Source: Minisyncoccota bacterium | GTDB taxonomy: Bacteria; Patescibacteriota; Minisyncoccia; Phycocordibacterales; UBA9973 | DNA length: 64,000 nucleotides | Assembly: GCA_031291825.1 (NCBI GenBank) | Contig: JARLIG010000009.1 | Location: 983 to 64,982, forward strand | Direction of reading: 5' to 3' | Shown here: piece after piece, positions 1 through 64,000 of the stretch | Position numbering within the stretch: the first letter of the stretch is position 1 | Layout: each line of letters opens with the position of its first letter | The notes under the pieces: model-generated | The model's database searches: none | Told to the model about the DNA's origin: nothing | Seen by the model: the letters and a program-made list of their open reading frames with translations, nothing else | Position numbers and translations under genes: made by a program

Positions 1-732
1 GAAGCGAACAATCAGAATACTGATATAGATGATGAATATTACCATCCCGAACATCCCATAAAATTCCAGACGCGAATCAGGCAATATACCTAGTTCCGTA
101 AGATAATATGTCAAAGATGTCCATATGAAGAATATAAATAGAAATAATTCAATTCCTGTTCCCATCAGAACTATTTGCTTCTTTGAATCAGAAACTGCGG
201 TGTGATATCGACGAATAAGCAGAACAAAAATCCAAACCATTGCCAGAACGCCAAGCGCAATATAGTAAAACTCAAACGGAAGCCACGAAAATTTAAATGC
301 ATCGCAAGAAGTTATATCAAACCCACTCAGATTAAAAGAGGTGGGAGTAAGAATAAAAATCGGAGCAAGTAGGCTTAGGAAAATAACCTTAATTCTAGCC
401 GAAACATCTTTTTTATCTAAAAAAACATAAATAAAATAAACACAAAAAATTGCAAGCAAACCCAAAATTAGTCCTTGGAAATCCCAAATGAATAATATGA
501 AATCGCTATGGATGTTGGTCCATTCAATGAGGTCAAATACTGTCCAAAATGAAAAAAGGAGAGAGATTGTAAAAAAAAGACGATTAAGTAAAAATTTTCT
601 GCTATTCAAAAAAACATAGAAACCCATGAGAAGCGTAATAAACATCGTCGGTATATACGCGTAGTATAACAGTGCTGGCACACCAGAAGAAAATATAAGA
701 TACGTGGGTGCAGAAAATAAGTAACAAATCAT
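1..732 (-). CDS. Polytopic integral membrane protein (partial; C-terminus lies beyond the window start). Start codon overlaps the stop of the next gene as ATGA
   Basis: Reverse-strand translation from ATG at 730-732 (MICYLFSAPTYLIF...) stays open to position 1. It has at least 6 predicted hydrophobic helices. It is missing from the ORF track only because it is truncated at the window edge. Confidence 0.5.
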   Translation of the reverse strand, partial: MICYLFSAPTYLIFSSGVPALLYYAYIPTMFITLLMGFYVFLNSRKFLLNRLFFTISLLFSFWTVFDLIEWTNIHSDFILFIWDFQGLILGLLAIFCVYFIYVFLDKKDVSARIKVIFLSLLAPIFILTPTSFNLSGFDITSCDAFKFSWLPFEFYYIALGVLAMVWIFVLLIRRYHTAVSDSKKQIVLMGTGIELFLFIFFIWTSLTYYLTELGILPDSRLEFYGMFGMVIFIIYISILIVRF

Positions 733-1196
733 GAGTTTGTGTTGTTTGAATTATTAATAGGACTAGGTTGGGTACTTGGTTCTGTTGTGTCTACTGGTGT
801 CTGACAAATATTGTCATTATCGCTGGTGCTCTTATCACAATAGGTTATAGAACATTTATGGTCACTTGGTAGACACACGTTGGCAGCATCACAATTTGTT
901 ATATCTTGCCCACATTCCTTGTATAAATCAGGCTCATATTTTTGCATTTCGGAATAATAACTAGGTTGCGCACAAGCATCATCACTACAACTCATAAAAC
1001 ACTTCCCCGTCGCTGGATCACATGTGCCTTGATATCCCACAATATAGTCATGTTCAACCATAAATCGATAGTAAGAAAAAACACCAATGAGAATTATAAT
1101 TGGTATTAGAACACAAGAAAGAATGTGGTCACGAAAATATGTGTGTTTTGCTTCCATAATTATGCTATGTAGAGTATAACAAAAATTTAAAGCCAA
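729..1196 (-). CDS. Membrane-anchored Cys-rich exported protein (about 16 Cys) with a Thr/Pro/Ser/Asn-rich C-terminal tail; hypothetical
   Basis: ORF-track translation: one N-terminal TM helix (CVLIPIIILIGVFSYY), then a domain with many CxxC/CxC pairs, then a low-complexity TTEPSTQPSPINNSNNTNS tail. Confidence 0.5.
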   Translation of the reverse strand: MALNFCYTLHSIIMEAKHTYFRDHILSCVLIPIIILIGVFSYYRFMVEHDYIVGYQGTCDPATGKCFMSCSDDACAQPSYYSEMQKYEPDLYKECGQDITNCDAANVCLPSDHKCSITYCDKSTSDNDNICQTPVDTTEPSTQPSPINNSNNTNS

Positions 1197-1223
1197 GTTA
1201 AGGCAGTATCGTGGGGTTGTCCC

Positions 1224-2141
1224 CTATTTCATAAAAAGTATGTACGTTCCGATTCCAGTTATGCAAATAGCAATAATTTTTGGCCAAATGTATTTTGCTT
1301 GTATTTTTTCTGTAGAAATTTTTGGAAGAAAAATCGTCAAAAATATACCAATAAGCATAGCAAAAATAGACTGGAAGGAATCCGTTAGAAGTACTAATGC
1401 AACAGGGGCAAGCATGTACGCAAAAGCAAAAGCAAGATTTCCCAAGATATAAAGAAATTCATTCACAACTCCATAAAACAAAATAACCTTTGAATTGCCA
1501 CGCACAACCGACAAAAAACTAGTCCGATAAGAGCGCATAAATATAAAGATAATTACTCCCACCAAAAAGAGAGAAACGTTTTCCCAAAAAAAAGACCTCC
1601 AGACATTTTCTTCAAGTGCAACCGCTTTGAAGATGACTGAACCTAGCGCCCAAAAGAATGAGGCAGCCAACATTGGTAAAATTGTTTTTGTGCGAAGCTT
1701 AAATTTATTTTCTTCGTCTATTTCAAAAGAGATTATTGTCGTACCAAAAATAATTATTGCCATGGCGAGAAGTTGCAACTTTGTCAGCACCTCACCGAGA
1801 ACAAAATAACTCAGTATATATCCAAAGACTGGTACAAGCTGATAAAAAACTATTACAATCGACGCTTCTTCCTCCTTTAGTGCCAGTAGATAACACCACA
1901 ACACCATTACATTTAAAATACCCACCACCGCAAGAGCAATAATTTGCACACCACCAACAGCAAATACTGTTTTATCTGCAAAAAAACAAACCGGCAATAT
2001 AAGAGCAGCGATAAAAGAAGAAAGGAGGAGAATCGTGCCAACTCCTCCCTTGTGAAAGTATTTATCTAGGAGAACTTTATCTATATGGTTCGTCAGAGCA
2101 TACATGAACGGACCAATTAGCGCTATAAAAAACCAAGTCAT
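1224..2141 (-). CDS. EamA/DMT-family transporter (10 TM helices, two EamA repeats)
   Basis: 305 aa entirely hydrophobic helices with the typical duplicated 5+5 TM organisation; resembles the drug/metabolite transporter superfamily. Confidence 0.6.
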   Translation of the reverse strand: MTWFFIALIGPFMYALTNHIDKVLLDKYFHKGGVGTILLLSSFIAALILPVCFFADKTVFAVGGVQIIALAVVGILNVMVLWCYLLALKEEEASIVIVFYQLVPVFGYILSYFVLGEVLTKLQLLAMAIIIFGTTIISFEIDEENKFKLRTKTILPMLAASFFWALGSVIFKAVALEENVWRSFFWENVSLFLVGVIIFIFMRSYRTSFLSVVRGNSKVILFYGVVNEFLYILGNLAFAFAYMLAPVALVLLTDSFQSIFAMLIGIFLTIFLPKISTEKIQAKYIWPKIIAICITGIGTYILFMK

Positions 2142-2165
2142 GAAATGATTATACTCTTAAATTAA

Positions 2166-2573
2166 TTATTGTATATCGTTATATTTAACTCCTCTTTCAA
2201 CATAATTCATTTCAACTTCTTTGCACTTAAAATAATTTTGGGCAAATTCTTTGATGTGTTCGGTAGAGAATTTTTTACACGAATACACATCAACGGATAT
2301 AAAATTCTTTGGAATTAAAGTATGAATTTGAATTCCGCTTTCGATTATTGGAACCCAGCCAGAAAGACCAGCTTTATCAGGAAATAAAGTAGCATCACTT
2401 CGGAAAATAAAAGGCGGAGACTGTTTGGTCATTTTAAGTGTCGTAACAATATCTTCTAAAAAGTTATAACACAAAGACAAGTCGTCGCAGGCACCCTCTT
2501 TGCATCCATAAAGGTCTAACGTGAGTAAATATCCAAACGGTTCATTTTTTAATTCATTCATAATTAGATTCAT
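2166..2573 (-). CDS. speH: S-adenosylmethionine decarboxylase proenzyme (small bacterial/archaeal SpeH class, pyruvoyl-dependent)
   Basis: Motifs LDLYGC, SGW..IIESGIQIHT (ES-cleavage/pyruvoyl serine context), SVDVYSC and a C-terminal ERG align with ~125-aa SpeH proteins. Confidence 0.8.
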   Translation of the reverse strand: MNLIMNELKNEPFGYLLTLDLYGCKEGACDDLSLCYNFLEDIVTTLKMTKQSPPFIFRSDATLFPDKAGLSGWVPIIESGIQIHTLIPKNFISVDVYSCKKFSTEHIKEFAQNYFKCKEVEMNYVERGVKYNDIQ

Positions 2574-2603
2574 AATATATTATAGTACATAATTAATCAA
2601 ATT

Positions 2604-3509
2604 TTACTGCTTAGCTTTTTTAACAAGAAATTTATTTAAAAACGAATCTGGTTTATATTTTATTTTTGCTTTTCTTAATCCTTGTATTCCTAAATCCTGC
2701 TGCCAATTATAGTATTTAATCCCTTGTTTCTGTAATATTTTTGCTTCTTCTAAATCCAATACATCATAAGCAGAGAGATGATATAATGTATCAGCCTTCG
2801 CAAAGTGAGACATGGCATAATCGTCAGCTAAAATTTCAAACACGGAAAATCCAACCAAAACTTCTTTCACGTATAATGAAATTACTTTTATATTTTTATC
2901 CTTGATTTCAAATAATCTTTCAAACGCCCGATACTCATTTAATTCCGAATAATTAATTATATTTTTATTTTCCGACCATTTTTTAAATATTTTTAAATAT
3001 TCATCTTTGTGTATATCTTGAAATGATTGTTGTTTAATAACGTAATTTGGATATTGCTTTATAAATCTTCTGACTCCCTTGCTTATTGTGTTTTGTGGCC
3101 AAGCATCCATGCTGGCCAAGCGCAACACGGAGTAAACGTAATCACGAGAATCTAGATCAGATATAAAATCAAATTCAGATTTATCTAACAAGCCAACTAC
3201 TGTTTCTGGGACTAATTTTAAGATACCAGTCTTATAATTTTTTTCAGAAAAATCAATTAATTCTTGGGCTGTTTCATTAATCATCTTATCGCCCAAAAAA
3301 GAAAGAAAAGATTTTCCATTCAGATAATCAGTAAACTTAACCACTAAATTGTCATTTAAAATTGAAAAACCCATCTCACCTTTTAAATCCCAAGCCCATA
3401 TATTAGAAAAATTGAAATCAGCATATGGTGGAAATTGAACAGTAAATTTTTCCACATCCTTTTTATCGGCTAATTCAATTCTTTTAAAATCAGGAAATGT
3501 GGGAATCAT
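2604..3509 (-). CDS. DUF2156-family protein (homologous to the C-terminal domain of lysyl-phosphatidylglycerol synthase MprF; GNAT-like fold)
   Basis: Size 301 aa. Conserved C-terminal signature ..IKYYNWQQDLGIQGLRKAKIKYKPD.. matches LPG_synthase_C/DUF2156. Confidence 0.55.
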   Translation of the reverse strand: MIPTFPDFKRIELADKKDVEKFTVQFPPYADFNFSNIWAWDLKGEMGFSILNDNLVVKFTDYLNGKSFLSFLGDKMINETAQELIDFSEKNYKTGILKLVPETVVGLLDKSEFDFISDLDSRDYVYSVLRLASMDAWPQNTISKGVRRFIKQYPNYVIKQQSFQDIHKDEYLKIFKKWSENKNIINYSELNEYRAFERLFEIKDKNIKVISLYVKEVLVGFSVFEILADDYAMSHFAKADTLYHLSAYDVLDLEEAKILQKQGIKYYNWQQDLGIQGLRKAKIKYKPDSFLNKFLVKKAKQ

Positions 3510-3871
3510 AAAGTTTATATCGTCCCCTCTGAATCAATATTAATTTTTGTTATACATTTAAAATGTTTTTCTATTTTTTGAAAAAAAATAAACAACTCCT
3601 CTGTGTGTAGAGATGTGAGACGTCTGATTAAAAAAAGATTTTTACTAGACATTATTTGGTTGTAATCGCTAATCTTTGCCATACCGGCCTTATTTTATAA
3701 GCTCTGTGTACTCGTGCGACTCTGAAAATACTCAAACCAATCATTAGATATTCCCGTTATATAGAAACTCTTCTTTACCTACAAAGAACAATAAAGGGCA
3801 TTACCCCTTATTTATAGCATAAAATAGACATCTCTGCGAGAACCGGACAACTGGAAAAATGATACCAACAA

Positions 3872-4573
3872 CTACTTTGTTTTAGTCGTTGTCGTCGGAG
3901 TTGTGGTGGTGTTCGTTGTCGATTGTAGTTTAAATGACTGCTGGATGAGAGAATCGAGCTCGTCAACGCTATGGAAACCAGTCAGAACATTGTCATCTAT
4001 TACCAATGCTGGCAGAGCGGTATCTTTTATTTTGTAAATTTGGAGCATTGAGGTCACCGCAGAAAGGTCGGTGCTATAATCGAAAGAGTAAACACGCAAA
4101 TCAGGATATTCTGTGCGGAGAGTTGATAATACAAGACTTTCTTGCTGACATAAACTACAATTTTGCGCGGTCGTATAGAAGTAAAGAATAAAAGCAGCTT
4201 TCACTCCACAGCGTGTGGAAATTTGTTTAGTCAAAAGATAATCTTTTATTTCGAGGAGTGAGTAATATTTTTGCAAATAAGAAACTTCCGTGGTATTACC
4301 TAAATTATCCTGACTCCATTGCAACTTATTTCCCAGTTCAGATAATTCATCTGAAAAAACTGAATCAGAAATATCTTTACAGGAAAGTTCGGAGAGCAAA
4401 GAAAACTGTGTCTCTGAAGAAAGCACGTCAATCGATATCTGGTCCTGAATATTTTGCAACTGTTTAATTTTTTGATTACCAAAGTAATTACTCAAATAAA
4501 TCGCTGTCACAAAAAGACCTGCAGTAATCAAAAGCACAATTAAATATTTTTTCCAATCAATATTATTATTCAT
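3872..4573 (-). CDS. Membrane-anchored thioredoxin-fold protein (CSLC active site), extracytoplasmic
   Basis: N-terminal TM helix. C-terminal domain with a CxxC motif (YFYTTAQNCSLCQ) and a downstream cis-Pro-like ALPALVIDD motif typical of thioredoxin/DsbA folds. Thr-rich C-terminal tail. Confidence 0.5.
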   Translation of the reverse strand: MNNNIDWKKYLIVLLITAGLFVTAIYLSNYFGNQKIKQLQNIQDQISIDVLSSETQFSLLSELSCKDISDSVFSDELSELGNKLQWSQDNLGNTTEVSYLQKYYSLLEIKDYLLTKQISTRCGVKAAFILYFYTTAQNCSLCQQESLVLSTLRTEYPDLRVYSFDYSTDLSAVTSMLQIYKIKDTALPALVIDDNVLTGFHSVDELDSLIQQSFKLQSTTNTTTTPTTTTKTK

Positions 4574-4579
4574 AAATTT

Positions 4580-5823
4580 TTATCTCCAGGATGGCTTCCT
4601 TTTTAAAACTGTATTATAAGCTGCTTTTGCAAGCCAAAATGGAGAAACAATACTAAAAACTGGAAAATAGTAAAACATCCCAGCTGAAAGCGCCCATTTC
4701 CCTTCCGCCATCCTGCGTCCGAAAAGCATAGAAAAAAATACTAAAAAGTAGGTGATAATAAATAAGAAAAATAAAGATTGAGTATTGATAAAAAATGGAT
4801 CAAAAACAATCTTCGGATGAATACTAAAACCAACTATTTTATAAACTATATATTTTGAATAGATAAAATTTCCGAAATTATAAAGAATTCGTAGAGAAAG
4901 ATATCCAATTGCGACAACAGAAGCGATACGAGTCGGCAAAGTAAAAACTGAAAAATTTCCATAATCTTTTTTAAAAATCACATCATTGTAATCAATGGTA
5001 TTGTTAAAAAATCCAAAGATCCAACGTACACGCTGACGATAAAGTTTTCGGATGCTTCCCGGTGTATTGGTATACACATAGGCATCATTGCAATGCGCTA
5101 TTTTGTAATTATTTCTCTGCATACGATAAGCTATTTCCATGTCTTCAGTATTGTGGCCATGACGATAGCCACCCAAATCATTGAAAACTTTCTTGCGGAA
5201 AATTGTCAGCGGTCCAGGTGTCACGTCAATTGCGCCCAAGAAATCAAGCATTTTTTTGAAATAGACGCCCATATAGTATTCAGCTCTCTGTGCATTTTGG
5301 ATAAAATTATTATCATTATAAACAGTCACCGAAGGAGCCACTGCCATCACCTCTTTGTCTTTTTCAAAGTAACTCATAATGCGAACCAGAGATTCTCTAT
5401 CAGCAAAGGAGTCCGCATCTAAGCATCCAAAAAATTCAGTTTCCGAATTTTCCAAACCAAAATTAAGAGCGGTAAACTTACCACCATTTTCTTTGTGAAA
5501 AACTTTTATGTTTGAATATTTACTAAAGCGACTAATAACCTTAAAAGTATTATCAGTAGAACCATCATCAATTAAAAAAATAGTAAGTTTATCTTTTGGA
5601 TAATTTAGGTCGAGTAGCGAGCGAACTGTCTTGTAAACAGTCTTCTCTTCATTCCAGCAAGGCACCGTGATGGTAACTTTTGGATAGTGAGCAAGCTTAG
5701 TTTCGCCCTTACGGATAATTATTTTTTTTCTGTTTTCTAGAAAAGTAACGAAAAAAAACACCTGCACATACACAGACAAAAAGATGAATATATATAATAT
5801 GGTGGTTCCTATTAAAGCCATTT
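4580..5823 (-). CDS. Processive family-2 glycosyltransferase (NodC/PgaC/cellulose-synthase-like synthase) with N- and C-terminal TM helices
   Basis: Motifs DDGSTDNT, DAD (DxD), TEDxE and QRVRW (Q/RxxRW), plus flanking TM helices. Start reassigned from 5914 to the Met at 5823, because the upstream 30 codons of the 5914 ORF are a GC-rich terminator hairpin. Confidence 0.75.
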
Positions 5824-5860
5824 TCTTAAGATTAATACTAACATTTTGGGGCTTAAATGC

Positions 5861-5897
5861 AAACCCCGCACTCCGACCTAGGTCGGAGTGCGGGGTA
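5861..5897 (-). terminator. Strong GC-rich hairpin (15-17 bp perfect stem ccccgcactccgacc/ggtcggagtgcgggg) between the DUF378 gene and the GT2 gene; likely an intrinsic terminator or attenuator
   Basis: Perfect inverted repeat in the sequence. On the minus strand it is followed by tttgcattt. It lies between a stop at 5918 and a start at 5823. Confidence 0.45.
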
Positions 5898-5917
5898 GCT
5901 AAAAAAACAATCAAATA

Positions 5918-6235
5918 TTACATCTTTGCTTCTACTTTTTCATCTTTTTTATCTTCAGCAGCACACGCAGAACAAGCAGCTTTACATTTCTTACACCTGC
6001 AACCAAAAATTTTCAACACAGCTGCAAGACCCACAAGGATGTAAACGATACCTTCAACAATTGGCCAATTGCCCAAAACAAGATGGACAACGTTTAAAGA
6101 TTCAAGACCTTGACCCATCAACACTCCCAAACCAACCAAGCCCCAATTTAAACCTCCAATAACCAACAAGACTTTAGCAGTCTTTGCAACTGGACAACAT
6201 CCGCACTTTCCTCCCGCACATTGTAGATTGCACAT
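5918..6235 (-). CDS. DUF378-family small membrane protein with Cys-rich N- and C-termini
   Basis: Core VIGGLNWGLVGL...LNVVHLVLG..IVEGIVYILVGLAAV matches DUF378. Termini CNLQCAGGKCGCCP and CRCKKCKAACSACAAE. Confidence 0.55.
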   Translation of the reverse strand: MCNLQCAGGKCGCCPVAKTAKVLLVIGGLNWGLVGLGVLMGQGLESLNVVHLVLGNWPIVEGIVYILVGLAAVLKIFGCRCKKCKAACSACAAEDKKDEKVEAKM

Positions 6236-6352
6236 ATATATATTTTATTTCGCCCCGACCAAAATCAGGACAGTTAATATGTTAATACTTCTATTATACC
6301 ATACATAAAAAATATGCTACAATGGCGTATTAACAGTTTAATAATAAATCAA

Positions 6353-7162
6353 ATGGAAGAAAATAACATTGAAAATAAAGAAGAATTACCCGTAGCAGAA
6401 GTTACCCCTGTTGCAGAAACTATAGTCGAAAATAAACCAAAAACTAGCCAAACACCAATCGTTAGCGCAATTATTATTGCCGGTGTCTTGATTGCTGGAG
6501 CTGTTTTATTAAGAGGCGGTATTTCTCCTCTTAACGGAAACACCGCAAAAACAGGTACCGGGATTCCAGTCACGACGACTACCTTAGCTCCAATTACTTC
6601 AGCTGACCGAACTCTTGGAAATCAAAACGCAAAAGTTACGCTAGTCATGTATGAAGATTTCCAATGCCCCTGGTGTGGAAAGTTTGTTGGCGAATCTGAG
6701 CAAGTCATCAGAGATAAATATGTCAAAGACGGAAGTGTCCAATTTGTTTACCGAGACTTTGCCTTCTTGGGAAGTTTTGCTCAGCCTTACGTGTTAGCAA
6801 AAGACGAGTCAATTAACTCTGCAGAAGCTGCAAGATGCGCCGGAGACCAAGGACAATTCTGGCAGTATCATGACTATTTGTTTGCTCACCAAAATGGAGA
6901 GGATCAAGGAGCTTTTTCTGTGACTAATCTAGAATCTTTCGCTAAAACCCTTGGATTAAATACTACTACCTTTAATCAGTGTCTAAGCACCAACAAATAT
7001 GCACAAGCGGTAAGCGACTCAAAGACAGAGGGAGAAGCGGCTGGAGTCACTGGCACACCAAAAGGGTTTATATTGGTAAACGGAAAGGTTGTTGATACGA
7101 TTGATGGATACTTACCACTTGCATCAGTTACAGCAAAACTTGACGCAGCGTTGAAAGATTAG
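6353..7162 (+). CDS. DsbA-family thiol:disulfide oxidoreductase, membrane-anchored
   Basis: FQCPWCGKF CxxC active site, a TM helix, a cis-Pro GVTGTP motif and a helical insertion. The ORF opens at 6314, but an extended -10 (tgctacaat at 6318-6326) lies inside that extension, so the Met at 6353 is preferred. Confidence 0.75.
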   Translation: MEENNIENKEELPVAEVTPVAETIVENKPKTSQTPIVSAIIIAGVLIAGAVLLRGGISPLNGNTAKTGTGIPVTTTTLAPITSADRTLGNQNAKVTLVMYEDFQCPWCGKFVGESEQVIRDKYVKDGSVQFVYRDFAFLGSFAQPYVLAKDESINSAEAARCAGDQGQFWQYHDYLFAHQNGEDQGAFSVTNLESFAKTLGLNTTTFNQCLSTNKYAQAVSDSKTEGEAAGVTGTPKGFILVNGKVVDTIDGYLPLASVTAKLDAALKD

Positions 7163-7215
7163 ATATTTCCACCCCGCCCTAAAGGGCACCCCTCAAGAGG
7201 GGAATTTCGATGCGT
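7163..7215. repeat. GC-rich REP-like hairpin unit (gccctaaagggc + cccctcaagagggg). It straddles the convergent stops of the dsbA-like and DUF559 genes. Copy A of a repeat also found at 8098-8190
   Basis: Two adjacent short perfect palindromes followed by a T-run on the plus strand. The sequence recurs inverted at 8098-8138 and direct at 8143-8190. Confidence 0.6.
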
Positions 7216-7666
7216 CTTTTCTTTTGTGTATTGTTTCTAGTACAAGCTGATATACACTACTCATATTTTTCTTAACATCTAAATCCAAAATTCTAACAAT
7301 CTGTAAGTTTAAACCTCCCATAAAAGCATCTCTTTCTGCATCATATTCTAATTTATCGTCATGACTTGAGCCATCTATCTCGAACACCAAACCTAGTTCA
7401 GGAATAAAAAAATCAACAATATAATTACCAATTATGACTTGCCTGTCTATGTCAAAACCGAGCTTCTTTTTATCCTTGAAAGTCTGCCAGAATAAAACTT
7501 CAGCCAAATTTCCAGCTTTTCTTAATTCTTTTGCTCTAGAAATTAAAAGTTTATTCTTTGGAATTTCCCAATATGGATATAAAGATTTAGGATCCCAAAA
7601 TGATTCCCTTTTTGAGGGGTGACTCGACCTTAGTCGAGACAGGGTGGAAAGATTCTTCTTCATCAT
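7193..7666 (-). CDS. DUF559 endonuclease-domain protein (Vsr/restriction-endonuclease-like fold)
   Basis: R..AE..FW...K.....F.RQ..IGNYIVDF......LVFEIDGSSHD......D..RD..M...GL.IVRI pattern of DUF559. The N-terminal ~30 codons include a GC-rich palindrome (ctcgaccttagtcgag), so the real start may be internal. Confidence 0.65.
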   Translation of the reverse strand: MMKKNLSTLSRLRSSHPSKRESFWDPKSLYPYWEIPKNKLLISRAKELRKAGNLAEVLFWQTFKDKKKLGFDIDRQVIIGNYIVDFFIPELGLVFEIDGSSHDDKLEYDAERDAFMGGLNLQIVRILDLDVKKNMSSVYQLVLETIHKRKDASKFPS

Positions 7667-7671
7667 TTAAA

Positions 7672-8082
7672 TTATTTTAAATCTTGCGTTGATAGATAAA
7701 CAAGTCTAGCTACCAATTTTACTTCGGTGTCTGTCTGTAAACCCAATTCTTGAGGTTTCATTACAAATATTTCACTTGATAAACCACCAGCTAACGAGGT
7801 AGAACCAACATGAATACCTTTTACTCTCTCATTTGAAACCTGATTAGCGTATCGTTCAATTTTTTTCATGATTACTGCAATGCCCACCTGTTGCATTCCC
7901 ACATTTTGAAGGTTACTTCTTAAGTTAGATAAATCTAAGCGTGCTTTAACTTCCCCATTGTCTAAATCAACACTACTAACTGTTAAAAAATCTACATTGA
8001 CTATTGATCCTAGTTTAAATTCTTTGTTCATAATTTTATTATATAACAAGACAAAGACAGAATACAAGTGCGTATTTTTCAC
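7672..8082 (-). CDS. Hypothetical protein (co-oriented with the DUF559 gene inside the repeat-bracketed insert)
   Basis: 136-aa ORF with no recognisable motif; likely start at the internal MNKEF. Confidence 0.35.
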   Translation of the reverse strand: MKNTHLYSVFVLLYNKIMNKEFKLGSIVNVDFLTVSSVDLDNGEVKARLDLSNLRSNLQNVGMQQVGIAVIMKKIERYANQVSNERVKGIHVGSTSLAGGLSSEIFVMKPQELGLQTDTEVKLVARLVYLSTQDLK

Positions 8083-8094
8083 CTGCCCTTTGTG

Positions 8095-8190
8095 TTTTAT
8101 TCTCCTCTTGAGGAGTACCCTTTAGGGGGAGGTGGATGAATTTCCACCCCGGCGCAAAAGCGCCACCCCTCAAGAGGGGAATTTTAATCG
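8095..8190. repeat. Array of GC-rich REP-like hairpins: an inverted copy of the 7170-7212 unit (8098-8138) plus a direct copy (8143-8190), immediately 3' of the rpoD stop
   Basis: cctcttgaggagtaccctttagggggaggtgga is the near-reverse-complement of 7170-7210. atttccaccccggcgcaaaagcgccacccctcaagaggggaatttt is a direct copy. There are 5-6 consecutive small hairpins. Confidence 0.6.
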
Positions 8191-9410
8191 AAGTAATTTT
8201 TCAACCTAGAAATCTTTTCGTGCTGGCGAAGCTTTTCGTGTACCTTCGCTTCAATCTGTCGAATACGTTCTCGGGTAACTCCGAACTCTTCCCCTACTCT
8301 CTCTAGGGTATGTTGAATACCATCGAGTAATCCATAACGCATTTCTAAAATTTTTCTTTCTTTAGGATTGAGCTCATCTAAAACTTCCCGAATCTGGTCA
8401 GAAAGAATTCGACGAGAAGATTCTTGGTCTGGACGCAAAATTTTATCGTCTGGAATAAAGTTTTCTAAAGTTGATTTGTCGTCATCATCCCCAACTGGCT
8501 GTTCCAATGAAACAGTTTCTTGGCTAATATTTTCAATCACGTGAATTTTATCAACTGGAATGCCCATTTCGGTGGCAATTTCTTCAGCGAGAGGCTCACG
8601 GCCCAAATCCTGACTAAGTCGGCGATGGGTTTGTTTATATTTAGAAATTGTTTCCACCATGTGCACCGGAATACGAATAGTTCTAGACTGGTCAGCAAGC
8701 GCTCGAGTGATAGATTGACGAATCCACCAAGTCGCATAAGTAGAAAACTTATATCCTTTAGTCCAATCAAATTTTTCAACTGCTTTAAATAAACCTAAAT
8801 TTCCTTCTTGAATCAAATCAAGCAAAGTTAAATTGGCGCTTCGTCCGACATATTTTTTAGCAATGGAAACCACGAGACGCAAGTTTGCTCGAGCTAATAA
8901 GTTTTTTGCTTCCTCATCTCCCTGCTCAATGCGTTTAGCTAAGTCTTTTTCATCACCAGCACGAATAAGCGGATATTGTCCGATTTCTTTCAAATACATT
9001 TGAATGGAATCATGCATCGAACCTTTGTTTAGGTCTTTATCGTTGATTTCGAGGTCTAGATTAAGTAAGTTCCCTCCTTCAAGCACATCAATACCAGCCA
9101 CTGCAAATTTCTCATAAAGTTCGTCCAAAAACAAAATATTGTTTTCAATATCAGGGAAAGTTTTTAAAATCTCGTCATAAGTGATAAAGCCACGCTTCCT
9201 GCCTTTTTCAATAATCATATTCGCCAGACGGTCTAGGTTTTCTGCTTTTTTAGATACTCCGGAAACTTTTTTTACTTTTGCTTTTTTTACAACCTTTTTC
9301 GCCGTTTTTTTCTGTTTTTTAACAGTTTTCTTTTTTAAAACTTTTTTTGACTTAGCTTTCTTAACTATTTTCTTTTTATTTATTTTTTTATTTTTTGTTT
9401 TTTTCTTCAT
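8184..9410 (-). CDS. rpoD: RNA polymerase sigma-70 factor RpoD with a ~55-aa lysine-rich N-terminal tail
   Basis: Regions 1.2-4 are present ([35 protein letters not shown], region-4 [23 protein letters not shown]). It forms a dnaG-rpoD operon. Confidence 0.93.
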
Positions 9411-9416
9411 AAATAT

Positions 9417-11114
9417 TTATTTCTTTATACGACCATTTTTAATATTTTCTTTCTTTTTATTCAATTCATTTATTTCTTGTAAAATTATTTTTCCTATTGT
9501 TTCATCCGAGGTTTGTTTTAATTTTAACATTTTCTTATTTAATTCCTCATTAATATGTTCTTCTTCGAGACTTAGAAACATTTCCTCTACGCTTTTTTCT
9601 AAATCCTCATTGTTTGTGTAAAATACTTCTGCTTCAAATATTAAGTCTTCTCTTATGTTTTCATATTTTTTAGCGGCCTCTCTCAACCTTTCTAAAATCT
9701 TAGAATCTTTTTTCCAAAAAGCAATTCCGATTAATTTACGCTCAATGTAATCTTTTCTATATAATTTATTGACCATATCTCCTGCTTCTTTTATCTCTTC
9801 TTTTTCATATTTTGATTCTTGCGCAATTTTTTTTAAATCATCTTCTAGAGCCACTTGTGGAATTCCAGACATATCACTAATCTTTTTTAAGAAATAAGTT
9901 TTCTCAATTGAACTTTCCAAAGCATCAACAAATGGTAATATTTTTTCCTTTATTTCTCTACCTGCCTTGCGTCCATCGTTAGAGGTTTCTAAGACTTTAT
10001 TCAACAGAAATTCTATGATGTGTTTAGACTCCTTGATTGCTTGTTTCCATGCTTCCGCGCTACTTTTAGAAATTAAATCTGCTGGGTCAACTCCTTCGGG
10101 CATTTTGACGACCTTCACATCCATACCCAAAGACAGGGCTATTTTCCCCGCGCGAATCGTCGCATTAGAGCCGGCCTTGTCCGCGTCAAAAGCTAAAACG
10201 ATATTTGTAGACAAACGACGAATTAAACCTAAATTAGAAACGACATTTTCTTTTGATACGGTTGAATCAGATAAGGCTGTGCCAGAAGTCGCGACCGTAT
10301 TTCGATAACCAGCTTGGTGAGACAGAATCAAATCCATTTGACCTTCAACTAAAATGGAAAAATTATTTTTACGGATAGAATCTTTTGCTTTGTCTATACC
10401 GTAAAGCACCGCATTCTTGCTGAAAATTGGAGTCTCTGGACTATTTAGATACTTGGCAGACTTTCCGTCGTCTACAAAAATTCTTCCAGAAAAAGCAATC
10501 ACTCTGCCACTCGAGTCACTAATCGGAAACATGACCCGTCCACGAAATCTGTCATACATTCCTTTTTCCGCTTTTTTAGCGAGACCAGCCTGCTCTATCT
10601 CTTTGTCAGAAAACCCTTTGTTTTTAAGGTTAGAATAGAGCAAGCGCCAGTCTACGGGTACAAAACCAACTCTGAAATCAGAAATACTTTTTTCGTTTAA
10701 ACCACGAGCTTTAAGATATTTTAGAACCTCTGTATTCCCTTCTAGGTTTTTTTCAAAAAACAAAGTGGCTTCTTCCATCACCTCATATAATTTTTCTTTT
10801 TCACTCTTATTCTCTTTGTCTTTGGGATTGAAATTTTCAAGCTGCACTCCAGCTCGGTCTGCCAACAGTTTCAGCGCGCCCTTAAAATCCAATCCTTCAA
10901 ATTCTTCCACGAAAGTAAAAATATCTCCTCCCGCTCCACAGCCAAAACAATAATAAGTTCCCCGATCTGGCGAAATGAAAAAGCTAGGTGTTTTTTCATT
11001 ATGAAATGGGCATCGCGCCTTGAGGTTTGTGCCTGCCCTATCCAGCTTTATATAAGACGAGACTACTTCTTCGATTGAAAGCCTCTCCTTAATTTTTTGA
11101 ACGGGAGAATTCAT
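9417..11114 (-). CDS. dnaG: DNA primase DnaG
   Basis: Zinc-ribbon CPFHNEKTPSF..YYCFGCGAGGD, a TOPRIM block (EGQMDLI), and its position upstream of rpoD. Confidence 0.9.
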   Translation of the reverse strand: MNSPVQKIKERLSIEEVVSSYIKLDRAGTNLKARCPFHNEKTPSFFISPDRGTYYCFGCGAGGDIFTFVEEFEGLDFKGALKLLADRAGVQLENFNPKDKENKSEKEKLYEVMEEATLFFEKNLEGNTEVLKYLKARGLNEKSISDFRVGFVPVDWRLLYSNLKNKGFSDKEIEQAGLAKKAEKGMYDRFRGRVMFPISDSSGRVIAFSGRIFVDDGKSAKYLNSPETPIFSKNAVLYGIDKAKDSIRKNNFSILVEGQMDLILSHQAGYRNTVATSGTALSDSTVSKENVVSNLGLIRRLSTNIVLAFDADKAGSNATIRAGKIALSLGMDVKVVKMPEGVDPADLISKSSAEAWKQAIKESKHIIEFLLNKVLETSNDGRKAGREIKEKILPFVDALESSIEKTYFLKKISDMSGIPQVALEDDLKKIAQESKYEKEEIKEAGDMVNKLYRKDYIERKLIGIAFWKKDSKILERLREAAKKYENIREDLIFEAEVFYTNNEDLEKSVEEMFLSLEEEHINEELNKKMLKLKQTSDETIGKIILQEINELNKKKENIKNGRIKK

Positions 11115-11161
11115 TGTTATTTTTAAAATTTAAAAGTTTTACGGATTAGTTGTTCTAAAAA

Positions 11162-11746
11162 TTATTTAAGATTCAAAGTAGAGATAATAGCTTCGTCAAT
11201 GGCTTTGGTGGCTGAAGAACTATAACCAAGTTGCATGTCCCACTCTGTAGCTGGACTTCCCAAATCCCCATCGTTCAAAGAAGCTTGTTCTGGAGCAAGA
11301 TCGCAATAATATATTTCAATATTTCCAGTAGTATCAAGTCTCGTCAATGTTTTGCCTGAAATCATAAATGAACTTTTTACTTCGTTAGCACCATAATTCT
11401 TGCCACATTGCTCGTGCACGCTTCCATATTCCACAAAAGCTGAGGATGTTGTAGATCCGCCCGGTGCAGCCATGAAATCCACCAAGATAGGAGCGCCTTT
11501 AATTTCTTCCCAATCGCTTGGATATTTAAAAACACCGTTCCATGTTTTCCATGAAGAGGTATCTATAACTGAAGGAGAAGTTGTCGTATTTGTTTGAGCA
11601 ACCGCTGGCGTCTGCGTCACTGGTTGCGCAACAGACACAGGAGCTTGAACTTTTTTGGACCACAAAAAATATCCGCCAACAGCAACGAGAACAACTAGTA
11701 CTCCAACCAAAACTAAACTCGCAAAACCTTTTTGATTATTCTTCAT
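11162..11746 (-). CDS. Hypothetical exported protein (N-terminal signal anchor)
   Basis: N-terminal TM/signal (ASLVLVGVLVVLVAVGGYFLW), no known motif. Confidence 0.4.
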   Translation of the reverse strand: MKNNQKGFASLVLVGVLVVLVAVGGYFLWSKKVQAPVSVAQPVTQTPAVAQTNTTTSPSVIDTSSWKTWNGVFKYPSDWEEIKGAPILVDFMAAPGGSTTSSAFVEYGSVHEQCGKNYGANEVKSSFMISGKTLTRLDTTGNIEIYYCDLAPEQASLNDGDLGSPATEWDMQLGYSSSATKAIDEAIISTLNLK

Positions 11747-11797
11747 ATTATTTTGACTAAATTAATTAATAATAATCCTATAAATTTATTGTTTTGC

Positions 11798-11826
11798 TTG
11801 ACATTGATCTTGCGTAAGATTATACT
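11798..11826 (+). promoter_or_regulatory. Near-consensus sigma-70 promoter (TTGACA-17 bp-TATACT) on the plus strand
   Basis: ttgaca at 11798-11803, a 17-nt spacer, tatact at 11821-11826. It points toward the hairpin/terminator at 11853-11885. Confidence 0.4.
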
Positions 11827-11852
11827 TATTCGGTAAATGGCTTCGGCCTCCG

Positions 11853-11885
11853 AGAAACCCCCGCAAGGGGGTTTCGTCTTTTATG
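11853..11885. terminator. Bidirectional intrinsic-terminator-like hairpin (gaaaccccc-GCAA-gggggtttc) with flanking A/T tracts, downstream of the MazF-like gene
   Basis: Perfect 9-bp stem with a GNRA-type loop and U-tracts on both strands. It is preceded by a ggc-ttcg-gcc mini-hairpin. Confidence 0.5.
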
Positions 11886-12267
11886 GCAAGATATTGTGAA
11901 TTTTCTTAATCATTACACTAAAATCACCTTCTTTTATCATACCAATTTTTCTGGAGAGCCTTTTACTATCCAAAAGTCTTATTTGCGATAAAATACCAGC
12001 ATAAGTTTTTCCACTAAGTTCATATTGGTGATAATAATCATTATCTTTTTTTGAACTAGTTAACGGGATTGCTAAAAATATGTTGTTGTTAAATTTTCTA
12101 ATAACTAGAATAGGTCTTTCAAAGAGTTCATTTTTTCCATCTTCTTCATAGCCAATATTTTTACCTAGTGAGCAAAACCATATTTCTCTTTCATGAAAAA
12201 AGATGCCTGATTTCTTGGTTGATAAATCTTTCTTTAATTTATTCCAATCATCATATTCTTTTTCCAT
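11881..12267 (-). CDS. MazF/PemK/NdoA-family endoribonuclease toxin homologue (CcdB/MazF fold); no antitoxin gene is visible
   Basis: REIWFCSLGKNIGYEEDG...RPILVIRKFNNN..LAIPLTSS...QIRLLDSKRLSRKIGMI aligns with the PemK (GEIW..L.P..G.E..G.RPvLIV....N....V.PvTS) and NdoA (QIRTIDKQRLTDKI) signatures. It sits 6 nt after the rpoC stop. Confidence 0.7.
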   Translation of the reverse strand: MEKEYDDWNKLKKDLSTKKSGIFFHEREIWFCSLGKNIGYEEDGKNELFERPILVIRKFNNNIFLAIPLTSSKKDNDYYHQYELSGKTYAGILSQIRLLDSKRLSRKIGMIKEGDFSVMIKKIHNILP

Positions 12268-12273
12268 AAATTT

Positions 12274-15200
12274 TTATTCTTCGACTGTTTCGTCAGCGAC
12301 AAGATTCTTTTTAAAACCAGTTCCAACTGGAATCAATCGTCCAATAATGACATTTTCTTTTAGACCTCGGAGACTGTCTACGCCGCCTTTGATAGCATTT
12401 TCAATCAAGACGCGGTTGGTGTTTTGGAATGAGGCAGCTGACAACCAACTCTTGGTGCGAAGAGAAACTTCTGTAATACCAAGCACTACGGTTTCTGCTT
12501 TAGCCGTTTTGCCTTCAATCTTTTCAACTCTCATGTTTTCTTCGATGAAAGCTGTATTTTCCACAATATCACCAGTTGAGAAGTTAGTTTCTCCAGCTTC
12601 TTTAATCTTGCGGCGAGAAAACATTTGGCGAATAATAATTTCTGTATGTTTTCTAGAGATTGAAGCGCTTTGTAATTCATAAACTTTATTTATTTCGTTG
12701 ATGATGTATTCTTCAACTATTTCTTTACTGCCTAATCTGAAGAGTTCTGCAATATCAGCTGAACCGTCAGTCAAAAGCTGGCCTTTTTTAACTTGGTCCC
12801 CCGCTTTAACGATTGGTGTTCGGCGGAAAGCGACAATATATTCCATTTCGTTCTTCTTGCCATCTTCTTTGCTGTCGGATAAGACTTTAATGATTTTTTC
12901 TTTTGCATCTTTAGCAGTAATCGAAATTACTTCACCATCGGTCTCGGAAATAATTGCTGGGTTTTTCGGAATGCGTCTTTCAAAAATTTCTTCGACACGA
13001 GGCAAACCGGTCGTGATATCTGTTCCTGCGACACCTCCAGAGTGGAAAGTACGAAGTGTGAGCTGTGTTCCTGGCTCACCGATAGCTTGCGCTGCGATGA
13101 TACCAACAGCCTCACCTTCTGCTACCAAACGATTTCTTCCCAAGTCTAGACCGTAACATTGGACACAAAGACCATGAACAGTTTTACAAGTAAGTGGAGA
13201 ACGGACAAACACTTCAGTAAATCCAGCTCCCTCAATGTTGTAAGCTTCTTCTTTGGTAACCAAGAATCCTTTTTTGTAAACCACCTTTCCATCTTTGTCT
13301 TTCAAATCAGCAGCCAAGACACGTCCACGAATATTTTTAGAAAGTGGAATTTCAATTCCAGAAATATTTTCTTTACTAACCATCTTACCTTCTTTTGTTC
13401 CACAATCTTCTTCGGTAATCACAACGTCTTGCGCCACATCCACTAGACGGCGGGTCAAATATCCAGCCTTTGCGGTATTGAGAGCCGTATCCGATGCACC
13501 CTTACGAGCACCGTGGGTAATGGTGAAATATTCAATCGGAGACAATCCTTCGTAGTAAGAAGGGATGATTGGGAATTCCAAAATTTTACCTTGGTTGTTT
13601 TGAATCAAACCGATCATTCCAACAAGCTGAGTAAGTGAACCCATGTTTCCTCTAGCCTTCGAAGTGAATAAGTCATAAGCAGAACCATTTTTATCAAGAG
13701 TAGCTGGTAAAACTTTTTCCAAATTTTTCTTGGTTTGAGTCCAAACCTCAATAATCTTTTGATACTTTTCTTCTTCAGATAACAAACCATCATTCCATTG
13801 AGAAAGAATTTCTTCTTCGAGCTTTTTTCCTTCCGCAATTATTCTAGGCTTTTCAGGAGAAAGAGAAATGTTGTCGAGCCCCCAAGTAGTACCAGACACT
13901 GTTGAGTACTTAAAACCGAAAGCTTTAATCTTATCCAAGATAGCTGGAGTATTATCCACGCCACATTGAATAATAAATTCGTCGAGAAGCGCGGAGAGTC
14001 GGTCATGGGTCATTTCATCGTTGATGTAAGAAAATTCATTAGGTAAAATACTATTGAAGAGCAGACGTCCGACGGAAGTTTCAAAAATTCCTTCGTTGAA
14101 TTTTCGATACTTATGCGTATCAGTAGCCAAAACTTTTATTTTCGCACGCAAGGAAACTACTCCGTAATCATACGCAGTGACAGCAGTATTTGGACTAGAG
14201 AAATATTTACCTTCACCTAGCTCCCCATTTACTCCTTTAGTCATCCAGTAACTTCCAAGCACCATATCCATACGAGGATTCACGATTGGGTCACCATTTT
14301 GTGGCTTCAATAAATTTTTATTTGCCGCCATTAATTCTTTTGCTTCCCATTGAGCTTCTTCAAGCAAAGGAACATAAACAGCCATCTGGTCTCCATCGAA
14401 GTCAGCGTTGAAAGCCTGACAAACAAGTGGATGCACTTGAATAGCATTGCCTTCAATCAAAATAGGGTTAAAGGCTTGGATACCCAGACGGTGCAAAGTA
14501 GGAGCACGGTTCAACAATACATACTTTCCTTTAATAACTTCTTCAAGCATCGCCCAAACTTCACTAGTGCGTTCTTCGATGAGCTTGTTCGCGCCACGAA
14601 TATTGAATGCAAGTTCCGCTTGTAAAATTTTGGAAATAACGAATGGTCGGAAAAGCTCCAATGCCATATGTTTTGGTAATCCACATTGGTTTAAGTTTAA
14701 TTGTGGACCGACAACGATAACCGAGCGACCAGAATAGTCCACACGTTTACCAAGTAAGTTTTGTCGAAACAAACCTTGCTTTGATTTCAAATTGTCGGAA
14801 AGAGATTTTAGAGGACGTTTTTGAGACTGACTCATTGCAGCAGAATCGTTTTGCTTGGCGATAGAGTTGTCAATCAAGGCATCGACTGCTTCTTGAATAA
14901 TTCTTTTTTCATTACGCAAAATAACATCCGGAGCATTGATTTCTTTCAATTTTTTCAGACGATTATTTCTGTTTATCACGCGACGGTAAAGGTCGTTCAA
15001 GTCGGAAGTTGCATGACGTCCACCATCAAGCGCCACCATCGGACGAAGCACTGGAGGAATAACTGGAATAACGGTCAAGAACATCCATTCTGGGCGAATC
15101 TGCGCATAATTCATTGCGCGAATCAAAGAAAGTCTTTTTTGTAATTTCTCTTTTTCCGCCATACTTGCCTTCTCTAGCATCTTCTCAGTCAGAGTTTTCA

Positions 15201-15888
15201 ACTTATTCAAATCCAAATTTTTAAAAATAGAATAAATCGCTTCTGCACCGATATTTGCTTCAAAACAAGTTCCATACTTTAGAGAATAATGATGGAAAGA
15301 AATTTCATTTAAAACTTTTCCTTCGTAAATTTCTCCAATTTCTTTTTTCGTAATAGAAAGCAGACTCTTTAGCTTCTCACGCGTTTCATCGTCCGCAGAA
15401 TTTTTTAATTTAGTTTTGTATTCTTTATCTAACCCAGAGAGAATAGTTTCTTTTTCTTCCTCAAAGACTTTGGTGATGATGTATCCAGCGAAATAAATAA
15501 CCTTTTCCAAATCGGAAACGGAAATATTGAGCAATATACTCATACGAGAAGGCACACCACGCAAAAACCAAATATGCGATACTGGTGTAGATAGTTCGAT
15601 GTGTCCCATACGTTCACGGCGAACAATCGAGCGAGTGACTTCCACTCCACATTTTTCACAGATAATATCCTTATAACGAATTCGGCGGTACTTTCCACAG
15701 TAACATTCATAGTCCTTTTCTGGACCGAATATTTTCTCGTCGAACAATCCCCCACGTTCAGATCTGCCAGTTCGATAATTGATAGTTTCTGGTTTAGTAA
15801 CTTCTCCATAAGACCATTCCTTGATTTGCTCTGGAGATGCAAGTCTTAGCGCAATGCGATCAAATTCAGTTGTGTTTAATGTTTTCAT
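12274..15888 (-). CDS. rpoC: DNA-directed RNA polymerase subunit beta' RpoC
   Basis: NADFDGDQMAV catalytic motif, zinc-binding CxxC clusters, 1204 aa. Confidence 0.97.
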   Translation of the reverse strand: MKTLNTTEFDRIALRLASPEQIKEWSYGEVTKPETINYRTGRSERGGLFDEKIFGPEKDYECYCGKYRRIRYKDIICEKCGVEVTRSIVRRERMGHIELSTPVSHIWFLRGVPSRMSILLNISVSDLEKVIYFAGYIITKVFEEEKETILSGLDKEYKTKLKNSADDETREKLKSLLSITKKEIGEIYEGKVLNEISFHHYSLKYGTCFEANIGAEAIYSIFKNLDLNKLKTLTEKMLEKASMAEKEKLQKRLSLIRAMNYAQIRPEWMFLTVIPVIPPVLRPMVALDGGRHATSDLNDLYRRVINRNNRLKKLKEINAPDVILRNEKRIIQEAVDALIDNSIAKQNDSAAMSQSQKRPLKSLSDNLKSKQGLFRQNLLGKRVDYSGRSVIVVGPQLNLNQCGLPKHMALELFRPFVISKILQAELAFNIRGANKLIEERTSEVWAMLEEVIKGKYVLLNRAPTLHRLGIQAFNPILIEGNAIQVHPLVCQAFNADFDGDQMAVYVPLLEEAQWEAKELMAANKNLLKPQNGDPIVNPRMDMVLGSYWMTKGVNGELGEGKYFSSPNTAVTAYDYGVVSLRAKIKVLATDTHKYRKFNEGIFETSVGRLLFNSILPNEFSYINDEMTHDRLSALLDEFIIQCGVDNTPAILDKIKAFGFKYSTVSGTTWGLDNISLSPEKPRIIAEGKKLEEEILSQWNDGLLSEEEKYQKIIEVWTQTKKNLEKVLPATLDKNGSAYDLFTSKARGNMGSLTQLVGMIGLIQNNQGKILEFPIIPSYYEGLSPIEYFTITHGARKGASDTALNTAKAGYLTRRLVDVAQDVVITEEDCGTKEGKMVSKENISGIEIPLSKNIRGRVLAADLKDKDGKVVYKKGFLVTKEEAYNIEGAGFTEVFVRSPLTCKTVHGLCVQCYGLDLGRNRLVAEGEAVGIIAAQAIGEPGTQLTLRTFHSGGVAGTDITTGLPRVEEIFERRIPKNPAIISETDGEVISITAKDAKEKIIKVLSDSKEDGKKNEMEYIVAFRRTPIVKAGDQVKKGQLLTDGSADIAELFRLGSKEIVEEYIINEINKVYELQSASISRKHTEIIIRQMFSRRKIKEAGETNFSTGDIVENTAFIEENMRVEKIEGKTAKAETVVLGITEVSLRTKSWLSAASFQNTNRVLIENAIKGGVDSLRGLKENVIIGRLIPVGTGFKKNLVADETVEE

Positions 15889-15906
15889 ATGTTTTTGATT
15901 TATTTA

Positions 15907-18900
15907 TTACTTGTCTCCAGTTTTCTTTAAGTCGACATCAAGCGCCAAACCTCTTAGATAATTTAACAAGACGTTAAATGATGCAGGAGCGTTCGGAGCG
16001 CGAATGACTTCGTTCTTGATAATAGAATCAAAGGTTGCAGATCGACCAAGAATATCGTCAGATTTAATTGTTAACATTTCGCGGAGTGTATAAGCTGCGC
16101 CATAACCTTCGAGTGCCCAGACTTCCATTTCTCCAAATCTCTGTCCACCGCCTTGAGCTTTTCCGCCGAGCGGTTGCTGAGTTATAAGTGAGTAAGGACC
16201 TATTGAACGCATGTGAATCTTGTCTTCTACCATGTGATGCAATTTGAGCATATACATATAACCGACAGCTATGTCTTGTTGAAATGGCTCCCCGGTGCGT
16301 CCATCAAAAAGTTTTAGTTTTCCATTTTCTGGCAATCCAGCTTTTTTTAATTCTTCTCTAATTTCATCATGCTTGGCTCCTAAGAATGGAGGGACGATAG
16401 CTTGATAACCAAGAGAATTTGCGGCCATACCTAAATGCAATTCCAAAATCTGTCCCAAGTTCATACGAGAAGGAACACCGAGCGGTGAAAGAATAATATC
16501 AACTGGCGTACCATCTGCAGTGTAAGGCATATCTTCTTCTGGAAGAATCATCGAGATAACTCCTTTGTTTCCGTGTCGACCGGAAAGTTTATCGCCAACA
16601 GAAATATTTCTAATTTGCGCGACTTCAATCACAATTTTTTTGATAATCCCCGCTTCAAGCGCATGACCCAAGTCTCGAGAGAAAATCTTTACACCGATAA
16701 TACGTCCACGTTTGCCGTGTTCCATACGAAGAGACGTATCTTTTACATCACGAGCTTTTTCCGCGAAGATAGAGCGAAGGAGTCTTTCTTCTGGAGTTAA
16801 TTCTGTTTCGCCTTTTGGTGTAATTTTACCAACCAAAATATCATTTTCTCGAACTTCTGCTCCAATACGAACGACTCCATCTTCATCCAAATCTTTTAAT
16901 TTAAGTTCACCGACGTTTGGAATATCGCGAGTCGTAATTTCGGGACCAAGCTTGGTATCACGAACTATACAAGTAAATTCTTCCACATAAACAGACGTGA
17001 ATTTACTCTTTTTGACTAAACGTTCAGAAATAATAATCGCGTCTTCGTAAGTGGAACCATTCCAAGACAAGAAGGCCACAAAAATATTTTGTCCGATTGA
17101 AATTTGTCCGTTGACAGTACTGGAAGTATCTGCCAAGACTTCACCTTTCTTTACTTTATCACCAACATTCACGAGTGGACGCTGGTGGAAAACAGCAAAG
17201 TTGTTATTTCTCAAGAAATTAACCAAGGTATATGTATGTTCATTTTTTCCTTTAACAATTATTTTCTTTGCATCTACATAAGAGACCACTCCTTCTTCCA
17301 AAGAAAGAATTAGTCTGCCTCCATCTCTAGCTGCTGATTCTTCAATTCCGGTTGCGACCAATGGCATTTCGGGAATAATACAAGGTACTGCCTGCTTCTG
17401 CATGTTACTGCCCATGAGCGCACGGTTTGCGTTGTTGTGTTCCAAGAAAGGAATCATCGAAGTAGCCACAGAAAAAGCTTGGTTTGGAGCGACGTCAATA
17501 AAATCAACTTGGTTTTTGGAAACTCGTCCAGGCTCTGTTTTGATGCGAGCTTCTACCTTATCTTCGGTAATATTTCCATCTTCATCGTAAGGAATACCAG
17601 CATGAGCGATGTTGTACTTTTCTTCTTCAAGCGCATTTAAATAAACTATCTCGCCAGTAATTTTTCCATTTTTAACTTTTGCATAAGGAGTTTCAATAAT
17701 TCCAAAATCATTTATCTTGGCGTAAGTGGAAAGGTGTAAAATGAGTCCAATGTTTGGACCTTCTGGAGTATGAATCGGACAAACTCGGCCGTAGTGCGAA
17801 GGATGCACATCTCGCACTTCCAATCCGGCTCTTTCGCGAGTGAGCCCCCCAGGACCAAGTGCAGAAAGCAAACGAATGTGTTCGGTTTCCGCCAACACAT
17901 TTTCTTGGTTCATGAATTGCGAAAGTTGGTTGGTGGTAAAAAATTCTTTGATACGAGCTTGAAGTGGTCGCTGATTGATTATTTGAATTGGCATCGCGGT
18001 ATCAACATCAATAATCGACATACGGTCTTGAATGTTTCTCTTGATTTGCATCATACCGGTGCGAATTTTTTGCTGAAGAATTTCTCCGACAAAACGCACG
18101 CGTCTTTGACCCAAGTGGTCAATATCGTCTGCCTTGGCATCAGAAGTATTATTTAAAACAATAATATGTGAGATAACAGCCACTAAATCTTCTTTAGAAA
18201 TAGTGCGGCGCGCCATCTCAGCTTCACCCATATCCTTATCAAAACGCTGATTGAATCTGAATCGTCCAACAGGAGAAAGGTCATAACGCTCAGCCGTAAA
18301 TAAGGAATTTATAAATTCTTTAGCATTATCGGCAGTCGCCATATCACCATCTCGTAGACGCTTGTAAATTTCAATATAAGCTTCATTCAAACTCTTGATT
18401 CCCTCTTTTGGAAAAGTCGCTTTAATAGTTTCTTCAGCTTTTGCATCTTTAGAAAATGCCTTCAAAATCATTTCATTCGTCTCATAACCTAAAGCGCGCA
18501 AGAGAGCCGTTGCCGGAAATTTTCGCTTCTTGTCTATACGAATATAAATTCCACCGTCTGCTTCTGATTCTATTTCAATCCAAACTCCACGAGCTGGAAT
18601 AATTTTTGCACCAAAATATTTATTGCCTTTACTTTCTGATTCTGTAAAGAAAACTCCGAAACTTCGAGCTAGCTGTGGCACAATAACTCGCTCCACTCCG
18701 TTGATAATGAAAGTTCCGTGCGTTGTCATGAGCGGAAGGTCCGACATGAAAATTTCTTGTTCTTTCACTGTCCCTAAAATTTTATTCGTCAATTTTACAC
18801 GCGCTTTTAATAAACCCTGATATGAGAGTTTGTTGATTTTAGAATTATTTTCGTCAGTTTTAGATTCACTCAAAGAAAATGAAGTGAATTCTAATTGAAA

Positions 18901-19101
18901 TTTTTTGCCAGAGTAATCGATAATCGGAGAAAATTCTTTAAAGACTTCTCCTATACCATTTTCTACCAACCATTTGAAACTTTTTACTTGAGCTTCAATT
19001 AAATTTGGAAACGGGGTAAGAGGTTTTTTATATCTGTTAAAATACTTCTTCGGACGCTTGGTTACTTCTTGCATATTGATTGAGTCCTTAGAAAACAACA
19101 A
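15907..19101 (-). CDS. rpoB: DNA-directed RNA polymerase subunit beta RpoB
   Basis: Full-length conserved beta-subunit blocks (GPNIGLI, NMQKQAVP, GEMEVWALEGYGAAY). Confidence 0.97.
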   Translation of the reverse strand: MLFSKDSINMQEVTKRPKKYFNRYKKPLTPFPNLIEAQVKSFKWLVENGIGEVFKEFSPIIDYSGKKFQLEFTSFSLSESKTDENNSKINKLSYQGLLKARVKLTNKILGTVKEQEIFMSDLPLMTTHGTFIINGVERVIVPQLARSFGVFFTESESKGNKYFGAKIIPARGVWIEIESEADGGIYIRIDKKRKFPATALLRALGYETNEMILKAFSKDAKAEETIKATFPKEGIKSLNEAYIEIYKRLRDGDMATADNAKEFINSLFTAERYDLSPVGRFRFNQRFDKDMGEAEMARRTISKEDLVAVISHIIVLNNTSDAKADDIDHLGQRRVRFVGEILQQKIRTGMMQIKRNIQDRMSIIDVDTAMPIQIINQRPLQARIKEFFTTNQLSQFMNQENVLAETEHIRLLSALGPGGLTRERAGLEVRDVHPSHYGRVCPIHTPEGPNIGLILHLSTYAKINDFGIIETPYAKVKNGKITGEIVYLNALEEEKYNIAHAGIPYDEDGNITEDKVEARIKTEPGRVSKNQVDFIDVAPNQAFSVATSMIPFLEHNNANRALMGSNMQKQAVPCIIPEMPLVATGIEESAARDGGRLILSLEEGVVSYVDAKKIIVKGKNEHTYTLVNFLRNNNFAVFHQRPLVNVGDKVKKGEVLADTSSTVNGQISIGQNIFVAFLSWNGSTYEDAIIISERLVKKSKFTSVYVEEFTCIVRDTKLGPEITTRDIPNVGELKLKDLDEDGVVRIGAEVRENDILVGKITPKGETELTPEERLLRSIFAEKARDVKDTSLRMEHGKRGRIIGVKIFSRDLGHALEAGIIKKIVIEVAQIRNISVGDKLSGRHGNKGVISMILPEEDMPYTADGTPVDIILSPLGVPSRMNLGQILELHLGMAANSLGYQAIVPPFLGAKHDEIREELKKAGLPENGKLKLFDGRTGEPFQQDIAVGYMYMLKLHHMVEDKIHMRSIGPYSLITQQPLGGKAQGGGQRFGEMEVWALEGYGAAYTLREMLTIKSDDILGRSATFDSIIKNEVIRAPNAPASFNVLLNYLRGLALDVDLKKTGDK

Positions 19102-19260
19102 AACGCGAAAGAAAAACAGACGAAAATTTGCTTTTCTTTAGCTTTTTATTAACCTTCCTCGGATAACATTAATTAATAAACTATTAATCAAACGGAGATT
19201 GCATCCGATACTCAATCAATGAATCCAGAGTACCTTACTCTTTTTTTTATTATTTGTCAA

Positions 19261-19959
19261 CTACTTATTCTCTTTCTTCCATTCCTCAATAAGTTTATGG
19301 TTTCCAGAGAGTAAAACTTTAGGAACTTTGTAATTTTTAATCTTTTTACCCTGAGCTTTGCCGAAGGGATATTTTAAAATTTCTGGTCTAGTATACACCT
19401 CGCTGGTGGACACACGTTCTTCTTCTAAAGATTCATATTTCCCTAAAACTCCTGGAATCTGACGAGAGATGGAATCAATCAAAACCATCGCTGGTAATTC
19501 CCCACCCGTCAGCACATAATCTCCGATTGAAAATTTTTTGGTTTTTAAAATTTTATCTACTCGTGCATCGATGCCCTCATATCTGCCACAGATTAAAATA
19601 ATATCTGAATATTTTTTGGAAAATGTTTTAGCGGAAGCAGTGGTAAATTTTTCCGCACTGGGAATAAAATTAATAATTAAAACTTTCGATTTTTTAATTC
19701 TTAATTCGTAATTCGTAATTTTCCTTAAAGCTGATTCAACAGCTTTAAGGATTGGTTCGGCTCGCATGACCATCCCCGGTCCACCGCCATATGGTTTATC
19801 ATCTACCGGCCTATAGTTATTTTTGGGAGCTTTAATAAAATCTCGTGGATTGTAAAATTTCACGGAAATTTTTTTCTCTTTAATCGCCCGCCCAATGATA
19901 GACTCATTTAGATATGAATCAAAACTTTCTGGAAAAATTGTAATTACATGAAAACGCAT
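19261..19959 (-). CDS. trmD: tRNA (guanine37-N1)-methyltransferase TrmD
   Basis: MRFHVITIFPE start, with GRYEGIDARV and SIGDYVLTGGELPA motifs. Start moved from the ORF start (20010) to the Met at 19959, because the extension encodes a GC hairpin. Confidence 0.85.
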   Translation of the reverse strand: MRFHVITIFPESFDSYLNESIIGRAIKEKKISVKFYNPRDFIKAPKNNYRPVDDKPYGGGPGMVMRAEPILKAVESALRKITNYELRIKKSKVLIINFIPSAEKFTTASAKTFSKKYSDIILICGRYEGIDARVDKILKTKKFSIGDYVLTGGELPAMVLIDSISRQIPGVLGKYESLEEERVSTSEVYTRPEILKYPFGKAQGKKIKNYKVPKVLLSGNHKLIEEWKKENK

Positions 19960-19985
19960 ATTTATATAAAATAGTGCGGCCAGCG

Positions 19986-20016
19986 TTTCCCCGAAGGTAG
20001 CACTGGCCAAAAAATA
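19986..20016. repeat. GC-rich hairpin (ggccag..ccccgaagg..ctggcc) in the trmD 5' leader
   Basis: Inverted repeat with a ccgaagg tetraloop module, the same sub-motif seen in the in-frame element cores. Confidence 0.4.
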
Positions 20017-20164
20017 GTTAATCCTTCTTATTCAACTCCGATTTAACGCAAGCCACAGCAAGCATTAAAATCAGGATACAAAATACCGCGACACCTCCGC
20101 ATAAATTTCCCATGACACCCTCCCGACTATATTAATACAACATTTTATGGAAAATATCAACAAC

Positions 20165-20200
20165 AAAAAAACCGACACTTTTCAGTATCGGTCTTTTTTA
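20165..20200 (-). terminator. Intrinsic terminator after the KH-domain gene (hairpin + TTTTTTT on the minus strand)
   Basis: On the minus strand, gaccgatactgaaaagtgtcggt is followed by ttttttgttgttg. Confidence 0.45.
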
Positions 20201-20211
20201 TTCAATGCTAT

Positions 20212-20559
20212 TTAAATTCCTTTCAAGTCTTCCATCGCTTGGTCAACAGTCTTCAAGGTCGGAGCGCTCATATGAGGAGTGGAACTATGTCCTTCTGGTC
20301 TCATACTGCCTGCTGGTTCATTGATTTTTAGATTAACGCGAGCGTTATTCTTCATGCCAATGATGCGGAGCAAGGTGCGGATGGCTTTCGCGGTGTTACC
20401 CATTCGGCCAATAATCTTGCCCATGTCGGCAGGATTTACAGTCAGAGTGATGAGTACGCCCATTTCGTCGACAGTGCGTTCGATTTTTACATCGTTTGGA
20501 TTGTCTACAAGAGCTTTCACTACGTATTCCAAAAATATCTGGTCAGCTTCGTTGTTCAT
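20212..20559 (-). CDS. KH-domain RNA-binding protein (YlqC/UPF0109 family)
   Basis: GKIIGRMGNTAKAIRTLL KH GxxG motif; position between rpsP and trmD as in many bacteria. Confidence 0.8.
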   Translation of the reverse strand: MNNEADQIFLEYVVKALVDNPNDVKIERTVDEMGVLITLTVNPADMGKIIGRMGNTAKAIRTLLRIIGMKNNARVNLKINEPAGSMRPEGHSSTPHMSAPTLKTVDQAMEDLKGI

Positions 20560-20641
20560 AGTATTGAGAGAATTTATTTTTTAATTTAAAACTTTCTTTG
20601 CAGTGTTACGACCCGGTACTGCTTTACTGAATTATACAAAA

Positions 20642-20950
20642 TTATTTTTTCACTTTCAACTCTTTTCGCTTCTGGGTGGGATGTTTCTTTGGCAAAACAT
20701 TTACCTTCTTACCAACGATAACCTTGTCGTGCACTAAAAAATTATGCATCGTACCAGAGCACTGTGCACCCTGGCTAATCCAATATTTTATTCTTTCAGC
20801 ATCTAAATTTTTCTCTCCAGCCTTTGGATTATAAGTTCCTAAAATTTCTAAAAATTTTCCGCTCTTGGTACTATTTTTTGAATCGGTCAAAACAGCCCGG
20901 AACGAAGGGTCATTCTTTCTGCCTATTCTCTGAAGTCTTATTTTTAACAT
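20642..20950 (-). CDS. rpsP: 30S ribosomal protein S16
   Basis: MLKIRLQRIGRKNDPSFRAVLTDS..GTYNP signature. Confidence 0.9.
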   Translation of the reverse strand: MLKIRLQRIGRKNDPSFRAVLTDSKNSTKSGKFLEILGTYNPKAGEKNLDAERIKYWISQGAQCSGTMHNFLVHDKVIVGKKVNVLPKKHPTQKRKELKVKK

Positions 20951-21102
20951 AGTGTGAGTCTAACATAAATTATTTAAAATGCAATTCGCTTTAATGGCAA
21001 CAACAGAAAAAGGCGTCCTCAGAGCCTTTTTGAGAGCTCGTGAAGACGCCTTTGATATTTTTAGTGAACTTCAGTAGGAGTCACTAAATCTCCGTTTTTC
21101 GC

Positions 21103-22248
21103 TTAGCGATGGCTGCCACCAGAAGAACGAGCACCACCTGATGGATGGAATCCACCACCAGAAGAAACTGGACGTGGTGCAGGAGATTGTCCTCCACCAA
21201 AGCGTGTACCAGTTACTGGGCGAACATTATATCCGCCAGAACCAGAAGTGCCATTGCCGCCACCAGCATAACCGCCGGAACCGTTGCCGTAACCACCAGC
21301 GCCAGAACCACCAGAACTTCCAGAGGTACCATTACCTCCGGAACCATAAGTACCCGAACCACCGTTACTAGGAGTTCCGCCACCTGTTGTGGGTGTTCTC
21401 CCAGGACCGCCGCTGACTCCGCCACCGACACCGAGACCGCCGCCAGCAAATCCGCCACCGCCAGAACCAGGATAGTAACCCCGACCGTGGTAACAGTAGC
21501 GACCACCCCACCAACCCCAAACCAAAAATGAATAACCGGGGTAGTAAAGCCCGACGTACGGACTTTCAACAACGACAACCTCTTGCTCATAATTTCTTCT
21601 TGAGCTAGAAGCAACTTGCTCTCCTCCGAGACAATCCGCCATTACTTTCTTGCGGGTTTTTTTGTCCAGCACTTTTAACAGTGCTGTCAGTCTTACCGCG
21701 TCTTGGCAAATTGCAGGCACAGGAGGTGCCTGCTGCATTGTTGGTTGCTGTTGCTGCTGATAGTTAGCACGCATTGGAGCAGGTGCTCCAGCTGGTGCTG
21801 GGGCAGAAGCTTGTGATGCAGCGGGCGCAGCGGGTTGAGTTGCTGTAGCCGTAGTTTGTGGTGCTGATGGATAAAAAATCCCATCGTTAGGGTTTCCGCA
21901 GGCATCGATTGCGTACGGAACCTCTTTCAAAGATCCATCTGCGTTGGTCTCCCAGCGCATCATGAAACCCTTGTGCTCCACTATCCACTGTTTTCCCGCT
22001 GTTGTCAGCGAGTGCAAGCAGGCATCCGCTTCAAGCGGAGCTGCAATCTTGCTCTTGCCGTCAACTGGTTCGTGACCTTTGAGCCCAAAAAACTTTGGCT
22101 CGTAGGTTGTGTAGTTACCGGAACGATAAGCTGCGCCGCAGCTATCCTTGTCCGGAAACATGTTCGGTTTGGATTGCGCGGTCACCGTGGTAGTTACCAC
22201 GATGAAAACAAAAAAAGTTGTAAAGAACAAACTGATTCTACGAATCAC
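21103..22248 (-). CDS. Secreted Gly/Ser/Pro-rich low-complexity protein with a Cys-containing N-terminal domain; compositionally GC-rich relative to its surroundings
   Basis: Signal peptide, ~120-aa domain with 6 Cys, PAAPAASQASAPAPAGAPAP and QQQQ linkers, a Tyr/Trp/Gly patch, then a ~130-aa GGxGS tail. The local GC is clearly above the window average. Confidence 0.55.
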   Translation of the reverse strand: MIRRISLFFTTFFVFIVVTTTVTAQSKPNMFPDKDSCGAAYRSGNYTTYEPKFFGLKGHEPVDGKSKIAAPLEADACLHSLTTAGKQWIVEHKGFMMRWETNADGSLKEVPYAIDACGNPNDGIFYPSAPQTTATATQPAAPAASQASAPAPAGAPAPMRANYQQQQQPTMQQAPPVPAICQDAVRLTALLKVLDKKTRKKVMADCLGGEQVASSSRRNYEQEVVVVESPYVGLYYPGYSFLVWGWWGGRYCYHGRGYYPGSGGGGFAGGGLGVGGGVSGGPGRTPTTGGGTPSNGGSGTYGSGGNGTSGSSGGSGAGGYGNGSGGYAGGGNGTSGSGGYNVRPVTGTRFGGGQSPAPRPVSSGGGFHPSGGARSSGGSHR

Positions 22249-22259
22249 GAGACCTCCTT

Positions 22260-22300
22260 AGGGTCGACGGGTTGACTTTGACAGTCGACCCTTATTCCTT
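22260..22300 (+). promoter_or_regulatory. Divergent promoter region with a GC palindrome (gggtcgac..gtcgaccc) overlapping a TTGACA -35 for rnr; candidate operator
   Basis: 8-bp perfect palindrome arms flank ttgactttgaca; ttgaca-16 bp-tataaat sits upstream of rnr. Confidence 0.35.
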
Positions 22301-22373
22301 ATAAATATAGCATATTATAGCCTAAATGTCAAGCTTAATTTGGTATTTTAGCCATATGTGCTATATTTAAAAG

Positions 22374-24311
22374 GTGAAAAATCAAACGAACAATAAAGTA
22401 CAGGGCGTTATCTCTATCTCCTCTAAAGGCACAGGCTATGTCAAGGTTTTAGACCAAAAAGACGATATTGAAATTGATTCTCGAAATCTAAAAACTGCAC
22501 TACATGGCGATACAGTAGAGGTAGTCCTCCACCCTAAAAACCACGGGCGATTAAGCGGAGAAGTTTCTAAAATAATTTCTCGCGTGAAAATTCGCTTTGC
22601 AGGAATTTTAGAAGAAGAAAATAAAATGTTTTTTTTAAAGCCGGATGATACAAAAATGTATACCGACATTTTAGTTCCGAAAGAATCTTTAAATGGCGCA
22701 AAGGGAGGACAAAAAGTTTTTGTGGAAATAACTTCTTGGGTGGACGCAAAAAAAGCTCCGCTTGGAAAAGTGGTCAAAATTTTAGGACGTCCAGGCGACA
22801 ACGATACTGAGATGCATTCGATAGCCATGGAAAAAGGTTTCGACTCCGAACTGCCACACAAAGTGGAAGAGGAAGCCAGAAGCATCAAACAAGCAGGGAT
22901 AAAAGAAAGTGATTATGCCCTACGCCGTGACTTTAGAAAAATTTTAACTTTTACGATTGACCCCTCGGACGCTAAAGATTTCGATGATGCCCTATCTTTT
23001 AAAGAAGTTGGTAACGATGAGTATGAAATTGGCATTCACATTGCGGACGTTTCGCATTATGTAAAGGTCGGTAGCGCTTTAGATATCGAAGCGCGCGAGC
23101 GAGGTACTTCTGTTTATCTAGTAGATAGAACTATTCCGATGTTGCCAGAAATTCTTTCCAATGATTTATGCAGTTTAGTTCCTAACAAAGATAGACTCAC
23201 GATGAGCGCCGTTTTTGTAATTGATAAAAATGCGCAAGTCAAAAACGAATGGTTCGGACGTACGGTAATTCACTCGCAAAAAAGATTTACTTATGAAGAA
23301 GCAGAGGTTTCCATTAAAAAATCAACTGCTCCCCTACACAAAGAGCTCGCTATTTTAAATAATTTGGCAAAAAAACTAACAAAGGAAAGATTTTCTCAAG
23401 GCGCTATTTCGCTCGACCAAGAAGAAGTAAAATTTGTCCTTGATGAAAAAGGTGTGCCAATAAAAGTTATCAAAAAAGAGCGCGGAGATTCCAATAAGCT
23501 GATTGAAGAATTTATGCTTTTAGCAAATAGAAAAGTTGCCGAAGTATTGTCTCCTAAAAAAATCAAGGGCGTAAAAGACAAAAAAGAAGAAGAAAGTGTG
23601 TCTATTTATCGTATTCATGACTTACCAAGCAAAGAAAAAATGGCCGACTTAGCATTTTTCTTACGTAGCTTGGGACATAAAGTATCTTTACAAAATGGAA
23701 TAATTCCAACTTATGAAATAAATAAATTATTGGAAAGCTTGGCGGGAAAAAATGAAGCGGATACAGTTCACCGCGCCGTGATTCGTTCAATGGCCAAAGC
23801 AATTTATTCCACAAAGAACATCGGCCACTACGGACTAGCTTTTCAATATTACACACATTTCACTTCCCCCATCCGCAGATATCCAGACATTATGATTCAC
23901 CGGCTACTGGCTGACCATTTGGCTAAGAAAAAAAATACTATAGGTAAATTAATTGAATTCGAAAAGATGAGCCGCATTGCATCCGAACAAGAAAAGCGCG
24001 CCTCTGACGCAGAAAGGGCTTCTATCAAATACAAACAAGTCGAATATATGAGTAAACGTTTGGGTAAAAGTTTTACTGGAGTCATCAGTGGTATGACCGA
24101 ATGGGGTATGTATGTGGAAGAAACAGAAACAAAGTGTGAAGGACTGGTTCGTATGCGCGACATGGACGATGATTTTTATGTTTTCAATGAAAAAAAATTA
24201 GAATTAGTCGGACAGAAAAAGAAAAAAAGTTATCGCTTGGGTGATAAAGTAAAAATAAAAGTAAAGGCCGTTGATCTAGAAAGAAAAACCATAGACTATA
24301 CTCTGCTATGA
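22374..24311 (+). CDS. rnr: Ribonuclease R (RNB family 3'-5' exoribonuclease with a C-terminal S1 domain)
   Basis: RRDFR...TIDP.DAKDFDDA RNB motifs, cold-shock-like N-terminus, S1 domain at the C-terminus. Confidence 0.9.
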   Translation: MKNQTNNKVQGVISISSKGTGYVKVLDQKDDIEIDSRNLKTALHGDTVEVVLHPKNHGRLSGEVSKIISRVKIRFAGILEEENKMFFLKPDDTKMYTDILVPKESLNGAKGGQKVFVEITSWVDAKKAPLGKVVKILGRPGDNDTEMHSIAMEKGFDSELPHKVEEEARSIKQAGIKESDYALRRDFRKILTFTIDPSDAKDFDDALSFKEVGNDEYEIGIHIADVSHYVKVGSALDIEARERGTSVYLVDRTIPMLPEILSNDLCSLVPNKDRLTMSAVFVIDKNAQVKNEWFGRTVIHSQKRFTYEEAEVSIKKSTAPLHKELAILNNLAKKLTKERFSQGAISLDQEEVKFVLDEKGVPIKVIKKERGDSNKLIEEFMLLANRKVAEVLSPKKIKGVKDKKEEESVSIYRIHDLPSKEKMADLAFFLRSLGHKVSLQNGIIPTYEINKLLESLAGKNEADTVHRAVIRSMAKAIYSTKNIGHYGLAFQYYTHFTSPIRRYPDIMIHRLLADHLAKKKNTIGKLIEFEKMSRIASEQEKRASDAERASIKYKQVEYMSKRLGKSFTGVISGMTEWGMYVEETETKCEGLVRMRDMDDDFYVFNEKKLELVGQKKKKSYRLGDKVKIKVKAVDLERKTIDYTLL

Positions 24312-26251
24312 ATAATCCCGTAAATTCGAAAACTAAACAGACTATTAGCTTAATATTCTGGATTATTTCTGCAGTGGTTATCGGAATCATAATCGCATCA
24401 TTGTTTATTAAGGGAGGTAAATATGAAGCCTCTGTGTCACCAAAAGAAAAATCTGCAACGGTAATCCAAATAATTCCACCAATTGCGCCAGACCCAAACA
24501 TTCCGCAAGCACAATATTTTTATGTAAATAAAAACGAAAATGGACAACAGCCAAATGTTTCTGCTAAGGCATACTTGGTCGGCGATTTAAACACTGGTGA
24601 GGTAATTCTTTCTAAGAATCAAGACGAAAAATTTCCAATGGCTTCTGTTTCAAAACTTATGACCGCCTTGGTCGCCACTAAAATATTAAATCCAGAAGAT
24701 GATACCGCGCAAGTGACCAAAACAGCTTTGATAATTGAAGGCAAAAGCGAAGGTAAAAATGGGGAACTTTATTCTGGACAGCAAATAACCATTAACACCC
24801 TTTTGTATCCCCTTTTACTAGAATCCAGCAACGGCGCCGCAGAAGTTATTTCCGAATATTTCGGCAAGGATGATTTCATTTCAAAAATGAACCAAGAAGC
24901 AGCTAATTTAAAAATGGCCTCCACTTCTTACGAAGACCCGAGTGGGCTTTCAGTAAATAATCAATCAACTCCATCAGATTTGTTTAAATTAACTGGATAT
25001 ATCATGCAGAATTATCCGAGTTTATTTCAACTAACCACCCTTAGAAGTTATTCCAATAAAAAACAAAGCTGGTCAAATATCAGCCAATTCGTCGGACAAA
25101 ATGGTTATGCTGGAGGCAAAGAAGGTTATACTGACGCAGCCGACCAAACCGTCGTCGCTATTTTTGATTTACCTCTCGGGCAAACTGGCTATCGTCCCAT
25201 TGCAATTACTCTTCTACAAAGCACTGACCGTAAAAAAGATGTGGAAACTATTCTGCAGTATTTGAAAAATAATATTTATTACGGCGGATTAGCAGATGCA
25301 AATACGAACTGGGTACAAGAGAAAGTCGGCTCGCCAGACATAACACAGCCGAGCTATGTGACCATGGCTTTCGCTGGAGACATTATGCTCGACCGCGGAG
25401 TGAAAGATTCTGTTATTAAAAATTTCAATGATGACTATTCGGCAATTTTTGAAAACTTAAATATCTTCAAACAATCTGATATAGCATTTGCAAACTTAGA
25501 AGGCCCTATTTCAGACCAAGGCACGAATAAAAATAATTTATATTCTTTTAGAATGGATCCTGCTGTGGCGCCAGCATTAGCTGGCGCCGGTATCAGTATT
25601 TTATCCGTAGCAAATAACCATATCGGCGATTGGGGAATTTCCGCCTTCACTGATACTTTATCAAGCTTAAATGAAAATGAAATTGCCTACACTGGCGGAG
25701 GATTAACTGAGGCAGAAGCCGACGCGCCAACAATTATAAATAAATACGGAATGAAAATTGGTTTTCTGGCTTTCTCGGATGTTGGGCCAAATGACATGGC
25801 CGCGGGAGTAAACACACCGGGAATTCTTTTAGCTAGTGACCCAAACTTTGATAACATAATAAAAAATGCTGCGAGCCAAGTTGATGACCTTGTCGTCTCT
25901 TTCCATTTCGGTGATGAATATCAAACAAAACATAATGCAAGACAAGAACAGCTAGCGCATGAAGCCGTAAATGACGGAGCAAAAATTGTTATCGGATCTC
26001 ATCCGCACGTCGTGGAAGACACAGAAATTTATAAAAATTCCTATATTGCCTATTCCCTCGGTAATTTAGTTTTTGACCAGCCTTTCAGTGCAAACACAAT
26101 GCAAGGTATGCTTCTAGAAATTCAGTTAAACAAAGATGGTTCAATGATTGTTAAAAAAGATACAACACAGCTTAATTCCGCTTTTCAAATAGCAAAAGTC
26201 ACTATCGGTAAGCCGCAGAAAATAACTTTCCCTGTGGCTAAGACAAATTAA
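24308..26251 (+). CDS. Fusion protein: N-terminal TM helix + serine-type D-Ala-D-Ala carboxypeptidase (peptidase S11/PBP5-like) + C-terminal CapA-family metallophosphoesterase (PGA_cap)
   Basis: SxxK (ASVSKLMTA), SxN (ESSNGA) and K(T/E)G motifs, followed by the CapA signatures YVTMAFAGDIMLDRGV, ANNHIGDWG and GSHPHVV. Confidence 0.75.
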   Translation: MNNPVNSKTKQTISLIFWIISAVVIGIIIASLFIKGGKYEASVSPKEKSATVIQIIPPIAPDPNIPQAQYFYVNKNENGQQPNVSAKAYLVGDLNTGEVILSKNQDEKFPMASVSKLMTALVATKILNPEDDTAQVTKTALIIEGKSEGKNGELYSGQQITINTLLYPLLLESSNGAAEVISEYFGKDDFISKMNQEAANLKMASTSYEDPSGLSVNNQSTPSDLFKLTGYIMQNYPSLFQLTTLRSYSNKKQSWSNISQFVGQNGYAGGKEGYTDAADQTVVAIFDLPLGQTGYRPIAITLLQSTDRKKDVETILQYLKNNIYYGGLADANTNWVQEKVGSPDITQPSYVTMAFAGDIMLDRGVKDSVIKNFNDDYSAIFENLNIFKQSDIAFANLEGPISDQGTNKNNLYSFRMDPAVAPALAGAGISILSVANNHIGDWGISAFTDTLSSLNENEIAYTGGGLTEAEADAPTIINKYGMKIGFLAFSDVGPNDMAAGVNTPGILLASDPNFDNIIKNAASQVDDLVVSFHFGDEYQTKHNARQEQLAHEAVNDGAKIVIGSHPHVVEDTEIYKNSYIAYSLGNLVFDQPFSANTMQGMLLEIQLNKDGSMIVKKDTTQLNSAFQIAKVTIGKPQKITFPVAKTN

Positions 26252-26255
26252 ATTT

Positions 26256-28427
26256 CTATTTTGCAATTTGGGTAGCTTCTTCAAATTTTACAGAGAGAAG
26301 TTTAGAAGCTTCATCAGAGCCGATGGTGATGCCGTAAAGCACACCAGCACGAGACATCGTCTCACGATTGTGGGTGACGACGACGAGTTGTGAATGTTTA
26401 GAAAGTTTTTCTAGCATATCTCCGTATTTGCGAGAATTTGATTCGTCTAGCGCCGCATCAGTCTCATCAAGCACCAAAAATGGTGGCGGATTTACTTGTG
26501 ACATCGCAAAAAGAAGAGCAATAGATGTGAGCGAACGTTCCCCGCCAGAGAACGCATTTATTTCTTTTACTTTCTTGTGTGGCAAAGAAACATTTATTTC
26601 AATCCCTTTTTCAAAAAGAATTTCTTCTTCCTCTGCTAAATCTTTCAGTTCATCATCTTCATCAGATTCCGTGGCTCTTTTCTTTTTCGTTTCCACCACA
26701 ATTGAAAGTGAGCCATGCCCGCCACCAAACATCAATGAAAAGAATTCCTGAAATTCAACATTTATCTTTTTCACGCCTTCTTTAAATTCAATATCAATTT
26801 TTTCTTTGAGGTCTACGATAAGTTTCTTTAAAGATTCAATACTCTTTTCCAAGTCTTCCATTTCCTTTGCTAAAAATAGGTCTCGCTCGGAAACTTCCTT
26901 AAATTCCTTGATTAATTCAGCTCCATTACCGAGTCCAGCATCTTCCAACTTTATTTTAATACGTTCAATTTTTTTCTTTAATTCGTCTTGTAGATGCCCT
27001 GCGACTTCTTCCGTCACTTGATATTCTCTGTAAGAAAAAATCTCCTGCCCAATAAGCGCTGCGCCTTCTTTTATTTCAGTTTCAAAAACTTCCGCCCGAT
27101 TTCTTAAATTACCTTCCTTGATATGCACCAACTCCAAGGCTGAAGAAAGTTCTTGGTGGCGCACCTTGAATGCGAATTTCTCACGCTCCAAATCACGCAA
27201 GGCTTCCATCTCCTTATTTATTTCCTGTTTTAAAATTTCCGCAGCATGACTGCCTTCTTTTTCTTCCGCCTCTATTTTTTTGACCTCTTCGAGCGACCTA
27301 GCTTGAGAATTTTTTAATTCCTCGAGTTCTTTTTCTTCATTATGTTTTTTCTCTATCTGTTCTGGTCCCTCTTTTATCTCACTTCCGCAAAGTGGACATC
27401 GCCCTGAAACAGCCACTTTATTTGCTCTAGCCTCCAGGATACCTTCAATACGGCCGAGTTTGCGTTCAAGCTCACCTTTGCTAGAACGTAGAGAATTTAT
27501 TCTTTGTTCGAGTAGTCTGAGTTCTTCTAAAGAAGAACCCCCACCCATCCTCCCCCTTAATAAGGGGGAGGTGTCAGAATGACGGAGGGGGTCATTATCC
27601 TCAATAATAGAAATTTTTTCGTTTACAATTTTCAGTTCATCAGAAAGTTTTTTACTTTCTCCAGATAAAGATTCTTTTTCTTGTTCTAAATAGATACTTT
27701 CCTTTTTTAAATATTCTCGATAAAGCTCCGTCAGTTCCGACTGCATTTCTTTTGTTTTCTCAAATTTTTCCACCTGCTTTTTCAAAAAGTTCAAATGCGG
27801 AGCATTTTCGCGACGCTGCAAAACAACCTCTTTCATATTCTCGTTGGTCTTTTCCAGTTTTCTTTCCGATTCTTTTATCTTGTATTGATAAATTTTGAGT
27901 CCAAGCGCATCTTCTACCATCTCCCTTCTGTCGCGTGCATTGGCATTTAAAATTCTATCTGCCTCGCCTTGGGAAATGATATGGTGTCCGCTGGAGCCGA
28001 TGTTGACCGAGGCGAGCAAATTGTGAATATCTTTTAATCTTACCTCTGTACCGTTTAAAATATATTTATTGAGTCCGTCGGAATAAACTTCACGAGAAAT
28101 CGAAATGACATCGTAATTTAAATCCAAAGTATCTCCCCCATCATTTGTAAGTTTAAAAACTTTGTCAGTATTATTAAAATATATAGTAACTGAAGCTTTA
28201 GATCCAGCTGATAATTTCTTTGAGCCTTTGAAAATCAAATCCGAGCCTCCACGCCCGCGCATAGACTTCATGGACTGCTCGCCTAAAACGAAACGAAAAG
28301 CCTCCACAATATTGGATTTTCCGGAACCGTTCGGCCCAACGATAGAAACAACTGGAGTTTCAAATTCCAAAACCGTCTTTTGCGCAAAAGATTTGAATCC
28401 ATTCAATTGAAGTGTTTTCAGCCGCAT
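26256..28427 (-). CDS. smc: SMC-family chromosome condensation ATPase, miniaturised (723 aa), with a CxxC apex in place of a canonical hinge
   Basis: N-terminus MRLKTLQLNGFKSFA...VGPNGSGKSNIVEAFRFVLGEQSMKSMRG..DLIFKG (SMC signature). C-terminal LSGGE..LVLDETDAALD. Long coiled coils. Mid-protein GRCPLCGSE. Conserved rnc-smc gene order. Confidence 0.8.
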   Translation of the reverse strand: MRLKTLQLNGFKSFAQKTVLEFETPVVSIVGPNGSGKSNIVEAFRFVLGEQSMKSMRGRGGSDLIFKGSKKLSAGSKASVTIYFNNTDKVFKLTNDGGDTLDLNYDVISISREVYSDGLNKYILNGTEVRLKDIHNLLASVNIGSSGHHIISQGEADRILNANARDRREMVEDALGLKIYQYKIKESERKLEKTNENMKEVVLQRRENAPHLNFLKKQVEKFEKTKEMQSELTELYREYLKKESIYLEQEKESLSGESKKLSDELKIVNEKISIIEDNDPLRHSDTSPLLRGRMGGGSSLEELRLLEQRINSLRSSKGELERKLGRIEGILEARANKVAVSGRCPLCGSEIKEGPEQIEKKHNEEKELEELKNSQARSLEEVKKIEAEEKEGSHAAEILKQEINKEMEALRDLEREKFAFKVRHQELSSALELVHIKEGNLRNRAEVFETEIKEGAALIGQEIFSYREYQVTEEVAGHLQDELKKKIERIKIKLEDAGLGNGAELIKEFKEVSERDLFLAKEMEDLEKSIESLKKLIVDLKEKIDIEFKEGVKKINVEFQEFFSLMFGGGHGSLSIVVETKKKRATESDEDDELKDLAEEEEILFEKGIEINVSLPHKKVKEINAFSGGERSLTSIALLFAMSQVNPPPFLVLDETDAALDESNSRKYGDMLEKLSKHSQLVVVTHNRETMSRAGVLYGITIGSDEASKLLSVKFEEATQIAK
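27540..27600. repeat. GC-rich double hairpin (cctccccc-ttaataa-gggggagg; aatgac..gtcatt) embedded in frame within the smc coding sequence
   Basis: Seen directly. It encodes the DPLRHSDTSPLLRGRMGGG segment inside an otherwise AT-rich coiled-coil region. Confidence 0.5.
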
Positions 28428-28439
28428 AATATTTTGTAA

Positions 28440-29270
28440 TTATAGCACTTTTTCTATTTCTTTTGATAAAAAAATCAACCAATCATTTAAAAGCTTAATG
28501 ATAATTCTGGAATCATCTGTTGGGTTTATCGCCATTTCTAGTGTCTTATACATTTCGTTTTTTTTCTCAGGATAATATTTTGAAAAACTTTCATAGCAAG
28601 TATATAAATCCCTAGTATATTTCTGTTCACGCTCCATTACCAATTCAAATCCAGTTCTTATAATACGTTTCATTATAAATGAACATTTATCTTTATACTC
28701 TTTTATATCTTGGTGTTGTTCATTTTTAAATGAATGAATATTTTTCTCTATATCATTTTTAATATCTTTATAGATAAAAGCACACTCTTTTCCTGGTTTT
28801 AATTTTGGAATATTATCGAATATATCTTTTCCATAAATACATACCGCTTGAGTTTTGAGAATTATATGTGTACCTTTTTCTTTATTAACTGCACGTTCTG
28901 GTGTAACAACAAAAATTTCAACCCTACGAACAAACGGATATTCAGTAATAATTTTTTTATTAAATTCGTTTCTCCATTCTGTGTTTATTTGTTCTTTTGG
29001 AAGATTAACAATTGCTATAGTGTCTAAGTCTGATATTTCGTCAATAGCCAAACCTTCTGCCACTGAACCTCTTATGTAAACAGAGTTAAGTATATCCCCG
29101 AAATATTTTATGTAAACATTTTTAGTTTCTTCTATGACTGGTTTCCATTTTTTTTGAAATCTATCTTCAGAAACTTTTTTTACAATAAAGCCATCTTTGT
29201 CTACCTCAAGATATCCACCGATTTTTTGTATTTTCTTTTCCATTATTACTCTTGATTTTAATCCAACCAA
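28440..29270 (-). CDS. Nucleotidyltransferase of the ANT(3'')/ANT(9) (AadA-like) family: pol-beta-type NTase domain + helical C-terminal domain
   Basis: GS-x9-SDLD motif (IRGSVAEGLAIDEISDLDTIAIV) and VEIFVV align with the AadA GSAVDGGLKPHSDIDLLV/VEVTIVV pattern. Confidence 0.55.
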   Translation of the reverse strand: MVGLKSRVIMEKKIQKIGGYLEVDKDGFIVKKVSEDRFQKKWKPVIEETKNVYIKYFGDILNSVYIRGSVAEGLAIDEISDLDTIAIVNLPKEQINTEWRNEFNKKIITEYPFVRRVEIFVVTPERAVNKEKGTHIILKTQAVCIYGKDIFDNIPKLKPGKECAFIYKDIKNDIEKNIHSFKNEQHQDIKEYKDKCSFIMKRIIRTGFELVMEREQKYTRDLYTCYESFSKYYPEKKNEMYKTLEMAINPTDDSRIIIKLLNDWLIFLSKEIEKVL

Positions 29271-29953
29271 TTTTTTACTTTTAAGGCGCCCATGGCGGCT
29301 GATTGTTCAGCTTCCTGTTTTGATTTGCCTTTGCCTTCGGCAATCAAGTCTCCCCCAAAGAAAATACCCACGGTAAAATGCTTGTCATGGTCTGGGCCTG
29401 ACTGAGTCAAAACTTTATAAGCCGGTGTGACAGACACAAATTCCTGTGCTTTTTCTTGCACCAGAGACTTCGCATCACGCCAAAGTTTTTTATTCACAAT
29501 TTCTTCGGTTTTTGGCAAAAGAGTTTTGGTGATGAATTTATTGGTGACTTCATAACCTTGGTCTATATAGATAGCTCCAACTAGCGCCTCATAAGTATTG
29601 GCTAAAATATACATTCGCGCCTTGCCGTAATCTTTCGCTTCACCTTTTGACAGAAGCAAATAATCATTCATTCCTACCTCACTCGCTATTTCAGAGATAA
29701 TGATGGCATTCACTAGAGCTGAACGCAGAGCCGTCAATTCCCCCTCTGTATAATTCGGATATTTTTTATAAAGAAAATCAGTGACGATAAGCTCAAGCAC
29801 AGCGTCGCCTAAAAATTCTAAACGTTCGTTGTGCGAGTGTGATGTTCCTCCATTCTCATTGATATAAGAACGGTGCGTAAAAGATTGTTTTAGTAAAGCT
29901 TTATTTTTAAAAACTACTTTTATTTTTTTTTCAAAATCGGAAAATTGTATCAT
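29258..29953 (-). CDS. rnc: Ribonuclease III
   Basis: ERLEFLGDAVLELIVTDFLY signature plus a C-terminal dsRBD (GKGKSKQEAEQSAA). Confidence 0.92.
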   Translation of the reverse strand: MIQFSDFEKKIKVVFKNKALLKQSFTHRSYINENGGTSHSHNERLEFLGDAVLELIVTDFLYKKYPNYTEGELTALRSALVNAIIISEIASEVGMNDYLLLSKGEAKDYGKARMYILANTYEALVGAIYIDQGYEVTNKFITKTLLPKTEEIVNKKLWRDAKSLVQEKAQEFVSVTPAYKVLTQSGPDHDKHFTVGIFFGGDLIAEGKGKSKQEAEQSAAMGALKVKNWLD

Positions 29954-29964
29954 TTTTGTGTTAG

Positions 29965-30885
29965 CTATTTTTTGGTGATAATTTCAATTGCCTTAGCAAT
30001 CAACGGGATTATGTCATTATAAATTCGCAGTTCTGGAATTGCTGAAAGCGGAAACCATCTTGCGCCATCCAACCCACCAGACTTTTCCAATTCAAGTTCT
30101 TTGTAATCGCTTTTAGCTAAAAAGTAAACCACCTTTTTCAAACTCTTTCCCTTTTCTGGATGAGTCGCCACATATTCATTATCTCCAAGTTTTTCTTCTA
30201 ATTGAATATCTAATCCTATTTCTTTTTTAATTATTTTAATCGTTCCAACTTGTACATCCTCACCTGCTTCAAGCTTGCCCTTAGACAGAGTCCAATACCC
30301 AAAAACATCATGCACTAAGGCAAATAAAAATTCGTCGTCTTTTTTGGCATATACTAACGCGCCACTTAAAGTTTCCACTGGTAGCTGAGTAATATCCAGC
30401 GGTTCATCATGTTTCTTTTTTTTGCTGATTTGTTCTTTGCCAGGTTCGCCTATTTCTTTGTAGACGGCACCTAAAACACCATTTACAAATTTACCAGAAT
30501 TTTCTCCGCCGAAAGTTTTTGCCAGTTCGATTGATTCATTGATAGCAACCTTCGGAGGAACTTCTTTGCGGTCACCAAAAAGTAGTTCTGCTAAACCGAT
30601 ACGCAAGATATTTCTATCAATAATAGAAATTTTATCAATCGGCCAATCTGGCGCGGCTTTTTCGATGATTTCATCAATTACCACGCGCTTCTTTAGAACT
30701 TGGTCAATCAGAGAAAAGACAAAAGCATCATCTTCAAAACCAGGAGCAAATTCTTTTAAATTTCTTTTTAAAACGTTTTTTATCTCCTCATTTGATAGGT
30801 CGGCGCTTTTTTTATTATCAGGAGAAAAATCCAATTCAAAAAGGGTCTGAAGAACTATTGATCTGGAAAGGTGCCTATTTGACAT
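29965..30885 (-). CDS. nusB: NusB antitermination-factor domain fused to a C-terminal (degenerate) Nudix hydrolase domain
   Basis: N-terminal NusB core (RSIVLQTLFELDF). C-terminal ~150 aa with a Nudix-like box GKLEAGEDVQVGTIKIIKKEIGL (the REUxEE catalytic residues are mostly replaced). Confidence 0.65.
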   Translation of the reverse strand: MSNRHLSRSIVLQTLFELDFSPDNKKSADLSNEEIKNVLKRNLKEFAPGFEDDAFVFSLIDQVLKKRVVIDEIIEKAAPDWPIDKISIIDRNILRIGLAELLFGDRKEVPPKVAINESIELAKTFGGENSGKFVNGVLGAVYKEIGEPGKEQISKKKKHDEPLDITQLPVETLSGALVYAKKDDEFLFALVHDVFGYWTLSKGKLEAGEDVQVGTIKIIKKEIGLDIQLEEKLGDNEYVATHPEKGKSLKKVVYFLAKSDYKELELEKSGGLDGARWFPLSAIPELRIYNDIIPLIAKAIEIITKK

Positions 30886-30890
30886 TGTTT

Positions 30891-30960
30891 TAGGCGTTAG
30901 GCGTTAGGCGTTAGGCTTTAGCTTTTTATACTCGCTAGTGCCTAGGGCCTAGGGCCTAAT
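30891..30960. repeat. Short tandem heptamer repeats (taggcgt x4 and cctaggg x2) forming an imperfect inverted pair, directly upstream of the nusB start
   Basis: Seen directly: taggcgttaggcgttaggcgttaggctt ... gcctagggcctagggcctaa. The two blocks are approximately reverse-complementary. Confidence 0.6.
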
Positions 30961-30969
30961 CGCTATTTA

Positions 30970-31194
30970 CTAACTCTGCGCTACTTTTGCCTTGGCTTTC
31001 TTTTGCTTCTTTTCCACTTTTTTGATTAAATCGATAACCTTTTTACCACGGTAAAATCCACAAGCGGAACAGACAGTGTGTCGTCGTTTTAAAGCTTGGC
31101 AATTTTCGCACTTCGTAAAACTCGTACTCTCCAAAGCATGGTGAGAACGGCGGTTCTTCGTATGCGATTTTGTATGTCTCATTCGTACTACCAT
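30970..31194 (-). CDS. rpmF: 50S ribosomal protein L32 (with a C-terminal Lys-rich extension)
   Basis: RMRHTKSHTKNRRSHHAL...C..C....RHTVCSACGFYRGKKV zinc-ribbon L32 pattern. Confidence 0.8.
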   Translation of the reverse strand: MVVRMRHTKSHTKNRRSHHALESTSFTKCENCQALKRRHTVCSACGFYRGKKVIDLIKKVEKKQKKAKAKVAQS

Positions 31195-31258
31195 AATGGA
31201 TACATACTAGCATATTTAAAGCGGAAAGCAATTTTCATATTAATAACAATGTGGTATT

Positions 31259-33019
31259 ATGTATTTTATGGACAAGAATGAAAAAATTAACCACCAGAGA
31301 CATACCCTAGCGCATCTTTTGGCTGCGACCGTCGGAAAGATATATAAATTCGATAAAATCAAACTAACCCTCGGTCCAGCAGTTGATAATGGCTTCTATT
31401 ATGATATTGATTTTGGTGATGAGAAAGTGAGCGATACTGATTTGAAAAAAATCGAAGATACAATGCGTAAGGAATTGCCAAAATGGACTGAATTTACACA
31501 CAAAGAAATCAGTAAGGATGAAGCTTTGAAATTCTTCAAAAATGAATATAAGGCAGAGTTGATAAATGAAATTTCTGAACGTGGAGAAAAAATCACCACT
31601 TATACTTGTGGTGGTTTTACAGACTTATGCCGTGGCGGACATTTGGAACACCCAGCGACTGAAATAGACCCTGCTTCATTTAAGCTCGACCGTGTCGCTG
31701 GAGCTTACTGGCGTGGCGATGAGAAAAATAAAATGCTGACTCGTATTTATGGACTCGCCTTTGCAACCAAAGCAGAACTTGATGCTTATATTCTGCAACA
31801 AGAAGAAGCTAGAAAAAGAGACCATCGAAAACTGGGCAAGGAACTAAAATTATTTACTATTTCTGATTTAGTTGGAGCAGGACTTCCCCTTCTACAACCA
31901 AACGGAATGATTATCCGAAAAGAAATAGAAGATTATCTTTGGGATTTACATAAGAATAAAGGCTATAGTCGAGTTTGGACTCCACATATTACCAAACAAG
32001 GTCTATATGAAACTTCTGGACATGCAGCCAAATTTGGTAATGAACTTTTTCGAGTCAAAGGCGGTGACGAAGAATTTTTTATGAAGCCAATGAACTGTCC
32101 GCACCACATGCAGATTTTTGTTGATAACCAATTCTCGTATCGCGATATGCCAGTAAGATATTTTGAACCAGCAACCGTTTATCGTTATGAAAAGGCTGGC
32201 CAGCTTTCAGGGCTGACCCGCGTTCGAGCGATTACTCAAGATGATGGACATCTCTTTTGCCGAGTCTCACAAATAGGACAAGAAGTTAGCACTATTGTAG
32301 GAATAATAAAATCTTTTTATTCAACAATGAATATGATGGAAGGATACTGGGTCAGGTTATCTGTCCGTGGAGATGATATGAGTAAATATTTGGGTAGTGA
32401 TGAAGTCTGGAACAAAGCAGAAAGTGCTTTGGAAATAGCTGCTAAAGAAAATAAATTAAATTATAAAATAGGACGAGATGAAGCAGCTTTTTATGGACCA
32501 AAATTAGACTTTATGTTTAAAGATGCCATTGGACGTGAATGGCAACTCGCCACCATCCAATGCGACTTTAACTTACCAGAAAGATTCCAATTAAAATTTA
32601 CAAACGAAAAAGGAGAAGAAGAAAGACCTGTGGTCATTCATCGTGCAATTTCTGGTTCACTTGAAAGATTTATGGGCGTGATGATTGAACACTATGCTGG
32701 CAACTTCCCTCTTTGGCTTTCTCCAGTGCAGGTAAAAGTTATTCCAGTACGAGAAAACCACAATGAATATGCCAAGAAAGTTTTCGAATTACTAAAAGAG
32801 CATGATATTCGTGCTGAGTTTGATGATGCTGATTTAAACTTAGGTACTAAAGTTCGCGACGCGAAAAATAATAAAATGCCTTACTGGATAGTAATTGGCG
32901 ATAAAGAAGTGGAAGCAGACAAAGTCACATTGGAATCTCGTGATAATGGTCAGCTTGGACAAATATCAAAAGAAGAACTTGTAAAAAAGCTTTTGGAGGA
33001 AATTAAACAAAAGAAATAA
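31259..33019 (+). CDS. thrS: Threonyl-tRNA synthetase (class II), lacking the N-terminal TGS domain
   Basis: HRKLGKEL..F, the class-II catalytic motifs (FRVKGGDEEFFMKPMNCPHH, ...HRAISGSLERF) and the C-terminal anticodon-binding domain. Confidence 0.92.
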   Translation: MYFMDKNEKINHQRHTLAHLLAATVGKIYKFDKIKLTLGPAVDNGFYYDIDFGDEKVSDTDLKKIEDTMRKELPKWTEFTHKEISKDEALKFFKNEYKAELINEISERGEKITTYTCGGFTDLCRGGHLEHPATEIDPASFKLDRVAGAYWRGDEKNKMLTRIYGLAFATKAELDAYILQQEEARKRDHRKLGKELKLFTISDLVGAGLPLLQPNGMIIRKEIEDYLWDLHKNKGYSRVWTPHITKQGLYETSGHAAKFGNELFRVKGGDEEFFMKPMNCPHHMQIFVDNQFSYRDMPVRYFEPATVYRYEKAGQLSGLTRVRAITQDDGHLFCRVSQIGQEVSTIVGIIKSFYSTMNMMEGYWVRLSVRGDDMSKYLGSDEVWNKAESALEIAAKENKLNYKIGRDEAAFYGPKLDFMFKDAIGREWQLATIQCDFNLPERFQLKFTNEKGEEERPVVIHRAISGSLERFMGVMIEHYAGNFPLWLSPVQVKVIPVRENHNEYAKKVFELLKEHDIRAEFDDADLNLGTKVRDAKNNKMPYWIVIGDKEVEADKVTLESRDNGQLGQISKEELVKKLLEEIKQKK

Positions 33020-33034
33020 TCAGATAAATAACCT

Positions 33035-33571
33035 ATGAATGAAAAAGAATTATCGGAAGCAACGTTAGGCTTTCTCATAAAGGATGGGCATGTTTGGCTT
33101 GCTATAAAAACCAGAAACATAGGTAAGGACCGCTGGAATGGTTATGGAGGTGGAATGGAACCAGAAGATAAAAATATCGTAGACTGTCTAAAAAGAGAAG
33201 TGCTTAAAGAGTGTGAAGTTGAAATTACAGAAAAAGCAACAGAGAAAGTAGCAGTTATAGATTTTCACAACACAAAAAGTGATGGAAAAACTTTTGTGTG
33301 CAAAGTACATGTTTTTCTAATTAGAGAGTGGAGTGGAACACCTAAAGAAAGCGAAGAGATGGCATCTCCAACTGAATTTGAAATGAGTAAATTACCACTT
33401 GAAAATATGATGGCAGCAGACAAAGAGTGGCTACCGATAGTTTTGGCTGGCGAAAAGCTGGTTGGCGAATATCATTATGGACCGTTTCAACAAGAACTCA
33501 TCAAAGAAGGAAAATTTAAAATGGTTAAAGAATTACCTGGAGAACATTTAAGAGAATTCAAAATTCACTAA
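33035..33571 (+). CDS. MTH1/NUDT1-like Nudix hydrolase (oxidised purine nucleoside triphosphatase type)
   Basis: KDRWNGYGGGMEPEDKNIVDCLKREVLKECEV closely parallels the MTH1 [29 protein letters not shown]. Confidence 0.7.
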   Translation: MNEKELSEATLGFLIKDGHVWLAIKTRNIGKDRWNGYGGGMEPEDKNIVDCLKREVLKECEVEITEKATEKVAVIDFHNTKSDGKTFVCKVHVFLIREWSGTPKESEEMASPTEFEMSKLPLENMMAADKEWLPIVLAGEKLVGEYHYGPFQQELIKEGKFKMVKELPGEHLREFKIH

Positions 33572-33645
33572 AAACTTTTATAAAAAGTCATACCCTGTAT
33601 AAATAAAAAAGTTTTATAAGAATTCTCTTATAAAACCTGAATTTA

Positions 33646-33828
33646 CTATCCTCTCATTTTCCACATCCTGTTTACTTCTTGAAAAATTTCTGGATTATTG
33701 TTTTCCCATTTCAGGGTTGCTTCCTTTATGATGGGATCTCTGTCTCTCACGCCCCTACCAGTGTGAGCTAGGACATAAGATATATACCTATTTCTTCTCT
33801 CTTTTCGTTGTATGTTTGTTTCTTGCAT
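33646..33828 (-). CDS. Small hypothetical ORF (60 aa)
   Basis: ORF only; basic N-terminus; no motif. It may be non-coding. Confidence 0.2.
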   Translation of the reverse strand: MQETNIQRKERRNRYISYVLAHTGRGVRDRDPIIKEATLKWENNNPEIFQEVNRMWKMRG

Positions 33829-33944
33829 AATTACGTGTTTTTTTTAATAAATTAATTTTTTTTAATTTAGATATTTAAACTCCAGACCACAATAAAATAT
33901 CTCCTTATCTTATATGAGAAATAAAAAAGTGCTGTAAATTATTT

Positions 33945-36035
33945 CTAGATATCGATTTCGGCTAGCTTGGCGTTTGATTGGATGAATGATTTTCTGGGGG
34001 GAACTTCGGAGCCCATCAGAATATCAAAAATTTTATTTGCTTCTTCGGCGTCACCAATCATTACTTTTTTTAAGACACGATGCGCTGGATCCATGGTCGT
34101 CTCCCAAAGTTCTTCTGGATTCATTTCTCCGAGACCTTTATAGCGCTGAATATGAATCTTGTTTGATTTTTTAGCAGTTTCTTCTTTTGTTTCTTCTTCC
34201 TCTTCGATGGGTTCATCTCCCTCTACTACTTCTTGTATCTCGCTTACATCTCCACTCTTGCCCACAATTTTTATTTTTTCTTCATCAGTATAAGCGTAAG
34301 AAATTTCTTTGCCTTTTTTTATTTTATAAAGCGGTGGTTGAGCGATATAAATGTATCCAGCATCAATCACTGCTCTGAAATATCGATAGAAAAGAGTCAG
34401 TAATAGTGTGCTGATGTGCGCACCGTCCACGTCGGCATCGGTCGCAATGATTATTTTATGATAACGCATTTTTTCTAAATCAAAGGTATCACCAATCGAG
34501 GTGCCCATAGCAATCACCAACGATTTCACTTCTCTGGAAGCTAACATCTTGTCTATACGCGCACGCTCAACATTTAAAATCTTTCCTCGAAGTGGCAAGA
34601 TGGCTTGAGTTCGACGATCTCGTCCTTGTTTCGCACTACCGCCCGCAGAATCTCCCTCCACAATAAATAGTTCCGAGTCAGCAGCATTTTTACTTTGACA
34701 ATCAGCCAACTTTCCCGGCAAAGTCATACCTTCAAGTGCGCCTTTACGTAAAATAGAATCCTTTGCGGCTTTGGCGGCTTTACGAGCCTTTAAGGCAAGA
34801 ATTGATTTATTGATTATGACTTTTGCTTCATCGGGATTTTCTTCTAAGAAGTTTGCAAAAGCTTCGCCGAAAACAGTCGCTACGGCACCCTGAGCTTCCA
34901 TACTGCCGAGCTTAGCCTTAGTCTGACCTTCAAATTGTATTTCGCGAAGCTTTACAGAGATGACTGCTGTCAAACCTTCCAAAACATCATCGCCGGTAAA
35001 TCCACCTTCGGACTCTTTCATCATTTCATTCTTCTTGCAGTAAGTATTTAAGGTTCGAGTCAAAGCTGTTTTAAAACCAGTCACATGTGTACCACCTTCT
35101 GGTGTATTGATATTGTTCGCAAAAGGAATAATGCGTTCTGAAATATCATCCACGTATTGCAAAGCTATTTCCACGCCGACATTGTCTAACTCTTTTTCAA
35201 CATAAAAAATATTATTCTGAACTGGCTTTTGAAATTTATTTAAATATTTTACGAGCGAAACCAACCCACCTTCGAAATAGAAAGACACGGAAGGAATCTC
35301 CAACCCGAGTTCTCTAAAATAGAATACGTCCGATGTGTCTATTTTTCCTTCCACTCCGCGGGCGTCAATAATAAGTATTTTTAATTTTTTAACCAGGTAG
35401 GCTTGTTGACGAATGTGAGCCACAACCGTATTCCAATCAAATTTTATATCGCCAAAGATTTCTTTGTCCGGTTCAAAAGTGATAATTGTGCCGTGCAGTT
35501 TTGAAGAACTCACTTTTTTGACTGCAGACTTTCTTTTACCCTGAGAATATTCTTGCATATATCTGCCACCATCGCGACAAACTTCTGCTTCACAGAAAAC
35601 AGAAAGCGCATTCACAACAGAAGCGCCGACTCCGTGCAATCCTCCAGAGACTTTATATCCTTCTCCGCCGAATTTTCCTCCAGCATGCAGTGTAGTCATA
35701 ACAGTTTCGAGTGCAGAAACTTTTGTCTTCTTGTGCATATCCACGGGAATACCTCGGCCATTGTCGGCTACGCGAATTCGATTATTTGGCAAAAGTACAA
35801 TTTCAATATCATCACAAAAACCACCCATCGCTTCATCACGGGAATTGTCAAAAATCTCCCAAACTAGGTGGTGTAAGCCTTCAGGACCAGTTGTACCAAT
35901 GTACATACCAGGACGGCGCCTAACAGGCTCTAGGCCCTCTAGAACTGAAATGTCAGAAGCATCATAACGATGCCCCTTGTCGGAGACATTATCTGTTCTG
36001 CCGGCATCTTTTTTGCCCTCTTTTCCTTTTGCCAT
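33945..36035 (-). CDS. gyrB: DNA gyrase subunit B (type IIA topoisomerase ATPase subunit; GyrB/ParE)
   Basis: GHKL ATPase motifs, EGDSAGG, PLRGKILN, the TOPRIM domain and an acidic C-terminal tail. Confidence 0.9.
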   Translation of the reverse strand: MAKGKEGKKDAGRTDNVSDKGHRYDASDISVLEGLEPVRRRPGMYIGTTGPEGLHHLVWEIFDNSRDEAMGGFCDDIEIVLLPNNRIRVADNGRGIPVDMHKKTKVSALETVMTTLHAGGKFGGEGYKVSGGLHGVGASVVNALSVFCEAEVCRDGGRYMQEYSQGKRKSAVKKVSSSKLHGTIITFEPDKEIFGDIKFDWNTVVAHIRQQAYLVKKLKILIIDARGVEGKIDTSDVFYFRELGLEIPSVSFYFEGGLVSLVKYLNKFQKPVQNNIFYVEKELDNVGVEIALQYVDDISERIIPFANNINTPEGGTHVTGFKTALTRTLNTYCKKNEMMKESEGGFTGDDVLEGLTAVISVKLREIQFEGQTKAKLGSMEAQGAVATVFGEAFANFLEENPDEAKVIINKSILALKARKAAKAAKDSILRKGALEGMTLPGKLADCQSKNAADSELFIVEGDSAGGSAKQGRDRRTQAILPLRGKILNVERARIDKMLASREVKSLVIAMGTSIGDTFDLEKMRYHKIIIATDADVDGAHISTLLLTLFYRYFRAVIDAGYIYIAQPPLYKIKKGKEISYAYTDEEKIKIVGKSGDVSEIQEVVEGDEPIEEEEETKEETAKKSNKIHIQRYKGLGEMNPEELWETTMDPAHRVLKKVMIGDAEEANKIFDILMGSEVPPRKSFIQSNAKLAEIDI

Positions 36036-36056
36036 ATGGGTCTATTATAGCAGAGT

Positions 36057-37865
36057 TTATCTCACCTGCCAACCATTATTCTCCTTGATTTTATTAGTTA
36101 TTTTAGTCATAATATCGTTCACTTCTTGGTCAGTCAAAGTCCTTTCGTAAGACTGAAAAACTAATCTAAAAGCGTAAGAAATTTTCCCATCTTTTTTAAA
36201 TTCATCAAAAAGTTCTGGTCCTCGCACAACCACCTCTCCCATATTTTCTTTTATTATTTTTTCTACTTTGGAACTTTTTACGTCCTCTCCCACCCAGACT
36301 GCCATATCACGTGCGATAAAAGGAAACAGGGACCACATTTTAAATATCGGAGCAGAATTCTGCTGGCGGAAGGTTCCAGCCGAAGGCTGGAGTAATGCCG
36401 AAGAATTCTGCTCCGATATTTCTTTACAGAATTCATTGAGTGTCATTTCTTTTACTTCTTTTTTGTTTCCGAAGGCAATATGCATTTCTTCCCCGCTCTT
36501 TTTAAACACCGTTCCAATTTCAAAAACTTTCGCTTGTTCTACTCCCAAAAGCGGCGCATTGGCTTGATTTAACTTTACGCTTTCTTTTAATCCGTCCGAT
36601 AAATTTGTTCGCAAAAAGTTTTTGTCGGAAGCCGAAGCCAAGACAGACACTTCTCCTTTGTTACTGAAACTCGTATTCATCACCTCAGAATATCCATCAT
36701 TTAACAATTTGTGTCTGGCCCAAAGAATTTTTGAATATGTTTCATTTACTTTTGGTTTAAAATTTATTTTAGGAATATTCCCTTTTACTTTGTCGTAGCC
36801 TAAAATTCTTCCTACTTCTTCCGCCATATCTTCTTCAATCACTAAATCTAGTCGCATTGGTGGCACTGTAATTTCAAAACTTCCCCTATCTTCGCTGTAT
36901 TCAAAATTATATTTCTTTAAAATATTTTTGATTTCATCAATTGAAATGCCCACGCCTAAAATTTTAGAAATTTTATCAACGGAAAAAGAAAGTTTTTTAA
37001 CTTCCTGCTTCTTTGGGTAAACATCGACAACATCTTCAAAGGAGGCCAGAGGACACATTTCTAAGATAAGAGCTGAAAATTCAAGCATGGCATAAGAACC
37101 GAGCTCTGGAGACAAATCATTTTCAAAACGCTTTTTGGCATCAGTGACGATGTTTAAAGCTTGAGCGGTTTTGCGAACGGAAGTCGGGTCAAAATTTGCT
37201 ACCTCTAAAATAATATTTTTTGTGTCATTATTTACTTCCGCAATTTTTCCACCTTTTATCCCAGCCACGGCAAGAACATTTTTAGCGTCGGCAATAACCA
37301 AATGAGAAGTTTCTAATTTACAATCTTTGTTGTCTAATGTTGTCATCTTTTCACTATCTTTTGCCATGCGAGCCACCAACTTCTCACTCACTTTATCTAA
37401 ATCAAAAACATGTGTCGGCTGACCACAATCAAACATCACAATGTTTGCCGCATCCACCATATTATTAATGCTTCTCTGCCCTACTGATTCCAAATGCTTT
37501 ACTACCCACTCTGGAGAAGGACCAACTTTTACATTGCGAATGATTCGCCCCATGTATCGACGACATTTATCACTTTCTATTTCTATCTTTAGATTAGTCA
37601 ATTTTGATTCTGGAATTTTATATTTTGGAGTGGGGTCAACAAATTTTATATTTAAAAGTGAAGCGAGTTCTCGAGCTACTCCTTGATGTGAAAGCAAATC
37701 ATGTGCGCGGTTTGGTAAAACTTTAATATCAAAAATAATATCTCCATCAGATTTTTTTTCCAGACTTTCTACCTCGCAAAGATGGTAATTAAAAATATCA
37801 ACCAATTTTTCAGCTTCGGGAGCTTCTGGGATATACCATTTGAGCCAATTGTAGGAAATATTCAT
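36057..37865 (-). CDS. pheT: Phenylalanyl-tRNA synthetase beta subunit (reduced, 602 aa) carrying an in-frame palindromic-element insertion
   Basis: B3/B4 and B5 domains, FPFIARDMAVWV motif; its position after pheS. Confidence 0.85.
   Translation of the reverse strand: MNISYNWLKWYIPEAPEAEKLVDIFNYHLCEVESLEKKSDGDIIFDIKVLPNRAHDLLSHQGVARELASLLNIKFVDPTPKYKIPESKLTNLKIEIESDKCRRYMGRIIRNVKVGPSPEWVVKHLESVGQRSINNMVDAANIVMFDCGQPTHVFDLDKVSEKLVARMAKDSEKMTTLDNKDCKLETSHLVIADAKNVLAVAGIKGGKIAEVNNDTKNIILEVANFDPTSVRKTAQALNIVTDAKKRFENDLSPELGSYAMLEFSALILEMCPLASFEDVVDVYPKKQEVKKLSFSVDKISKILGVGISIDEIKNILKKYNFEYSEDRGSFEITVPPMRLDLVIEEDMAEEVGRILGYDKVKGNIPKINFKPKVNETYSKILWARHKLLNDGYSEVMNTSFSNKGEVSVLASASDKNFLRTNLSDGLKESVKLNQANAPLLGVEQAKVFEIGTVFKKSGEEMHIAFGNKKEVKEMTLNEFCKEISEQNSSALLQPSAGTFRQQNSAPIFKMWSLFPFIARDMAVWVGEDVKSSKVEKIIKENMGEVVVRGPELFDEFKKDGKISYAFRLVFQSYERTLTDQEVNDIMTKITNKIKENNGWQVR
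36342..36421. mobile_element. Palindromic GC-rich element, copy 1 (core A ggaaggttccagccgaaggctggagtaa between inverted arms aaatatcggagcagaattc / gaattctgctccgatattt), in frame within pheT
   Basis: Near-perfect 20-bp inverted arms and a core shared with 38375-38446 and 44486-44573. It encodes LLQPSAGTF in PheT. Confidence 0.7.
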
Positions 37866-37869
37866 AAAA

Positions 37870-38661
37870 TTAAAACTGATTGAGTCTCAAATCTCCCTGA
37901 TAAAAGAAACGTACATCGGAAATACCCCATTTAATCATCGCAATACGGTCGAGCCCATGTCCAAAAGCAAACCCTTGCACCTTCTTCGGGTCCAAGCCAA
38001 TATTGCGCAAAACATTCGGATGCAGCATTCCAGAGCCACCCATCTCTAGCCATTTACCTTTGAACTTCGCAAAAACTTCCAGCGAGGGTTCAGTGAATGG
38101 GAAAAAGCTTGGCCTAAATTCAATGACAACTTCTTCGCCCAACATTTTTTTATAAAATTGAGTCAGCACGCCTTTCATATCCGCCACCGAAATATTCTCC
38201 CCTACCATCGCGCCATCTATCTGGTAAAATTGCATTTCGTGCGTCGCGTCGGTCGCTTCGTTTCTGAAAACTTTTCCAATGGAAATAAAAGCGGCAGGGA
38301 TTCTGCCCTCTTTCCCTGCTTGTTCAATCGCCCGCGCAGTGACGGAAGTCGTGTGCGTACGAAGCACAAGAGAAGCAGGAGAAGAATTTTTTTCGTGGAA
38401 GGTTCCAGCCGAAGGCTGGAGTAAGCGAGAAAAATTCTTCTCCTGCGAATCTTTAATAAAAAAAGTGTCCTGCATATCACGGGCTGGATGATCTTTCGGA
38501 ACATTTAAAACATCAAAGTTATACCATTCACTTTCCAACTCTGGTCCAGTCGCAATTTCAAAGCCCATATCCGAAAAAACCTGAAGAGCCTCTTGCGCCA
38601 ACAACGAAAGCGGATGGATTGTTCCAGAGTCTAATTTTTTTTCATTTTCTTCGTTGCTCAT
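37870..38661 (-). CDS. pheS: Phenylalanyl-tRNA synthetase alpha subunit (reduced, 263 aa) carrying an in-frame palindromic-element insertion
   Basis: HPARDMQDTFFI ... LVLRTHTTSV ... FRPSFFPFTEPS class-II motifs. Confidence 0.88.
   Translation of the reverse strand: MSNEENEKKLDSGTIHPLSLLAQEALQVFSDMGFEIATGPELESEWYNFDVLNVPKDHPARDMQDTFFIKDSQEKNFSRLLQPSAGTFHEKNSSPASLVLRTHTTSVTARAIEQAGKEGRIPAAFISIGKVFRNEATDATHEMQFYQIDGAMVGENISVADMKGVLTQFYKKMLGEEVVIEFRPSFFPFTEPSLEVFAKFKGKWLEMGGSGMLHPNVLRNIGLDPKKVQGFAFGHGLDRIAMIKWGISDVRFFYQGDLRLNQF
38375..38446. mobile_element. Palindromic GC-rich element, copy 2 (the same core A; arms gcaggagaagaatttttttc / gagaaaaattcttctcctgc), in frame within pheS (72 bp = 24 codons)
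   Basis: The core is identical to copy 1. It sits between the conserved PheS motifs DTFFI and LRTHT, where homologues have only ~5 residues. Confidence 0.75.
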
Positions 38662-38922
38662 TTAAAGAAGGTGATGCTCTTTTTTTCTTAATTCATATTT
38701 ATCATCACCAGTATGGATAATAGTAAAATCAGTACTGCCATGATAGCCTTCTGGACGATTTGTTTCAAAATGCGTCACCCCCGTTAAGTGATTATGGTGC
38801 GCAGCCTCTAAAAAAGCCTTAGCATCATCAGGATGGTCGGTTAAAAATTTAACAGCATGCTCCGCAGAATCACTACCATCTGGAATAGTTACTTGTTTAC
38901 CTTGTATATTTATTGTTGCCAT
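38662..38922 (-). CDS. Small His-rich hypothetical protein
   Basis: 86-aa ORF immediately upstream of pheS; no recognised motif. Confidence 0.35.
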   Translation of the reverse strand: MATINIQGKQVTIPDGSDSAEHAVKFLTDHPDDAKAFLEAAHHNHLTGVTHFETNRPEGYHGSTDFTIIHTGDDKYELRKKEHHLL

Positions 38923-38953
38923 ATATTATTAAGTTAAACTAATAATATAACAA

Positions 38954-39880
38954 TTATATCAAATTTGCCTCTACCTTACTAATCTTCCGACCGTGACGTG
39001 ACAAGACACATCCGCCCATGCAAAAAACGTTTCCATCACCTTTAGTCACACAATTTTCGCAAGCAATAAAATGTCGATGACAAACTGGATTAGCGCAATT
39101 CACGTAATTTTCGGATTGTTCGCCACAATGGTCACATTTACCAATTATTTCATGTTTTGAATCATCCGTATAAAATCCCATCGTCACTCGCCCATCAAAA
39201 ACATATAACTTTCCCTGAAAATCTTCATTGGGGTACTTTTCCATATAACTCACGATTCCCCCATCTAGCTGATACACGTCAGTAAAACCTCCCTTAATTA
39301 AAAATCCAGAAGCTTTTTCGCAACGTACACCACCAGTACAAACCGTTAAGACAATTTTATTTTTTAAATGATAAATTTGTTCCACAACTTTGGGTAAATC
39401 TCTGAAATTTTCAATTGGTGGCAAAATAGAATTTTTAAAATGTCCTACCTTATGTTCGTAAACATTTCTCATATCCACAATGTAAAATTCTTTTCCATTT
39501 TTAATCCATTCATGTAATTCTGCCGGCGCTAAATGCACACCGGTTATTTGATTCGGGTCAATATCGCAAGTGCCTAAATGAAGCGATACAATTTCTTTGC
39601 GAACTTTGATAGACAATCTCGGAAAAGCATTTCCATTACTTGCACTTAGTTTAAAATGAATATTTAAAAACCTCTTATCTTTTTCGAGTTCCTTGATATA
39701 TTCCGCAATATTTTCTTTAGTTCCTTCAAAAGTTATGTTGATACCCTCCTGAGCAATAATACCTCTGCCTTTGAGTTCTAGCCGCGCGCAGATGTCTTCC
39801 TGCCAAGCCTTTACCGCCTCGGGGTCATCAATATGCACATATTTATAAAATAAGATGATTTGGTGCCGTTCTTCATTCAT
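38954..39880 (-). CDS. trhO: Rhodanese-domain tRNA uridine(34) hydroxylase TrhO (UPF0176/YceA family) with a C-terminal Cys-rich zinc ribbon
   Basis: ILFYKYVHIDDPE N-terminus, rhodanese active-site loop TVCTGGVRCEKAS, C-terminal CDHCGE..C..C..C cluster. Confidence 0.75.
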   Translation of the reverse strand: MNEERHQIILFYKYVHIDDPEAVKAWQEDICARLELKGRGIIAQEGINITFEGTKENIAEYIKELEKDKRFLNIHFKLSASNGNAFPRLSIKVRKEIVSLHLGTCDIDPNQITGVHLAPAELHEWIKNGKEFYIVDMRNVYEHKVGHFKNSILPPIENFRDLPKVVEQIYHLKNKIVLTVCTGGVRCEKASGFLIKGGFTDVYQLDGGIVSYMEKYPNEDFQGKLYVFDGRVTMGFYTDDSKHEIIGKCDHCGEQSENYVNCANPVCHRHFIACENCVTKGDGNVFCMGGCVLSRHGRKISKVEANLI

Positions 39881-39909
39881 AGAGATATCTTAACGACAAA
39901 AAGAAAAAA

Positions 39910-42900
39910 TTACAATTGTTTATATATCTCGGCCATTTGGCAATACTCGCACTCTGTATTTTTACCATAGGAATTGTAGTTACAAGGGCGAGCCATCCAT
40001 TCCCCTGTTTTTACCAGATGGTCGTAATCTTTAATATCTTTAATTAGAAGTTCTATCTTCTTCTCATCAATAAAAGTACTGTAAAAATTATCTTTGTCAT
40101 TTTTTGCTTCCAAAAATTCCAAAACTGATTCCTGCACGTTTACTTTATTTTTTCTACTTTCCTTTAAAAGAAAAGAGTACATCGCCAACTGGCGCATATA
40201 ATCGCTCATTCTTCCCTCTTCATTTATCTTTTCTATATCAATTTTCTTGCGAGCATTGCCAGTCTTAAAATCAACCACTCGCACATTTTCTACACCAAGC
40301 TCTTCCACCAAGTCGAGTTTTCCATAAATATTTAAATGTGGGAATTCTTTCGCATGAATGGAGATGCTTTTTTCATTTTCTCTTTTTTCGCTGATTTCTG
40401 GTAATCTACTTTTGACCCATTTAGCAACAATCTTTAAAGCTTCTTTGTTATTCCCCACAAAAGCAATCATTTCTTTTTCCGTCGGAATCTTCTTTAATTT
40501 TAAGATTTTATCAATCGCTCCATGAACAGTATTTCCAAATTCCAAACTTTCACTTTTTGGTTCCGGTAATTTAAGCAGATTCCTAAAATACCATTTACGT
40601 GGACATTCAAAGAAATTATTGAGTAAAGATACAGAAACATTTGTATCGAGATATTCCCGCGCAACCATTTTGGTTAATTTTTCTAAAACATTTTCGGTAT
40701 TTTCTACTTTGGTTGAAATAACATAATTTTTTGGGTCACTCGCAATAATTTTACTCTCAGTTTCCGAAAAAGAAAATTTATTGAAAACTTTAGAAATACC
40801 AGAAACATCTGATACTATTTTAGCCAGTTCCTGCCCTTGTCCGCTGTAAGAAAATCTTGAATAAGATATATTGCAAAATCTTTTAGCTCGAGTAATTGCC
40901 ACATAAAGCTCTCGCTTGGCCGTCATTTCATCTTTGGCCTCTATCTTTGAAGCGACAGAAAGAGGTAAAGTAAAGTTGTTACGCTTTCCTTTCATTAATC
41001 CATTCTCATCCATGTGTGCTATCCAAACAAAATCAAATTCCAAACCTTTAGAACCATGCAAGGTCATCACCTTTACGCCTTCATCACTTTGGAAAACAGC
41101 AAGCGGAACATCTTCCCCATATTCACGAAGTCTTTCAATAAAAGAAATATACTCAGGCAAAGAACTTTTGGATTTTTTATTTTCATTAATATTTTTCTCT
41201 GAAAAAGAAAGTGCTAAGTGAAGCAAAGTCCGAATAACTTCAATTCGACGCATTAGTTCTTCATGATTTTTCGCGGTTTTGATTAAAACCTCATCTCCAG
41301 CCAACTGAATCAAGCCATAAACGTCAGAAGAACTTTGTCCAACAACCAAGTTTTTTAATTTTTCTGCCCAAGCTTTGATTGCTCCATCTTTATTAAACAA
41401 ATCATCTTGCAGAGAAAGCATTTCTTCTAAAGAAATATCTTTGCCATGTTTTTTATATAAATATTCATGTGCTGAAAAAATAGGTATGCCAACAATGGGA
41501 TCCAGTAATGTTTCCGACAAAGAAACTGCATCATTGATGTTCGCACAAATTTTCAAAACCCTAAACAATGTTTCAAATTCCAATGTTTCAAAAAGTGTCA
41601 TATTTTGCATTGAAGCAACCTTGATGCCCATATCTTTTAAAACTCTGATAGCCGAAATCACTTGCCTATTTTTAGGAACCAGCACGGCGCAACTATTAAT
41701 ATCAACTTTATCATTTTTAATTGTTCTGCTTTGCTCACCACCTTCCGTTTTTTCTTTGATTTGTAAACCGCAAGCGATAATTTCGTCACGTGGATAATCG
41801 CATTCAATCAAATTTAAATTATTATTTTCCTTCAAGGTGGCAATTAATTTTTCGGTGGAAAAAGAACTGGAAAGTAAACTGTCGGCGGTATTTAAAATAT
41901 TTTCAGTTGAACGATAATTGTTGGTTAGAAATATTACCTTAGCCTTGCCGAACATTGTTTTAAATTCTTCAAAATGCGACATTTTAGCGCCACCGAAGGC
42001 ATAAATCAGTTGACGGTCGTCACCAACCGCAAAAATACTCGGATGATCTTCTTTTTGCCAAATGGCTTTGAGTAAATCATTTTGCGCCCCGCTTGAATCC
42101 TGGTGTTCATCAATCAAAACATATAAATATTTTTCCTGGATTTCTGCTCGAGCCTCTTCACCTTTTTCCATTATTTCAATCGCATACTTTATGACATCAT
42201 CATAGTCCATCAAGTACTTTTCTCGTTTATGCTTTTCATACAGTTCATAGAAGGTGACAATTTCTTTAGTTCGCTCCAAGCTTTCAATTCTCGTCACAAA
42301 TTCTTTTTTCATTTTTCCCTTACTTTCGCCACGAGTAGAAATGCTATCTTCGTCCCGCTCGATGTGAGATATTTCATCTTCAATTTCTTTTAGAAATTCT
42401 TTCGGCGTCAGTCTTTCCCGCTTTAAAAGAGAAATTAGGGATTTTAATTCTTTAAAATGTCTACCGATGTCTCCTCTCGGACGCAAATACCTCCAATCGT
42501 TTTCACGCAAAATTTCATCGCAGATTGAAACACTCTCCGCATCTTCCAAAATTCTTGGCGCTAAATCAAAATCAAGCAGAGAATAAAACTCTTCCACTAT
42601 CTGCCCTGCAAATTTATGAAAGGTAAGAATATGCACACGGGAAGCTGTGTTGCCAATATATCTGGTGAGCCTATCCCGCATCGCCCGTACGGCGGAATTT
42701 GTAAAAGTCAGACACAAAACTCCATCTGCTCCGATATCTGTTTTTTTTAAAATATTGCCAATACGCAAGGCTAAAATCTGCGTTTTTCCTGTACCTGGAC
42801 CAGCCACAACCATTACCGGACCATCAATGGTTTCTACCGCCTCCTTCTGCGCAGGGTTCAGCTTCTTGTATTCTTCTTCGAATTTTTCGGCAGTCACACT

Positions 42901-42915
42901 AATATTATATACCAA
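39910..42915 (-). CDS. UvrD/PcrA-family superfamily-1 DNA helicase fused to a C-terminal PD-(D/E)XK (RecB/Cas4-like) nuclease domain with a 4-Cys cluster
   Basis: Walker A AGPGTGKTQIL; helicase motifs through TLHGSKGLEFD and YVAITRAK; C-terminal C..RKWYF ... CNYNSYGKNTECEYC. Confidence 0.75.
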   Translation of the reverse strand: MVYNISVTAEKFEEEYKKLNPAQKEAVETIDGPVMVVAGPGTGKTQILALRIGNILKKTDIGADGVLCLTFTNSAVRAMRDRLTRYIGNTASRVHILTFHKFAGQIVEEFYSLLDFDLAPRILEDAESVSICDEILRENDWRYLRPRGDIGRHFKELKSLISLLKRERLTPKEFLKEIEDEISHIERDEDSISTRGESKGKMKKEFVTRIESLERTKEIVTFYELYEKHKREKYLMDYDDVIKYAIEIMEKGEEARAEIQEKYLYVLIDEHQDSSGAQNDLLKAIWQKEDHPSIFAVGDDRQLIYAFGGAKMSHFEEFKTMFGKAKVIFLTNNYRSTENILNTADSLLSSSFSTEKLIATLKENNNLNLIECDYPRDEIIACGLQIKEKTEGGEQSRTIKNDKVDINSCAVLVPKNRQVISAIRVLKDMGIKVASMQNMTLFETLEFETLFRVLKICANINDAVSLSETLLDPIVGIPIFSAHEYLYKKHGKDISLEEMLSLQDDLFNKDGAIKAWAEKLKNLVVGQSSSDVYGLIQLAGDEVLIKTAKNHEELMRRIEVIRTLLHLALSFSEKNINENKKSKSSLPEYISFIERLREYGEDVPLAVFQSDEGVKVMTLHGSKGLEFDFVWIAHMDENGLMKGKRNNFTLPLSVASKIEAKDEMTAKRELYVAITRAKRFCNISYSRFSYSGQGQELAKIVSDVSGISKVFNKFSFSETESKIIASDPKNYVISTKVENTENVLEKLTKMVAREYLDTNVSVSLLNNFFECPRKWYFRNLLKLPEPKSESLEFGNTVHGAIDKILKLKKIPTEKEMIAFVGNNKEALKIVAKWVKSRLPEISEKRENEKSISIHAKEFPHLNIYGKLDLVEELGVENVRVVDFKTGNARKKIDIEKINEEGRMSDYMRQLAMYSFLLKESRKNKVNVQESVLEFLEAKNDKDNFYSTFIDEKKIELLIKDIKDYDHLVKTGEWMARPCNYNSYGKNTECEYCQMAEIYKQL

Positions 42916-43049
42916 TTAACAAATTTAAAAACTCGTTGCAGGCGTACTTTTTAGAAAGCCTTGGGAGTCGCGACGGCGACGGACAGAGAAAATTTTCAGC
43001 AGAAAATTTTTGTGCTTTATAAAAAGTATGCCAAAAAAGAGTTTTTTAG

Positions 43050-43454
43050 CTATTCAGTTGTCACTCCATCAAATTCTTCGTCATTTTCTTTCTTTTCTGC
43101 TTCTGCCTTGGTGGCTCGCACAATGCCATCTTTGTGATGGGCTGGAGAATAAAGAGTGTAAAGTTTCAAGTCTTCTGTTCCGGAGGTATTGATAACATTG
43201 TGCTGTGCTCCAGCTGGAACAATAATAGCCGAACCATCTTTAACATCATAATAGTTTCCATCGATAACACATTTACCCATACCTTTCTCAAAACGAAAAA
43301 ATTGGTCATTCTCAGCATGAGTTTCCATTCCAATTTCTTCCATTGGTTTCAGGCTCATTAAAACCAATTGACTATGTTTGCTGGTGTATACAACCTTGCG
43401 AAAATTTGTATTTTCAATGGTGTCTTTTTCAATGTTTGCATTAAATCCTTTCAT
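43050..43454 (-). CDS. Cupin-domain protein
   Basis: Double-stranded beta-helix motifs (GMETHAENDQFFRFEKG ... AIIVPAGAQHNVINTS). Confidence 0.6.
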   Translation of the reverse strand: MKGFNANIEKDTIENTNFRKVVYTSKHSQLVLMSLKPMEEIGMETHAENDQFFRFEKGMGKCVIDGNYYDVKDGSAIIVPAGAQHNVINTSGTEDLKLYTLYSPAHHKDGIVRATKAEAEKKENDEEFDGVTTE

Positions 43455-43570
43455 AAATTTATTTCCCTTTATTATTGATAAATCTCCGACTTAGTATAAT
43501 TTTACCATAAACACTTTCTTTTTGCGTAAAATAATGTAAATTAAGGGTATTGGATTTTATAAGCATTTTG

Positions 43571-43657
43571 GAGGGTTCGCATAGCGGTCTAGTGCGCACG
43601 CTTGGAAAGCGTGTGTGGAGCAATCCACCAGGAGTTCGAATCTCCTACCCTCCGCCA
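43571..43657 (+). tRNA. tRNA-Ser (anticodon GGA), class II with a long variable arm and a genomically encoded CCA
   Basis: Manual fold: acceptor GGAGGGT/ACCCTCC, 3-bp D-stem, anticodon stem CACGC/GCGTG with loop TTGGAAA, 16-nt variable arm, T-arm AGGAG-TTCGAAT-CTCCT, discriminator G, then CCA. Confidence 0.85.
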
Positions 43658-43658
43658 A

Positions 43659-45914
43659 TTATTTAAGCATCTTCAAGAATTCTTCTTCGCTTAAAATTTT
43701 CACTCCTAATTTTTGCGCAGTCGTAAGTTTGGAACCAGCTTCTTCTCCCACTACAACATAAGAAGTATTTTTTGAAACCGAGCCGGCGACCTTGCCACCC
43801 TGTGCCAAGATGCGTTCTTTGGCTATCTCGCGAGACATCATAGAAAGGGTGCCAGTCAAAACAAAATTCATTCCCGTAAACTTTCCAGCTTTTATTTTTT
43901 CGGCTTTTTCCACCACTACACCATTTTCTTGTAATTTTTTTATAAAATTAAGATTGCCTTTATCTTTGAAAAAATCACTGACACTTTTAGAAACTGCCGG
44001 ACCGATATTTTCAATATTATCTATCTCCGATAAGTCTGAAACCGCAGCAGAGGTTAATTTTTCTAATGTTCCAAAATGACTAGCTAAATCTCGTGCCGTC
44101 TCTTCCCCTACATGCAAAATACCAAGCGCCCATAGAAATTTGGAAAATGGAATCTTCTTTTTGTTTTTTATTTCATTGACTATATTCTCTGCCGATTTTT
44201 CTCCAAAACGTTCCATCGTGGCAATATCTTCTTTTTCCAAGGTGAAAATATCCGCTGCGTCGGTAATCAAACCCTCATCTTTAAAACGTCGCAAAATTTT
44301 TGGACCAAGTTCGTATATTTCAAAAACCGCCACAAAATGTTCTAGATATCTTTCGTTTTTCGCAGGACATTTTGGATTACTGCAATAATAGGCCACTGAG
44401 AGTTCAGCCGATGGTAAATTCCGCTGCTTTCCTCCACCCTGCGGGCGGAACCTTCCGCTAGCGGAATTCTCCATCGGCTTTCCTAGAAGTGGCGAAATTG
44501 AAGATTTCTGAACAGGGAAGGTTCCATCCGAAGGATGGAGTAAACTGGAAGAAATATTTAATTTCGCCACTTCTGCACCACACACAGGACAAGAGCTCAC
44601 CATTTTGAATTTCTTTTCTTTGCCCATTCGCATTTTTGTCAGCACTTCCACAACTTTTGGAATTACATCTCCTGCCTTTTCTATCACCACAGTATCGCCG
44701 ATACGTAAATCCAATCTTTCTATTTGGTCCATATTGTGCAAGGTCGCTTTAGAGACCGTCGAACCAGCCACCACCGTCGGCTCAAAAATCGCCAGTGGCG
44801 TCAAAACACCCGTTCTTCCGACATTAACTTTTATGTCTCTCACAATGGTCGTGGCTCGCTCTGCAGGATATTTAAACGCAGCCATATATCGTGGAGCTTT
44901 ACCGACGACGCCTAAAGTTTCCTGCAATTTCAAATCATCAACTGAGATAACTATTCCGTCCGTACCATAGGGAAAATTTGGACGAATTTTTTCAAATTTT
45001 TTAATGAAGGTTATGACTTCGCTCAGATTCTTACACAAGGCATCATTTGAGTCCACTTGAAAACCTAAACTTTTTAAATACTTATGTTTATCAGAATGTC
45101 TTTGCGGAACAAGAAAAGAATTCTGAACTGAGAAAGTTTCGTTCACAGGATGTAGGAAATTTTTCCCGCTTACTCCACCCTGCGGGCGGAACCTTCCACG
45201 TGAAAAATTTCCTACATTCTGCTCCTCCATTTCCGCAATATCATAAGCAAAAAAATCTAGGTTGCGTTCTTTTGATAAGTTGGGGTCGAGCTGTCGCAAA
45301 CTTCCAGCCGCCGCATTTCGAGTATTAGCAAAAAGCGGTTTGTCCTCACGCTCCTGCTTTTTATTTAAAGCAACCAAGGTTTTCTTAGACATTATTGCTT
45401 CTCCTCTGACTTCTATGTAGGAAGGAAATGGTTTAGGTAAAACCAGCGGTATGGAATGAATGGTTTTTAAATTTTCCGTAATATCTTCTCCGATAAATCC
45501 ATCTCCTCTCGTCGCTCCACGCACAAATTTTCCATCTTCGTAAATTAAAGAAACAGCCAATCCGTCAAATTTTACTTCACAGAAATAACCAAATTTAGCA
45601 CTAGCTGGTAGAAGTTTTTTAATTCTAGTCTCCCAATCACTCAATTCCTCCTCACTAAAAACATCATTAAGGGAAAGCATTCTGGTCTTGTGTTCTACTT
45701 TCACAAACTTATCAAGCGGCTTGCCTGCGACTCTGTTTTCCTCCGCGTTAGCATCATTAAATTCTGGATAAATTTTTAAAAATTCTTTGAGTTCGCGAGT
45801 CAGAGAATCATAGACATCATCCGTCCCTATATCCTTCACATGATAGGAAAAACGCAGACGCGCTATTTCCTCCCGCAATTTTTTTATTCTCTTTTGAGCT
45901 TCAGATTTATTCAT
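43659..45914 (-). CDS. ligA: NAD-dependent DNA ligase LigA carrying three in-frame palindromic-element insertions (two inside the Zn-finger loop)
   Basis: KxDG adenylation motif (CEVKFDGLAVSLIYEDG), OB fold, CPVCGAEV...CSNPKCPA zinc finger, HhH repeats, C-terminal BRCT. Confidence 0.9.
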   Translation of the reverse strand: MNKSEAQKRIKKLREEIARLRFSYHVKDIGTDDVYDSLTRELKEFLKIYPEFNDANAEENRVAGKPLDKFVKVEHKTRMLSLNDVFSEEELSDWETRIKKLLPASAKFGYFCEVKFDGLAVSLIYEDGKFVRGATRGDGFIGEDITENLKTIHSIPLVLPKPFPSYIEVRGEAIMSKKTLVALNKKQEREDKPLFANTRNAAAGSLRQLDPNLSKERNLDFFAYDIAEMEEQNVGNFSRGRFRPQGGVSGKNFLHPVNETFSVQNSFLVPQRHSDKHKYLKSLGFQVDSNDALCKNLSEVITFIKKFEKIRPNFPYGTDGIVISVDDLKLQETLGVVGKAPRYMAAFKYPAERATTIVRDIKVNVGRTGVLTPLAIFEPTVVAGSTVSKATLHNMDQIERLDLRIGDTVVIEKAGDVIPKVVEVLTKMRMGKEKKFKMVSSCPVCGAEVAKLNISSSLLHPSDGTFPVQKSSISPLLGKPMENSASGRFRPQGGGKQRNLPSAELSVAYYCSNPKCPAKNERYLEHFVAVFEIYELGPKILRRFKDEGLITDAADIFTLEKEDIATMERFGEKSAENIVNEIKNKKKIPFSKFLWALGILHVGEETARDLASHFGTLEKLTSAAVSDLSEIDNIENIGPAVSKSVSDFFKDKGNLNFIKKLQENGVVVEKAEKIKAGKFTGMNFVLTGTLSMMSREIAKERILAQGGKVAGSVSKNTSYVVVGEEAGSKLTTAQKLGVKILSEEEFLKMLK
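44404..44481. mobile_element. Palindromic GC-rich element, copy 3 (core B ctccaccctgcgggcggaaccttcc, the reverse-orientation variant of core A; arms agccgatggtaaattccgc / gcggaattctccatcggct), in frame within ligA
   Basis: Inverted arms are seen directly. The core is the reverse complement of core A apart from ~5 substitutions. It encodes GRFRPQGG. Confidence 0.7.
44486..44573. mobile_element. Palindromic GC-rich element, copy 4 (core A variant ggaaggttccatccgaaggatggagtaa; arms gaagtggcgaaatt / aatttcgccacttc), in frame within ligA, adjacent to copy 3
   Basis: Encodes LLHPSDGTF. Together with copy 3 it adds ~55 aa between the CPVC and CSNPKC pairs of the LigA zinc finger. Confidence 0.7.
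45146..45221. mobile_element. Palindromic GC-rich element, copy 5 (core B; arms caggatgtaggaaatttttc / gaaaaatttcctacattctg), in frame within ligA
   Basis: Encodes a second GRFRPQGG peptide ~245 aa into LigA. Confidence 0.7.
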
Positions 45915-45936
45915 CCCGTTAGAAATTTACCACAAA

Positions 45937-46446
45937 TTAATAAGTAGTGGTCAGTTCGCGGGCTACCGAACCAGCTGGTCCAAGACAGGAACTACCTCCA
46001 ATATTATAACCACTAGCACTAACGGTAGTATGGGGAGAGTTAGTTTTTTTATCTACTTTCACAGCAACACATCCATTACCAGTACTACCAAGACCCGAAA
46101 TAATGAAATTCCAGACCAATGAACCTGAGCCAGCTTCGTTTGCTGTCACAGTACTATTGTTACAAGTGATCTGGGGATTATTACCATCAACAAAAGCCAC
46201 CACAGAGCCATAAGGATTATCGCCATTTGGGTTATCATAAAAAAGCGCACATTCCACACCAGTATCAGCGGCAAAAAAAGCATCATTAGTGTCTATCGCC
46301 GAAGTACTAAAATTATTTTCTTTCAAAGCGATTTGGCCCACACCGAGCGCGATTGATAAAAAAATAGCCGCCAAGGTAACCGCAAAGAGTAACACGAATC
46401 CCCTATTTTCTTTTATTTTTTTAAAAATCATAATAATTAATACCAA
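45937..46446 (-). CDS. Type IV pilus minor pilin-like protein (PilX-like; hydrophobic N-terminus, Cys pair in the C-terminal domain)
   Basis: N-terminal RGFVLLFAVTLAAIFLSIAL helix, last gene of the minor-pilin operon. Lacks the canonical GFTLxE. Confidence 0.45.
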   Translation of the reverse strand: MVLIIMIFKKIKENRGFVLLFAVTLAAIFLSIALGVGQIALKENNFSTSAIDTNDAFFAADTGVECALFYDNPNGDNPYGSVVAFVDGNNPQITCNNSTVTANEAGSGSLVWNFIISGLGSTGNGCVAVKVDKKTNSPHTTVSASGYNIGGSSCLGPAGSVARELTTTY

Positions 46447-47105
46447 TCAAATAAATTCTCAGAGAGAGTCGTACTAAAATTTTTCGTCCCTTGCTTCCAG
46501 TAAACGATAGCGGAAACTTCTATTTCATTTGGGCTGATTGGGGTCATTTGAATTTGTCGAATAAAACCAGACGGAGAGTCTCCTGCGATTGGACTACTAC
46601 TGCTATAGTATGAACCTGTCGCTGAATGGTAATACAAAATACCGTTAATTGCGCCACTAGCGCAATTAGAGACAGAACAAGTATGGATACTTAAATTATT
46701 CATCGGCCAATTTGATGGACTATTGACAATTACACCCGTACTATCAAAGGTACATTCGTTACTACTGGCACATATAGTATTACCCATAGAACCGCCAATA
46801 GTTTTATTTTCAAAATTAACCCAGCCGAGCGTACTCGGAGACTGTGAATCATAGAAAACATAATCATCACGCAGATTTCTTATATATTCAATTCCCTCTT
46901 GCGCCAAATATCCAGCAATCATTTTATTTTTGGCATACGTTGTGTTGGTAATACCTGTAGCCATAACCGACAATAATCCTAGAATTGACATAGAAAAAAT
47001 CGCGATTGCCACCAGCGTTTCCACCAATGTAAATCCGCCTTGACTCGCTTTCGCTCGCTCTTGCGAGACAGTTCTTCTCTTTTTTTGTATAAATTTCTTT
47101 TTCAT
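46437..47105 (-). CDS. Type IV pilus minor pilin (PilV-like) with a prepilin N-methylation motif
   Basis: GGFTLVETLVAIAIFS class-III signal. Confidence 0.65.
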   Translation of the reverse strand: MKKKFIQKKRRTVSQERAKASQGGFTLVETLVAIAIFSMSILGLLSVMATGITNTTYAKNKMIAGYLAQEGIEYIRNLRDDYVFYDSQSPSTLGWVNFENKTIGGSMGNTICASSNECTFDSTGVIVNSPSNWPMNNLSIHTCSVSNCASGAINGILYYHSATGSYYSSSSPIAGDSPSGFIRQIQMTPISPNEIEVSAIVYWKQGTKNFSTTLSENLFDWY

Positions 47106-47108
47106 ATC

Positions 47109-47798
47109 TTATATATCTGTGGCTCTCTGGGAAACAGATGTTTGCAGAGAAAAAGGCGTAACAATTGGATTGTTTTTATTAGGAGCATAAGTTATTGTTC
47201 CAACTAAATGAATAATTACAAAAGGCTGTTGATAGTCACCAGACGAAGGAGATTCAGCGCCCAAGACTGAAAAACTAGAAGCGGAAGTATCGATAGTCAC
47301 TTCGGCTGGGGTTAATTGAACAAAAGTTTGTCCTCCGTCTGTTGATTTTGAAATCATTCCATTGTGAATGAGGTAAGCCCATTGGTCAGCTATGGCAGGA
47401 CACAGGCCTAAAGCAAAATTTGAGGCAGAGCAACCATAACTATTAGGATTACCATTTGCTGGTTCAAAAGCTAAGGCCCAACCACTTGGACAACTTCTAG
47501 GATAACCAGCGCTAGTAGTAGATAAAGAAACAGTGGGGTGTGATGAATCAAAACATTGATAATTATATCCAGTTCTTAAATTCCTAGACATATCTTCGAT
47601 GGTAAAACTCAGATTGTCCATAATTGAACGCATGTCTTTAGACTTATTGTAAAGCGCATTAGCGTTCAACAAAGCACCCATGCCGATAGTGACCACAACA
47701 ATAAAAAGCGCCACCGCGATTAGTGTTTCTATCAATGTATAACCTTTATTTTTTTGCTTGCCCCGCCATGGCGGGGTGAAGTTGAAATTTTTTTTCAT
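47109..47798 (-). CDS. Type IV pilus minor pilin (PilW-like)
   Basis: KGYTLIETLIAVALFIVVV prepilin motif. Confidence 0.65.
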   Translation of the reverse strand: MKKNFNFTPPWRGKQKNKGYTLIETLIAVALFIVVVTIGMGALLNANALYNKSKDMRSIMDNLSFTIEDMSRNLRTGYNYQCFDSSHPTVSLSTTSAGYPRSCPSGWALAFEPANGNPNSYGCSASNFALGLCPAIADQWAYLIHNGMISKSTDGGQTFVQLTPAEVTIDTSASSFSVLGAESPSSGDYQQPFVIIHLVGTITYAPNKNNPIVTPFSLQTSVSQRATDI

Positions 47799-47799
47799 A

Positions 47800-48438
47800 T
47801 TATGAATTTATTTGCACTCGACCGGAAGGATATAAATCTATCGAGGAAGAAACTCCAGTAGTACTTAGAAGTGTGATTTCTATATAAGAAACACCCGTCA
47901 ATTGAACACCGCCTGAATATAAAACTGCACCCGAATTTGGTCTAGCAAAAGTAATAGTTAGATTTGGAATTGAATTAGAACTAGAAGCATAAAAAACTTC
48001 GATATTGGAAATACTATTATTATTTGTAATAGTATATTTACTTATACATTCTTTATTTATGGTGGGTGGACAAGTTGATCCATCGAATTGATTATCTTGA
48101 TTGAGATCAACAAAATATATAAAATCTTTACTATCAGCACCCTTGATATCAGTTGCACTAGCAGAACTAAAATAAACACCATAAGATGGTTTCCAGTTCG
48201 ATGAAGATGTTTGAGCCGGCAATAAACCAGACAATGAAGCATTTTGCGCTCCGACAACCTGCAAGGCTACATCATTGGCTAGATTTGTAAGATTAATTTT
48301 TGCTTGTAAACCACCATAATTAAAAATAGCCACTGTTGCCAAAATTCCAAAAATTCCAAGCACAACCAACAATTCTAGCAAGGTCATCCCCGACTGAGAA
48401 TTACGAATTACGAATTTAGAATTACGAATTTTTTTCAT
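47800..48438 (-). CDS. Type IV pilus minor pilin (FimT/GspH-like) with a tandem-duplicated leader peptide
   Basis: SGMTLLELLVVLGIFGILA prepilin motif preceded by the leader MKKIRNSKFVIRNSQ. That leader is encoded by the gaattacgaatt tandem repeats at 48395-48430. Confidence 0.6.
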   Translation of the reverse strand: MKKIRNSKFVIRNSQSGMTLLELLVVLGIFGILATVAIFNYGGLQAKINLTNLANDVALQVVGAQNASLSGLLPAQTSSSNWKPSYGVYFSSASATDIKGADSKDFIYFVDLNQDNQFDGSTCPPTINKECISKYTITNNNSISNIEVFYASSSNSIPNLTITFARPNSGAVLYSGGVQLTGVSYIEITLLSTTGVSSSIDLYPSGRVQINS

Positions 48439-48451
48439 GATATTTATTCAA

Positions 48452-49303
48452 CTAAAAAAGATGTAGTTCAAAGAAAAATGCCAGTAACGTGCCGAGCACT
48501 AAATAAGGGGCAAAAGGAATTTCGCTTTTCATTCCGTGTTTTTTGGAAAAAATAACCAACGCAATACCGACGACAGCTCCAATCCAGAAAGCAAGAACTA
48601 CTCCAGAAAGAGCACATGACAATCCAAGCAACCAACCAATGCTAATAGCCAGCTTCGCATCTCCAAGCCCCATCCATTTACCCGCAGAAACCAACCAGAA
48701 TAAAGCAAACGGAGCTGCAATAAACAGACCTGAAGCAAATTCTAAGATTGAAGGAATGTGGGGATAAAAACCAGAAGTATTAAAGAAAAATAGTCCAACG
48801 AAGGACAAAATTCCCAGAGCAATCGCCAGAGTGTCTGGAATTATTTTATGCCTGATATCGTATACCGCAATTACGAGCATCAATGAAAAGGCAGCCGCAA
48901 AATACGCATAAGTAAAACTAAATACTAAAGTCTGTCCATAAAAGAAAACATTTTGAAACTTTAAAAAGAGCGCCGCAAAAATAAAACCAGTAATTAGTTC
49001 AACGATGGGATATTGAATGGAGATATTAGCTTTACATTTTCGGCACCTACCTCGTAACCCCAAAAAACTAAAAACGGGTATTAACTCAAACCAAGAAAGC
49101 TGGTTCATGCAAGTCATACATCCACTTCTACCTCCGAAGGAACGTTCGGTGTTCAACCTTAGAATAACCACATTCAAAAAGCTTCCGATAATCAGACCCA
49201 ACACCAAGAATATTAAAGTAAAAATGGTAACCATAAAAAAGAAATTCAAGTATAAAATTAAGACTAATACATTGAATATTATAGCACACACCCTTAAATA
49301 CAA
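48452..49303 (-). CDS. pilD: Prepilin peptidase PilD (A24 family)
   Basis: GSFLNVVILRL ... RSGCMTCMNQL ... GRCRKCKANISIQYPIVEL zinc-binding and N-terminal motifs. Confidence 0.85.
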   Translation of the reverse strand: MYLRVCAIIFNVLVLILYLNFFFMVTIFTLIFLVLGLIIGSFLNVVILRLNTERSFGGRSGCMTCMNQLSWFELIPVFSFLGLRGRCRKCKANISIQYPIVELITGFIFAALFLKFQNVFFYGQTLVFSFTYAYFAAAFSLMLVIAVYDIRHKIIPDTLAIALGILSFVGLFFFNTSGFYPHIPSILEFASGLFIAAPFALFWLVSAGKWMGLGDAKLAISIGWLLGLSCALSGVVLAFWIGAVVGIALVIFSKKHGMKSEIPFAPYLVLGTLLAFFFELHLF

Positions 49304-49345
49304 AAACCACTCAAGTCGGAGTGATTTTTGTATTTAGATAATTAT
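49304..49345 (-). terminator. Hairpin + T-run between pilA and pilD (partial terminator/attenuator)
   Basis: On the minus strand, aaaaatcactccgacttgagtggttttt is followed by gtatttaag. Confidence 0.4.
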
Positions 49346-49358
49346 TATTCAATAAATA

Positions 49359-49910
49359 TTATGTTCCACAAACACTACCGGAAACATCAGCATTTAATAA
49401 TGCTTGAGTATAAGCAGTACCACTAGGAGCAGTACCTGAAGCATATATTTCCTTAGAATTTCCCGAACTATCGACACACCAAGCAGTGCTGGTATCAGAT
49501 TTTAATTGAACTGCTGCTGCCCAAGCAGTTCCACTAGCTGGCTGTATGCATGCAGAGAAAGTACCGCCTGAATTAAGAGCCGAAGCAACTATACTAACAA
49601 ATTTTGCATCACCAAAAATATCTGTACCGCTGGCTGTTGATGGGCAAGTCCCGACAGCGTGCGCCACAACCGTACCGCAATTAACTCCGCTAGCTCCATA
49701 ACAACCATTACTACTATACAGAAGCTCTGCTTGGGAACGTAACTCTGTTAAGCTTGCTTTAACTGCCGCATCGTTACCTTTACTTCGAGCGTTATTCAGC
49801 GATGCTAAAATGACAGAAGCCAAGATACCGATGATAGCCACAACAACCAAGAGTTCAATCAAGGTGAAACCCAACTTAGAACCTTGGCTAAAATTATTTT
49901 TCATAAACAA
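49359..49910 (-). CDS. pilA: Type IV major pilin PilA, paralog 1
   Basis: KLGFTLIELLVVVAIIGILASVILASLNNARSKG class-III signal and N-terminal helix; Cys pair in the C-terminal domain. Confidence 0.8.
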   Translation of the reverse strand: MFMKNNFSQGSKLGFTLIELLVVVAIIGILASVILASLNNARSKGNDAAVKASLTELRSQAELLYSSNGCYGASGVNCGTVVAHAVGTCPSTASGTDIFGDAKFVSIVASALNSGGTFSACIQPASGTAWAAAVQLKSDTSTAWCVDSSGNSKEIYASGTAPSGTAYTQALLNADVSGSVCGT

Positions 49911-49939
49911 TAAGATATTTAATAATAATTAAATCTTTT

Positions 49940-49975
49940 AAACTCGTTCATTATACCACAAACCATAAATAACAA
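49940..49975 (-). promoter_or_regulatory. Extended -10 promoter (TGgTATAAT) for pilA paralog 1
   Basis: On the minus strand, tgtggtataatg (TATAAT = reverse complement of 49949-49954) lies ~40 nt upstream of the pilin start. Confidence 0.4.
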
Positions 49976-49984
49976 AACCACTCC

Positions 49985-50022
49985 GAGCCGAAGCTGGGAG
50001 TGGTTTTGTTATAAAAGACTTT
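49985..50022 (-). terminator. Bidirectional intrinsic terminator after pilA paralog 2 (9-bp stem aaccactcc/ggagtggtt + T-tracts)
   Basis: Seen directly; U-runs on both strands. Confidence 0.55.
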
Positions 50023-50032
50023 ATCTAAAAGA

Positions 50033-50542
50033 TTATAGACAAACTAATTTACCTGAGATACCAGCGGTTGTTGTTCCCTTGGTTGTCACGGTTTCTTGTT
50101 TTGAATCCCCAGCTGAATCAACGCACCAAGCTGTTAGACCAGTAGTGTCACTCTTTAATATTCCTTCTATTGCAAACAATTGATCAGTAGCAGCTCCCGT
50201 AACTGCATAACCTGACTGTGCAGCTGCTTGCTTCAAAGCATTCTGTATCACAGTATCGCCAAAGACGTTACCAGTACAAGTTGTTAAAGTCCCAGCAGCA
50301 GCCACACTACAATCAACCTCTGTTGTGGCACCAGAAACGTTGTAACTAGAAGGAGTTGTTGAATCATAATCAAGCGCAGCTTGAGCACGCATGTTATCCA
50401 AATCCGACTTTATAGCCGCATCAGCACCCTTTGAACGAGCAGTGTTGAGAGATGCCAACACAACTGAAGCCAAGATACCGATGATAGCGACAACAACCAA
50501 GAGTTCGATAAGCGTGAAACCTTTCTTTAAATTCTTTTTCAT
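50033..50542 (-). CDS. pilA: Type IV major pilin PilA, paralog 2 (start corrected to MKKNLKKGFTLIEL)
   Basis: KKGFTLIELLVVVAIIGILASVVLASLNTARSKG. The ORF-track N-terminal extension (to 50716) runs through a GC hairpin and lacks pilin features. Confidence 0.8.
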   Translation of the reverse strand: MKKNLKKGFTLIELLVVVAIIGILASVVLASLNTARSKGADAAIKSDLDNMRAQAALDYDSTTPSSYNVSGATTEVDCSVAAAGTLTTCTGNVFGDTVIQNALKQAAAQSGYAVTGAATDQLFAIEGILKSDTTGLTAWCVDSAGDSKQETVTTKGTTTAGISGKLVCL

Positions 50543-50556
50543 ACTTTTTTGTTTAC

Positions 50557-50571
50557 CCCGCCCCGCGGGGC
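50557..50571. repeat. GC palindrome ccccgc-cc-gcgggg in the pilA2 5' leader
   Basis: Seen directly, 15 nt upstream of the pilin ATG. Confidence 0.4.
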
Positions 50572-50685
50572 AAGTTAATAATAATTTATAATAATAATGT
50601 CGACTTATTTTTAATACCGTTATTATATCATATGAATAATAATATATATGCAAGAAAGTTATCCACAGGGTAATTTTCGTGCCAG

Positions 50686-50722
50686 ACCGTTGGACATCTG
50701 CCTTGCAGGTGTCCAACGTCTT
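50686..50722. repeat. Hairpin element gaccgttggacatctgcc-ttgc-aggtgtccaacgtc, 3' of pilC. Copy 1 of a repeat also found at 63897-63941
   Basis: Inverted repeat seen directly; shares gttggacatct...aggtgt.caacgtct with the 63.9-kb copy. Confidence 0.55.
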
Positions 50723-51930
50723 TAGCTAATACTACTAGACATATTGTAAATCGGTCCCAAAACAGACACACAGAGTATCCCGACACCGACACCGAGCACC
50801 ACAATCATCACTGGCTCGATGAGTCCGACGAGCGTATCTACCGCCCCATCAACTTCACGCGCATAGAAAAGTGTTAAAGTTTGCAAAATATTCCCCAGAG
50901 AACCAGTCTCTTCACCAACCGCCACCATTTGCACTAAAATCGGAGGAATATGGTCTCTATGTTTTTCAAATGCCACAGATAGAGATAAACCTGATTTTAC
51001 TCCATCCGCTACTTCTTCTAGTAAATGTTTATAAACCAAAGAACCCACAACTTGTGAGGTGATATCCAATGCTCGAACAATCGGCACACCAGAAGAAAGC
51101 ATTGTATTTAAGTTATCGGTTATTCGAGAAAGATAAAGTTTGGCATACAAATTACCAATAACGGGAGTAGAAAGTTTTAAAGTATCAAGATATACTTGTC
51201 CTTTTGGAGTAGAAGCTAATCGCCAAACCCAGATTGCTGCAAGAACTAGAATAATTAAAACGAAGATACCATAGTGTATAAACAAACCTGAAATATCAAT
51301 AACAATTTGCGTGAAAAATGGCACTGCCTGACCAGAACCTTCGATGATGGTAGCTAACTGCGGAATAACCATAGTAAACATCAGAGTCATAACCACAAAG
51401 AAAACCAAAATAACGAACGCTGGATAAATAAGTGCATTTTTAGTCTTGGAAGTGAGAGCATACTGACGGTCTAAATAATCCGCTAAATGTAAAAAGGTCT
51501 GATTAAGTTTTCCTGTCTCTTCACCGACTTTCACCATATTCACATAAAAATCAGAAAATACGTCTGGATGTTTAGCTAAAGCGCCAGAGATAGAAACTCC
51601 AGACTGCAAATCATCCCCTATTTGCGTGAGCTTCAATCCAAGTAATTTATTCTCGCTGTTTGCGGCAAGCATCGTAAAAGCTTTTAAGGCAGAAACTTGC
51701 GCTTCAAATAAGGTCGCAATCTGACGGGAAAAAACCACCACATCTTTTGGTTTGACTTTATCAAAGAAAGAAATGTCAAAGATAGATTTTTTTTCAGACT
51801 CTTCTTTAATAGAGATTACTACCAAGCCTCGGCGCTGAAGCCCAGCAATTGCAATATCACGAGTTGGCGCGTCAATTTCGCCCTCTTTACTAACCCCCTT
51901 ATCATCAATTGATTTATATTTGAATAACAT
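50722..51930 (-). CDS. pilC: Type IV pilus assembly platform protein PilC (GspF family)
   Basis: Duplicated GspF domains, 3 TM helices, 402 aa. Confidence 0.88.
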   Translation of the reverse strand: MLFKYKSIDDKGVSKEGEIDAPTRDIAIAGLQRRGLVVISIKEESEKKSIFDISFFDKVKPKDVVVFSRQIATLFEAQVSALKAFTMLAANSENKLLGLKLTQIGDDLQSGVSISGALAKHPDVFSDFYVNMVKVGEETGKLNQTFLHLADYLDRQYALTSKTKNALIYPAFVILVFFVVMTLMFTMVIPQLATIIEGSGQAVPFFTQIVIDISGLFIHYGIFVLIILVLAAIWVWRLASTPKGQVYLDTLKLSTPVIGNLYAKLYLSRITDNLNTMLSSGVPIVRALDITSQVVGSLVYKHLLEEVADGVKSGLSLSVAFEKHRDHIPPILVQMVAVGEETGSLGNILQTLTLFYAREVDGAVDTLVGLIEPVMIVVLGVGVGILCVSVLGPIYNMSSSIS

Positions 51931-51972
51931 TTTTAAGTTGAAAGTTTATAAAGTTCTTAAAGTTATAAAGTA

Positions 51973-53031
51973 CTAGATGAGGCGTTCCAATCCTTTTGGA
52001 TTAAGTGAATATTGATAAGCATTTTCAATGGAAATTTCTCCAGCACGGACCAAGTCTAACAATGAGTGGTTTAAATCCACCATACCAAACTCCATTCCTG
52101 TTTCAATAACCACGTCTATTTCATGTGTTCTTTTTTCACGGATTAAATTCGCTACTGCATTGTTGTTCAATAAAAGTTCATAAGCAGGTACTAATCCTCC
52201 AGCAATTCTAGGAATAAGTCTCTGAGAAAAAATACCCAGGAGTGACGCAGCAAGCTCTGTGCGAATTTGGTCTTGTTGACTGCCTGGGAACGAATCGATA
52301 ATTCGATCTATCGTTTGTGCCGCTGTGTTGGTATGCAAAGTAGAAATTACAAGGTGTCCTGTTTCAGCGGCGGTGACTGCCGTCGAAATAGTTTCAGGAT
52401 TTCTCATTTCACCAATCAAAATAACATTCACATCCTCACGAAAAACTTCCTTGAGAGCTATGTGAAAATCTTTAGTATCAATACCGACTTCACGTTGATT
52501 GATAATGGATTTATTTGGCACATAGATATGTTCAATCGGGTCTTCGATAGTAATAATATGACGCGCCTGTTCATTGTTTATCAGATTAACCATTGCTGAC
52601 AAAGTGGTTGATTTACCTTGTCCTACTGGTCCAACCACTAAAAAGAATCCTTGTTTTTTTCTAGACAAATCAGCTAAAATTTTAGGCAAACGAAGTTCTT
52701 CTAAGGTTTGAACTTTTGGGACCAATCGAAAAACCATATTGACTAAACCTTTTTGGAAAAACGCATTACCACGAAGTCTGGCTTCTCCTTTATAATCATA
52801 AGAAAAATCAGCTTCTTGGTTTTCTTTAAAGTTTTCAATTTTTTTCTTATCTAAAATAATAGATAAAAATCCCAGCATGTCTTCCTGAGTTAAGACTGGA
52901 CGTTTGACGAGAAATATTAGTTCCCCCATAACCCGAATAGCAGGAACTCTCCCAGCACCCAGATGTAAATCAGAACCATTCTCTCGAATAACATTTAAAA
53001 CAAGGTCTTCAAATTCTTTTTTATAGTCCAT
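51973..53031 (-). CDS. pilT: Twitching-motility/retraction ATPase PilT
   Basis: Walker A GPVGQGKSTT, Asp box, HIS box (TLHTN), 352 aa. Confidence 0.88.
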   Translation of the reverse strand: MDYKKEFEDLVLNVIRENGSDLHLGAGRVPAIRVMGELIFLVKRPVLTQEDMLGFLSIILDKKKIENFKENQEADFSYDYKGEARLRGNAFFQKGLVNMVFRLVPKVQTLEELRLPKILADLSRKKQGFFLVVGPVGQGKSTTLSAMVNLINNEQARHIITIEDPIEHIYVPNKSIINQREVGIDTKDFHIALKEVFREDVNVILIGEMRNPETISTAVTAAETGHLVISTLHTNTAAQTIDRIIDSFPGSQQDQIRTELAASLLGIFSQRLIPRIAGGLVPAYELLLNNNAVANLIREKRTHEIDVVIETGMEFGMVDLNHSLLDLVRAGEISIENAYQYSLNPKGLERLI

Positions 53032-53038
53032 AATTTTT

Positions 53039-53443
53039 TTATTTACTTACCTGAACAATTTTTTTTTCTAAAATTTTTACAACTTGCTCAATAACTTCAG
53101 TCGGGGTGGAGTTCGCTTTTACGATATATCCCGATACTCCCAATCTATTCCCTTCGTCAATATCTGATTGCTGACTTTTGTTTGATAAAACTATTTTTAT
53201 GCAATTAGTGCATAAATTTTCCTTATTGATTTGACTCAGCATTTCAAAACCATCCATATCTGGCATAATCACATCCATCAACATCACATCAGGAGCAAGT
53301 CCACCTTTTAATTTTTCTATAGCTTGCAAAGCACCAGGAGCAGCGTAAACCTCAAAGTTATTTTGGCTGAATTTGAGCGCATACATATCCAAGAGAAAGC
53401 TATCATCATCGACTATTAAAATTTTCTTTTTTTCTCCTTCCAT
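53039..53443 (-). CDS. Single-domain CheY-like response regulator (PilH/PilG-like) within the pilus locus
   Basis: KILIVDDD...DVMLMDVIMPDMDG receiver motifs with the phospho-acceptor Asp; no output domain. Confidence 0.75.
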   Translation of the reverse strand: MEGEKKKILIVDDDSFLLDMYALKFSQNNFEVYAAPGALQAIEKLKGGLAPDVMLMDVIMPDMDGFEMLSQINKENLCTNCIKIVLSNKSQQSDIDEGNRLGVSGYIVKANSTPTEVIEQVVKILEKKIVQVSK

Positions 53444-53458
53444 AGTATCTATTATACA

Positions 53459-55201
53459 CTATTCATTTTCGCTATTAAAGTTATAAACTTCTGTAAACGG
53501 TATAACTCCAGCTAATGATTTAAACATTGCATCCTCTCTCATCATTAACATTCCTTTAATACGAGCCACCTTATAAATAGCTTCATTGGTCGGATTTTTT
53601 AAAATAACCTGTTGCATTTCTTTATCGATTTTAAACATTTCAAAAATAGCCACGCGTCCTCGGGTGCCAGAAGGACATTCTCCAGATGGAACGGTCTCAT
53701 ACATTTCATTACCAATTGTCGGCCTGAATTGTTCTGGTAAGTCTTCTAGCTGTTTTTCAATCTGAACTTTAATAGTCGGGTCTAGAGGAACAAGTTTACG
53801 AGAAGAGGCGCAAGTCAATCTGGCTAAACGTTGCGCAATAGAAACAATCAAGGTTGGTGCAATTAGATATGGGTCAACTCCCATGTCGACAAGTCTAGGA
53901 ATGGCGCCGATGGCGGAATTGGTGTGCAGCGTCGAAAGCACAAGATGTCCAGTTAGAGCCGCCTGAATGGCAAGTTGAGCTGTTTCCTTGTCACGTATTT
54001 CTCCAACCATGATTACATCTGGGTCCTGACGAAGAATCGAGCGCAGTCCAGAAGCAAAAGTGTAACCTATTTCAGGCATCATCTGTGACTGATTGATATC
54101 TGGCATGTGGTATTCCACTGGGTCTTCTAAGGAAACAATGTTACTTCTTTCTTTATCAAGCGCGTTCATCATAGAATACAAGGTAGTTGATTTTCCCGAA
54201 CCTGTCGGACCAGTAATAAGAATAAGTCCATATGGCTTTTTAATTGCTTCTTTAACGATATCTAAGTTAACTTTAGAAAGACCAAGTTGGTCGAGAGGCT
54301 TTACTCCTTTTTCGGAATCCAAAATACGCATAACAATCTTTTCGCCATAATAAGATGGCATTGTCGAAACACGAAAATCAATTTTTCTGCCATCGATATT
54401 TGCACTAAAAGAACCGTCTTGCGGTTTACGTTTTTCGTCTAATCGAAGTTTGGATAAAATTTTTATACGAGCGACAATCCCATTGTACACACTTGATGGC
54501 AAAACAATGGATGTATGCAACGAACCATCCACACGAAAACGCACTTTTACTTTTTCTCCGGTATATTCAATATGTATATCAGAAGCGCCTCCTTCCAGTG
54601 CAGTACGTAGGATAACCGCAACAATTTTTATAACTGGCGCAGTTTCAGTGATTTTTTCTTCTTCCTTTGATTTTATATTTTTGATTTCTTTACTTAAACT
54701 TTCTTCGCTGACACCTTTGATGTTAGAGATTTCTTCCTGATTTAATTCATTAAGAGATTCTTCAACTTGACTACCCAAGCCTTTATAGCTCTGCATTATT
54801 TTTTCATAGTCACCTTGTGAAATCAAAAAAACTTTAAAAGGAATGCCTATCTTGGAAGAAATAAATTGCAACGCATCCATGGCTTGTATGTCTTCTGGGT
54901 CCGTTACTCCCACCTCCAATACTCCGTCTTTTAACTCAAGTGGAGTAAAATGATAATGTGTAGCTGAATCTTCAGAAATATACTTCAACGCATTAAAAGA
55001 CATCTCTTCAAGATTTACATGTTTTACTGGCAAATTCAAATACTCCCCTCTTATTTCAAGAATTTTTTCTTCTGGCAAGCCAGACTCAACTAGTACTTTT
55101 TCAATATCTCCGTTGAAATTTTCCTTGGCGCGATTTTTAATCTCAGCTATTTGGCTTGTTTTAATTAAACCTCTTTTAGCTAATTCTTCTAAGAAACTCA
55201 T
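53459..55201 (-). CDS. pilB: Type IV pilus assembly ATPase PilB (GspE family)
   Basis: N-terminal GSPII domain, Walker A ITGPTGSGKSTT, tetracysteine-like CPSGTRGR region. Confidence 0.9.
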   Translation of the reverse strand: MSFLEELAKRGLIKTSQIAEIKNRAKENFNGDIEKVLVESGLPEEKILEIRGEYLNLPVKHVNLEEMSFNALKYISEDSATHYHFTPLELKDGVLEVGVTDPEDIQAMDALQFISSKIGIPFKVFLISQGDYEKIMQSYKGLGSQVEESLNELNQEEISNIKGVSEESLSKEIKNIKSKEEEKITETAPVIKIVAVILRTALEGGASDIHIEYTGEKVKVRFRVDGSLHTSIVLPSSVYNGIVARIKILSKLRLDEKRKPQDGSFSANIDGRKIDFRVSTMPSYYGEKIVMRILDSEKGVKPLDQLGLSKVNLDIVKEAIKKPYGLILITGPTGSGKSTTLYSMMNALDKERSNIVSLEDPVEYHMPDINQSQMMPEIGYTFASGLRSILRQDPDVIMVGEIRDKETAQLAIQAALTGHLVLSTLHTNSAIGAIPRLVDMGVDPYLIAPTLIVSIAQRLARLTCASSRKLVPLDPTIKVQIEKQLEDLPEQFRPTIGNEMYETVPSGECPSGTRGRVAIFEMFKIDKEMQQVILKNPTNEAIYKVARIKGMLMMREDAMFKSLAGVIPFTEVYNFNSENE

Positions 55202-55215
55202 AATTTAATTGGGTG

Positions 55216-55638
55216 TTAATGACTAGTAGGTGGGGGTGTCGTCGTTACAGTGGGTGTCGCAGGAGAAGCAGGTGTAGTCGGCGCAGTAGTATCACCTACT
55301 CCAAATTCCGCAAACGGGTCTGGCCGACCAACAGTAGCATCTGGCGTAAGCGTAACACTAGAATCATGCAAGCTGGTAAAAGCTGGATCAGAAAAAATAC
55401 CAACATCTAGTTTTATGGTTCTAACACTAGATAATAAATTAAGGAAATTTTGAGCAACGACAGTGCCATCAGCAGTATTAGTACCCGTAGTTGAACCACT
55501 GGTATCCGTGGTTGTTCCAGACGAAGAAACTATCGTAGCTTGGTTGTTATTAAGTGAAGGCTTAACAAAAAATATGTAGACCAAAATTAGTACGGCTGCA
55601 ATTGCTACAAATATTATAATGTTTCTGATTTTTGGCAT
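55216..55638 (-). CDS. PilP-like small membrane-anchored pilus protein with a Thr/Pro-rich C-terminus (tentative)
   Basis: Single N-terminal TM; positioned between pilO and pilB; low-complexity TTPASPATPTVTTTPPP tail. Confidence 0.35.
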   Translation of the reverse strand: MPKIRNIIIFVAIAAVLILVYIFFVKPSLNNNQATIVSSSGTTTDTSGSTTGTNTADGTVVAQNFLNLLSSVRTIKLDVGIFSDPAFTSLHDSSVTLTPDATVGRPDPFAEFGVGDTTAPTTPASPATPTVTTTPPPTSH

Positions 55639-55643
55639 TTTTT

Positions 55644-56264
55644 TTAACTATTTAACCAATAAGTTTGAATATTAAAATCATATGTATAACTTGGAGAAGA
55701 GGTGGCAGATTTTGGCCCAGTCGTTGTTGCCGTAGCAGACGAAAATGAAATTGAAGATATGTCCACAATTCTAAGGTTACTTTCTAAGCTTTTAGTAAAA
55801 GCAATAAAATTATCATAGGTGCCTGATGTAGAAAATCCTAAATTAAAAGTTCCGTAACCTTGCGTCTGACTAGCCGGCTGGGTAATAGCTCCTCCTCCCG
55901 ATGCGGCGGCGGTTCCAGTTGCCGCTGTCGGTGTATTTGAATCATACTTCACGTCACTCAATTGCATGCCATAAGTTGAAGCGATTTGTTGTATTTCTAA
56001 AATTAAACGAATATTGTTAATATCATCCGGTAAAAGTGTTTGTAACTTTGCTAAGTTATCTGGATCAATACTATTATATGTAGCAGTTAGTTGGTCTCTT
56101 TCTTTTTGCAGTTGCGTCGAGGTATCTAGCGCCTGATTATAAGAATTAATCTGCGCCTGCAATGCAGTTATGCCATTCGCACCAGAATACATCGGATTGG
56201 TAACCACGAAAAAGAACGCAATCGCGATTCCTGTTAAAATAATTGGCATAATAAATTTCATCAT
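55644..56264 (-). CDS. pilO: PilO-like pilus inner-membrane alignment protein
   Basis: N-terminal TM + coiled coil + C-terminal domain; position in the pilMNO order. Confidence 0.55.
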   Translation of the reverse strand: MMKFIMPIILTGIAIAFFFVVTNPMYSGANGITALQAQINSYNQALDTSTQLQKERDQLTATYNSIDPDNLAKLQTLLPDDINNIRLILEIQQIASTYGMQLSDVKYDSNTPTAATGTAAASGGGAITQPASQTQGYGTFNLGFSTSGTYDNFIAFTKSLESNLRIVDISSISFSSATATTTGPKSATSSPSYTYDFNIQTYWLNS

Positions 56265-56269
56265 AAAGT

Positions 56270-56914
56270 TTAACTTGGTGTGGCGGCTAAGGTTTGTTTA
56301 TAATTAACAAAAGAAGGAACGACATAAAACTCTAAATCAAAAGTAATATTTCCAGAACTGTCTACTGTCAGATTTGAAAAAACAGGATTAATAAAATTTT
56401 TATCCTGAGAAAATAAATCCGACTCAAGAGCAATAGATCGATAGTCAATTGCGGTACCAGACATTTTAACATCTATATTACCAGAAGTTCCTGTTCTGGC
56501 ATCTCCAGCTGCGGAAGCAGTTGCTGCGCCTGCTCCCGAACTTAAGGTATAACCAAACTGAGTGTAACGAATCGTATGCATCGTTATATTTTCAAGCTCA
56601 GTAAAAATCGGACTAACAGCTATGTGATTATCTAAAACTTCTGTGGCAGCATTTAAGCGCTTATCTAAAAGCTGTAATTCGGATATTTTTGTGGGCTCGA
56701 AGCTATTTTGAGCATTATTGAGACTAGTTTGCAAACTTACTATTTTATTTTCCAGACTTTTCTTGTAAAAGAAAATTCCACCTGTTCCAATAAGAACAAT
56801 AAACAAAATTGCGATAGCAGCAATCATAAATATACCAATGGGTTGCGATGAAGTAACTCGCTCTTCGACAATTGGCTTTTTAGGTATAAATGATGTTTGA
56901 AAATTTTGATCCAT
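56270..56914 (-). CDS. pilN: PilN-like pilus inner-membrane alignment protein
   Basis: Short cytoplasmic N-terminus, TM, periplasmic coiled coil; follows pilM. Confidence 0.55.
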   Translation of the reverse strand: MDQNFQTSFIPKKPIVEERVTSSQPIGIFMIAAIAILFIVLIGTGGIFFYKKSLENKIVSLQTSLNNAQNSFEPTKISELQLLDKRLNAATEVLDNHIAVSPIFTELENITMHTIRYTQFGYTLSSGAGAATASAAGDARTGTSGNIDVKMSGTAIDYRSIALESDLFSQDKNFINPVFSNLTVDSSGNITFDLEFYVVPSFVNYKQTLAATPS

Positions 56915-56995
56915 CTTACCCTATTATTATATTACAAAAACAACTTTTAATGAAGCAAATTGTGTATAACTTTGATTACTATTGATAATTTTAGG

Positions 56996-58135
56996 TTATT
57001 GCAATTTTCGCAATGCTGCACCTAGAGCCACAGCAAATTCTGGTCCCATGTTATCCAATACTTTTTCCAAAAATTCAGGGGCGCCAACTTTAGAAAATGG
57101 ATGGCCTATTTCGATTTCCGCTTGAAAATTATTTACTGCAATTTCTTTGAGCCCCTTCAAAAGACAACCTCCCCCAGTTAAGATAACTTTACTGATAGTG
57201 CGGTCATATCTCTTTTCATATCCCAATAAAACATTATTTGCTTCAGAAAAAATATAATCAATGTGCAATTTGATAATATCACTTAGGCTTTTTTCGGTGG
57301 GACTACCAAAAAATCCAAATTCTTTTTTCATTTTTTCCGCCTCCACAAAAGGAATATTCAGGGATTTTGAAATGGAATTAGAAATATCAGCGCCTCCTCT
57401 TTCTATTGTATGGTAACTTTTGACTAAACCAAATTCAACGATGGACAACTTGGTGCGTGATGCTCCAAAATCCATCAACAAAACTGGAGATAGTTCGTGT
57501 TCAAAATTTGCCCGAATCGAAGAAAATATTTCAATCTCAAAAAAAGAAGCTTCCAGTCCACATTGTGAAACAATTGAACGATATTTTGCAACTGCATCAT
57601 TCTGGGTTGCTACAACTAGCACATTTATTTTTTCTACTTTTTCTACCGATGGATCAACATTGGTTGTATCTGCATTGAGTTCAGAAAAGGATGCTTCCTT
57701 TTTTGGTAAAATAAAATAATCGATTGAAACCTCGGTGATTGGAACTGGAATATACTTGCGAGCTTCGGTTGGAACAATTGCAGCTATTTCAGCCGCGCCG
57801 ACTTGAGCTGGAAGTTCAATGGTAAAAATTAAACTAGATTGGACTGGAATCGCGATAGCTAAAGGATTGTTCGTTACGTCCGACTGCTTAAGAACTTCTT
57901 TTAAAGCCAACACAACTTTTTCGATCGGAAGATTGGTGACACGTCCAGCTTCAAGGTCACTATAAGGACCAAGCGCAATGGCGCCATAAGTTTCTAGCAT
58001 AGCCTTACCTCCTTTTTTCTTGATTTCCACAACCTTGATAGCTGAAGAACCAATATCAACACCAATAGCGCTATCTCCACTACCTTTATTTTTTGACAAG
58101 CCAGAAAGAATGTTCTTCAGAAAATTATTATTCAT
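56996..58135 (-). CDS. pilM: Type IV pilus assembly ATPase-fold protein PilM (actin/FtsA-like)
   Basis: IGVDIGSSAIKVVEI... actin-like fold. Start moved to MNNNFLK at 58135, because the longer ORF (to 58351) overlaps comFC and encodes a non-homologous extension. Confidence 0.8.
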   Translation of the reverse strand: MNNNFLKNILSGLSKNKGSGDSAIGVDIGSSAIKVVEIKKKGGKAMLETYGAIALGPYSDLEAGRVTNLPIEKVVLALKEVLKQSDVTNNPLAIAIPVQSSLIFTIELPAQVGAAEIAAIVPTEARKYIPVPITEVSIDYFILPKKEASFSELNADTTNVDPSVEKVEKINVLVVATQNDAVAKYRSIVSQCGLEASFFEIEIFSSIRANFEHELSPVLLMDFGASRTKLSIVEFGLVKSYHTIERGGADISNSISKSLNIPFVEAEKMKKEFGFFGSPTEKSLSDIIKLHIDYIFSEANNVLLGYEKRYDRTISKVILTGGGCLLKGLKEIAVNNFQAEIEIGHPFSKVGAPEFLEKVLDNMGPEFAVALGAALRKLQ

Positions 58136-58232
58136 TGTATTTTGTGCTAAAATTATACCATAAACCTGTCCCGTTAGAAATACATATGATTCTAATAAAC
58201 CACAAAACATTATTAATAAAATTTCTAATGGG

Positions 58233-58913
58233 ATGGGATTTTTAAACACCATATTAGACAGCATATTGGATATAGTTTTTCCGACTAAGTGTATCTTCTG
58301 CGGTAAAAAGAATGCGGACTTGTGTAGAGAGTGTTTAATCGACATACCCAACGCCGAACGTGAAAGTGCTAAATGGATTTTCCCGCTCTATGACTACCGT
58401 AATCCAATTATTAAAAAATCTTTATGGATGCTTAAGTATAATGGGAAGAGACGCTTGGCAAAAATTTTTGCAGCACAAATTTATGAGAATATGATGGAAG
58501 AATTGTCCGAGCTAGCTATTTTGGAAAATTTTCACGATATAATTATTATACCTATTCCCCTTTCCAACAAAAGATACCGTGAACGCGGATTCAATCAAGC
58601 ACAATTAATTTGTGAGGAATTAATAAAAATTAATGGCTCGCGAAAAGCTCTTGCTTTTAAATTAGAAAATAATATTTTAATCAAACCGAAAGAAACCGAG
58701 CACCAAGCACGCATTAAAGATAGAAACCTAAGACTAAAAAATATTATTGGCTCCTTCGCTATAAAAAATACTGAGGCGACGGAGTTGATAAAGAATAAAA
58801 ATATAATTTTAATCGATGACGTTACTACCACGGGCGCAACCCTAGCTGAAGCTAAAAAAATTCTAAGACAATCCGGTGCGCGAAAAGTTATCGCGTTCAC
58901 AGTAGCACACTAA
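58233..58913 (+). CDS. comFC: ComF-family competence protein (ComFC; zinc finger + phosphoribosyltransferase domain)
   Basis: CIFCGK..CRECL zinc finger and the PRTase motif IILIDDVTTTGATL. Confidence 0.8.
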   Translation: MGFLNTILDSILDIVFPTKCIFCGKKNADLCRECLIDIPNAERESAKWIFPLYDYRNPIIKKSLWMLKYNGKRRLAKIFAAQIYENMMEELSELAILENFHDIIIIPIPLSNKRYRERGFNQAQLICEELIKINGSRKALAFKLENNILIKPKETEHQARIKDRNLRLKNIIGSFAIKNTEATELIKNKNIILIDDVTTTGATLAEAKKILRQSGARKVIAFTVAH

Positions 58914-61294
58914 GCCAGCTTTCTTAAGAAGAACTTTTTTACCAAGAAATATTGCACAGCAATAAATATCAAGATTAGGAGTAATGCTCCACCGATAAAT
59001 CTAACCGGTGGATACGGAATTGTGATATTAAAAAAGTTTATCAAGAAAGGAACTTGCAGCGCTAAATAAAATACCAATAATTCAAATACTCCCAAATAGA
59101 GAAGTTGCTTCTTTTCTTTGGTGGTAATCGAACCACAGTATACATTTGTAGCAAAAAGTAAAAAGAAAAATCCAAAAATAATTAGAGCCAGTCCGACTAA
59201 AGTATTAGATGCAGCAACTTTTAAATATTCAGGACTAAAGGCAAAAACCAGTGCTGCCCCAACGGCCTCCACTACTCCACAAGCAAAAACTACTGGTAAA
59301 ACCCTTCTTAAAAAAGGCTTGTCGTTGGCAGGTAGTATTTTCCCCGAAGGGCGCAAGGCCCAATAAGAAATAAGGATGGTAGAAAATCCAACTGTGAAAT
59401 AGTTCATAAAAGTAATATTAAGCGGAGTGAATGGAAAAGAATATCCAAAAATACTTAAAATAATAAACAGAAATAATCCCGCAATACTTTGGTTGATATA
59501 AATACCTGAGCTGATTTCAATGCTACGAATAAAATGGTCTGCTAGCTCGACCGCTCCAGGTAAATCGGAAAAACTGTTCGTCATTAAGATAACATCCGCT
59601 AGTTGCCTAGTTACCGGCACACCATCAAACATCGCTATGCCAATGTCAGACTTTTTCATTGCCAAAGCATCATTAACTCCGTCTCCCACCATTGCCGTAA
59701 ATCCATCCTTTTTAAAAGCTTCCACTAGTTTCACTTTGTGTTCAGGTAAAACTTGCGCAAAGACAGTATACTTTTTGGCGCGCTCTCTAAAATCATCTTG
59801 ACTCCAAGTATCTAGTTCTTGCCCAGTCACTACATCATCTGCTCCATTTATTCCGACACTTTTTGCGACCGCAGCCACCGTTTTTAAATTATCACCAGAA
59901 AGAACACGTATGGTTATTCCTCTGTCCTGAAAAAATTTAATTGCGTCTTGTATTCCCTCTCGCAAGGTATTATGAAAAATAAAAATAGCAATGATCGAAA
60001 GATGTAACCCTTTTAAATCTTTAGGCAAACCAGATTCACTCGAGCGAGCGACACACAATACACGTTTTCCCAGTTGTGAATTTTCCTCGACGATATTTTC
60101 TAGCCATTTTTTTTCCACTGTATTAGAAACCTCTCCGAGCATGATATCTGGAGCGCCAATAAAGACCGATTGTAAAATATCTTTTTCTTTTATTTCTATG
60201 CCTCCAAAGCGACGCCAAGAAGAAAAAGACATCTTTTGAGTAACTTCTATTTTTTCTAAGTCTTGATTGTTGTTTTTATTTTCCAAATATTTTTTGACTG
60301 CCAAAATTGTTTCCGAAGAGTCGCTCAAGCTTGAAATACATAAAGAAGTAAGCATTCGAGCATATTCTTCGTTAAAGCCTTGCACTACGTGCATATCTTC
60401 GACTACCAGTTTATTGTCGGTCAACGTCCCTGTTTTATCAATGCAGATATTTTTTATTCTGCCTAATTTTTCTGTCGCATTTATTTCTTGAAAAAGAACA
60501 TTGCGTCGGGCATACGAAGCTGCGCCAATAGCGAACAACAAAGTTATAGCCACCGCGAGCCCTTGCGGCACAATTGTACTGGCTAAGGCTCCAGAAGAAG
60601 TAACTATCTCTAAACGCGGTATGTGCATTAAAATTCCCCGCACTACCACGAACACCAAAACCGCAATCAAGATATAGCCAGAATCTTTTATAACAATATT
60701 GGTCGCTTCTTGGATAGAACTTAAGTTGGTGGAATATTTTTTTACTTCCCCGGCAATTTTAGAAAGCCGACTGTCACGGAAAAGTCCTTGCGCTTCCATC
60801 ACGGCATCACCTGAAGTGATGATTGCTCCAGCGACAATTTTGTCATTTTCTTTCTTGGGAAAAGAATCTGACTCGCCAGTAATCAGCGCTTCGGATATTT
60901 CTAAATTATTGGAAGAGATTAAAACTCCATCACACGGCACTTGGTCGCCCAATTTTAATTTCAATAAATCACCTTTTACTATTTCTTCCGCTGGTACAAG
61001 TGTTTCGGTTGGACTTGTCCTGAGCGTAGTCGAAGGATTGATGCGTACCACTTTGAGAGCCGTCAACATCTGTAGTTTTTCCAAAAGCACTCGCGCGTGA
61101 ATATCTTGCGCAGTCGCAATAAAAGTATTCAATAAAAATATTACGCCTAAAAATAAACCCGCCTCAGGATTACCAAAAGCAAAAAGCAAAACCACCACAC
61201 AGAAAATAATTCCGTTGACTAAAACAAAAAAATTACGAAAAACAATCGGCCCGACAGAGGGCAACACTCGTCTGTAAAGTTCAAAATTCCGCAT
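58910..61294 (-). CDS. Cation-transporting P-type ATPase (P2/P3-type; Ca2+/Mg2+-type architecture)
   Basis: DKTGTLT phosphorylation site, TGES-like actuator (ITGESD), GDGVNDALAMKKSDIGIAM hinge, 8-10 TM helices. Confidence 0.85.
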   Translation of the reverse strand: MRNFELYRRVLPSVGPIVFRNFFVLVNGIIFCVVVLLFAFGNPEAGLFLGVIFLLNTFIATAQDIHARVLLEKLQMLTALKVVRINPSTTLRTSPTETLVPAEEIVKGDLLKLKLGDQVPCDGVLISSNNLEISEALITGESDSFPKKENDKIVAGAIITSGDAVMEAQGLFRDSRLSKIAGEVKKYSTNLSSIQEATNIVIKDSGYILIAVLVFVVVRGILMHIPRLEIVTSSGALASTIVPQGLAVAITLLFAIGAASYARRNVLFQEINATEKLGRIKNICIDKTGTLTDNKLVVEDMHVVQGFNEEYARMLTSLCISSLSDSSETILAVKKYLENKNNNQDLEKIEVTQKMSFSSWRRFGGIEIKEKDILQSVFIGAPDIMLGEVSNTVEKKWLENIVEENSQLGKRVLCVARSSESGLPKDLKGLHLSIIAIFIFHNTLREGIQDAIKFFQDRGITIRVLSGDNLKTVAAVAKSVGINGADDVVTGQELDTWSQDDFRERAKKYTVFAQVLPEHKVKLVEAFKKDGFTAMVGDGVNDALAMKKSDIGIAMFDGVPVTRQLADVILMTNSFSDLPGAVELADHFIRSIEISSGIYINQSIAGLFLFIILSIFGYSFPFTPLNITFMNYFTVGFSTILISYWALRPSGKILPANDKPFLRRVLPVVFACGVVEAVGAALVFAFSPEYLKVAASNTLVGLALIIFGFFFLLFATNVYCGSITTKEKKQLLYLGVFELLVFYLALQVPFLINFFNITIPYPPVRFIGGALLLILIFIAVQYFLVKKFFLRKLA

Positions 61295-61329
61295 AGTTCA
61301 TTATAACAGTAAAAAGTTTTTATAAAAAA

Positions 61330-61378
61330 GGCAAAATGAAAACCCTGACATGCGTTTCCACTTGTTCAGGGTTTGGGC
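61330..61378 (-). terminator. Intrinsic terminator after the GC-rich membrane-protein gene
   Basis: On the minus strand, aaaccctgaacaagtggaaacgcatgtcagggtttt is followed by cattttgcctttttta. Confidence 0.5.
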
Positions 61379-61441
61379 AAAGCATTCATTACACTTTGCC
61401 CGATGCGCTAGATTTTTTCGGTCCCTAGCTAGACCGGTTGG

Positions 61442-61990
61442 TTACTCATCCAGCTGTTTCATCTCATTGAGGTGAAACCCCAACGCATGGTAATTTCTCT
61501 GGTCGAGCCGATGCGTTAAGGTGTCATACACCACCAACCCAGCCCAGAGTAAAACAAGAAGAACAGTAGAGACCTTTTCCGGCAAGGTACCATTCAAGTA
61601 AATTATTGGGACTAGAGTGAGTCCCAAGTAACACAGCAACGGTGCTATTACCAGATGGTGGTAGCGGTCTGCCCACTGCTGAGGATGGTCTAACTGAAAC
61701 CAAACGAGACCAAGCAACGTGGCAATCGCAATGGCACAATCTTGATACTCAACACTATGCACCAATCCCGGCAAGAAAAACGGCCCGCGCTGAACGATAC
61801 CGGCTACCAGCAAAGCGACAACGATGAGTCCGCCGTCGCCGACCACCGCAGAGTAGGAGGTGTTGTAGTAAAGTCCTTCGCAGCGATCACGAAGAACAAA
61901 CAACGGCAGAAATGTCACTGCGTACATGAGAAGTCCCGTCATCCATATCGGCAATGTTGCGAACAACCAGTAAATTCCTTGTGCATGCAT
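61442..61990 (-). CDS. GC-rich (compositionally atypical) polytopic membrane protein, hypothetical
   Basis: 182 aa, 5-6 TM helices. Codon usage is rich in G/C third positions, unlike its neighbours. It has its own terminator. Confidence 0.5.
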   Translation of the reverse strand: MHAQGIYWLFATLPIWMTGLLMYAVTFLPLFVLRDRCEGLYYNTSYSAVVGDGGLIVVALLVAGIVQRGPFFLPGLVHSVEYQDCAIAIATLLGLVWFQLDHPQQWADRYHHLVIAPLLCYLGLTLVPIIYLNGTLPEKVSTVLLVLLWAGLVVYDTLTHRLDQRNYHALGFHLNEMKQLDE

Positions 61991-62140
61991 AAGGTCTCCT
62001 TAAAGACATGTTGTGAGCAAGGTTTCCCTCGCTCGGTTGAAGTTGAAAAAGAACATCCAAAGTCATTCATAATATAGCAGAAAATACATTATTTGTCAAT
62101 AGCAGGAAAAAGCTGAAAATACCCTATAATAGTTAAATAT

Positions 62141-62710
62141 ATGATTCATTTACTGCTGACGTATAGATATTTAATTTTAATCCCGATTGCTATTATTGAA
62201 GGCCCGATACTTACAGTCATCTGCGGATTTTTAGTGACTTTAAAAGTTTTCAATCCCCTTTGGGTTTATGTGATAGTGGTCTTGGGTGACATCGTTGGCG
62301 ATGGTGGCATTTATTATATCGGCTATGAAGGCAAAAGATTTTTGAAATACTTCGGTGTGACTGAAGAAAAATTGGAGAAAGCAAAATTATATTTTCAAGA
62401 CAACCACAAAAAAGCGATTGCGATGAGTAAGCTCGTGCATGGCATCGGCTTCACTGGACTGGTGGCCGCGGGAGCTCTGCATGTACCTTATAAAAAATAT
62501 TTCAAAACTTGTGCTCTGATTTCCATTTTTCAATCATTGATTTTATTAATCATCGGAATATTATTCGGTCATGCTTACACCCAAATCGGAAAGTACTTAA
62601 ATTATTACGCGGCAGGAGTGAGTGTTTTGGGGTTAATTGTTTTGTTGATTATTGTTATGAAAAAATATAAAGTGAACATTGTGACAATTCCACCAAGTGA
62701 TAAAAACTAA
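62141..62710 (+). CDS. DedA/TVP38-family membrane protein
   Basis: ..VLGDIVGDGGIYYIGY.....KLVHGIGFTGLVAAGAL DedA core. Confidence 0.7.
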   Translation: MIHLLLTYRYLILIPIAIIEGPILTVICGFLVTLKVFNPLWVYVIVVLGDIVGDGGIYYIGYEGKRFLKYFGVTEEKLEKAKLYFQDNHKKAIAMSKLVHGIGFTGLVAAGALHVPYKKYFKTCALISIFQSLILLIIGILFGHAYTQIGKYLNYYAAGVSVLGLIVLLIIVMKKYKVNIVTIPPSDKN

Positions 62711-63914
62711 AATGTCCCTAGAACCAAAAAATAAACTAAACATCGCCATGATTTGCGACCCAATCGGCAGTAATAAATCCGGTGTCGTCGTTTCTACTTT
62801 GCGTTTTTCAAAATTACTCAAGGAACGTGGACACCATGTTATTTTTATTGCCGCGAGTTCGGAAGAACACAGAAAAAATGATTTCTTTGAAGGAATAAAG
62901 GTTTATCACTATCGCAGTCTACCTATTCCAAAATCTGATGGCTGGCGACTGGCTTTCCCGACTGTTAATGAACTAAAAAAAGTTTTCCAAGTAGAAAAGA
63001 TAGATGTAATACATATCATTCTGCCGATGTCCGGAGCCATCGTCGCCATTAAGGCCGCGCGAGCGCTTGGTATTAAAATTGTCGCGCATTCGCACTCACA
63101 ACCGGAAAATTTGTTTGCTGATATGCCAAAATTTATCCAGCCAACCTTAAATAATTTATGGAATAAATATTTAATGTGGGTTTACTCCAAAGCGGAGTCA
63201 ATAATTTACCCATCGGAAATGGCTAAAGAATTACTACATAAATTGAATAAAAAGGATCAACCTTATACCGTTATTAGTAATGGAATAAATTTAAAACATT
63301 TTCAAAAGATGGAAGTCGGCGATTTTTATGAGCGATTTAAAATACCAAATGATAAAATAAAATTATTATTTGTCGGACGATTGTTTCCAGAAAAATCGGT
63401 GGATACACTCATTCGGGCAATGCCTTTTGTCCTGAGAAAGAATGAAAATGTGCATTTGATGCTTGTGGGCGGTGGAATCTTGAGAAATAAATTAGAAAAA
63501 TTAGTGGAAACTCTTAAAATGGGTAAACATATTACATTTTTAGGATTGGTTAGCGAAGAAGATAAAATTTTGGCTTTCAATGCCTGTGATATATTCGTTC
63601 TTCCCTCTTTGGCAGAACTCGAAGGAATGGTGGTGCTCGAAGCGATGGCTTGCGGAAAGCCAATTATTATTTCCGATACGGAGATGAGCGCATCGAGATT
63701 TTTTGTAAACGGTAATGGATTTTTATTTAAAACCCTAAACCCGGAGAGTCTGGCCGAGCAAACATTGAAGTTGGTAAATGATGAAGATTTACGAAAAAAA
63801 ATGGGCGAAGTAAGTTTTCAAAATGTTCAAAATTATGATATTCATAAAAGTGTGGAAATGTTGGAAGACGTTTATTATCAAGCGTTAAAGGGTCCAGACG
63901 TTGGACATCTATAG
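62697..63914 (+). CDS. Family-4 glycosyltransferase (GT-B, retaining)
   Basis: C-terminal EGMVVLEAMACGKPIIISD (EX7E) motif and GT4 N-terminal domain. Confidence 0.8.
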   Translation: MIKTKMSLEPKNKLNIAMICDPIGSNKSGVVVSTLRFSKLLKERGHHVIFIAASSEEHRKNDFFEGIKVYHYRSLPIPKSDGWRLAFPTVNELKKVFQVEKIDVIHIILPMSGAIVAIKAARALGIKIVAHSHSQPENLFADMPKFIQPTLNNLWNKYLMWVYSKAESIIYPSEMAKELLHKLNKKDQPYTVISNGINLKHFQKMEVGDFYERFKIPNDKIKLLFVGRLFPEKSVDTLIRAMPFVLRKNENVHLMLVGGGILRNKLEKLVETLKMGKHITFLGLVSEEDKILAFNACDIFVLPSLAELEGMVVLEAMACGKPIIISDTEMSASRFFVNGNGFLFKTLNPESLAEQTLKLVNDEDLRKKMGEVSFQNVQNYDIHKSVEMLEDVYYQALKGPDVGHL

Positions 63915-63941
63915 AACAGGTGTACAACGTCTGGACCTCTA
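63897..63941. repeat. Hairpin element ccagacgttggacatct-atagaacagg-tgtacaacgtctgg overlapping the GT4 stop codon; copy 2 of the 50686-50722 element
   Basis: Seen directly; 14-bp stem; the sequence is shared with the pilC-distal copy. Confidence 0.55.
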
Positions 63942-64000
63942 ATAAAAATTATGCAAGAACATTATTTAGATAATGACAGAATTTATTACCGCACCAACGA

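Follow-up and report, generated by a model that had tools for sequence, protein, structure and literature searches.

[quoted passage not shown] RNA takes the place of this protein in other classes. The TxpA/RatA and BsrG/SR4 pairs of Bacillus subtilis, which are of type I, consist of convergent genes whose antisense RNAs overlap the toxin transcripts at their 3′ ends, and the two genes of the Enterococcus par locus (Fst/RNA II) share a bidirectional terminator; the toxins of these pairs are membrane peptides. The CjrA/CjpT pair of the Campylobacter jejuni plasmid pVir, an RNA antitoxin with a protein toxin, is said to have been reported as a type I system by Shen et al. in Mol Microbiol in 2016. 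In type III systems (ToxIN, AbiQ/antiQ, CptIN and TenpIN) a structured non-coding RNA inhibits an endoribonuclease, and the RNA is encoded as tandem repeats that precede the toxin gene on its own strand, a terminator standing between the two (PMC8860590). In the big toxin families more than one gene in two appears to be 'solo', and the MazF homolog of Myxococcus xanthus, MazF-mx, has no adjacent antitoxin gene (PMC2701414).

An earlier note on the 64-kb stretch of DNA analysed here (the window) described a MazF-like gene behind rpoC as a solo toxin without an antitoxin. Our analysis does not bear this out: the toxin belongs to a compact two-gene cassette, the second gene of which encodes a conserved, convergent small RNA (sRNA). 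The locus is best read as a MazF-family toxin together with an RNA antitoxin.

The toxin

The toxin gene, at positions 11881-12267 on the minus strand, encodes a protein of 128 residues and was assigned from the list of open reading frames (ORFs), its Pfam match, its fold and a residue alignment. The motifs first quoted in favour of a MazF/PemK identity, REIW..SLGKNIGYEEDGKNELFERPILVI, AIPLTS and QIRLLDSKRLSRKIG, are all present, and the identity is borne out by the Pfam profile PemK_toxin (PF02452), which matches above its gathering cutoff (E=1.7e-8; 35.1 bits against a cutoff of 23.1), with residues 27-126 of the protein covering profile positions 3-108 of 109. A profile search of the PDB matched B. 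subtilis EndoA/YdcE (E 6e-7). The AF2 model of the protein (pLDDT 83.9) has as its top Foldseek matches only MazF proteins, all with a probability of 1.00, from Staphylococcus aureus, B. subtilis, Mycobacterium tuberculosis and Escherichia coli, with target-normalised TM scores of up to 0.82, and the toxin is predicted to adopt the SH3-like barrel fold of MazF/Kid.

Alignment with hhalign places R51-P52 of the toxin on R29-P30 of E. coli MazF, and P68-L69-T70 on P50-C51-T52. Both R51 and T70 are thus kept when the catalytic residues are checked against MazF; across 58 homologs R51 is invariant and position 70 is either T or S. We take the equivalents of these two residues (R29 and T52 in E. 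coli, R25 and T48 in B. subtilis) to be the catalytic pair established by structural work on MazF. The protein is, as modelled, a putative endoribonuclease of the MazF fold. The toxins of MazEF, PemIK and Kis-Kid have this fold too, belong to the same Pfam family, and agree with it in their catalytic Arg and Thr and in a dimer-type architecture. It differs from them in having an extra N-terminal helix, and its locus differs in that an RNA gene stands where the antitoxin gene would be, the MazE/PemI gene being missing both here and in about 80 homologous loci.

The convergent RNA gene

Facing the toxin gene on the plus strand, a promoter scan finds a TTGACA hexamer, a 17-nt spacer and a TATACT hexamer at 11798-11826, with 11 of 12 consensus matches. 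The structured RNA that follows, a putative RNA antitoxin of ∼51 nt at 11833-11883 (plus strand), is defined by a covariance model, R1, and by its folding energy. It begins with a single-stranded 5′ tail, GUAAAU, followed by hairpin 1 (GGC-UUCG-GCC, 11839-11848, plus strand, from the RNAalifold consensus), a UCCGA linker and hairpin 2 (GAAACCCCC-GCAA-GGGGGUUUC, 11854-11875, plus strand). The second hairpin is followed by GUCUUUU and forms an intrinsic terminator, which the terminator scan finds on the plus strand only; the U-tract overlaps the toxin stop codon (11881-11883). R1 matches this RNA with 65.1 bits (E 2e-15), its sole match in the 64-kb window, and the minimum free energy is −22.9 kcal/mol (z −3.55). 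A search of Rfam with the sRNA gave nothing at the gathering thresholds, and a permissive scan gave nothing below E 0.2; the family is absent from Rfam.

Two other interpretations of this element were considered and rejected. The single-sequence minimum-energy fold pairs UCGG with CCGA in place of hairpin 1; other loci do not preserve this pairing, and we set it aside because covariation supports the hairpin 1 fold. Nor does the element appear to be a peptide gene, since the ATG-started frame of 20 codons seen in the window shifts between loci, and variants with AAACGG or AAAUUGG have no ATG.

Conservation of the cassette

The toxin family that carries the cassette occurs in at least 586 species representatives; its RNA partner was checked in the best-matching loci, about 80 in number. 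Essentially all of these, from CPR phyla, Proteobacteria and Bacteroidota, have the same cassette behind the homologous toxin. Two covariance models, R1 and R2, match 66 of 82 sources at E<1e-4, and a variant form can be recognised by eye in nearly all of the others. Every match at this threshold (38 for R1, 29 for R2) lies on the strand opposite to the toxin and abuts its 3′ end, with none elsewhere when both strands of 790 kb were searched. In most non-redundant loci the −35 and −10 hexamers recur with the same spacing, at a fixed 8 nt from the 5′ motif of the RNA. Where paralogous toxins stand in tandem each has its own sRNA, giving one sRNA per toxin copy.

The structure is maintained by compensatory change. 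Pairing is possible in 93.7% of cells, compared with 72.7% in shuffled alignments (none of 500 shuffles reaches the observed value), and the covariation score is 0.584, compared with 0.207 in shuffles and 0.07-0.17 in slid controls. Compensatory double changes are seen across loci at all three core pairs of hairpin 1, and compensatory changes at 8 of the 9 pairs of hairpin 2. The 5′ tail, YAAAU, and the nucleotides at the junctions are the same in CPR and in Proteobacteria, the whole 5′ module having AAA, GG and CGA..G as its sequence-invariant elements across phyla. The hairpin loops vary freely among loci (UUCG, ACAU, GUAA, AAUA), implying that there is no conserved kissing loop. This putative toxin/RNA-antitoxin module is widespread in CPR bacteria (Patescibacteria), in which it is especially common. 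From these sequence comparisons the sRNA is most likely the antitoxin of the toxin that it faces, and control by a convergent mini-transcript, one of several alternatives raised earlier, is the one that the evidence favours.

Mode of action of the RNA

How might such an RNA restrain a MazF-like enzyme? Slightly favoured here is direct binding of the sRNA to the MazF-fold toxin, in the manner of type III systems, a reading that may apply but that we put forward tentatively. The single-stranded, A-rich 5′ tail would occupy the substrate groove of the toxin, with affinity provided by the hairpins and the invariant purines that flank them; the N-terminal helix peculiar to this family may contribute as well. 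The strong constitutive promoter would keep the sRNA in excess over the toxin, and the RNase would be freed if the cassette were lost or diluted, or if transcription were blocked. The toxins of RNA-inhibited type III systems are said, in work of Blower et al. from 2011, to share the MazF/Kid fold. With a little more reserve, we suggest that these cassettes could represent a large and unrecognised class of TA system, in which a MazF/PemK endoribonuclease is inhibited directly, in place of a MazE-type protein, by a dedicated, two-hairpin sRNA of ∼50 nt that is transcribed as one unit from a convergent promoter of its own and acts as a mimic of substrate or product.

We prefer binding to base pairing because of the invariant 5′ module, the lack of complementarity to the toxin 5′ region, the leaderless mRNAs and the terminators of one group of loci. 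Most toxin mRNAs appear to be leaderless, implying that there is no 5′ UTR for the sRNA to target. RNAduplex energies for the sRNA against the toxin 5′ region are the same for cognate and non-cognate pairs (mean z +0.3); pairing of the 5′ module with the toxin start, as in par/Fst, was considered and found no support in these calculations. In the loci that we call class B, the sRNA terminator is built from the last codons and the stop codon of the toxin, such that the sRNA overlaps the coding sequence by ∼25-30 nt, and in 16 of 28 of them a terminator at the stop codon is common to both strands. The overlap is then confined to this terminator, and the toxin mRNA should stop before the conserved 5′ module, which is left with no cis-antisense target.

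The module resembles type III systems in its endoribonuclease toxin (predicted, in the window), in its candidate inhibitor, a non-coding RNA that is structured but has single-stranded, A-rich tails, and in the tight linkage of RNA and toxin gene. It differs in that the window RNA is a single unit with its own promoter, on the opposite strand and downstream of the toxin, and has no evident pseudoknot. No type III tandem repeats occur in 11100-13000, the gene directly upstream being rpoC, and processing sites are likewise absent. The toxin did not match the ToxN, AbiQ, CptN or TenpN families, PemK_toxin being its only Pfam match. This absence of the canonical type III architecture and of a type III toxin family speaks against direct binding.

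The same cassette can be read in another way, with the sRNA acting as a type I-like cis-antisense RNA on the toxin transcript, at its 3′ end or in its 3′ UTR; we regard this as possible, if somewhat more doubtful. Pairing would take place across the shared terminator or the read-through region, and RNase III cleavage, or loss of a protective 3′ hairpin, would then lower the amounts of toxin mRNA and protein, which is how TxpA/RatA, BsrG/SR4 and par operate. As in these pairs, the genes are convergent, and in every locus the sRNA abuts or overlaps the 3′ end of the toxin; its promoter is strong, and the class B terminators can be used on both strands. The geometry of the class A loci, which include the window, is an argument for this reading and also counts against direct binding. 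A toxin-strand terminator precedes the sRNA gene in none of 31 such loci, and none lies within 300 nt in the window, so that the toxin transcript, in the window that of rpoBC and the toxin, should be complementary to the sRNA over its whole length, and the geometry would make antisense contact inevitable. The overlap of the class B sRNA with the toxin coding sequence points the same way. Cis-antisense action, however, needs no conservation of sequence, yet the 5′ tail and junctions are invariant across phyla, in an RNA that is much shorter than those of the type I set. The variable loops, the terminators of the 16 class B loci, and the lack of pairing to the toxin translation start are likewise at odds with it, and the toxin is a soluble RNase of 128 residues rather than a small hydrophobic peptide.

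The Campylobacter plasmid pVir bears on both readings. In a tblastn search, residues 4-103 of the window toxin (78% of the query) match the pVir protein WP_011117588 with 36.9% identity (E 5e-14); this homolog keeps the N-terminal F-x-x-W..K helix, and PHROG 9567 covers residues 2-124 of the window toxin (E 7e-19). Convergent with the homolog is CJpv3, a 77-nt sRNA of pVir that has been detected on Northern blots. CJpv3 runs from 31119 to 31043 on the minus strand and the coding sequence ends at 31038, the sRNA ending 4 nt past the stop codon. CJpv3 is probably the validated RNA antitoxin CjrA, and pVir0047 the toxin CjpT, as judged from position and length; the TADB entry for cjrA is 78 nt long and the other two pVir sRNAs exceed 100 nt, which supports the match. 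CJpv3 has the same succession of A/U-rich single strand, hairpin 1, hairpin 2 and a tail reaching the stop codon. The pVir RNA differs in having ∼30 additional nt at the 5′ end; R1 and R2 both miss it, and its A-rich motif is internal, whereas the sequence-invariant motif of the CPR sRNAs is 5′-terminal. In citing papers CjrA/CjpT is described as a type I (antisense RNA) system, which favours antisense action and, together with the internal position of the A-rich motif, weighs against direct binding. No literature was found that links CjrA/CjpT to the MazF family or to an RNA family conserved outside Campylobacter, and searches for a pemK/mazF-associated RNA motif and for details of cjpT/cjrA gave nothing decisive.

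Genomic setting

Why does the toxin gene of the window stand directly behind rpoC? The ORF list places rpoB at 15907-19101 and rpoC at 12274-15888, both on the minus strand, Rpb1 domains being present in the syntenic genes of the relatives L001-L004. The toxin start lies 6 nt past the rpoC stop, exactly as the earlier note had it (spacer 12268-12273, minus strand). This spacer contains neither a Shine-Dalgarno sequence nor a good −10 box, the best −10-like hexamer matching at only 4 of 6 positions. Downstream of the toxin is a gene for a hypothetical protein of 194 residues with an N-terminal hydrophobic segment (11162-11746, minus strand). In this lineage the toxin is probably co-transcribed with rpoB-rpoC. 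It would have lost the leaderless promoter seen in other loci and be read through from rpoBC instead, ribosomes probably re-initiating at the toxin start, 6 nt past the stop codon of rpoC.

These features, and the synteny of rpoC and toxin in close Nomurabacteria relatives (L001-L004, L011, L013), would suit a solitary, domesticated MazF-like RNase of the rpoBC operon, for example a processing enzyme, with the hairpin as operon terminator; Myxococcus offers a precedent, a MazF that stands alone and serves the host (PMC2701414). We consider this unlikely. Only relatives with 85% identity or more have the toxin next to rpoC, and homologs at 84% (L012), 71% (L014) and about 50% identity lie in unrelated contexts, many with a leaderless promoter of their own; the proposal that the toxin is solo and possibly domesticated is unsupported. 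The window hairpin, moreover, terminates the strand opposite to rpoBC, and the sRNA cassette travels with the toxin everywhere. Whereas MazF-mx is a single domesticated copy under the control of a host transcription factor, the present family is mobile, often multi-copy and has its own RNA partner. Some genomes and contigs carry several toxin copies, as is typical of selfish modules. We conclude that the adjacency to rpoC is a recent, lineage-specific insertion, and reflects neither domestication nor a functional tie to RNA polymerase.

Search for a protein antitoxin

That no MazE/AbrB/RHH-type protein gene lies nearby holds good for both flanking and overlapping ORFs. A closer look at these gave small ORFs of 31, 33 and 30 residues, none of them conserved, and none of the 37 small ORFs of the window has an antitoxin-type Pfam domain. 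When ORFs of at least 35 residues within 600 bp of the toxin were clustered over about 80 loci, no recurrent neighbour emerged; as for a hidden protein antitoxin, the clustering gave only recurrent alternative-frame artefacts inside the toxin coding sequence. The adjacent, co-transcribed antitoxin gene of a type II system is thus absent at the window and at these loci, and the PADLOC library of defence systems has no match to the locus.

Neutralisation in trans, by a protein antitoxin whose gene lies at some other place in the genome, has been proposed as the explanation for many unpaired toxin genes (PMC2701414), and the visible portion of this genome is only 64 kb. We think it very unlikely here, given a window free of antitoxin-type domains, the lack of any protein gene that recurs beside about 80 homologs in very different genomes, and the presence of a dedicated, conserved RNA gene instead. 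Least probable of all is a built-in antitoxin, in which the N-terminal extension of ∼25 residues, which lies outside the Pfam model and has a helix predicted at residues 5-17 (EYDDW..K) with W8 and K12 invariant across the 58 homologs, would mimic the C-terminal tail of MazE, which is acidic and contains a Trp, and so auto-inhibit the RNase; in most homologs, however, this segment has an overall basic character, and the conserved sRNA gene would be left unexplained.

Implications

'Solo' toxins have been a long-standing puzzle, and here one whole MazF subfamily, known from at least 586 species representatives, proves in the loci checked not to be solo, its proposed partner being a tiny RNA gene that is invisible to protein-based annotation. 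The module supplies a concrete family of RNA sequence and structure that Rfam lacks. In the NCBI label 'type II toxin-antitoxin system PemK/MazF family toxin', the type given is probably wrong for this clade. To our knowledge, almost nothing is known of the sRNAs or the TA biology of CPR bacteria, to which the module extends what was a single Campylobacter plasmid system, and it forms a bridge between the toxin fold of type II and the RNA antitoxins of type I or type III. If direct inhibition is true, it would constitute a new architecture of RNA-protein (type III-like) TA system, in which the toxin is typically made from a leaderless mRNA.

Identity of the toxin

The toxin gene (11881..12267, - strand; 128 aa) begins 6 nt after the rpoC stop codon, as the earlier note stated; rpoC (12274..15888, -) lies directly upstream, preceded by rpoB (15907..19101, -) on the same strand. 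The ORF contains the motifs on which its MazF/PemK assignment had been based, and the assignment holds. Residues 27-126 match Pfam PemK_toxin with 35.1 bits against a curated threshold of 23.1 (E 1.7e-8), a profile of 58 homologs matches the solved structures of B. subtilis EndoA/YdcE, S. aureus MazF and E. coli MazF (E down to 6e-7), and the only structures matched by the AlphaFold2 model (pLDDT 83.9) with a probability of 1.00 are those of MazF. Profile-profile alignment with E. coli MazF places R51-P52 of the toxin on R29-P30 and P68-L69-T70 on P50-C51-T52; both catalytic residues are thus retained, since R51 and T70 align with R29 and T52, and R51 is invariant family-wide. Beyond the Pfam model lies an N-terminal helix of about 25 residues that is a hallmark of the family, with W8 and K12 invariant. 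Each of the three tests of PemK/MazF membership (profile, fold and catalytic residues) places the protein in the family and, because all of them fit MazF, it is very probably an active endoribonuclease, as predicted from sequence and model, rather than a decayed paralog.

A convergent RNA gene as partner

What, then, is the partner of this toxin? When all ORFs of 35 aa or more lying up to 600 bp from the toxin in the related loci were clustered, no neighbour gene recurred, the only large clusters being alternative-frame artefacts inside the toxin gene itself, and an antitoxin-type domain was found in none of the 37 small ORFs of the window. The earlier view of a solo toxin is therefore right as regards a protein antitoxin, but not as regards a partner, which we conclude from sequence to be a conserved RNA gene.

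In the window, this sRNA gene lies on the + strand, with a promoter, TTGACA-17-TATACT, at 11798-11826 (promoter scan) and an intrinsic terminator at 11854-11875 (terminator scan). Inspection of the 150 nt that follow the toxin in every locus examined, the best 80 among at least 586 matches, revealed the same convergent cassette nearly everywhere. Its promoter comprises a -35 element TTGAC(A/T), a spacer of 16-17 nt and a -10 element TATACT; exactly 8 nt past the -10 box starts the motif ACAAAUGG (GUAAAUGG in the window), followed by a small hairpin, a short conserved linker, a second hairpin and a tail that reaches or overlaps the toxin stop codon, 49-70 nt from the -10 box. Transcription starts were predicted from promoter geometry, and the prediction for the Campylobacter plasmid pVir agrees with the mapped start. 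The ATG within the motif was considered as the start of a peptide gene and rejected, the ORF not being conserved among loci.

The sRNAs were divided into classes A, B and C by simple sequence rules made for this analysis. Twenty-eight class A sequences were aligned with MAFFT, independently of structure, and from this alignment RNAalifold recovers both hairpins, with compensatory double changes in 11 of 13 base pairs. Pairing cells amount to 93.7% compared with 72.7% in shuffled alignments, and the covariation score is 0.584 compared with 0.207, neither observed value being reached in 500 shuffles; slid-register controls score 0.07-0.17. A covariance model of class A gives 38 matches at E<1e-4 in 790 kb (both strands) and one of classes B and C gives 29, all on the strand opposite a toxin and adjoining its 3' end. 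The window has a single class A match, at 11833-11883 (+; 65.1 bits, E 2e-15), with a predicted fold of -22.9 kcal/mol (z -3.55). Together the models reach 66 of 82 non-Campylobacterota sources, and the loci that they miss hold proteobacterial or Saccharibacteria variants in which the cassette is still recognisable by eye. No matching family was found in Rfam.

Tandem paralogous toxins have one sRNA each, as in three related loci (L037, 4386-5437; L062; L072) where every toxin has its own convergent sRNA behind it. In L037 one sRNA is of class A and the other of class B, a difference that hints at cognate specificity between toxin and sRNA. Locus L081 has a second, weaker sRNA-like element (5485-5530; E 0.006 with the model of classes B and C) about 90 nt past the first and with no adjoining toxin, which may be an orphan copy or remnant.

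Toxin expression

Of 67 loci, no more than 3 have a Shine-Dalgarno-like 4-mer ahead of the toxin. A -10 box (at least 5/6 match) ends 4-10 nt before the ATG in 22 of the 67, compared with 6.3% of control windows, and a TG-extended -10 box (at least 4/6 match) is present in 23; the extended form TGnTAtAAT stands 5-9 nt ahead of the ATG in, for example, L031, L035, L037, L042, L058 and L085. Because Shine-Dalgarno sequences are rare and the -10 box lies just upstream of the ATG, a leaderless mRNA seems to be typical of these toxins. In the window copy this promoter has been lost, the 6-nt spacer from rpoC having neither a Shine-Dalgarno sequence nor a convincing -10 box; it would presumably be transcribed by read-through from rpoBC and then translated by re-initiation.

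Distribution and genomic context

Toxin homologs form 404 clusters in a protein search and occur in at least 586 species representatives in a genome scan. Most belong to CPR/Patescibacteria (Nomurabacteria, Wolfebacteria, Yanofskybacteria, Kaiserbacteria, Saccharibacteria and others) and a minority to Proteobacteria and Bacteroidota; on some contigs there are two copies. The order rpoB-rpoC-toxin is confined to close relatives (L001-L004, L011, L013; identity at least 85%), so that the linkage to rpoC is, as judged from gene order, a lineage-specific insertion. The gene lies at other genomic locations in L012 (84% identity), in L014 (71%) and where identity is about 50%, in one case between rpsP/KH and trmD and in others amid hypothetical genes. 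In L008, another CPR genome, the cassette is inserted just after the gene pair for S16 and a KhpA-type KH protein, upstream of trmD; a Pfam scan also finds S16 and KhpA-type genes in the window, probably at 20212-20950 (-).

The window has a co-oriented block of rpoB, rpoC, the toxin cassette, dnaG (9417-11114, -) and rpoD (8184-9410, -), and the strong convergent sRNA promoter stands in the path of any rpoBC read-through to dnaG-rpoD. Between cassette and dnaG is a gene for a 194-aa secreted hypothetical protein (11162-11746, -). The same slot in L001-L004 holds a protein of 210 aa that weakly matches ART-PolyVal (L001, 6463-7095), and the next gene in L012 and L014, an ORF of 574 aa, falls into one cluster with the ORFs that occupy the dnaG position elsewhere. 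The intervening gene thus differs among close relatives; this junction is a rearrangement hot spot. Among the small ORFs of the window is also one with hits to DUF559 and REase_MTES_1575 (endonuclease-like; E 3.5e-21).

Relatives in Campylobacter

Relatives of the toxin, all annotated without a partner, occur on Campylobacter, Helicobacter and Nitratiruptor plasmids and in Campylobacter CJIE4 prophages. The homolog on C. jejuni 81-176 pVir (30634..31038, +) is convergent with CJpv3, a Northern-detected 77-nt sRNA (31119->31043, -; Dugar et al. 2013, PMC3656092, Table S12) that ends 4 nt past the stop codon. CJpv3 has the promoter TGATATAAT and a layout that fits the family (A/U-rich single strand, hairpin 1, hairpin 2, tail), and the Nitratiruptor plasmid copy is closer still. 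According to secondary accounts, pVir carries a validated RNA antitoxin, cjrA, with a protein toxin, cjpT (Shen et al. 2016, via PMC7826846 and PMC10470494). We infer that CjrA is very probably CJpv3, and CjpT the pVir MazF-like protein, because the TADB entry for cjrA is 78 nt long, against 77 nt, and the two other pVir sRNAs both exceed 100 nt (PMC3656092). In prophage CJIE4-3 (L093) the toxin homolog (2483-2917) lies between the large terminase subunit and portal genes, again with no partner in the annotation, and 2 kb downstream comes a gene for a RelE/StbE toxin.

Mode of RNA action

We tentatively prefer, from sequence features, a type III-like action in which the sRNA would inhibit the toxin protein directly. 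Its 5' tail and junction nucleotides are invariant in sequence from CPR to Proteobacteria, an invariance that cis-antisense pairing does not need. Between the 5' module and the toxin start region there is no complementarity (mean z +0.3; cognate pairing -12.31 kcal/mol against -12.37 for non-cognate), and a toxin mRNA that is leaderless lacks a 5' UTR on which the sRNA could act. The sRNA terminator of class B loci is a GC hairpin formed from the last ~7 codons of the toxin and its stop codon (ending KALLP-stop), with an A-run and a U-run on its flanks, and is usable on both strands (e.g. L025, 5370-5400; L034; L036; L062). Being built from coding sequence, this terminator and the toxin C-terminus constrain each other. 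A terminator-like hairpin stands at the stop codon on the toxin strand in 16 of 28 class B loci; there the transcripts would overlap only in this shared hairpin, and an antisense target for the conserved 5' module would be missing.

Only slightly less probable is a type I-like action of the sRNA as a 3' antisense RNA on the toxin transcript. The convergent, adjoining geometry is universal, and the probable Campylobacter relative CjrA/CjpT is classed as type I in the secondary accounts. Moreover, none of 31 class A loci, the window included, has a toxin-strand terminator ahead of the sRNA gene. None was found within 300 nt in the window, whose rpoBC-toxin transcript must therefore contain the full sRNA complement. 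Direct binding and antisense pairing may also operate together.

Relation to known systems

RNA antitoxins as such are an established idea. The window locus lacks a protein antitoxin, the defining feature of type II systems, and the kind of toxin that it encodes sets it apart from type I. Judged by the architectural criteria for type III systems taken from PMC8860590, it does not fit them either, since it has no upstream tandem repeats and its toxin falls outside the ToxN, AbiQ and CptN families. As far as the literature searched and Rfam show, a conserved RNA family partnering a MazF clade across phyla is undescribed, and its nearest described relative is probably CjrA/CjpT.

Follow-up and report, generated by a model that had tools for sequence, protein, structure and literature searches.

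The GC-rich patch within the smc gene of the 64-kb stretch of DNA analysed here (the window) is probably an in-frame copy of a dispersed, apparently selfish GC-rich double-hairpin repeat, which resembles the REP and RPE repeats and whose spread would be assisted by a nuclease of the DUF559 family. When orthologous sequences are aligned, both this patch and a patch near the start of the DUF559 gene of the window (Table 1) appear to be lineage-specific insertions and copies of dispersed families, and this is in agreement with the original prediction that palindromic GC-rich repeats occupy coding as well as intergenic DNA.

Table 1. Positions of the repeats, genes and hairpins discussed in the text (numbering of the window).
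Feature	Position	Strand	Remark
DUF559-type repeat	7168..7205	+	antisense to the gene, overlaps the DUF559 stop codon
DUF559 gene, predicted Vsr-like PD-(D/E)XK endonuclease	7193..7666	-	repeats on both sides
DUF559-type double-hairpin repeat	7603..7648	-	codons 7-22 of the DUF559 ORF, sense
Inverted dimer of DUF559-type repeats	8099..8182	8099-8136 -, 8143-8182 +	between the rpoD stop and ORF 7672-8082
Lone GC hairpin GGCCAG...CTGGCC, CUUCGG centre	19978..20008	-	intergenic, between a 31-aa ORF and trmD
smc host gene, 723-aa SMC_N protein	26256..28427	-	Pfam SMC_N E 8e-58
Mosaic tract (element, ~50 nt upstream, ~20 nt downstream)	27510..27644	-	history differs from the rest of smc
smc GC island, 57 nt	27537-27593	- (coding)	encodes DPLRHSDTSPLLRGRMGGG
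R1-family smc-type double-hairpin repeat	27537..27592	-	in frame in smc; with G27593, 19 codons
3' tail AT-GGGTGGGGGT	27537..27548	-	kept in matches although outside the search pattern
hp2: CCTCCCCC / TTAATAA 7-nt palindromic loop / GGGGGAGG	27549..27571	-	
hp1: variable mini-hairpin GTCA-TTC-TGAC	27573..27583	-	conserved mini-hairpin by comparison of copies
5' box ACCCCCTCC	27584..27592	-	pairs with the G-rich 3' tail (alignments of copies)
Third, mini-hairpin family CCCCGCC-AT-GGCGGGG-CAAG	47759..47776	-	in frame in a prepilin leader peptide
Empty cassette site, 15-nt PilB-response regulator spacer	53444..53458	-	junction sequences compared directly
ATPase GC patch	59336..59365	-	conserved coding sequence; no covariance-model match

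The double-hairpin element of smc and its alleles

The smc-type element, of which R1 is the covariance model, is ~54–57 nt long and has the layout ACCCCCTCC, variable mini-hairpin (hp1), ACCTCCCCC, 7-nt loop, GGGGGAGG, NN and GGGTGGGGGT. In the R1 alignments two hairpins accompany the invariant boxes ACCCCCTCC and CACCTCCCC, and the two ends of the element, ACCCCC and GGGGGT, form an inverted repeat. Pairing amounts to 94% in the outer helix and to 93% of the cells over the whole alignment, with a covariation (0.238 vs 0.088) that is reached by 0/500 shuffles and that is at most 0.061 in slid controls. In hp1 the covariation is 0.374, as compared with 0.119 in shuffles (0/500 as high), and its pair 11–23 is found in 60 distinct copies as CG (28), GC (20) or UA (7). 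The three pairs of hp2 next to the loop covary as well, pair 51–57 being UA in 14, GC in 12 and AU in three copies. The original prediction had described two hairpins in the smc island; the island and its C-run/G-run hairpin are real, and the AATGAC...GTCATT hairpin does exist but is not the conserved one. The fold z-scores of the island are −3.6 (RNA) and −4.4 (DNA), a match to the smc hp2 is seen in 0/100 shuffles, and the R1 model recovers the smc copy with 79.9 bits (E 9e-16) as the sole copy in the window. A search of the window and 18 loci against Rfam 15 gives no match at the gathering score, the best match at the element by E-value being RsaF, which at 23.9 bits falls short of its threshold of 60.

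The host protein is a short SMC_N protein with a CPLC apex, and it is not a canonical hinge SMC. The insertion occupies residues 279–297, and in the AlphaFold2 model a helix (178–277) is followed by a break (278–297, with pLDDT<50 at 283–296) and by a second helix (298–337). In this model the insertion falls where disorder interrupts the coiled coil, a place expected to tolerate added residues. Among 120 smc homologs, the closest orthologs (P0002–P0005, 92–96% identical outside this region) are without the segment, which is the outcome expected of a lineage-specific insertion in the alignment that had been proposed as a check; 14 scattered homologs have the segment at the same site, and the element is found there in six orthologous smc loci.

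The flanks of the element belong to a mosaic tract. When compared with an empty allele (L001), which is 87.7% identical to the window over the whole gene, only 40/72 flanking positions are identical, whereas 59/72 are identical in a filled allele (L002) that has a gene-wide identity of 78.2%. This tract of ~130 nt, common to distant filled alleles, suggests that the smc copy arrived or was exchanged by short-patch homologous recombination. The tract could equally record close relatives that were converted by an empty allele; on the tree, a gain in the lineage of the window is more parsimonious than conversion of its relatives. For DnaG, the window has the empty form, and the same site is filled in L022, L046, L101 and L107. 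At the smc and DnaG sites neither a target-site duplication nor a clean junction is seen, the element replacing a few linker codons, and no fixed target motif was found at the insertion sites.

The R1 family in other genomes and the DUF559 cassettes

A genome scan with a 32-nt pattern, in which only 23 specified bases are required, finds 39 loci in several phyla, every one with the full architecture, and a metagenome scan finds 107 stretches with the element. The viral contigs scanned have no match, the E. coli genomes have no element and the plasmids have a single partial match only. In GC-rich Proteobacteria, Chloroflexota and Spirochaetota the R1 element is intergenic; 18 of the 21 copies of the GC-rich genomes are between genes, and many of them are located 5–25 nt past a stop codon, mostly sense to the upstream gene. 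In low-GC loci, 63/79 copies are inside long ORFs, with five frame classes represented and 39 copies in sense as against 24 in antisense orientation, and the reading frame through the genic copies of low-GC CPR loci is always open. The low-GC copies outside ORFs lie truly between genes, next to stop codons, and ribosomal bypass or split genes are thereby ruled out at these sites.

The element is found in 21 host genes. Pfam confirms 18 of these (LepA, Fmt, PolA, AtpD, UvrB, RF-1, TsaD, RsmA, ArgRS, Mur ligase, CysRS, NusA, CCA-adding enzyme, MnmA, ComEC, PurL, a racemase and TatD), and the others are SMC, DnaG and the HsdM-like methylase of L152, identified by reading its translation. At one site of one gene the element is present in opposite orientations (L088 vs L065 and L108), and the peptides encoded in different frames, such as TSPL.RGR, HLPL.KGE and LPL.KGEVPKAEGV, are unrelated. 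The literature on palindromic or in-frame repeats of CPR/Parcubacteria, and on the element sequence, gave no account of the R1 family.

The patch of the DUF559 gene, which the original prediction had also taken for a repeat, aligns with three intergenic repeats at 7.17 and 8.1 kb (7168–7205, 8099–8136 and 8143–8182) and represents a second family. The peptide coded by this element, xSTPSR..HPSRGE, is present in most of the 120 DUF559 homologs listed. The gene product is a predicted DUF559/Vsr-like PD-(D/E)XK endonuclease, as judged from its matches to Pfam PF04480 (E 3.5e-21, residues 43–146) and to PDB entry 3hrl (E 2e-9). Cassettes of this build occur in four genomic contexts, namely those of the window, L156, L157 and L159, and in L156 and L157 the same inverted dimer is again present upstream. 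In L159 a DUF559 cassette of ~600 bp is present between repeats at the PilB–response regulator spacer that is empty in the window, the flanking proteins being 77–84% identical. R1, too, is found at the flanks of DUF559-like genes: there are four copies in L152, and further copies in L097, L079 and L141. This link is seen at 4/5 loci, all retrieved because they hold the element. Three more loci (L004, L092 and L147) have four DUF559-type repeats between them; a DUF559 gene was sought in these loci as well, and none is present. The layout of a C-rich box, a variable hairpin, ACC and a C-run/G-run hairpin is common to both families; by this layout, and by both flanking genes of DUF559-family endonucleases, the smc-type and DUF559-type families are linked.

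Comparison with known systems and alternative explanations

Until now, palindromic repeats lying in frame in essential genes have been reported chiefly from Rickettsia. According to PMC10969869 (after Ogata et al. 2000), the RPE of Rickettsia are palindromic repeats that lie in frame in many unrelated housekeeping genes, encode short tolerated peptides and have intergenic copies too. The R1 element is likewise palindromic, in frame in unrelated protein genes and also intergenic; by description, however, RPE-1 is ~100–150 bp long and confined to Rickettsia, whereas R1 is shorter, has a nested variable hairpin and is found in CPR and other phyla. That so many host genes of CPR/Patescibacteria show this Rickettsia-like behaviour indicates that it is a recurring trait of small, gene-dense genomes, and such in-frame repeats continually supply core proteins with new surface loops. 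They also affect annotation, as a cause of lineage-specific indels and of over-extended ORF starts; assembly breaks are a probable further effect, since many DUF559 contigs are only 1–2 kb long.

REPs are GC-rich stem-loops of small size that frequently form inverted (head-to-head) dimers. Most are intergenic, and some are found within genes for replication and repair, uvrB among them. They are defined by an unpaired GTAG/CGTC tag, a single 8–9 bp stem-loop and a short tail; the CGTC REPs occur in several phyla, mainly in alphaproteobacteria, without a dedicated transposase (Di Nocera et al. 2013, PMC3733652). The R1 element differs in having no unpaired tag, in having two hairpins and an outer helix, and in its stems, which do not open with AT pairs. 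The only CGTC of R1 is a stem sequence, seen where hp1 is of the GTCA type. As for MITEs, the inverted terminal repeats are present, and a target-site duplication is not seen at the smc and DnaG sites or at the L159 cassette junctions.

It is convenient to compare the cassettes with REPtrons, or REPIN–RAYT systems, which were reportedly described by Nunvar in 2010, by Bertels and Rainey in 2011 and by Ton-Hoang in 2012. A REPtron is a single-copy nuclease gene between inverted copies of a repeat that is also dispersed as solo units or dimers (PMC3733652). A similar architecture is seen at the four DUF559-type cassettes and, for the smc-type repeat, in L152, L097 and L079. In the strict sense the REPtron gene is a RAYT (HUH Y1 transposase), whereas the gene bracketed here is a DUF559 gene, and, unlike in REPtrons, one of the repeats is inside the 5' coding end of this gene.

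Double-hairpin elements of fungal mitochondria are said to have been described by Paquin et al. in 2000, and the 'byp' elements by Lang et al. in 2014. The byp elements are skipped by ribosomes. Fungal mitochondrial GC clusters are mobile GC-rich hairpins in AT-rich, gene-dense genomes (PMC4478555). The R1 elements are similarly GC-rich double hairpins that occupy AT-rich, gene-dense genomes, coding regions included; the fungal elements have an organelle as host and unrelated sequences, and genic R1 copies, unlike byp, keep the frame open. Vsr-like homing endonucleases differ from the CPR DUF559 proteins in being encoded in introns or inteins. The Vsr/DUF559 clade includes the group I intron homing endonuclease family of I-Bth0305I (PMC3424549). 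The CPR DUF559 proteins are of the same clade, and spread by break-induced conversion with co-conversion of the flanks would fit the smc pattern.

In a mechanism of this kind, the repeat-bracketed DUF559 nuclease would act on hairpin or cruciform DNA and the breaks would be repaired by gene conversion, so that the system would work like the RAYT–REP REPtrons with a different enzyme. The solo repeats would be non-autonomous derivatives, and a genic insertion would survive only where it falls in a loop and keeps the frame, with no stop codon of its own. It is possible, and is put forward here tentatively, that these properties define an undescribed REPtron-like class, with DUF559 cassettes, solo repeats across phyla, invasion of protein loops in CPR and homing-like gene conversion with co-converted flanks.

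A different view, which we consider unlikely, is that the hairpins are structures kept by the host, as stabilisers of mRNA 3' ends, as sites of processing or translational pausing, or as DNA that binds protein or forms a G-quadruplex, and that their spread is incidental. The arms are nearly invariant across phyla and the stems covary, and this conservation of the arms could also mean a cellular function instead of selfish spread; the positions of the intergenic copies just past or abutting stop codons also fit, as does the excess of U-G over G-U pairs in the R1 stems on the C-rich to G-rich strand. However, the genic copies are found in both orientations and in unrelated genes, their presence is patchy among close relatives, the hairpin is not followed by a T run and no Rfam family matches. 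The ~80% of low-GC copies in ORFs is probably near the coding share of such gene-dense genomes and therefore looks like indiscriminate insertion. It is highly improbable that the inserted peptide, ..TSPLxRGRxGGG, is adaptive in SMC and other hosts, with the DNA palindrome as a by-product. Its conservation among the filled smc alleles and the recurrence of the same frame in DnaG, Fmt and PolA agree with this, but the element gives unrelated peptides in at least five frame/orientation classes, intergenic copies occur too, compensatory stem changes alter the residues (RHSD, RPEG, SAFG) and disorder is predicted for the segment.

A classical REP or MITE moved by a RAYT (HUH Y1) or an IS transposase, to which DUF559 is irrelevant, seems quite unlikely: the short GC-rich palindrome, the frequent inverted dimers and the precedent of intragenic REPs (PMC3733652) are as expected, but the tag is missing, the stems and loops are unlike those of the four described CGTC families, the target-site duplication is not seen, and the gene found bracketed is DUF559. 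A coincidence of GC-rich codons has a negligible probability for the repeats. It is accepted for the ATPase patch, and it holds for the perfect palindrome at 25567–25588, which encodes the conserved APALAGAG and is ruled out as an insertion; for smc and DUF559 it is refuted by the segment missing in close orthologs, the E-value of the covariance model and the shuffles. For the preferred reading, a selfish repeat spread with a nuclease, the conserved bracketing gives a testable function to DUF559, a very abundant domain of unknown function, and makes it a candidate enzyme for REP-like repeats without a RAYT, while the arms, conserved across phyla, are a defined DNA substrate for biochemistry.

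Other hairpins of the window

Shared sub-motifs had suggested one superfamily of repeats. Both sub-motifs are enriched (CCGAAGG 14 vs 4.2±2.1, TCCACCCYG 6 vs 0.29), but much of the excess is due to copies within the same repeat families (3/14 and 5/6 sites, respectively), and several of the remaining CCGAAGG sites are ordinary coding sequence with no hairpin. Searches of the window at a cut-off of E≤10 with R1, and with R2, the covariance model of the 5' half of the smc-type element, miss the 7.17- and 8.1-kb repeats, the pheS/pheT/ligA elements and the ATPase and trmD hairpins; only the smc copy is found, plus a single marginal match at 8126–8152 (E 4.9), and a single homologous superfamily is not supported.

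The GC-rich bases of the ATPase patch, also proposed as a repeat insertion, are present, but WALRPSGKILPA is kept in 70/70 orthologs inspected, down to 54% identity, and the patch is therefore no insertion; its stems are of 4 bp only. The trmD hairpin is real but, contrary to what had been proposed, intergenic (trmD starts at 19959, and the 31-aa ORF upstream is at 20018–20113), not in frame and in neither repeat family. Similarly, the hairpins at 5863–5896, 11854–11875 and 50556–70 are ruled out as in-ORF hairpins and are intergenic, because the ORF starts had been over-called. The window has 10 perfect GC-rich hairpins, as compared with 2.1±1.4 in shuffles, and L047 and L048 have a mini-hairpin of the third-family type in the linker of their smc.

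A GC-rich insertion in the smc gene

The GC-rich island noticed inside smc lies in frame in a window with a GC content of 37%, and its hairpin CCTCCCCC-TTAATAA-GGGGGAGG at 27549-27571 has no counterpart in any of 100 shuffles. The folding of a 101-nt smc region beats all of 200 shuffles (z = -3.6 as RNA and -4.4 as DNA). The window is part of a CPR/Patescibacteria genome, and a 'Candidatus Pacebacteria' MAG encodes a protein with 100% identity to the smc product (database match). In the AlphaFold2 model of the window product, two long helices are separated by a low-confidence, non-helical break at residues 278-297, with a matching break at 469-479 in the return arm, and the model points to the insertion site being a tolerant one.

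The original idea of a lineage-specific insertion is borne out for this segment by an alignment of 120 SMC homologs. The closest of these (P0002-P0005, with 92-96% identity outside the region) do not contain the segment, in whose place there is a short Ser/Gly/Asn linker, and the same peptide is found at the same site in 14 of the 120 homologs, at no fewer than five scattered places in the neighbour-joining tree. A different small insert, NPRH/QGGA, is present in six other homologs. In the DNA of seven filled alleles (with the inserted repeat) the arms are invariant and the inner parts vary by compensatory changes, as seen in the variable mini-hairpin hp1 (GTCA/TGAC, GCCC/GGGC and GCTCCGAC/GTCGGAGC) and in the loop of the C-run/G-run hairpin hp2 (TTAtTAA, GAGtCTC and TACaGTA).

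The window smc DNA is a mosaic. Outside a short tract it is closer to the empty allele L001 (87.7% identity) than to the filled allele L002 (78.2%), and this order is reversed in the flanks of the element, where the 72 nt compared (17 codons upstream and 7 downstream) are 55.6% identical to L001 and 81.9% to L002; by our own estimate from the counts, the 40/72 identity to L001 is about 8 standard deviations under expectation. The stretch at roughly 27510-27644, some 130 nt long, therefore has a history separate from the rest of smc. The element was probably transferred between lineages with short flanks by homologous recombination, in a homing-like manner. Gain of the element in this lineage is the simpler reading, because the window protein nests among the empty alleles in a neighbour-joining tree.

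The same protein has a short CPLC loop (residues 338-355) where the hinge domain is expected, with C344 and C347 nearly invariant among 39 homologs, and this loop is reminiscent of a zinc hook of the Rad50 type. Homologs with lengths of 706-777 aa are frequent among Paceibacterota and Nomurabacteria.

A dispersed repeat in intergenic and coding DNA

The smc element is a copy of a dispersed double-hairpin repeat. A scan of one genome per species with the pattern ACCTCCCCC-N7-GGGGGAGG-NN-GGGTGG found 39 loci, in Proteobacteria (Reyranella, Devosia, Rhodospirillales, Rhodocyclaceae, Cellvibrionaceae, Sphingosinicella), Chloroflexota, Spirochaetota, Acidimicrobiia, a cyanobacterium, Saccharibacteria, Nomurabacteria and Paceibacterota. 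An upstream ACCCCCTCC box, the variable mini-hairpin and a GGGGGT end are present in nearly all 39, though not part of the search pattern; a symmetric form without hp1 occurs in L010, L024 and L033, and a variant has CCCTCTCC/GGAGAGGG arms and a GGGTGAGG tail. A metagenome scan added 107 stretches, the viral contigs scanned gave no match, and Rfam holds no matching family. The three-helix structure is 93% paired in 31 copies, with a covariation score of 0.238 versus 0.088 in shuffles (0/500 reaching it) and at most 0.061 in slid-partner controls. For hp1 the score is 0.374 versus 0.119 (60 distinct 5' halves).

Of the 21 copies in GC-rich genomes, 18 are situated between high-GC3 ORFs, often 5-25 nt after a stop codon; in low-GC contigs 63 of 79 lie inside ORFs that are open for at least 40 codons on each side. 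These 63 copies (39 sense, 24 antisense) fall into five frame/orientation classes, and the element itself usually has three or four of its six frames open. The reading of the remaining 16 as split genes was rejected, as they are genuinely intergenic and abut stop codons. By Pfam, the host genes encode LepA, Fmt, PolA, AtpD, UvrB (two sites), RF-1, TsaD, RsmA, ArgRS, a Mur ligase, CysRS, NusA, the CCA-adding enzyme (two copies), MnmA, ComEC, PurL, a racemase and TatD, besides SMC and DnaG; the DnaG of the window is the empty form of its site. Lineages differ in the orientation of the element at one site of a Formyl_trans_N (Fmt-like) gene, where L088 has it opposite to L065 and L108. In L152, from a 58% GC genome, two smc-type repeats lie in the reading frame of a 594-aa ORF (L152 6784-8568, 7123-7269), a putative type I methylase (HsdM) as judged from an NPPF motif in the translation and an adjoining HsdS-like ORF; genic copies are therefore not confined to CPR bacteria.

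In RNase R (window 22374-24311), a loop bounded by DFDDAISF and YEIGIHIADVS has no insert in the window or in L001. In L004 it contains a DUF559-type repeat dimer, in frame, and in L003, L005 and L006 it has GC-rich inserts of other kinds, 14-29 aa long. The loop is a second recurrent insertion hot spot.

DUF559 cassettes and the relation between families

The proposed kinship of the DUF559 N-terminal patch with the arrays near 7.17 and 8.1 kb holds, as 7603-7648 aligns with 7168-7205, 8099-8136 and 8143-8182. The consensus of this DUF559-type repeat is TCCACCCC, a variable hairpin and then ACCCCTCAAGAGGGGAAT. The element-coded peptide xSTPSRLKSSHPSRGE opens most of the 120 DUF559 homologs listed; in some of them there are two or three copies in tandem, and a minority have none. 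One cassette layout is shared by the window and three other loci. Its location differs: it is found behind rpoD plus a small non-homologous ORF, behind pilM, or with pilB on one side and a response regulator on the other. The window pilB-response regulator junction (53444-53458) is the empty site for the cassette of about 600 bp in L159. A small ORF separates DUF559 from the upstream repeat dimer and differs from locus to locus; BLASTP of the window ORF against its L156 and L157 counterparts gave no match, and two of the three are membrane-peptide-like. This slot may collect variable cargo.

The smc-type element also adjoins DUF559. In L152 a DUF559-like gene, placed between hsdM and hsdS, has four copies of the element around it, and single copies adjoin such genes in L097, L079 and L141. 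Four of the five DUF559 hits in element-centred loci are within about 250 nt of a copy, with a chance probability that we roughly estimate at about 0.002, in loci that were retrieved for containing the element. Among the PD-(D/E)XK nucleases DUF559 falls in the Vsr clade, one member of which is a homing endonuclease (PMC3424549).

The pheT/pheS/ligA element family is real, with five copies in both orientations, a 6-bp stem and a GNA/TNC triloop; compensatory changes are seen between CCAGCC/GGCTGG and CCGCCC/GGGTGG. In its CTCC-hairpin-GGAACC-TTCC core the family is similar to the 5' half of the smc-type element, but its copies are undetected by R1, the covariance model of that element, or by R2, the model of that half. 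The suggestion of one superfamily is not supported as homology: the smc-type and DUF559-type repeats share layout and DUF559 association, but with R1 and R2 neither has detectable homology with the other or with the pheS/pheT/ligA elements.

A REPtron is a nuclease gene bracketed by a repeat that the nuclease is thought to mobilise. The layout here is that of a REPtron with a different nuclease, DUF559, which we infer may act on these repeats. Unlike REPs, the smc-type family fails the GTAG/CGTC tag test. Intragenic REPs and RPEs have already been described (PMC3733652, PMC10969869); in the literature searched, no description of the smc-type family or its DUF559 association was found.

Features of the window and of related loci
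Feature	Position	Strand	Remarks
smc host gene	26256-28427	-	ORF; 723-aa SMC_N protein
GC-rich island in smc	27537-27593		encodes DPLRHSDTSPLLRGRMGGG
smc-type variant	L003 17792-17845
pheT/pheS/ligA elements	36349-36414, 38378-38443, 44417-44480, 44497-44562, 45158-45209	both
Cassette, upstream part	window, L156, L157, L159		antisense and sense repeat pair
Cassette, gene start	window, L156, L157, L159	sense	repeat in first codons of DUF559
Cassette, gene end	window, L156, L157, L159	antisense	repeat at or just after stop
Cassette small ORFs	window 7672-8082; L156 2163-2450; L157 2146-2481		136, 95 and 111 aa
Third mini-hairpin family	window 47759-47776, 50554-50572; L047 3849-3867; L048 3855-3873		(A)CCCCGCC-nn-GGCGGGG-CAAG
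Unannotated 31-aa ORF	20018-20113	-	MGNLCGGVAVFCILILMLAVACVKSELNKKD; GGGAGGG ribosome-binding site
53% GC gene	21103-22248	-	low-complexity Q/P/A/G-rich stretches

Other GC-rich hairpins

Two further patches had been assigned to the same repeats. Every one of the 70 P-type ATPase orthologs inspected conserves WALRPSGKILPA, which is therefore ordinary coding sequence. The trmD leader hairpin (19978-20008) has the 31-aa ORF on one side and the true trmD start (19959) on the other, is matched by neither R1 nor R2 and does not qualify as a family member. The 31-aa ORF itself is placed between an intrinsic terminator (20165-20198) and this hairpin. Mechanical TTG starts over-extend three ORFs (4580-5914, 19261-20010 and 50033-50716; likely true starts near 5815, 19959 and 50540) through upstream GC hairpins, so that intergenic hairpins appeared intragenic.

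The third mini-hairpin family is in frame in a prepilin leader of the window (MKKNFNFTPPWRGKQKNKG|YTLIE) and in the 5' UTR of another pilin gene; in other lineages it occurs in the smc linker, as NPRQGGA and NPRHSGA, and this linker has therefore received hairpins of two unrelated families. The 53% GC gene accounts for several GC islands of the window, with no repeat-family member inside. A GyrB intein (PF14890; 1124-1125 aa) is present in two related genomes (L003 852-4229, L007 1-916). The 696-aa product of window 33945-36035, downstream of pheS-pheT as in L005 and putatively GyrB by gene order, fits an intein-free GyrB like the 699-aa protein of L005.

What the first reader, a model, noticed from the sequence alone, without database searches (positions are those of the whole stretch)
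26256..28427. Miniaturised SMC (723 aa) with a CxxC zinc-hook-like apex instead of a hinge domain
The head domain carries unambiguous SMC signatures (FKSF..GPNGSGKSN..FVLGEQS..MRG..DLIFKG at the N-terminus; LSGGE and a D-loop at the C-terminus). It sits in the canonical rnc-smc position. The protein is ~450 aa shorter than bacterial SMC. The middle of the coiled coil contains GRCPLCGSE rather than the ~150-aa GGG-rich hinge, which is the Rad50/SbcC-style zinc hook. An SMC head combined with a hook-type dimerisation apex would be an unusual hybrid, and it is relevant to how reduced genomes condense chromosomes. ScpA/ScpB partners are not in the window.
Basis: partly seen in the sequence, partly recalled or inferred. 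Interest (0 to 1): 0.6.

Follow-up and report, generated by a model that had tools for sequence, protein, structure and literature searches.

The report
Hinge-less bacterial SMC with zinc-hook apex
This Patescibacteria genome's chromosome-organising SMC protein is half the usual length, has no hinge domain, and instead carries at its tip a conserved Cys-x-x-Cys loop like the zinc hook of the DNA-repair protein Rad50, which looks like a natural version of a hinge-to-hook swap previously made only by engineering.

Summary
ORF 26256-28427(-) encodes a 723-aa protein (NCBI MDR3519606.1, annotated only as 'AAA family ATPase'). Its head, neck and joint are bacterial-Smc type, it has no hinge, and its only two cysteines (C344, C347) lie in the loop joining two roughly equal coiled-coil arms.

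The apex profile's only significant PDB matches are the P. furiosus Rad50 zinc hook. That similarity is short, depends on the CPxCG motif, and is below Pfam's cutoff. The gene sits in the conserved housekeeping nusB-rnc-smc locus, so it is the positional Smc orthologue, not a Rad50, SbcC or LmuB paralogue.

New context: it belongs to a large hinge-less 'mini-Smc' family (about 700-770 aa) in Paceibacteria. A minority carry the CxxC hook. Both apex types occur in the same locus and are interleaved in the tree, including well-supported mixed clades, which suggests interchangeable apex cassettes.

Zinc binding, dimerisation through the hook, and the kleisin partner are inferred, not shown. I found no description of a natural hook-bearing Smc. 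Verdict: new variant of a known kind; interest about 0.7.

The parts
26256..28427 (-). Complete mini-Smc ORF, 723 aa plus stop codon (NCBI MDR3519606.1)
27903..28427 (-). N-terminal half of the ABC ATPase head (residues 1-175): Walker A G31-S38, arginine finger R57, Q-loop Q153
27411..27896 (-). N-terminal arm (residues 178-339): helix 178-277 (neck and joint region, highly conserved), a break, then helix 298-339 ending in the conserved LGRIEG motif
27543..27581 (-). Disordered 13-aa insertion HSDTSPLLRGRMG (residues 283-295) in the N-arm break. It is present in only about 14 of 120 close homologues. Its Gly run continues into G296-G297; this is not a hinge remnant
27363..27410 (-). Apex loop VSGRCPLCGSEIKEGP (residues 340-355) between the two arm helices; the putative zinc hook
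27387..27398 (-). CPLC (C344, C347), the only cysteines in the protein and the proposed Zn ligands, two per protomer
26727..27362 (-). C-terminal arm (residues 356-567): helices 356-468, 477-497 and 502-567, with joint-like breaks at 469-476 and 498-501
26259..26726 (-). C-terminal half of the head (residues 568-723): acidic disordered loop 582-603, signature FSGGE 626-630, Walker B/D-loop 650-661, H-loop H686
29258..29953 (-). rnc (RNase III), the conserved upstream neighbour that marks the housekeeping smc locus (context)
28440..29270 (-). 276-aa ORF inserted between rnc and smc. It is unique to this window and is not part of the SMC system (context)

Best explanation
This gene is the organism's housekeeping Smc (condensin ATPase) in a shortened, hinge-less form.

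Shown:
- Each chain folds back on itself into a canonical Smc head, neck and joint plus a single antiparallel coiled-coil arm of about 150-180 residues per strand, roughly half the length of B. subtilis Smc.
- The arm ends in a 16-residue loop that carries the protein's only two cysteines.

Inferred:
- Two chains dimerise tip-to-tip by jointly coordinating one Zn2+ with their four cysteines (2+2), as in the Rad50/SbcC zinc hook. This would replace the constitutive dimerisation normally supplied by the hinge.
- The ATP-dependent heads, probably bridged by a kleisin encoded elsewhere, close the ring or rod, which then loads on and moves along chromosomal DNA like Smc-ScpAB.

Family context. The hook is one of two interchangeable apex modules in a hinge-less Paceibacteria Smc family.
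For: Identity as Smc:
- NCBIfam SMC_prok_B 487 bits, E = 1e-145, against Rad50 72, ASRP 51 and RecN 50 bits.
- PDB sequence matches are to Smc heads (3e-74), with Rad50 at 1e-10.
- Foldseek's top hit is 5XEI, the Smc head with coiled coil and joint (3e-32), followed by Smc-ScpA complexes.
- All ATPase motifs are invariant in the family alignment.
- Synteny is conserved across the window and more than 40 related loci: thrS, L32, nusB-NUDIX, rnc, smc, PBP/CapA, RNase R, S16, KH, trmD, rpoBC.
- One locus per assembly was found among 51 loci.

No hinge:
- No PF06470 match.
- AlphaFold (pLDDT 81.9) gives helix, loop, helix at the apex.
- No SMC hinge structure is matched by the apex sequence or profile at E<=10.

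Hook:
- The CxxC is centred: family medians are 155 and 149 residues to conserved landmarks on either side.
- Across 29 diverse apex segments with 34% mean column identity, only G27, C46 and C49 are invariant.
- 130 of 158 hook-type proteins have no other cysteine, so there are only two ligands per chain.
- The only PDB hits below E = 0.1 are the P. furiosus Rad50 hook entries 1L8D and 6ZFF (E = 1.1e-3 for the single sequence; 2.8e-4 and 6.8e-4 for the profile).
- hhalign gives 94% probability over 48 columns.
- The hydrophobic residue four positions after Cys2 is conserved, as in CPVCGREL.

Functional plausibility:
- A B. subtilis Smc whose hinge was replaced by the Pf Rad50 zinc hook supports normal growth (PMC5344682).
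- A Rad50 whose hook was replaced by the MukB hinge is functional in fission yeast (PMC6969161).
Against: - No direct evidence exists for Zn binding or dimerisation. Only a monomer could be modelled, and the apex loop has pLDDT of about 50.
- The Pfam Rad50_zn_hook match is below threshold: 13 bits against a 24.3-bit cutoff; 8 of 29 members match at E<=1, the best at 9e-4.
- The Rad50 similarity disappears when the two Cys and the Gly are mutated in silico. It may therefore reflect convergence on a CPxCG hairpin rather than homology.
- Close orthologues (about 74% identity, same locus) have no cysteine at all and a helical cap instead. The hook is therefore not indispensable to this Smc lineage, and other dimer contacts may exist.
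- No ScpA or ScpB was found in the window or in about 1 Mb of related loci. This is uninformative, because these genes are usually unlinked to smc.
- Whether a second, hinge-bearing Smc exists elsewhere in the genome could not be checked.
Confidence: 0.7

Rival explanations
1. The protein is the housekeeping hinge-less Smc, but the CxxC is not an inter-protomer zinc hook. Dimerisation would come from arm-arm and head contacts. The cysteine pair would do something else, for example bind a metal together with a partner protein, sense redox state, or simply stabilise the turn.
For: Cysteine-free orthologues with a helical cap occupy the same locus, and hook and helical forms are interleaved in the tree. 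Rad50_zn_hook is below Pfam's cutoff. The apex loop is modelled with low confidence.
Against: Only two Zn ligands are available per chain: no other position in the apex is invariant, and H362 is variable. Tetrahedral coordination therefore needs a second copy or a partner. The exact apex position, the CPxCG plus hydrophobic pattern, and the specific top PDB hits to Rad50 hooks all match the hook. Absolute conservation of both cysteines in an otherwise cysteine-depleted family is more than a turn-stabiliser would need.
Confidence: 0.15
2. The hook joins different Smc complexes rather than the two arms of one complex. It would then work as an inter-complex tether, as proposed for some Rad50 states, so these mini-Smcs would bridge DNA segments instead of forming a single rod or ring.
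For: [quoted passage not shown] Nothing here fixes the arm geometry.
Against: High-speed AFM shows Rad50 hooks acting as constitutive intra-complex dimerisers (PMC6969161). Smc(Zh) chimeras show near-normal arm-arm association (PMC5344682). The mini-Smc has no other constitutive dimerisation domain.
Confidence: 0.08
3. It is not an Smc but a member of the CxxC branch of SMC-like ATPases (Rad50/SbcC repair ATPase, Lamassu LmuB defence ATPase, or an ASRP/ClsN-like protein).
For: It has a CxxC apex and a short coiled coil. PADLOC LmuB matches at 99 bits over residues 1-688 and mad3 at 201 bits. There are weak Rad50 and ASRP NCBIfam hits.
Against: SMC_prok_B scores 487 bits against Rad50 72 (cutoff 1000) and ASRP 51 (cutoff 300). 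Structure and sequence matches are to Smc heads and the Smc joint. The neighbours are housekeeping genes, with no SbcD/Mre11, LmuA or LmuC in the window or the six annotated related loci. The rnc-smc synteny is conserved.
Confidence: 0.03
4. It is an artefact or a decaying gene: an assembly error or an internal deletion of the hinge in a pseudogene.
For: None beyond the unusual length.
Against: The ORF is intact. More than 380 homologues of 640-800 aa come from many independent assemblies and sources. The ATPase motifs are invariant, and arm lengths are tightly conserved.
Confidence: 0.01

Closest known systems
Bacterial Smc of the Smc-ScpAB condensin (e.g. B. subtilis Smc; NCBIfam TIGR02168 SMC_prok_B)
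   Same: Head, neck and joint by sequence and fold. All ATPase motifs are present. The rnc-smc gene order is shared. It has a folded-back antiparallel coiled coil.
   Different: It has no hinge domain. The arms are about 150-180 residues, against 344 in B. subtilis. The total length is 723 aa against about 1180. It scores below the curated full-length cutoff (487 < 567). The apex is a CxxC loop. No kleisin partner has been identified.
Engineered B. subtilis Smc(Zh), in which the hinge is replaced by the P. furiosus Rad50 zinc hook (Burmann et al. 2017, PMC5344682)
   Same: The same architecture: an Smc head and arm ending in a CxxC hook. The engineered protein supports normal growth, and shortened arms are tolerated in discrete length classes.
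   Different: That protein is a laboratory chimera with a transplanted archaeal hook. This one is a natural gene, with a family of relatives and its own hook sequence. The natural arm is shorter than the shortest functional class tested in detail (253-267 aa) and lies nearer the minor natural mode of 163 aa reported there; this comparison is approximate.
Rad50/SbcC zinc hook (PDB 1L8D, 6ZFF; Pfam PF04423)
   Same: A CPxCG motif at the tip of an antiparallel coiled coil, with two Cys per chain and a hydrophobic residue four positions after Cys2. These are the best and only significant PDB matches.
   Different: The match is below Pfam's gathering score and depends on the motif. The head is Smc-type, not Rad50-type. 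There is no Mre11/SbcD neighbour.
Archaea-specific SMC-related proteins (ASRP, including coalescin ClsN and Sph1/2; PMC9389158)
   Same: SMC-superfamily proteins involved in chromosome organisation (ClsN) that carry a zinc-hook motif where a hinge would be, with short coiled coils.
   Different: ASRPs are archaeal and form a family distinct from SMC. The NF045487 score here is 51 bits against a 300-bit cutoff. This protein is a bona fide bacterial Smc orthologue.
Hinge-less SMC variants of marine Actinobacteria (Sussfeld et al. 2025, PMC12153180)
   Same: SMC-clade proteins that have lost the hinge domain, recognised from metagenomes.
   Different: Those sequences are explicitly reported to lack the CXXC motif. 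They are actinobacterial and may be paralogues. The present family is from Patescibacteria, is a positional orthologue of smc, and a subset carries CxxC.
Lamassu LmuB (PMC12663957)
   Same: An SMC-like ATPase with a short coiled coil in which the CxxC hook is variably present (0, 1 or 2 copies) across the family. This gives a precedent for evolutionary lability of the hook.
   Different: LmuB belongs to the SbcC-derived CxxC branch and sits in defence operons with LmuA and LmuC. The PADLOC LmuB score here is 99 bits against 487 for Smc, and the neighbours are housekeeping genes.

Membership tests
Bacterial Smc (TIGR02168 SMC_prok_B) | Split ABC ATPase head with Walker A, Q-loop, signature, Walker B, D-loop and H-loop of SMC type | tested here: met
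   Smc head structures match at 3e-74. Foldseek top hit is 5XEI at 3e-32. The motifs are invariant in A1.
Bacterial Smc (TIGR02168 SMC_prok_B) | Full-length score above the curated equivalog cutoff | tested here: not met
   487.3 bits against a cutoff of 567.35. Only the head-proximal parts align.
Bacterial Smc (TIGR02168 SMC_prok_B) | Central hinge dimerisation domain (Pfam PF06470) | tested here: not met
   No SMC_hinge hit at E<=1 on the full protein or at E<=10 on the middle region. AlphaFold shows helix, loop, helix. No hinge structure is matched.
Bacterial Smc (TIGR02168 SMC_prok_B) | Long intramolecular antiparallel coiled coil with a joint | tested here: met
   AlphaFold helices 178-339 and 356-567 with breaks. 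The model matches the Smc head plus coiled coil plus joint structure. The arm is about half the usual length.
Bacterial Smc (TIGR02168 SMC_prok_B) | Housekeeping genomic position immediately downstream of rnc | tested here: met
   rnc ends 5-35 bp before smc in 30 of 35 related loci. In the window a 276-aa ORF is inserted between them.
Bacterial Smc (TIGR02168 SMC_prok_B) | Kleisin and kite partners ScpA/ScpB encoded in the genome | not testable with these tools
   None in the 64-kb window or in the flanks of related loci. Whole genomes could not be scanned.
Rad50/SbcC | CxxC zinc hook at the coiled-coil apex | tested here: met
   CPLC lies in the apex loop. The top PDB hits are Rad50 hooks. 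Zn binding itself was not tested.
Rad50/SbcC | Pfam Rad50_zn_hook (PF04423) above the gathering score | tested here: not met
   13.1-13.4 bits against 24.3. 8 of 29 family members match at E<=1, the best at 9.4e-4.
Rad50/SbcC | Rad50/SbcC-type head | tested here: not met
   Rad50 NCBIfam models score 29-72 bits against cutoffs of 700-1087. Rad50 PDB heads match at 1e-10 against Smc at 3e-74.
Rad50/SbcC | Adjacent Mre11/SbcD nuclease gene | tested here: not met
   No such gene in the window or among annotated neighbours in L001-L006.
Archaea-specific SMC-related proteins (ASRP/ClsN) | NF045487 above cutoff; archaeal distribution | tested here: not met
   51.3 bits against 300. All relatives are Patescibacteria.
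Lamassu LmuB | Operon with the LmuA effector (and LmuC) | tested here: not met
   The LmuB model scores 99 bits, but the neighbours are rnc, nusB, RNase R and ribosomal genes.
Hinge-less actinobacterial SMC variants (PMC12153180) | Hinge absent and CXXC absent; Actinomycetes affiliation | tested here: not met
   The hinge is absent, but CxxC is present and the lineage is Patescibacteria. Direct sequence comparison with that cluster was not possible.

The most novel reading that the evidence does not exclude
Paceibacteria as a class would run chromosome organisation with a half-length, hinge-less Smc as their only SMC. In that Smc the dimerising tip is a swappable cassette, either a Rad50-like zinc hook or a small helical cap, and the two cassettes have been exchanged repeatedly between lineages by recombination. 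That would be natural proof that neither the hinge fold nor hinge-DNA contacts are needed for Smc function. It would also break the accepted split between 'hinge SMCs' (chromosome folding) and 'CxxC SMCs' (repair and defence).
Probability: 0.45. Interest if true: 0.8.

Novelty: new variant of a known kind. Interest (0 to 1): 0.7.

Why it matters
The hinge is treated as a defining SMC feature, and several models of loading and loop extrusion give it an active role. One recent paper sorts the superfamily into hinge SMCs, which organise chromosomes, and CxxC SMCs, which act in repair or defence (PMC12663957).

This is a bona fide Smc orthologue that has lost the hinge across a large bacterial lineage and, in a subset, carries a CxxC hook. 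That gives a natural counterpart to the engineered B. subtilis Smc(Zh) (PMC5344682). It also gives minimal natural constructs of about 710 aa for structural and single-molecule work, and paired orthologues that differ essentially only in their apex module.

The family bears on how ultra-small cells with genomes under about 1 Mb organise their DNA, and on how modular the SMC tip is in evolution.

In practice, these proteins are currently annotated mostly as 'AAA family ATPase' and fall below the curated Smc cutoff, so automated surveys will record Smc as absent in these genomes.

Tried and rejected
Steps that led nowhere:
- An exact-sequence contig look-up for the window protein found no record, so neighbourhoods were taken from homologues instead.
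- Two literature searches for ScpA/ScpB in Patescibacteria gave nothing relevant.
- tblastn with B. subtilis ScpA and ScpB sequences recalled from memory (unverified) found nothing in about 1 Mb of related loci. This is not informative, because scpAB is usually unlinked to smc.

Readings considered and rejected:
- The GGG at residues 295-297 is not a hinge remnant. It lies in and next to a disordered insertion found in only about 14 of 120 close homologues.
- The helical cap of sister proteins is not a degenerate hinge. It has no beta strands and no PDB hinge match.
- Rad50/SbcC, RecN, ASRP and LmuB identities are excluded by scores and gene context.
- An intramolecular Zn site is unlikely, because no further conserved ligand exists and H362 is variable.
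- A single origin of the hook within the query's clade is not supported: the hook split was recovered in 0 of 200 bootstrap replicates, and mixed clades have 90-96% support.

Limits. Family-wide counts of apex switches (at least 3 in every bootstrap replicate) rest on star-like NJ trees and are only indicative.
Full report
**Observation**

ORF 26256-28427 on the minus strand encodes a 723-aa protein. It is identical to NCBI MDR3519606.1, 'AAA family ATPase' from a Candidatus Paceibacterota MAG.

Pfam finds SMC_N spanning residues 3-706 (196 bits) and no SMC_hinge. NCBIfam's bacterial Smc model SMC_prok_B scores 487 bits (E = 1e-145). That is below its full-length cutoff of 567, because only the head-proximal parts align. 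Rad50 models reach 72 bits at most, ASRP 51 and RecN 50. The best matches among solved structures are Smc heads from B. subtilis and related species (3e-74); Rad50 heads come in at 1e-10.

The protein has exactly two cysteines, C344 and C347, in GRCPLCGSE (coordinates checked).

**Architecture**

An AlphaFold2 model built on a 107-sequence alignment (mean pLDDT 81.9) gives these parts:

- head: residues 1-175 and 570-723
- helix 178-277
- disordered break 278-297
- helix 298-339
- 16-residue loop 340-355 carrying both cysteines (low confidence, as expected for a monomer modelled without metal)
- helix 356-468
- short breaks at 469-476 and 498-501
- helices back to the head

There is no globular middle domain. 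Foldseek against the PDB returns the Smc head with coiled coil and joint (5XEI, 3e-32) and Smc-ScpA complexes first; Rad50 appears only at rank 23.

A heptad scan of the family alignment agrees with two arms separated by a Gly/Pro-rich turn at the CxxC. Between conserved landmarks (G176 and E495), the CxxC sits 168 and 148 residues away in this protein. The family medians are 155 and 149, with narrow distributions, so it is at the apex.

The GGG at 295-297 lies in and next to a disordered 13-aa insertion found in only about 14 of 120 close homologues.

**Is the apex a zinc hook?**

Evidence that it is:

- The apex fragment's only notable PDB hits are the two P. furiosus Rad50 zinc-hook entries: 1L8D at E = 1.1e-3 and 6ZFF at 6.4e-3. 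The alignment runs from GELERKLGRIEG through CPLCGSEI.
- A profile of 29 diverse apex segments improves these to 2.8e-4 and 6.8e-4, and the next hits are generic zinc fingers at E >= 0.1.
- hhalign gives 94% probability over 48 columns.
- In that profile (34% mean column identity) only one glycine and the two cysteines are invariant.
- 130 of 158 hook-type proteins have no other cysteine. The family is strongly cysteine-depleted, with about 5e-4 chance CxxC expected per protein.
- No further conserved ligand exists, and H362 is variable. With two ligands per chain, a tetrahedral Zn site needs a second chain, which is the Rad50 hook arrangement.

Evidence that limits the claim:

- Pfam Rad50_zn_hook stays below its gathering score (13 bits against 24.3; 8 of 29 members match at E<=1).
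- Mutating the two Cys and the Gly in silico abolishes the PDB hits.

My conclusion is that the apex very probably works like a Rad50 hook. Homology to it is not established, and convergence on a CPxCG hairpin is equally possible.

**Family context (new relative to the finding)**

The 120 closest database proteins (73-100% identity, 706-777 aa) come from Nomurabacteria, Pacebacteria and Paceibacterota, and 113 of them keep CPxCG. A filter-free HMMER search of 1.84 billion cluster representatives returns as its best 150 only proteins of 643-797 aa plus two shorter fragments (524 and 584 aa), at 41-73% identity, and none of about 1180 aa. The hinge-less 'mini-Smc' is therefore a large, diverse family.

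Only 7 of those 150 have a CxxC, and they are the shorter ones. The rest carry, after the shared LGRIEG motif, a cysteine-free insert of about 40 extra residues. AlphaFold models this insert in the orthologue P0098 as two short helices (348-366 and 375-386) with no beta strands. It matches no solved hinge.

A search seeded with a distant hook-type member found further hook clades, including Vogelbacteria, with their own signatures: CPxCGQ, C[GS]ACGQ, CxYC[GA]Q and CR[TY]C[KG]Q.

**Orthology and apex switching**

Hook and helical forms occupy the same locus: thrS, L32, nusB-NUDIX, rnc, smc, PBP/CapA, RNase R, S16, KH, trmD, rpoB, rpoC. This holds in the window and in L001-L006. rnc ends 5-35 bp before smc in 30 of 35 loci. 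Identity between hook and helical orthologues drops only around residues 330-375.

Among 38 full-length proteins from species-representative genomes, 22 are hook-type and 16 helical, with one locus per assembly. In NJ trees built without the apex columns:

- The helical cap is the root state and the majority state.
- Every family-wide bootstrap replicate needs at least 3 apex-state changes.
- Within the query's own clade, the hook split is recovered in 0 of 200 replicates. Mean distances are equal within and between types: 0.270, 0.263 and 0.275.
- There are well-supported mixed clades. The query and L007 (hook) group with P0087 (helical) at 96%. Hook-type L012 sits inside a helical clade at 90%.
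- At the DNA level, L012 is 75-83% identical to helical L035 over most of the gene but 40-50% at the apex, where it is 76-86% identical to other hook genes. Its C-terminal arm is closer to the helical genes.

Within this clade each cassette type is clearly homologous to itself. The simplest reading is that the apex segment has been exchanged between lineages, or that an old polymorphism has been shuffled by recombination. This is an inference from distance trees and needs formal recombination tests.

**Mechanism**

Shown:
- an Smc-type ATPase head with all catalytic motifs under strict conservation
- an Smc neck and joint
- a half-length arm
- a CxxC loop at the tip
- the housekeeping genomic position

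Inferred:
- Two chains share one Zn2+ through their four cysteines, giving the constitutive dimer that the hinge normally provides.
- The heads engage on ATP and are bridged by a kleisin encoded elsewhere.
- The complex loads on and translocates along DNA like Smc-ScpAB.

The inference is made plausible by two published experiments. A B. subtilis Smc with the Pf Rad50 hook in place of the hinge supports normal growth (PMC5344682). A fission-yeast Rad50 with the MukB hinge in place of its hook is functional (PMC6969161).

The arm length is about 165-183 residues when B. subtilis head boundaries are mapped through the alignment. This is approximate. It lies near the minor 163-aa mode of natural arm lengths and about two coiled-coil superhelical periods below the 344 aa of B. 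subtilis. That survey located arms by aligning a hinge, so I infer that it would have missed hinge-less proteins.

**Partners**

No ScpA, ScpB, MukE/F-like, Rad50/SbcC or SbcD gene was detected in the window or next to smc in related loci. This neither supports nor refutes a kleisin partner, because whole genomes could not be scanned.

**Comparison with the literature**

- The library holds no description of a natural Smc with a zinc hook.
- Hinge-less SMC variants have been reported in marine Actinobacteria, explicitly without CXXC (PMC12153180).
- Zinc hooks are known in Rad50/SbcC, in archaeal ASRP/ClsN (PMC9389158), and variably in Lamassu LmuB (PMC12663957).
- PMC12663957 states the usual dichotomy of hinge SMCs for chromosome organisation and CxxC SMCs for repair and defence.
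- The present protein is on the hinge side by its head, locus and family, yet carries a CxxC tip.

**Verdict**

The finding is real and its interpretation is supported. It is best described as a new variant of a known kind: a natural hinge-less Smc with a Rad50-like hook, which is one of two interchangeable apex modules in a Paceibacteria mini-Smc family.

| Claim | Confidence |
|---|---|
| It is the housekeeping Smc orthologue | about 0.9 |
| The CxxC is an inter-chain zinc hook | about 0.7-0.75 |

Interest: 0.7.

Noticed in passing
window 28440-29270 (-): A 276-aa ORF sits between rnc and smc and overlaps the end of rnc by 13 nt if the first TTG start is used. It has no Pfam match and no tblastn hit in any of 57 related loci, so it is an insertion specific to this genome. 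By eye it has a nucleotidyltransferase-like 'RGS...SDLD' motif; this was not tested.
   Followed up: partly
P0098/L002-L003; P0087; L023, L025, L028-L030, L032-L035, L037, L038, L043, L051: Close orthologues (about 70-79% identity, same locus) replace the CxxC loop with a cysteine-free insert of about 45 aa. AlphaFold models it as two short helices, and it has no PDB match. How these cap-type mini-Smcs dimerise is unknown.
   Followed up: partly
L012 versus L035/L030 and L008/L018 (smc genes): DNA identity is mosaic. The apex of L012 groups with hook-type genes, while its C-terminal arm groups with helical-type genes. This suggests recombination that exchanges the apex cassette between Nomurabacteria lineages.
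   Followed up: partly
window 29965-30885 (-): A NusB-NUDIX fusion protein of 306 aa lies upstream of rnc. The fusion is conserved in related genomes (L001, L002, L003, L005).
   Followed up: no
window 24308-26251 (+): A fusion of a D-Ala-D-Ala carboxypeptidase domain (Peptidase_S11) with a CapA/PGA_cap domain lies convergent with smc. It is conserved in relatives L001-L003.
   Followed up: no
window ~45937-58351 (-): A type IV pilus gene cluster: at least five N_methyl pilin-like genes, a prepilin peptidase, a PilB-type T2SSE ATPase, a response regulator, and PilM and PilO homologues.
   Followed up: no
window 11881-12267 (-) and 7193-7666 (-): A MazF/PemK-type toxin gene lies immediately downstream of rpoC, and a DUF559 endonuclease-like gene lies nearby. 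No antitoxin was looked for.
   Followed up: no
L001 852-4229 versus window 33945-36035: gyrB in the related genome GCA_028718635.1 carries an intein (1125 aa, Intein_splicing). The window's gyrB ORF is 696 aa, and the corresponding gyrB in L002/L003 (699 aa) has no intein domain.
   Followed up: no
L004 3167-3835: In the Vogelbacteria relative, an IS200-like Y1 transposase gene lies directly downstream of the hook-type smc.
   Followed up: no
window 26259-26726 (-), residues 582-603: An acidic, disordered loop of about 21 aa (KKRATESDEDDELKDLAEEEE) is inserted in the C-terminal head relative to B. subtilis Smc. It is variable across the family, and its function is unknown.
   Followed up: no
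window 39910-42915 (-) and 43659-45914 (-): An AddA-like UvrD helicase with a PD-(D/E)XK nuclease domain lies close to an NAD-dependent DNA ligase. The ligase's adenylation-domain match is split into two stretches, which may indicate an insertion.
   Followed up: no
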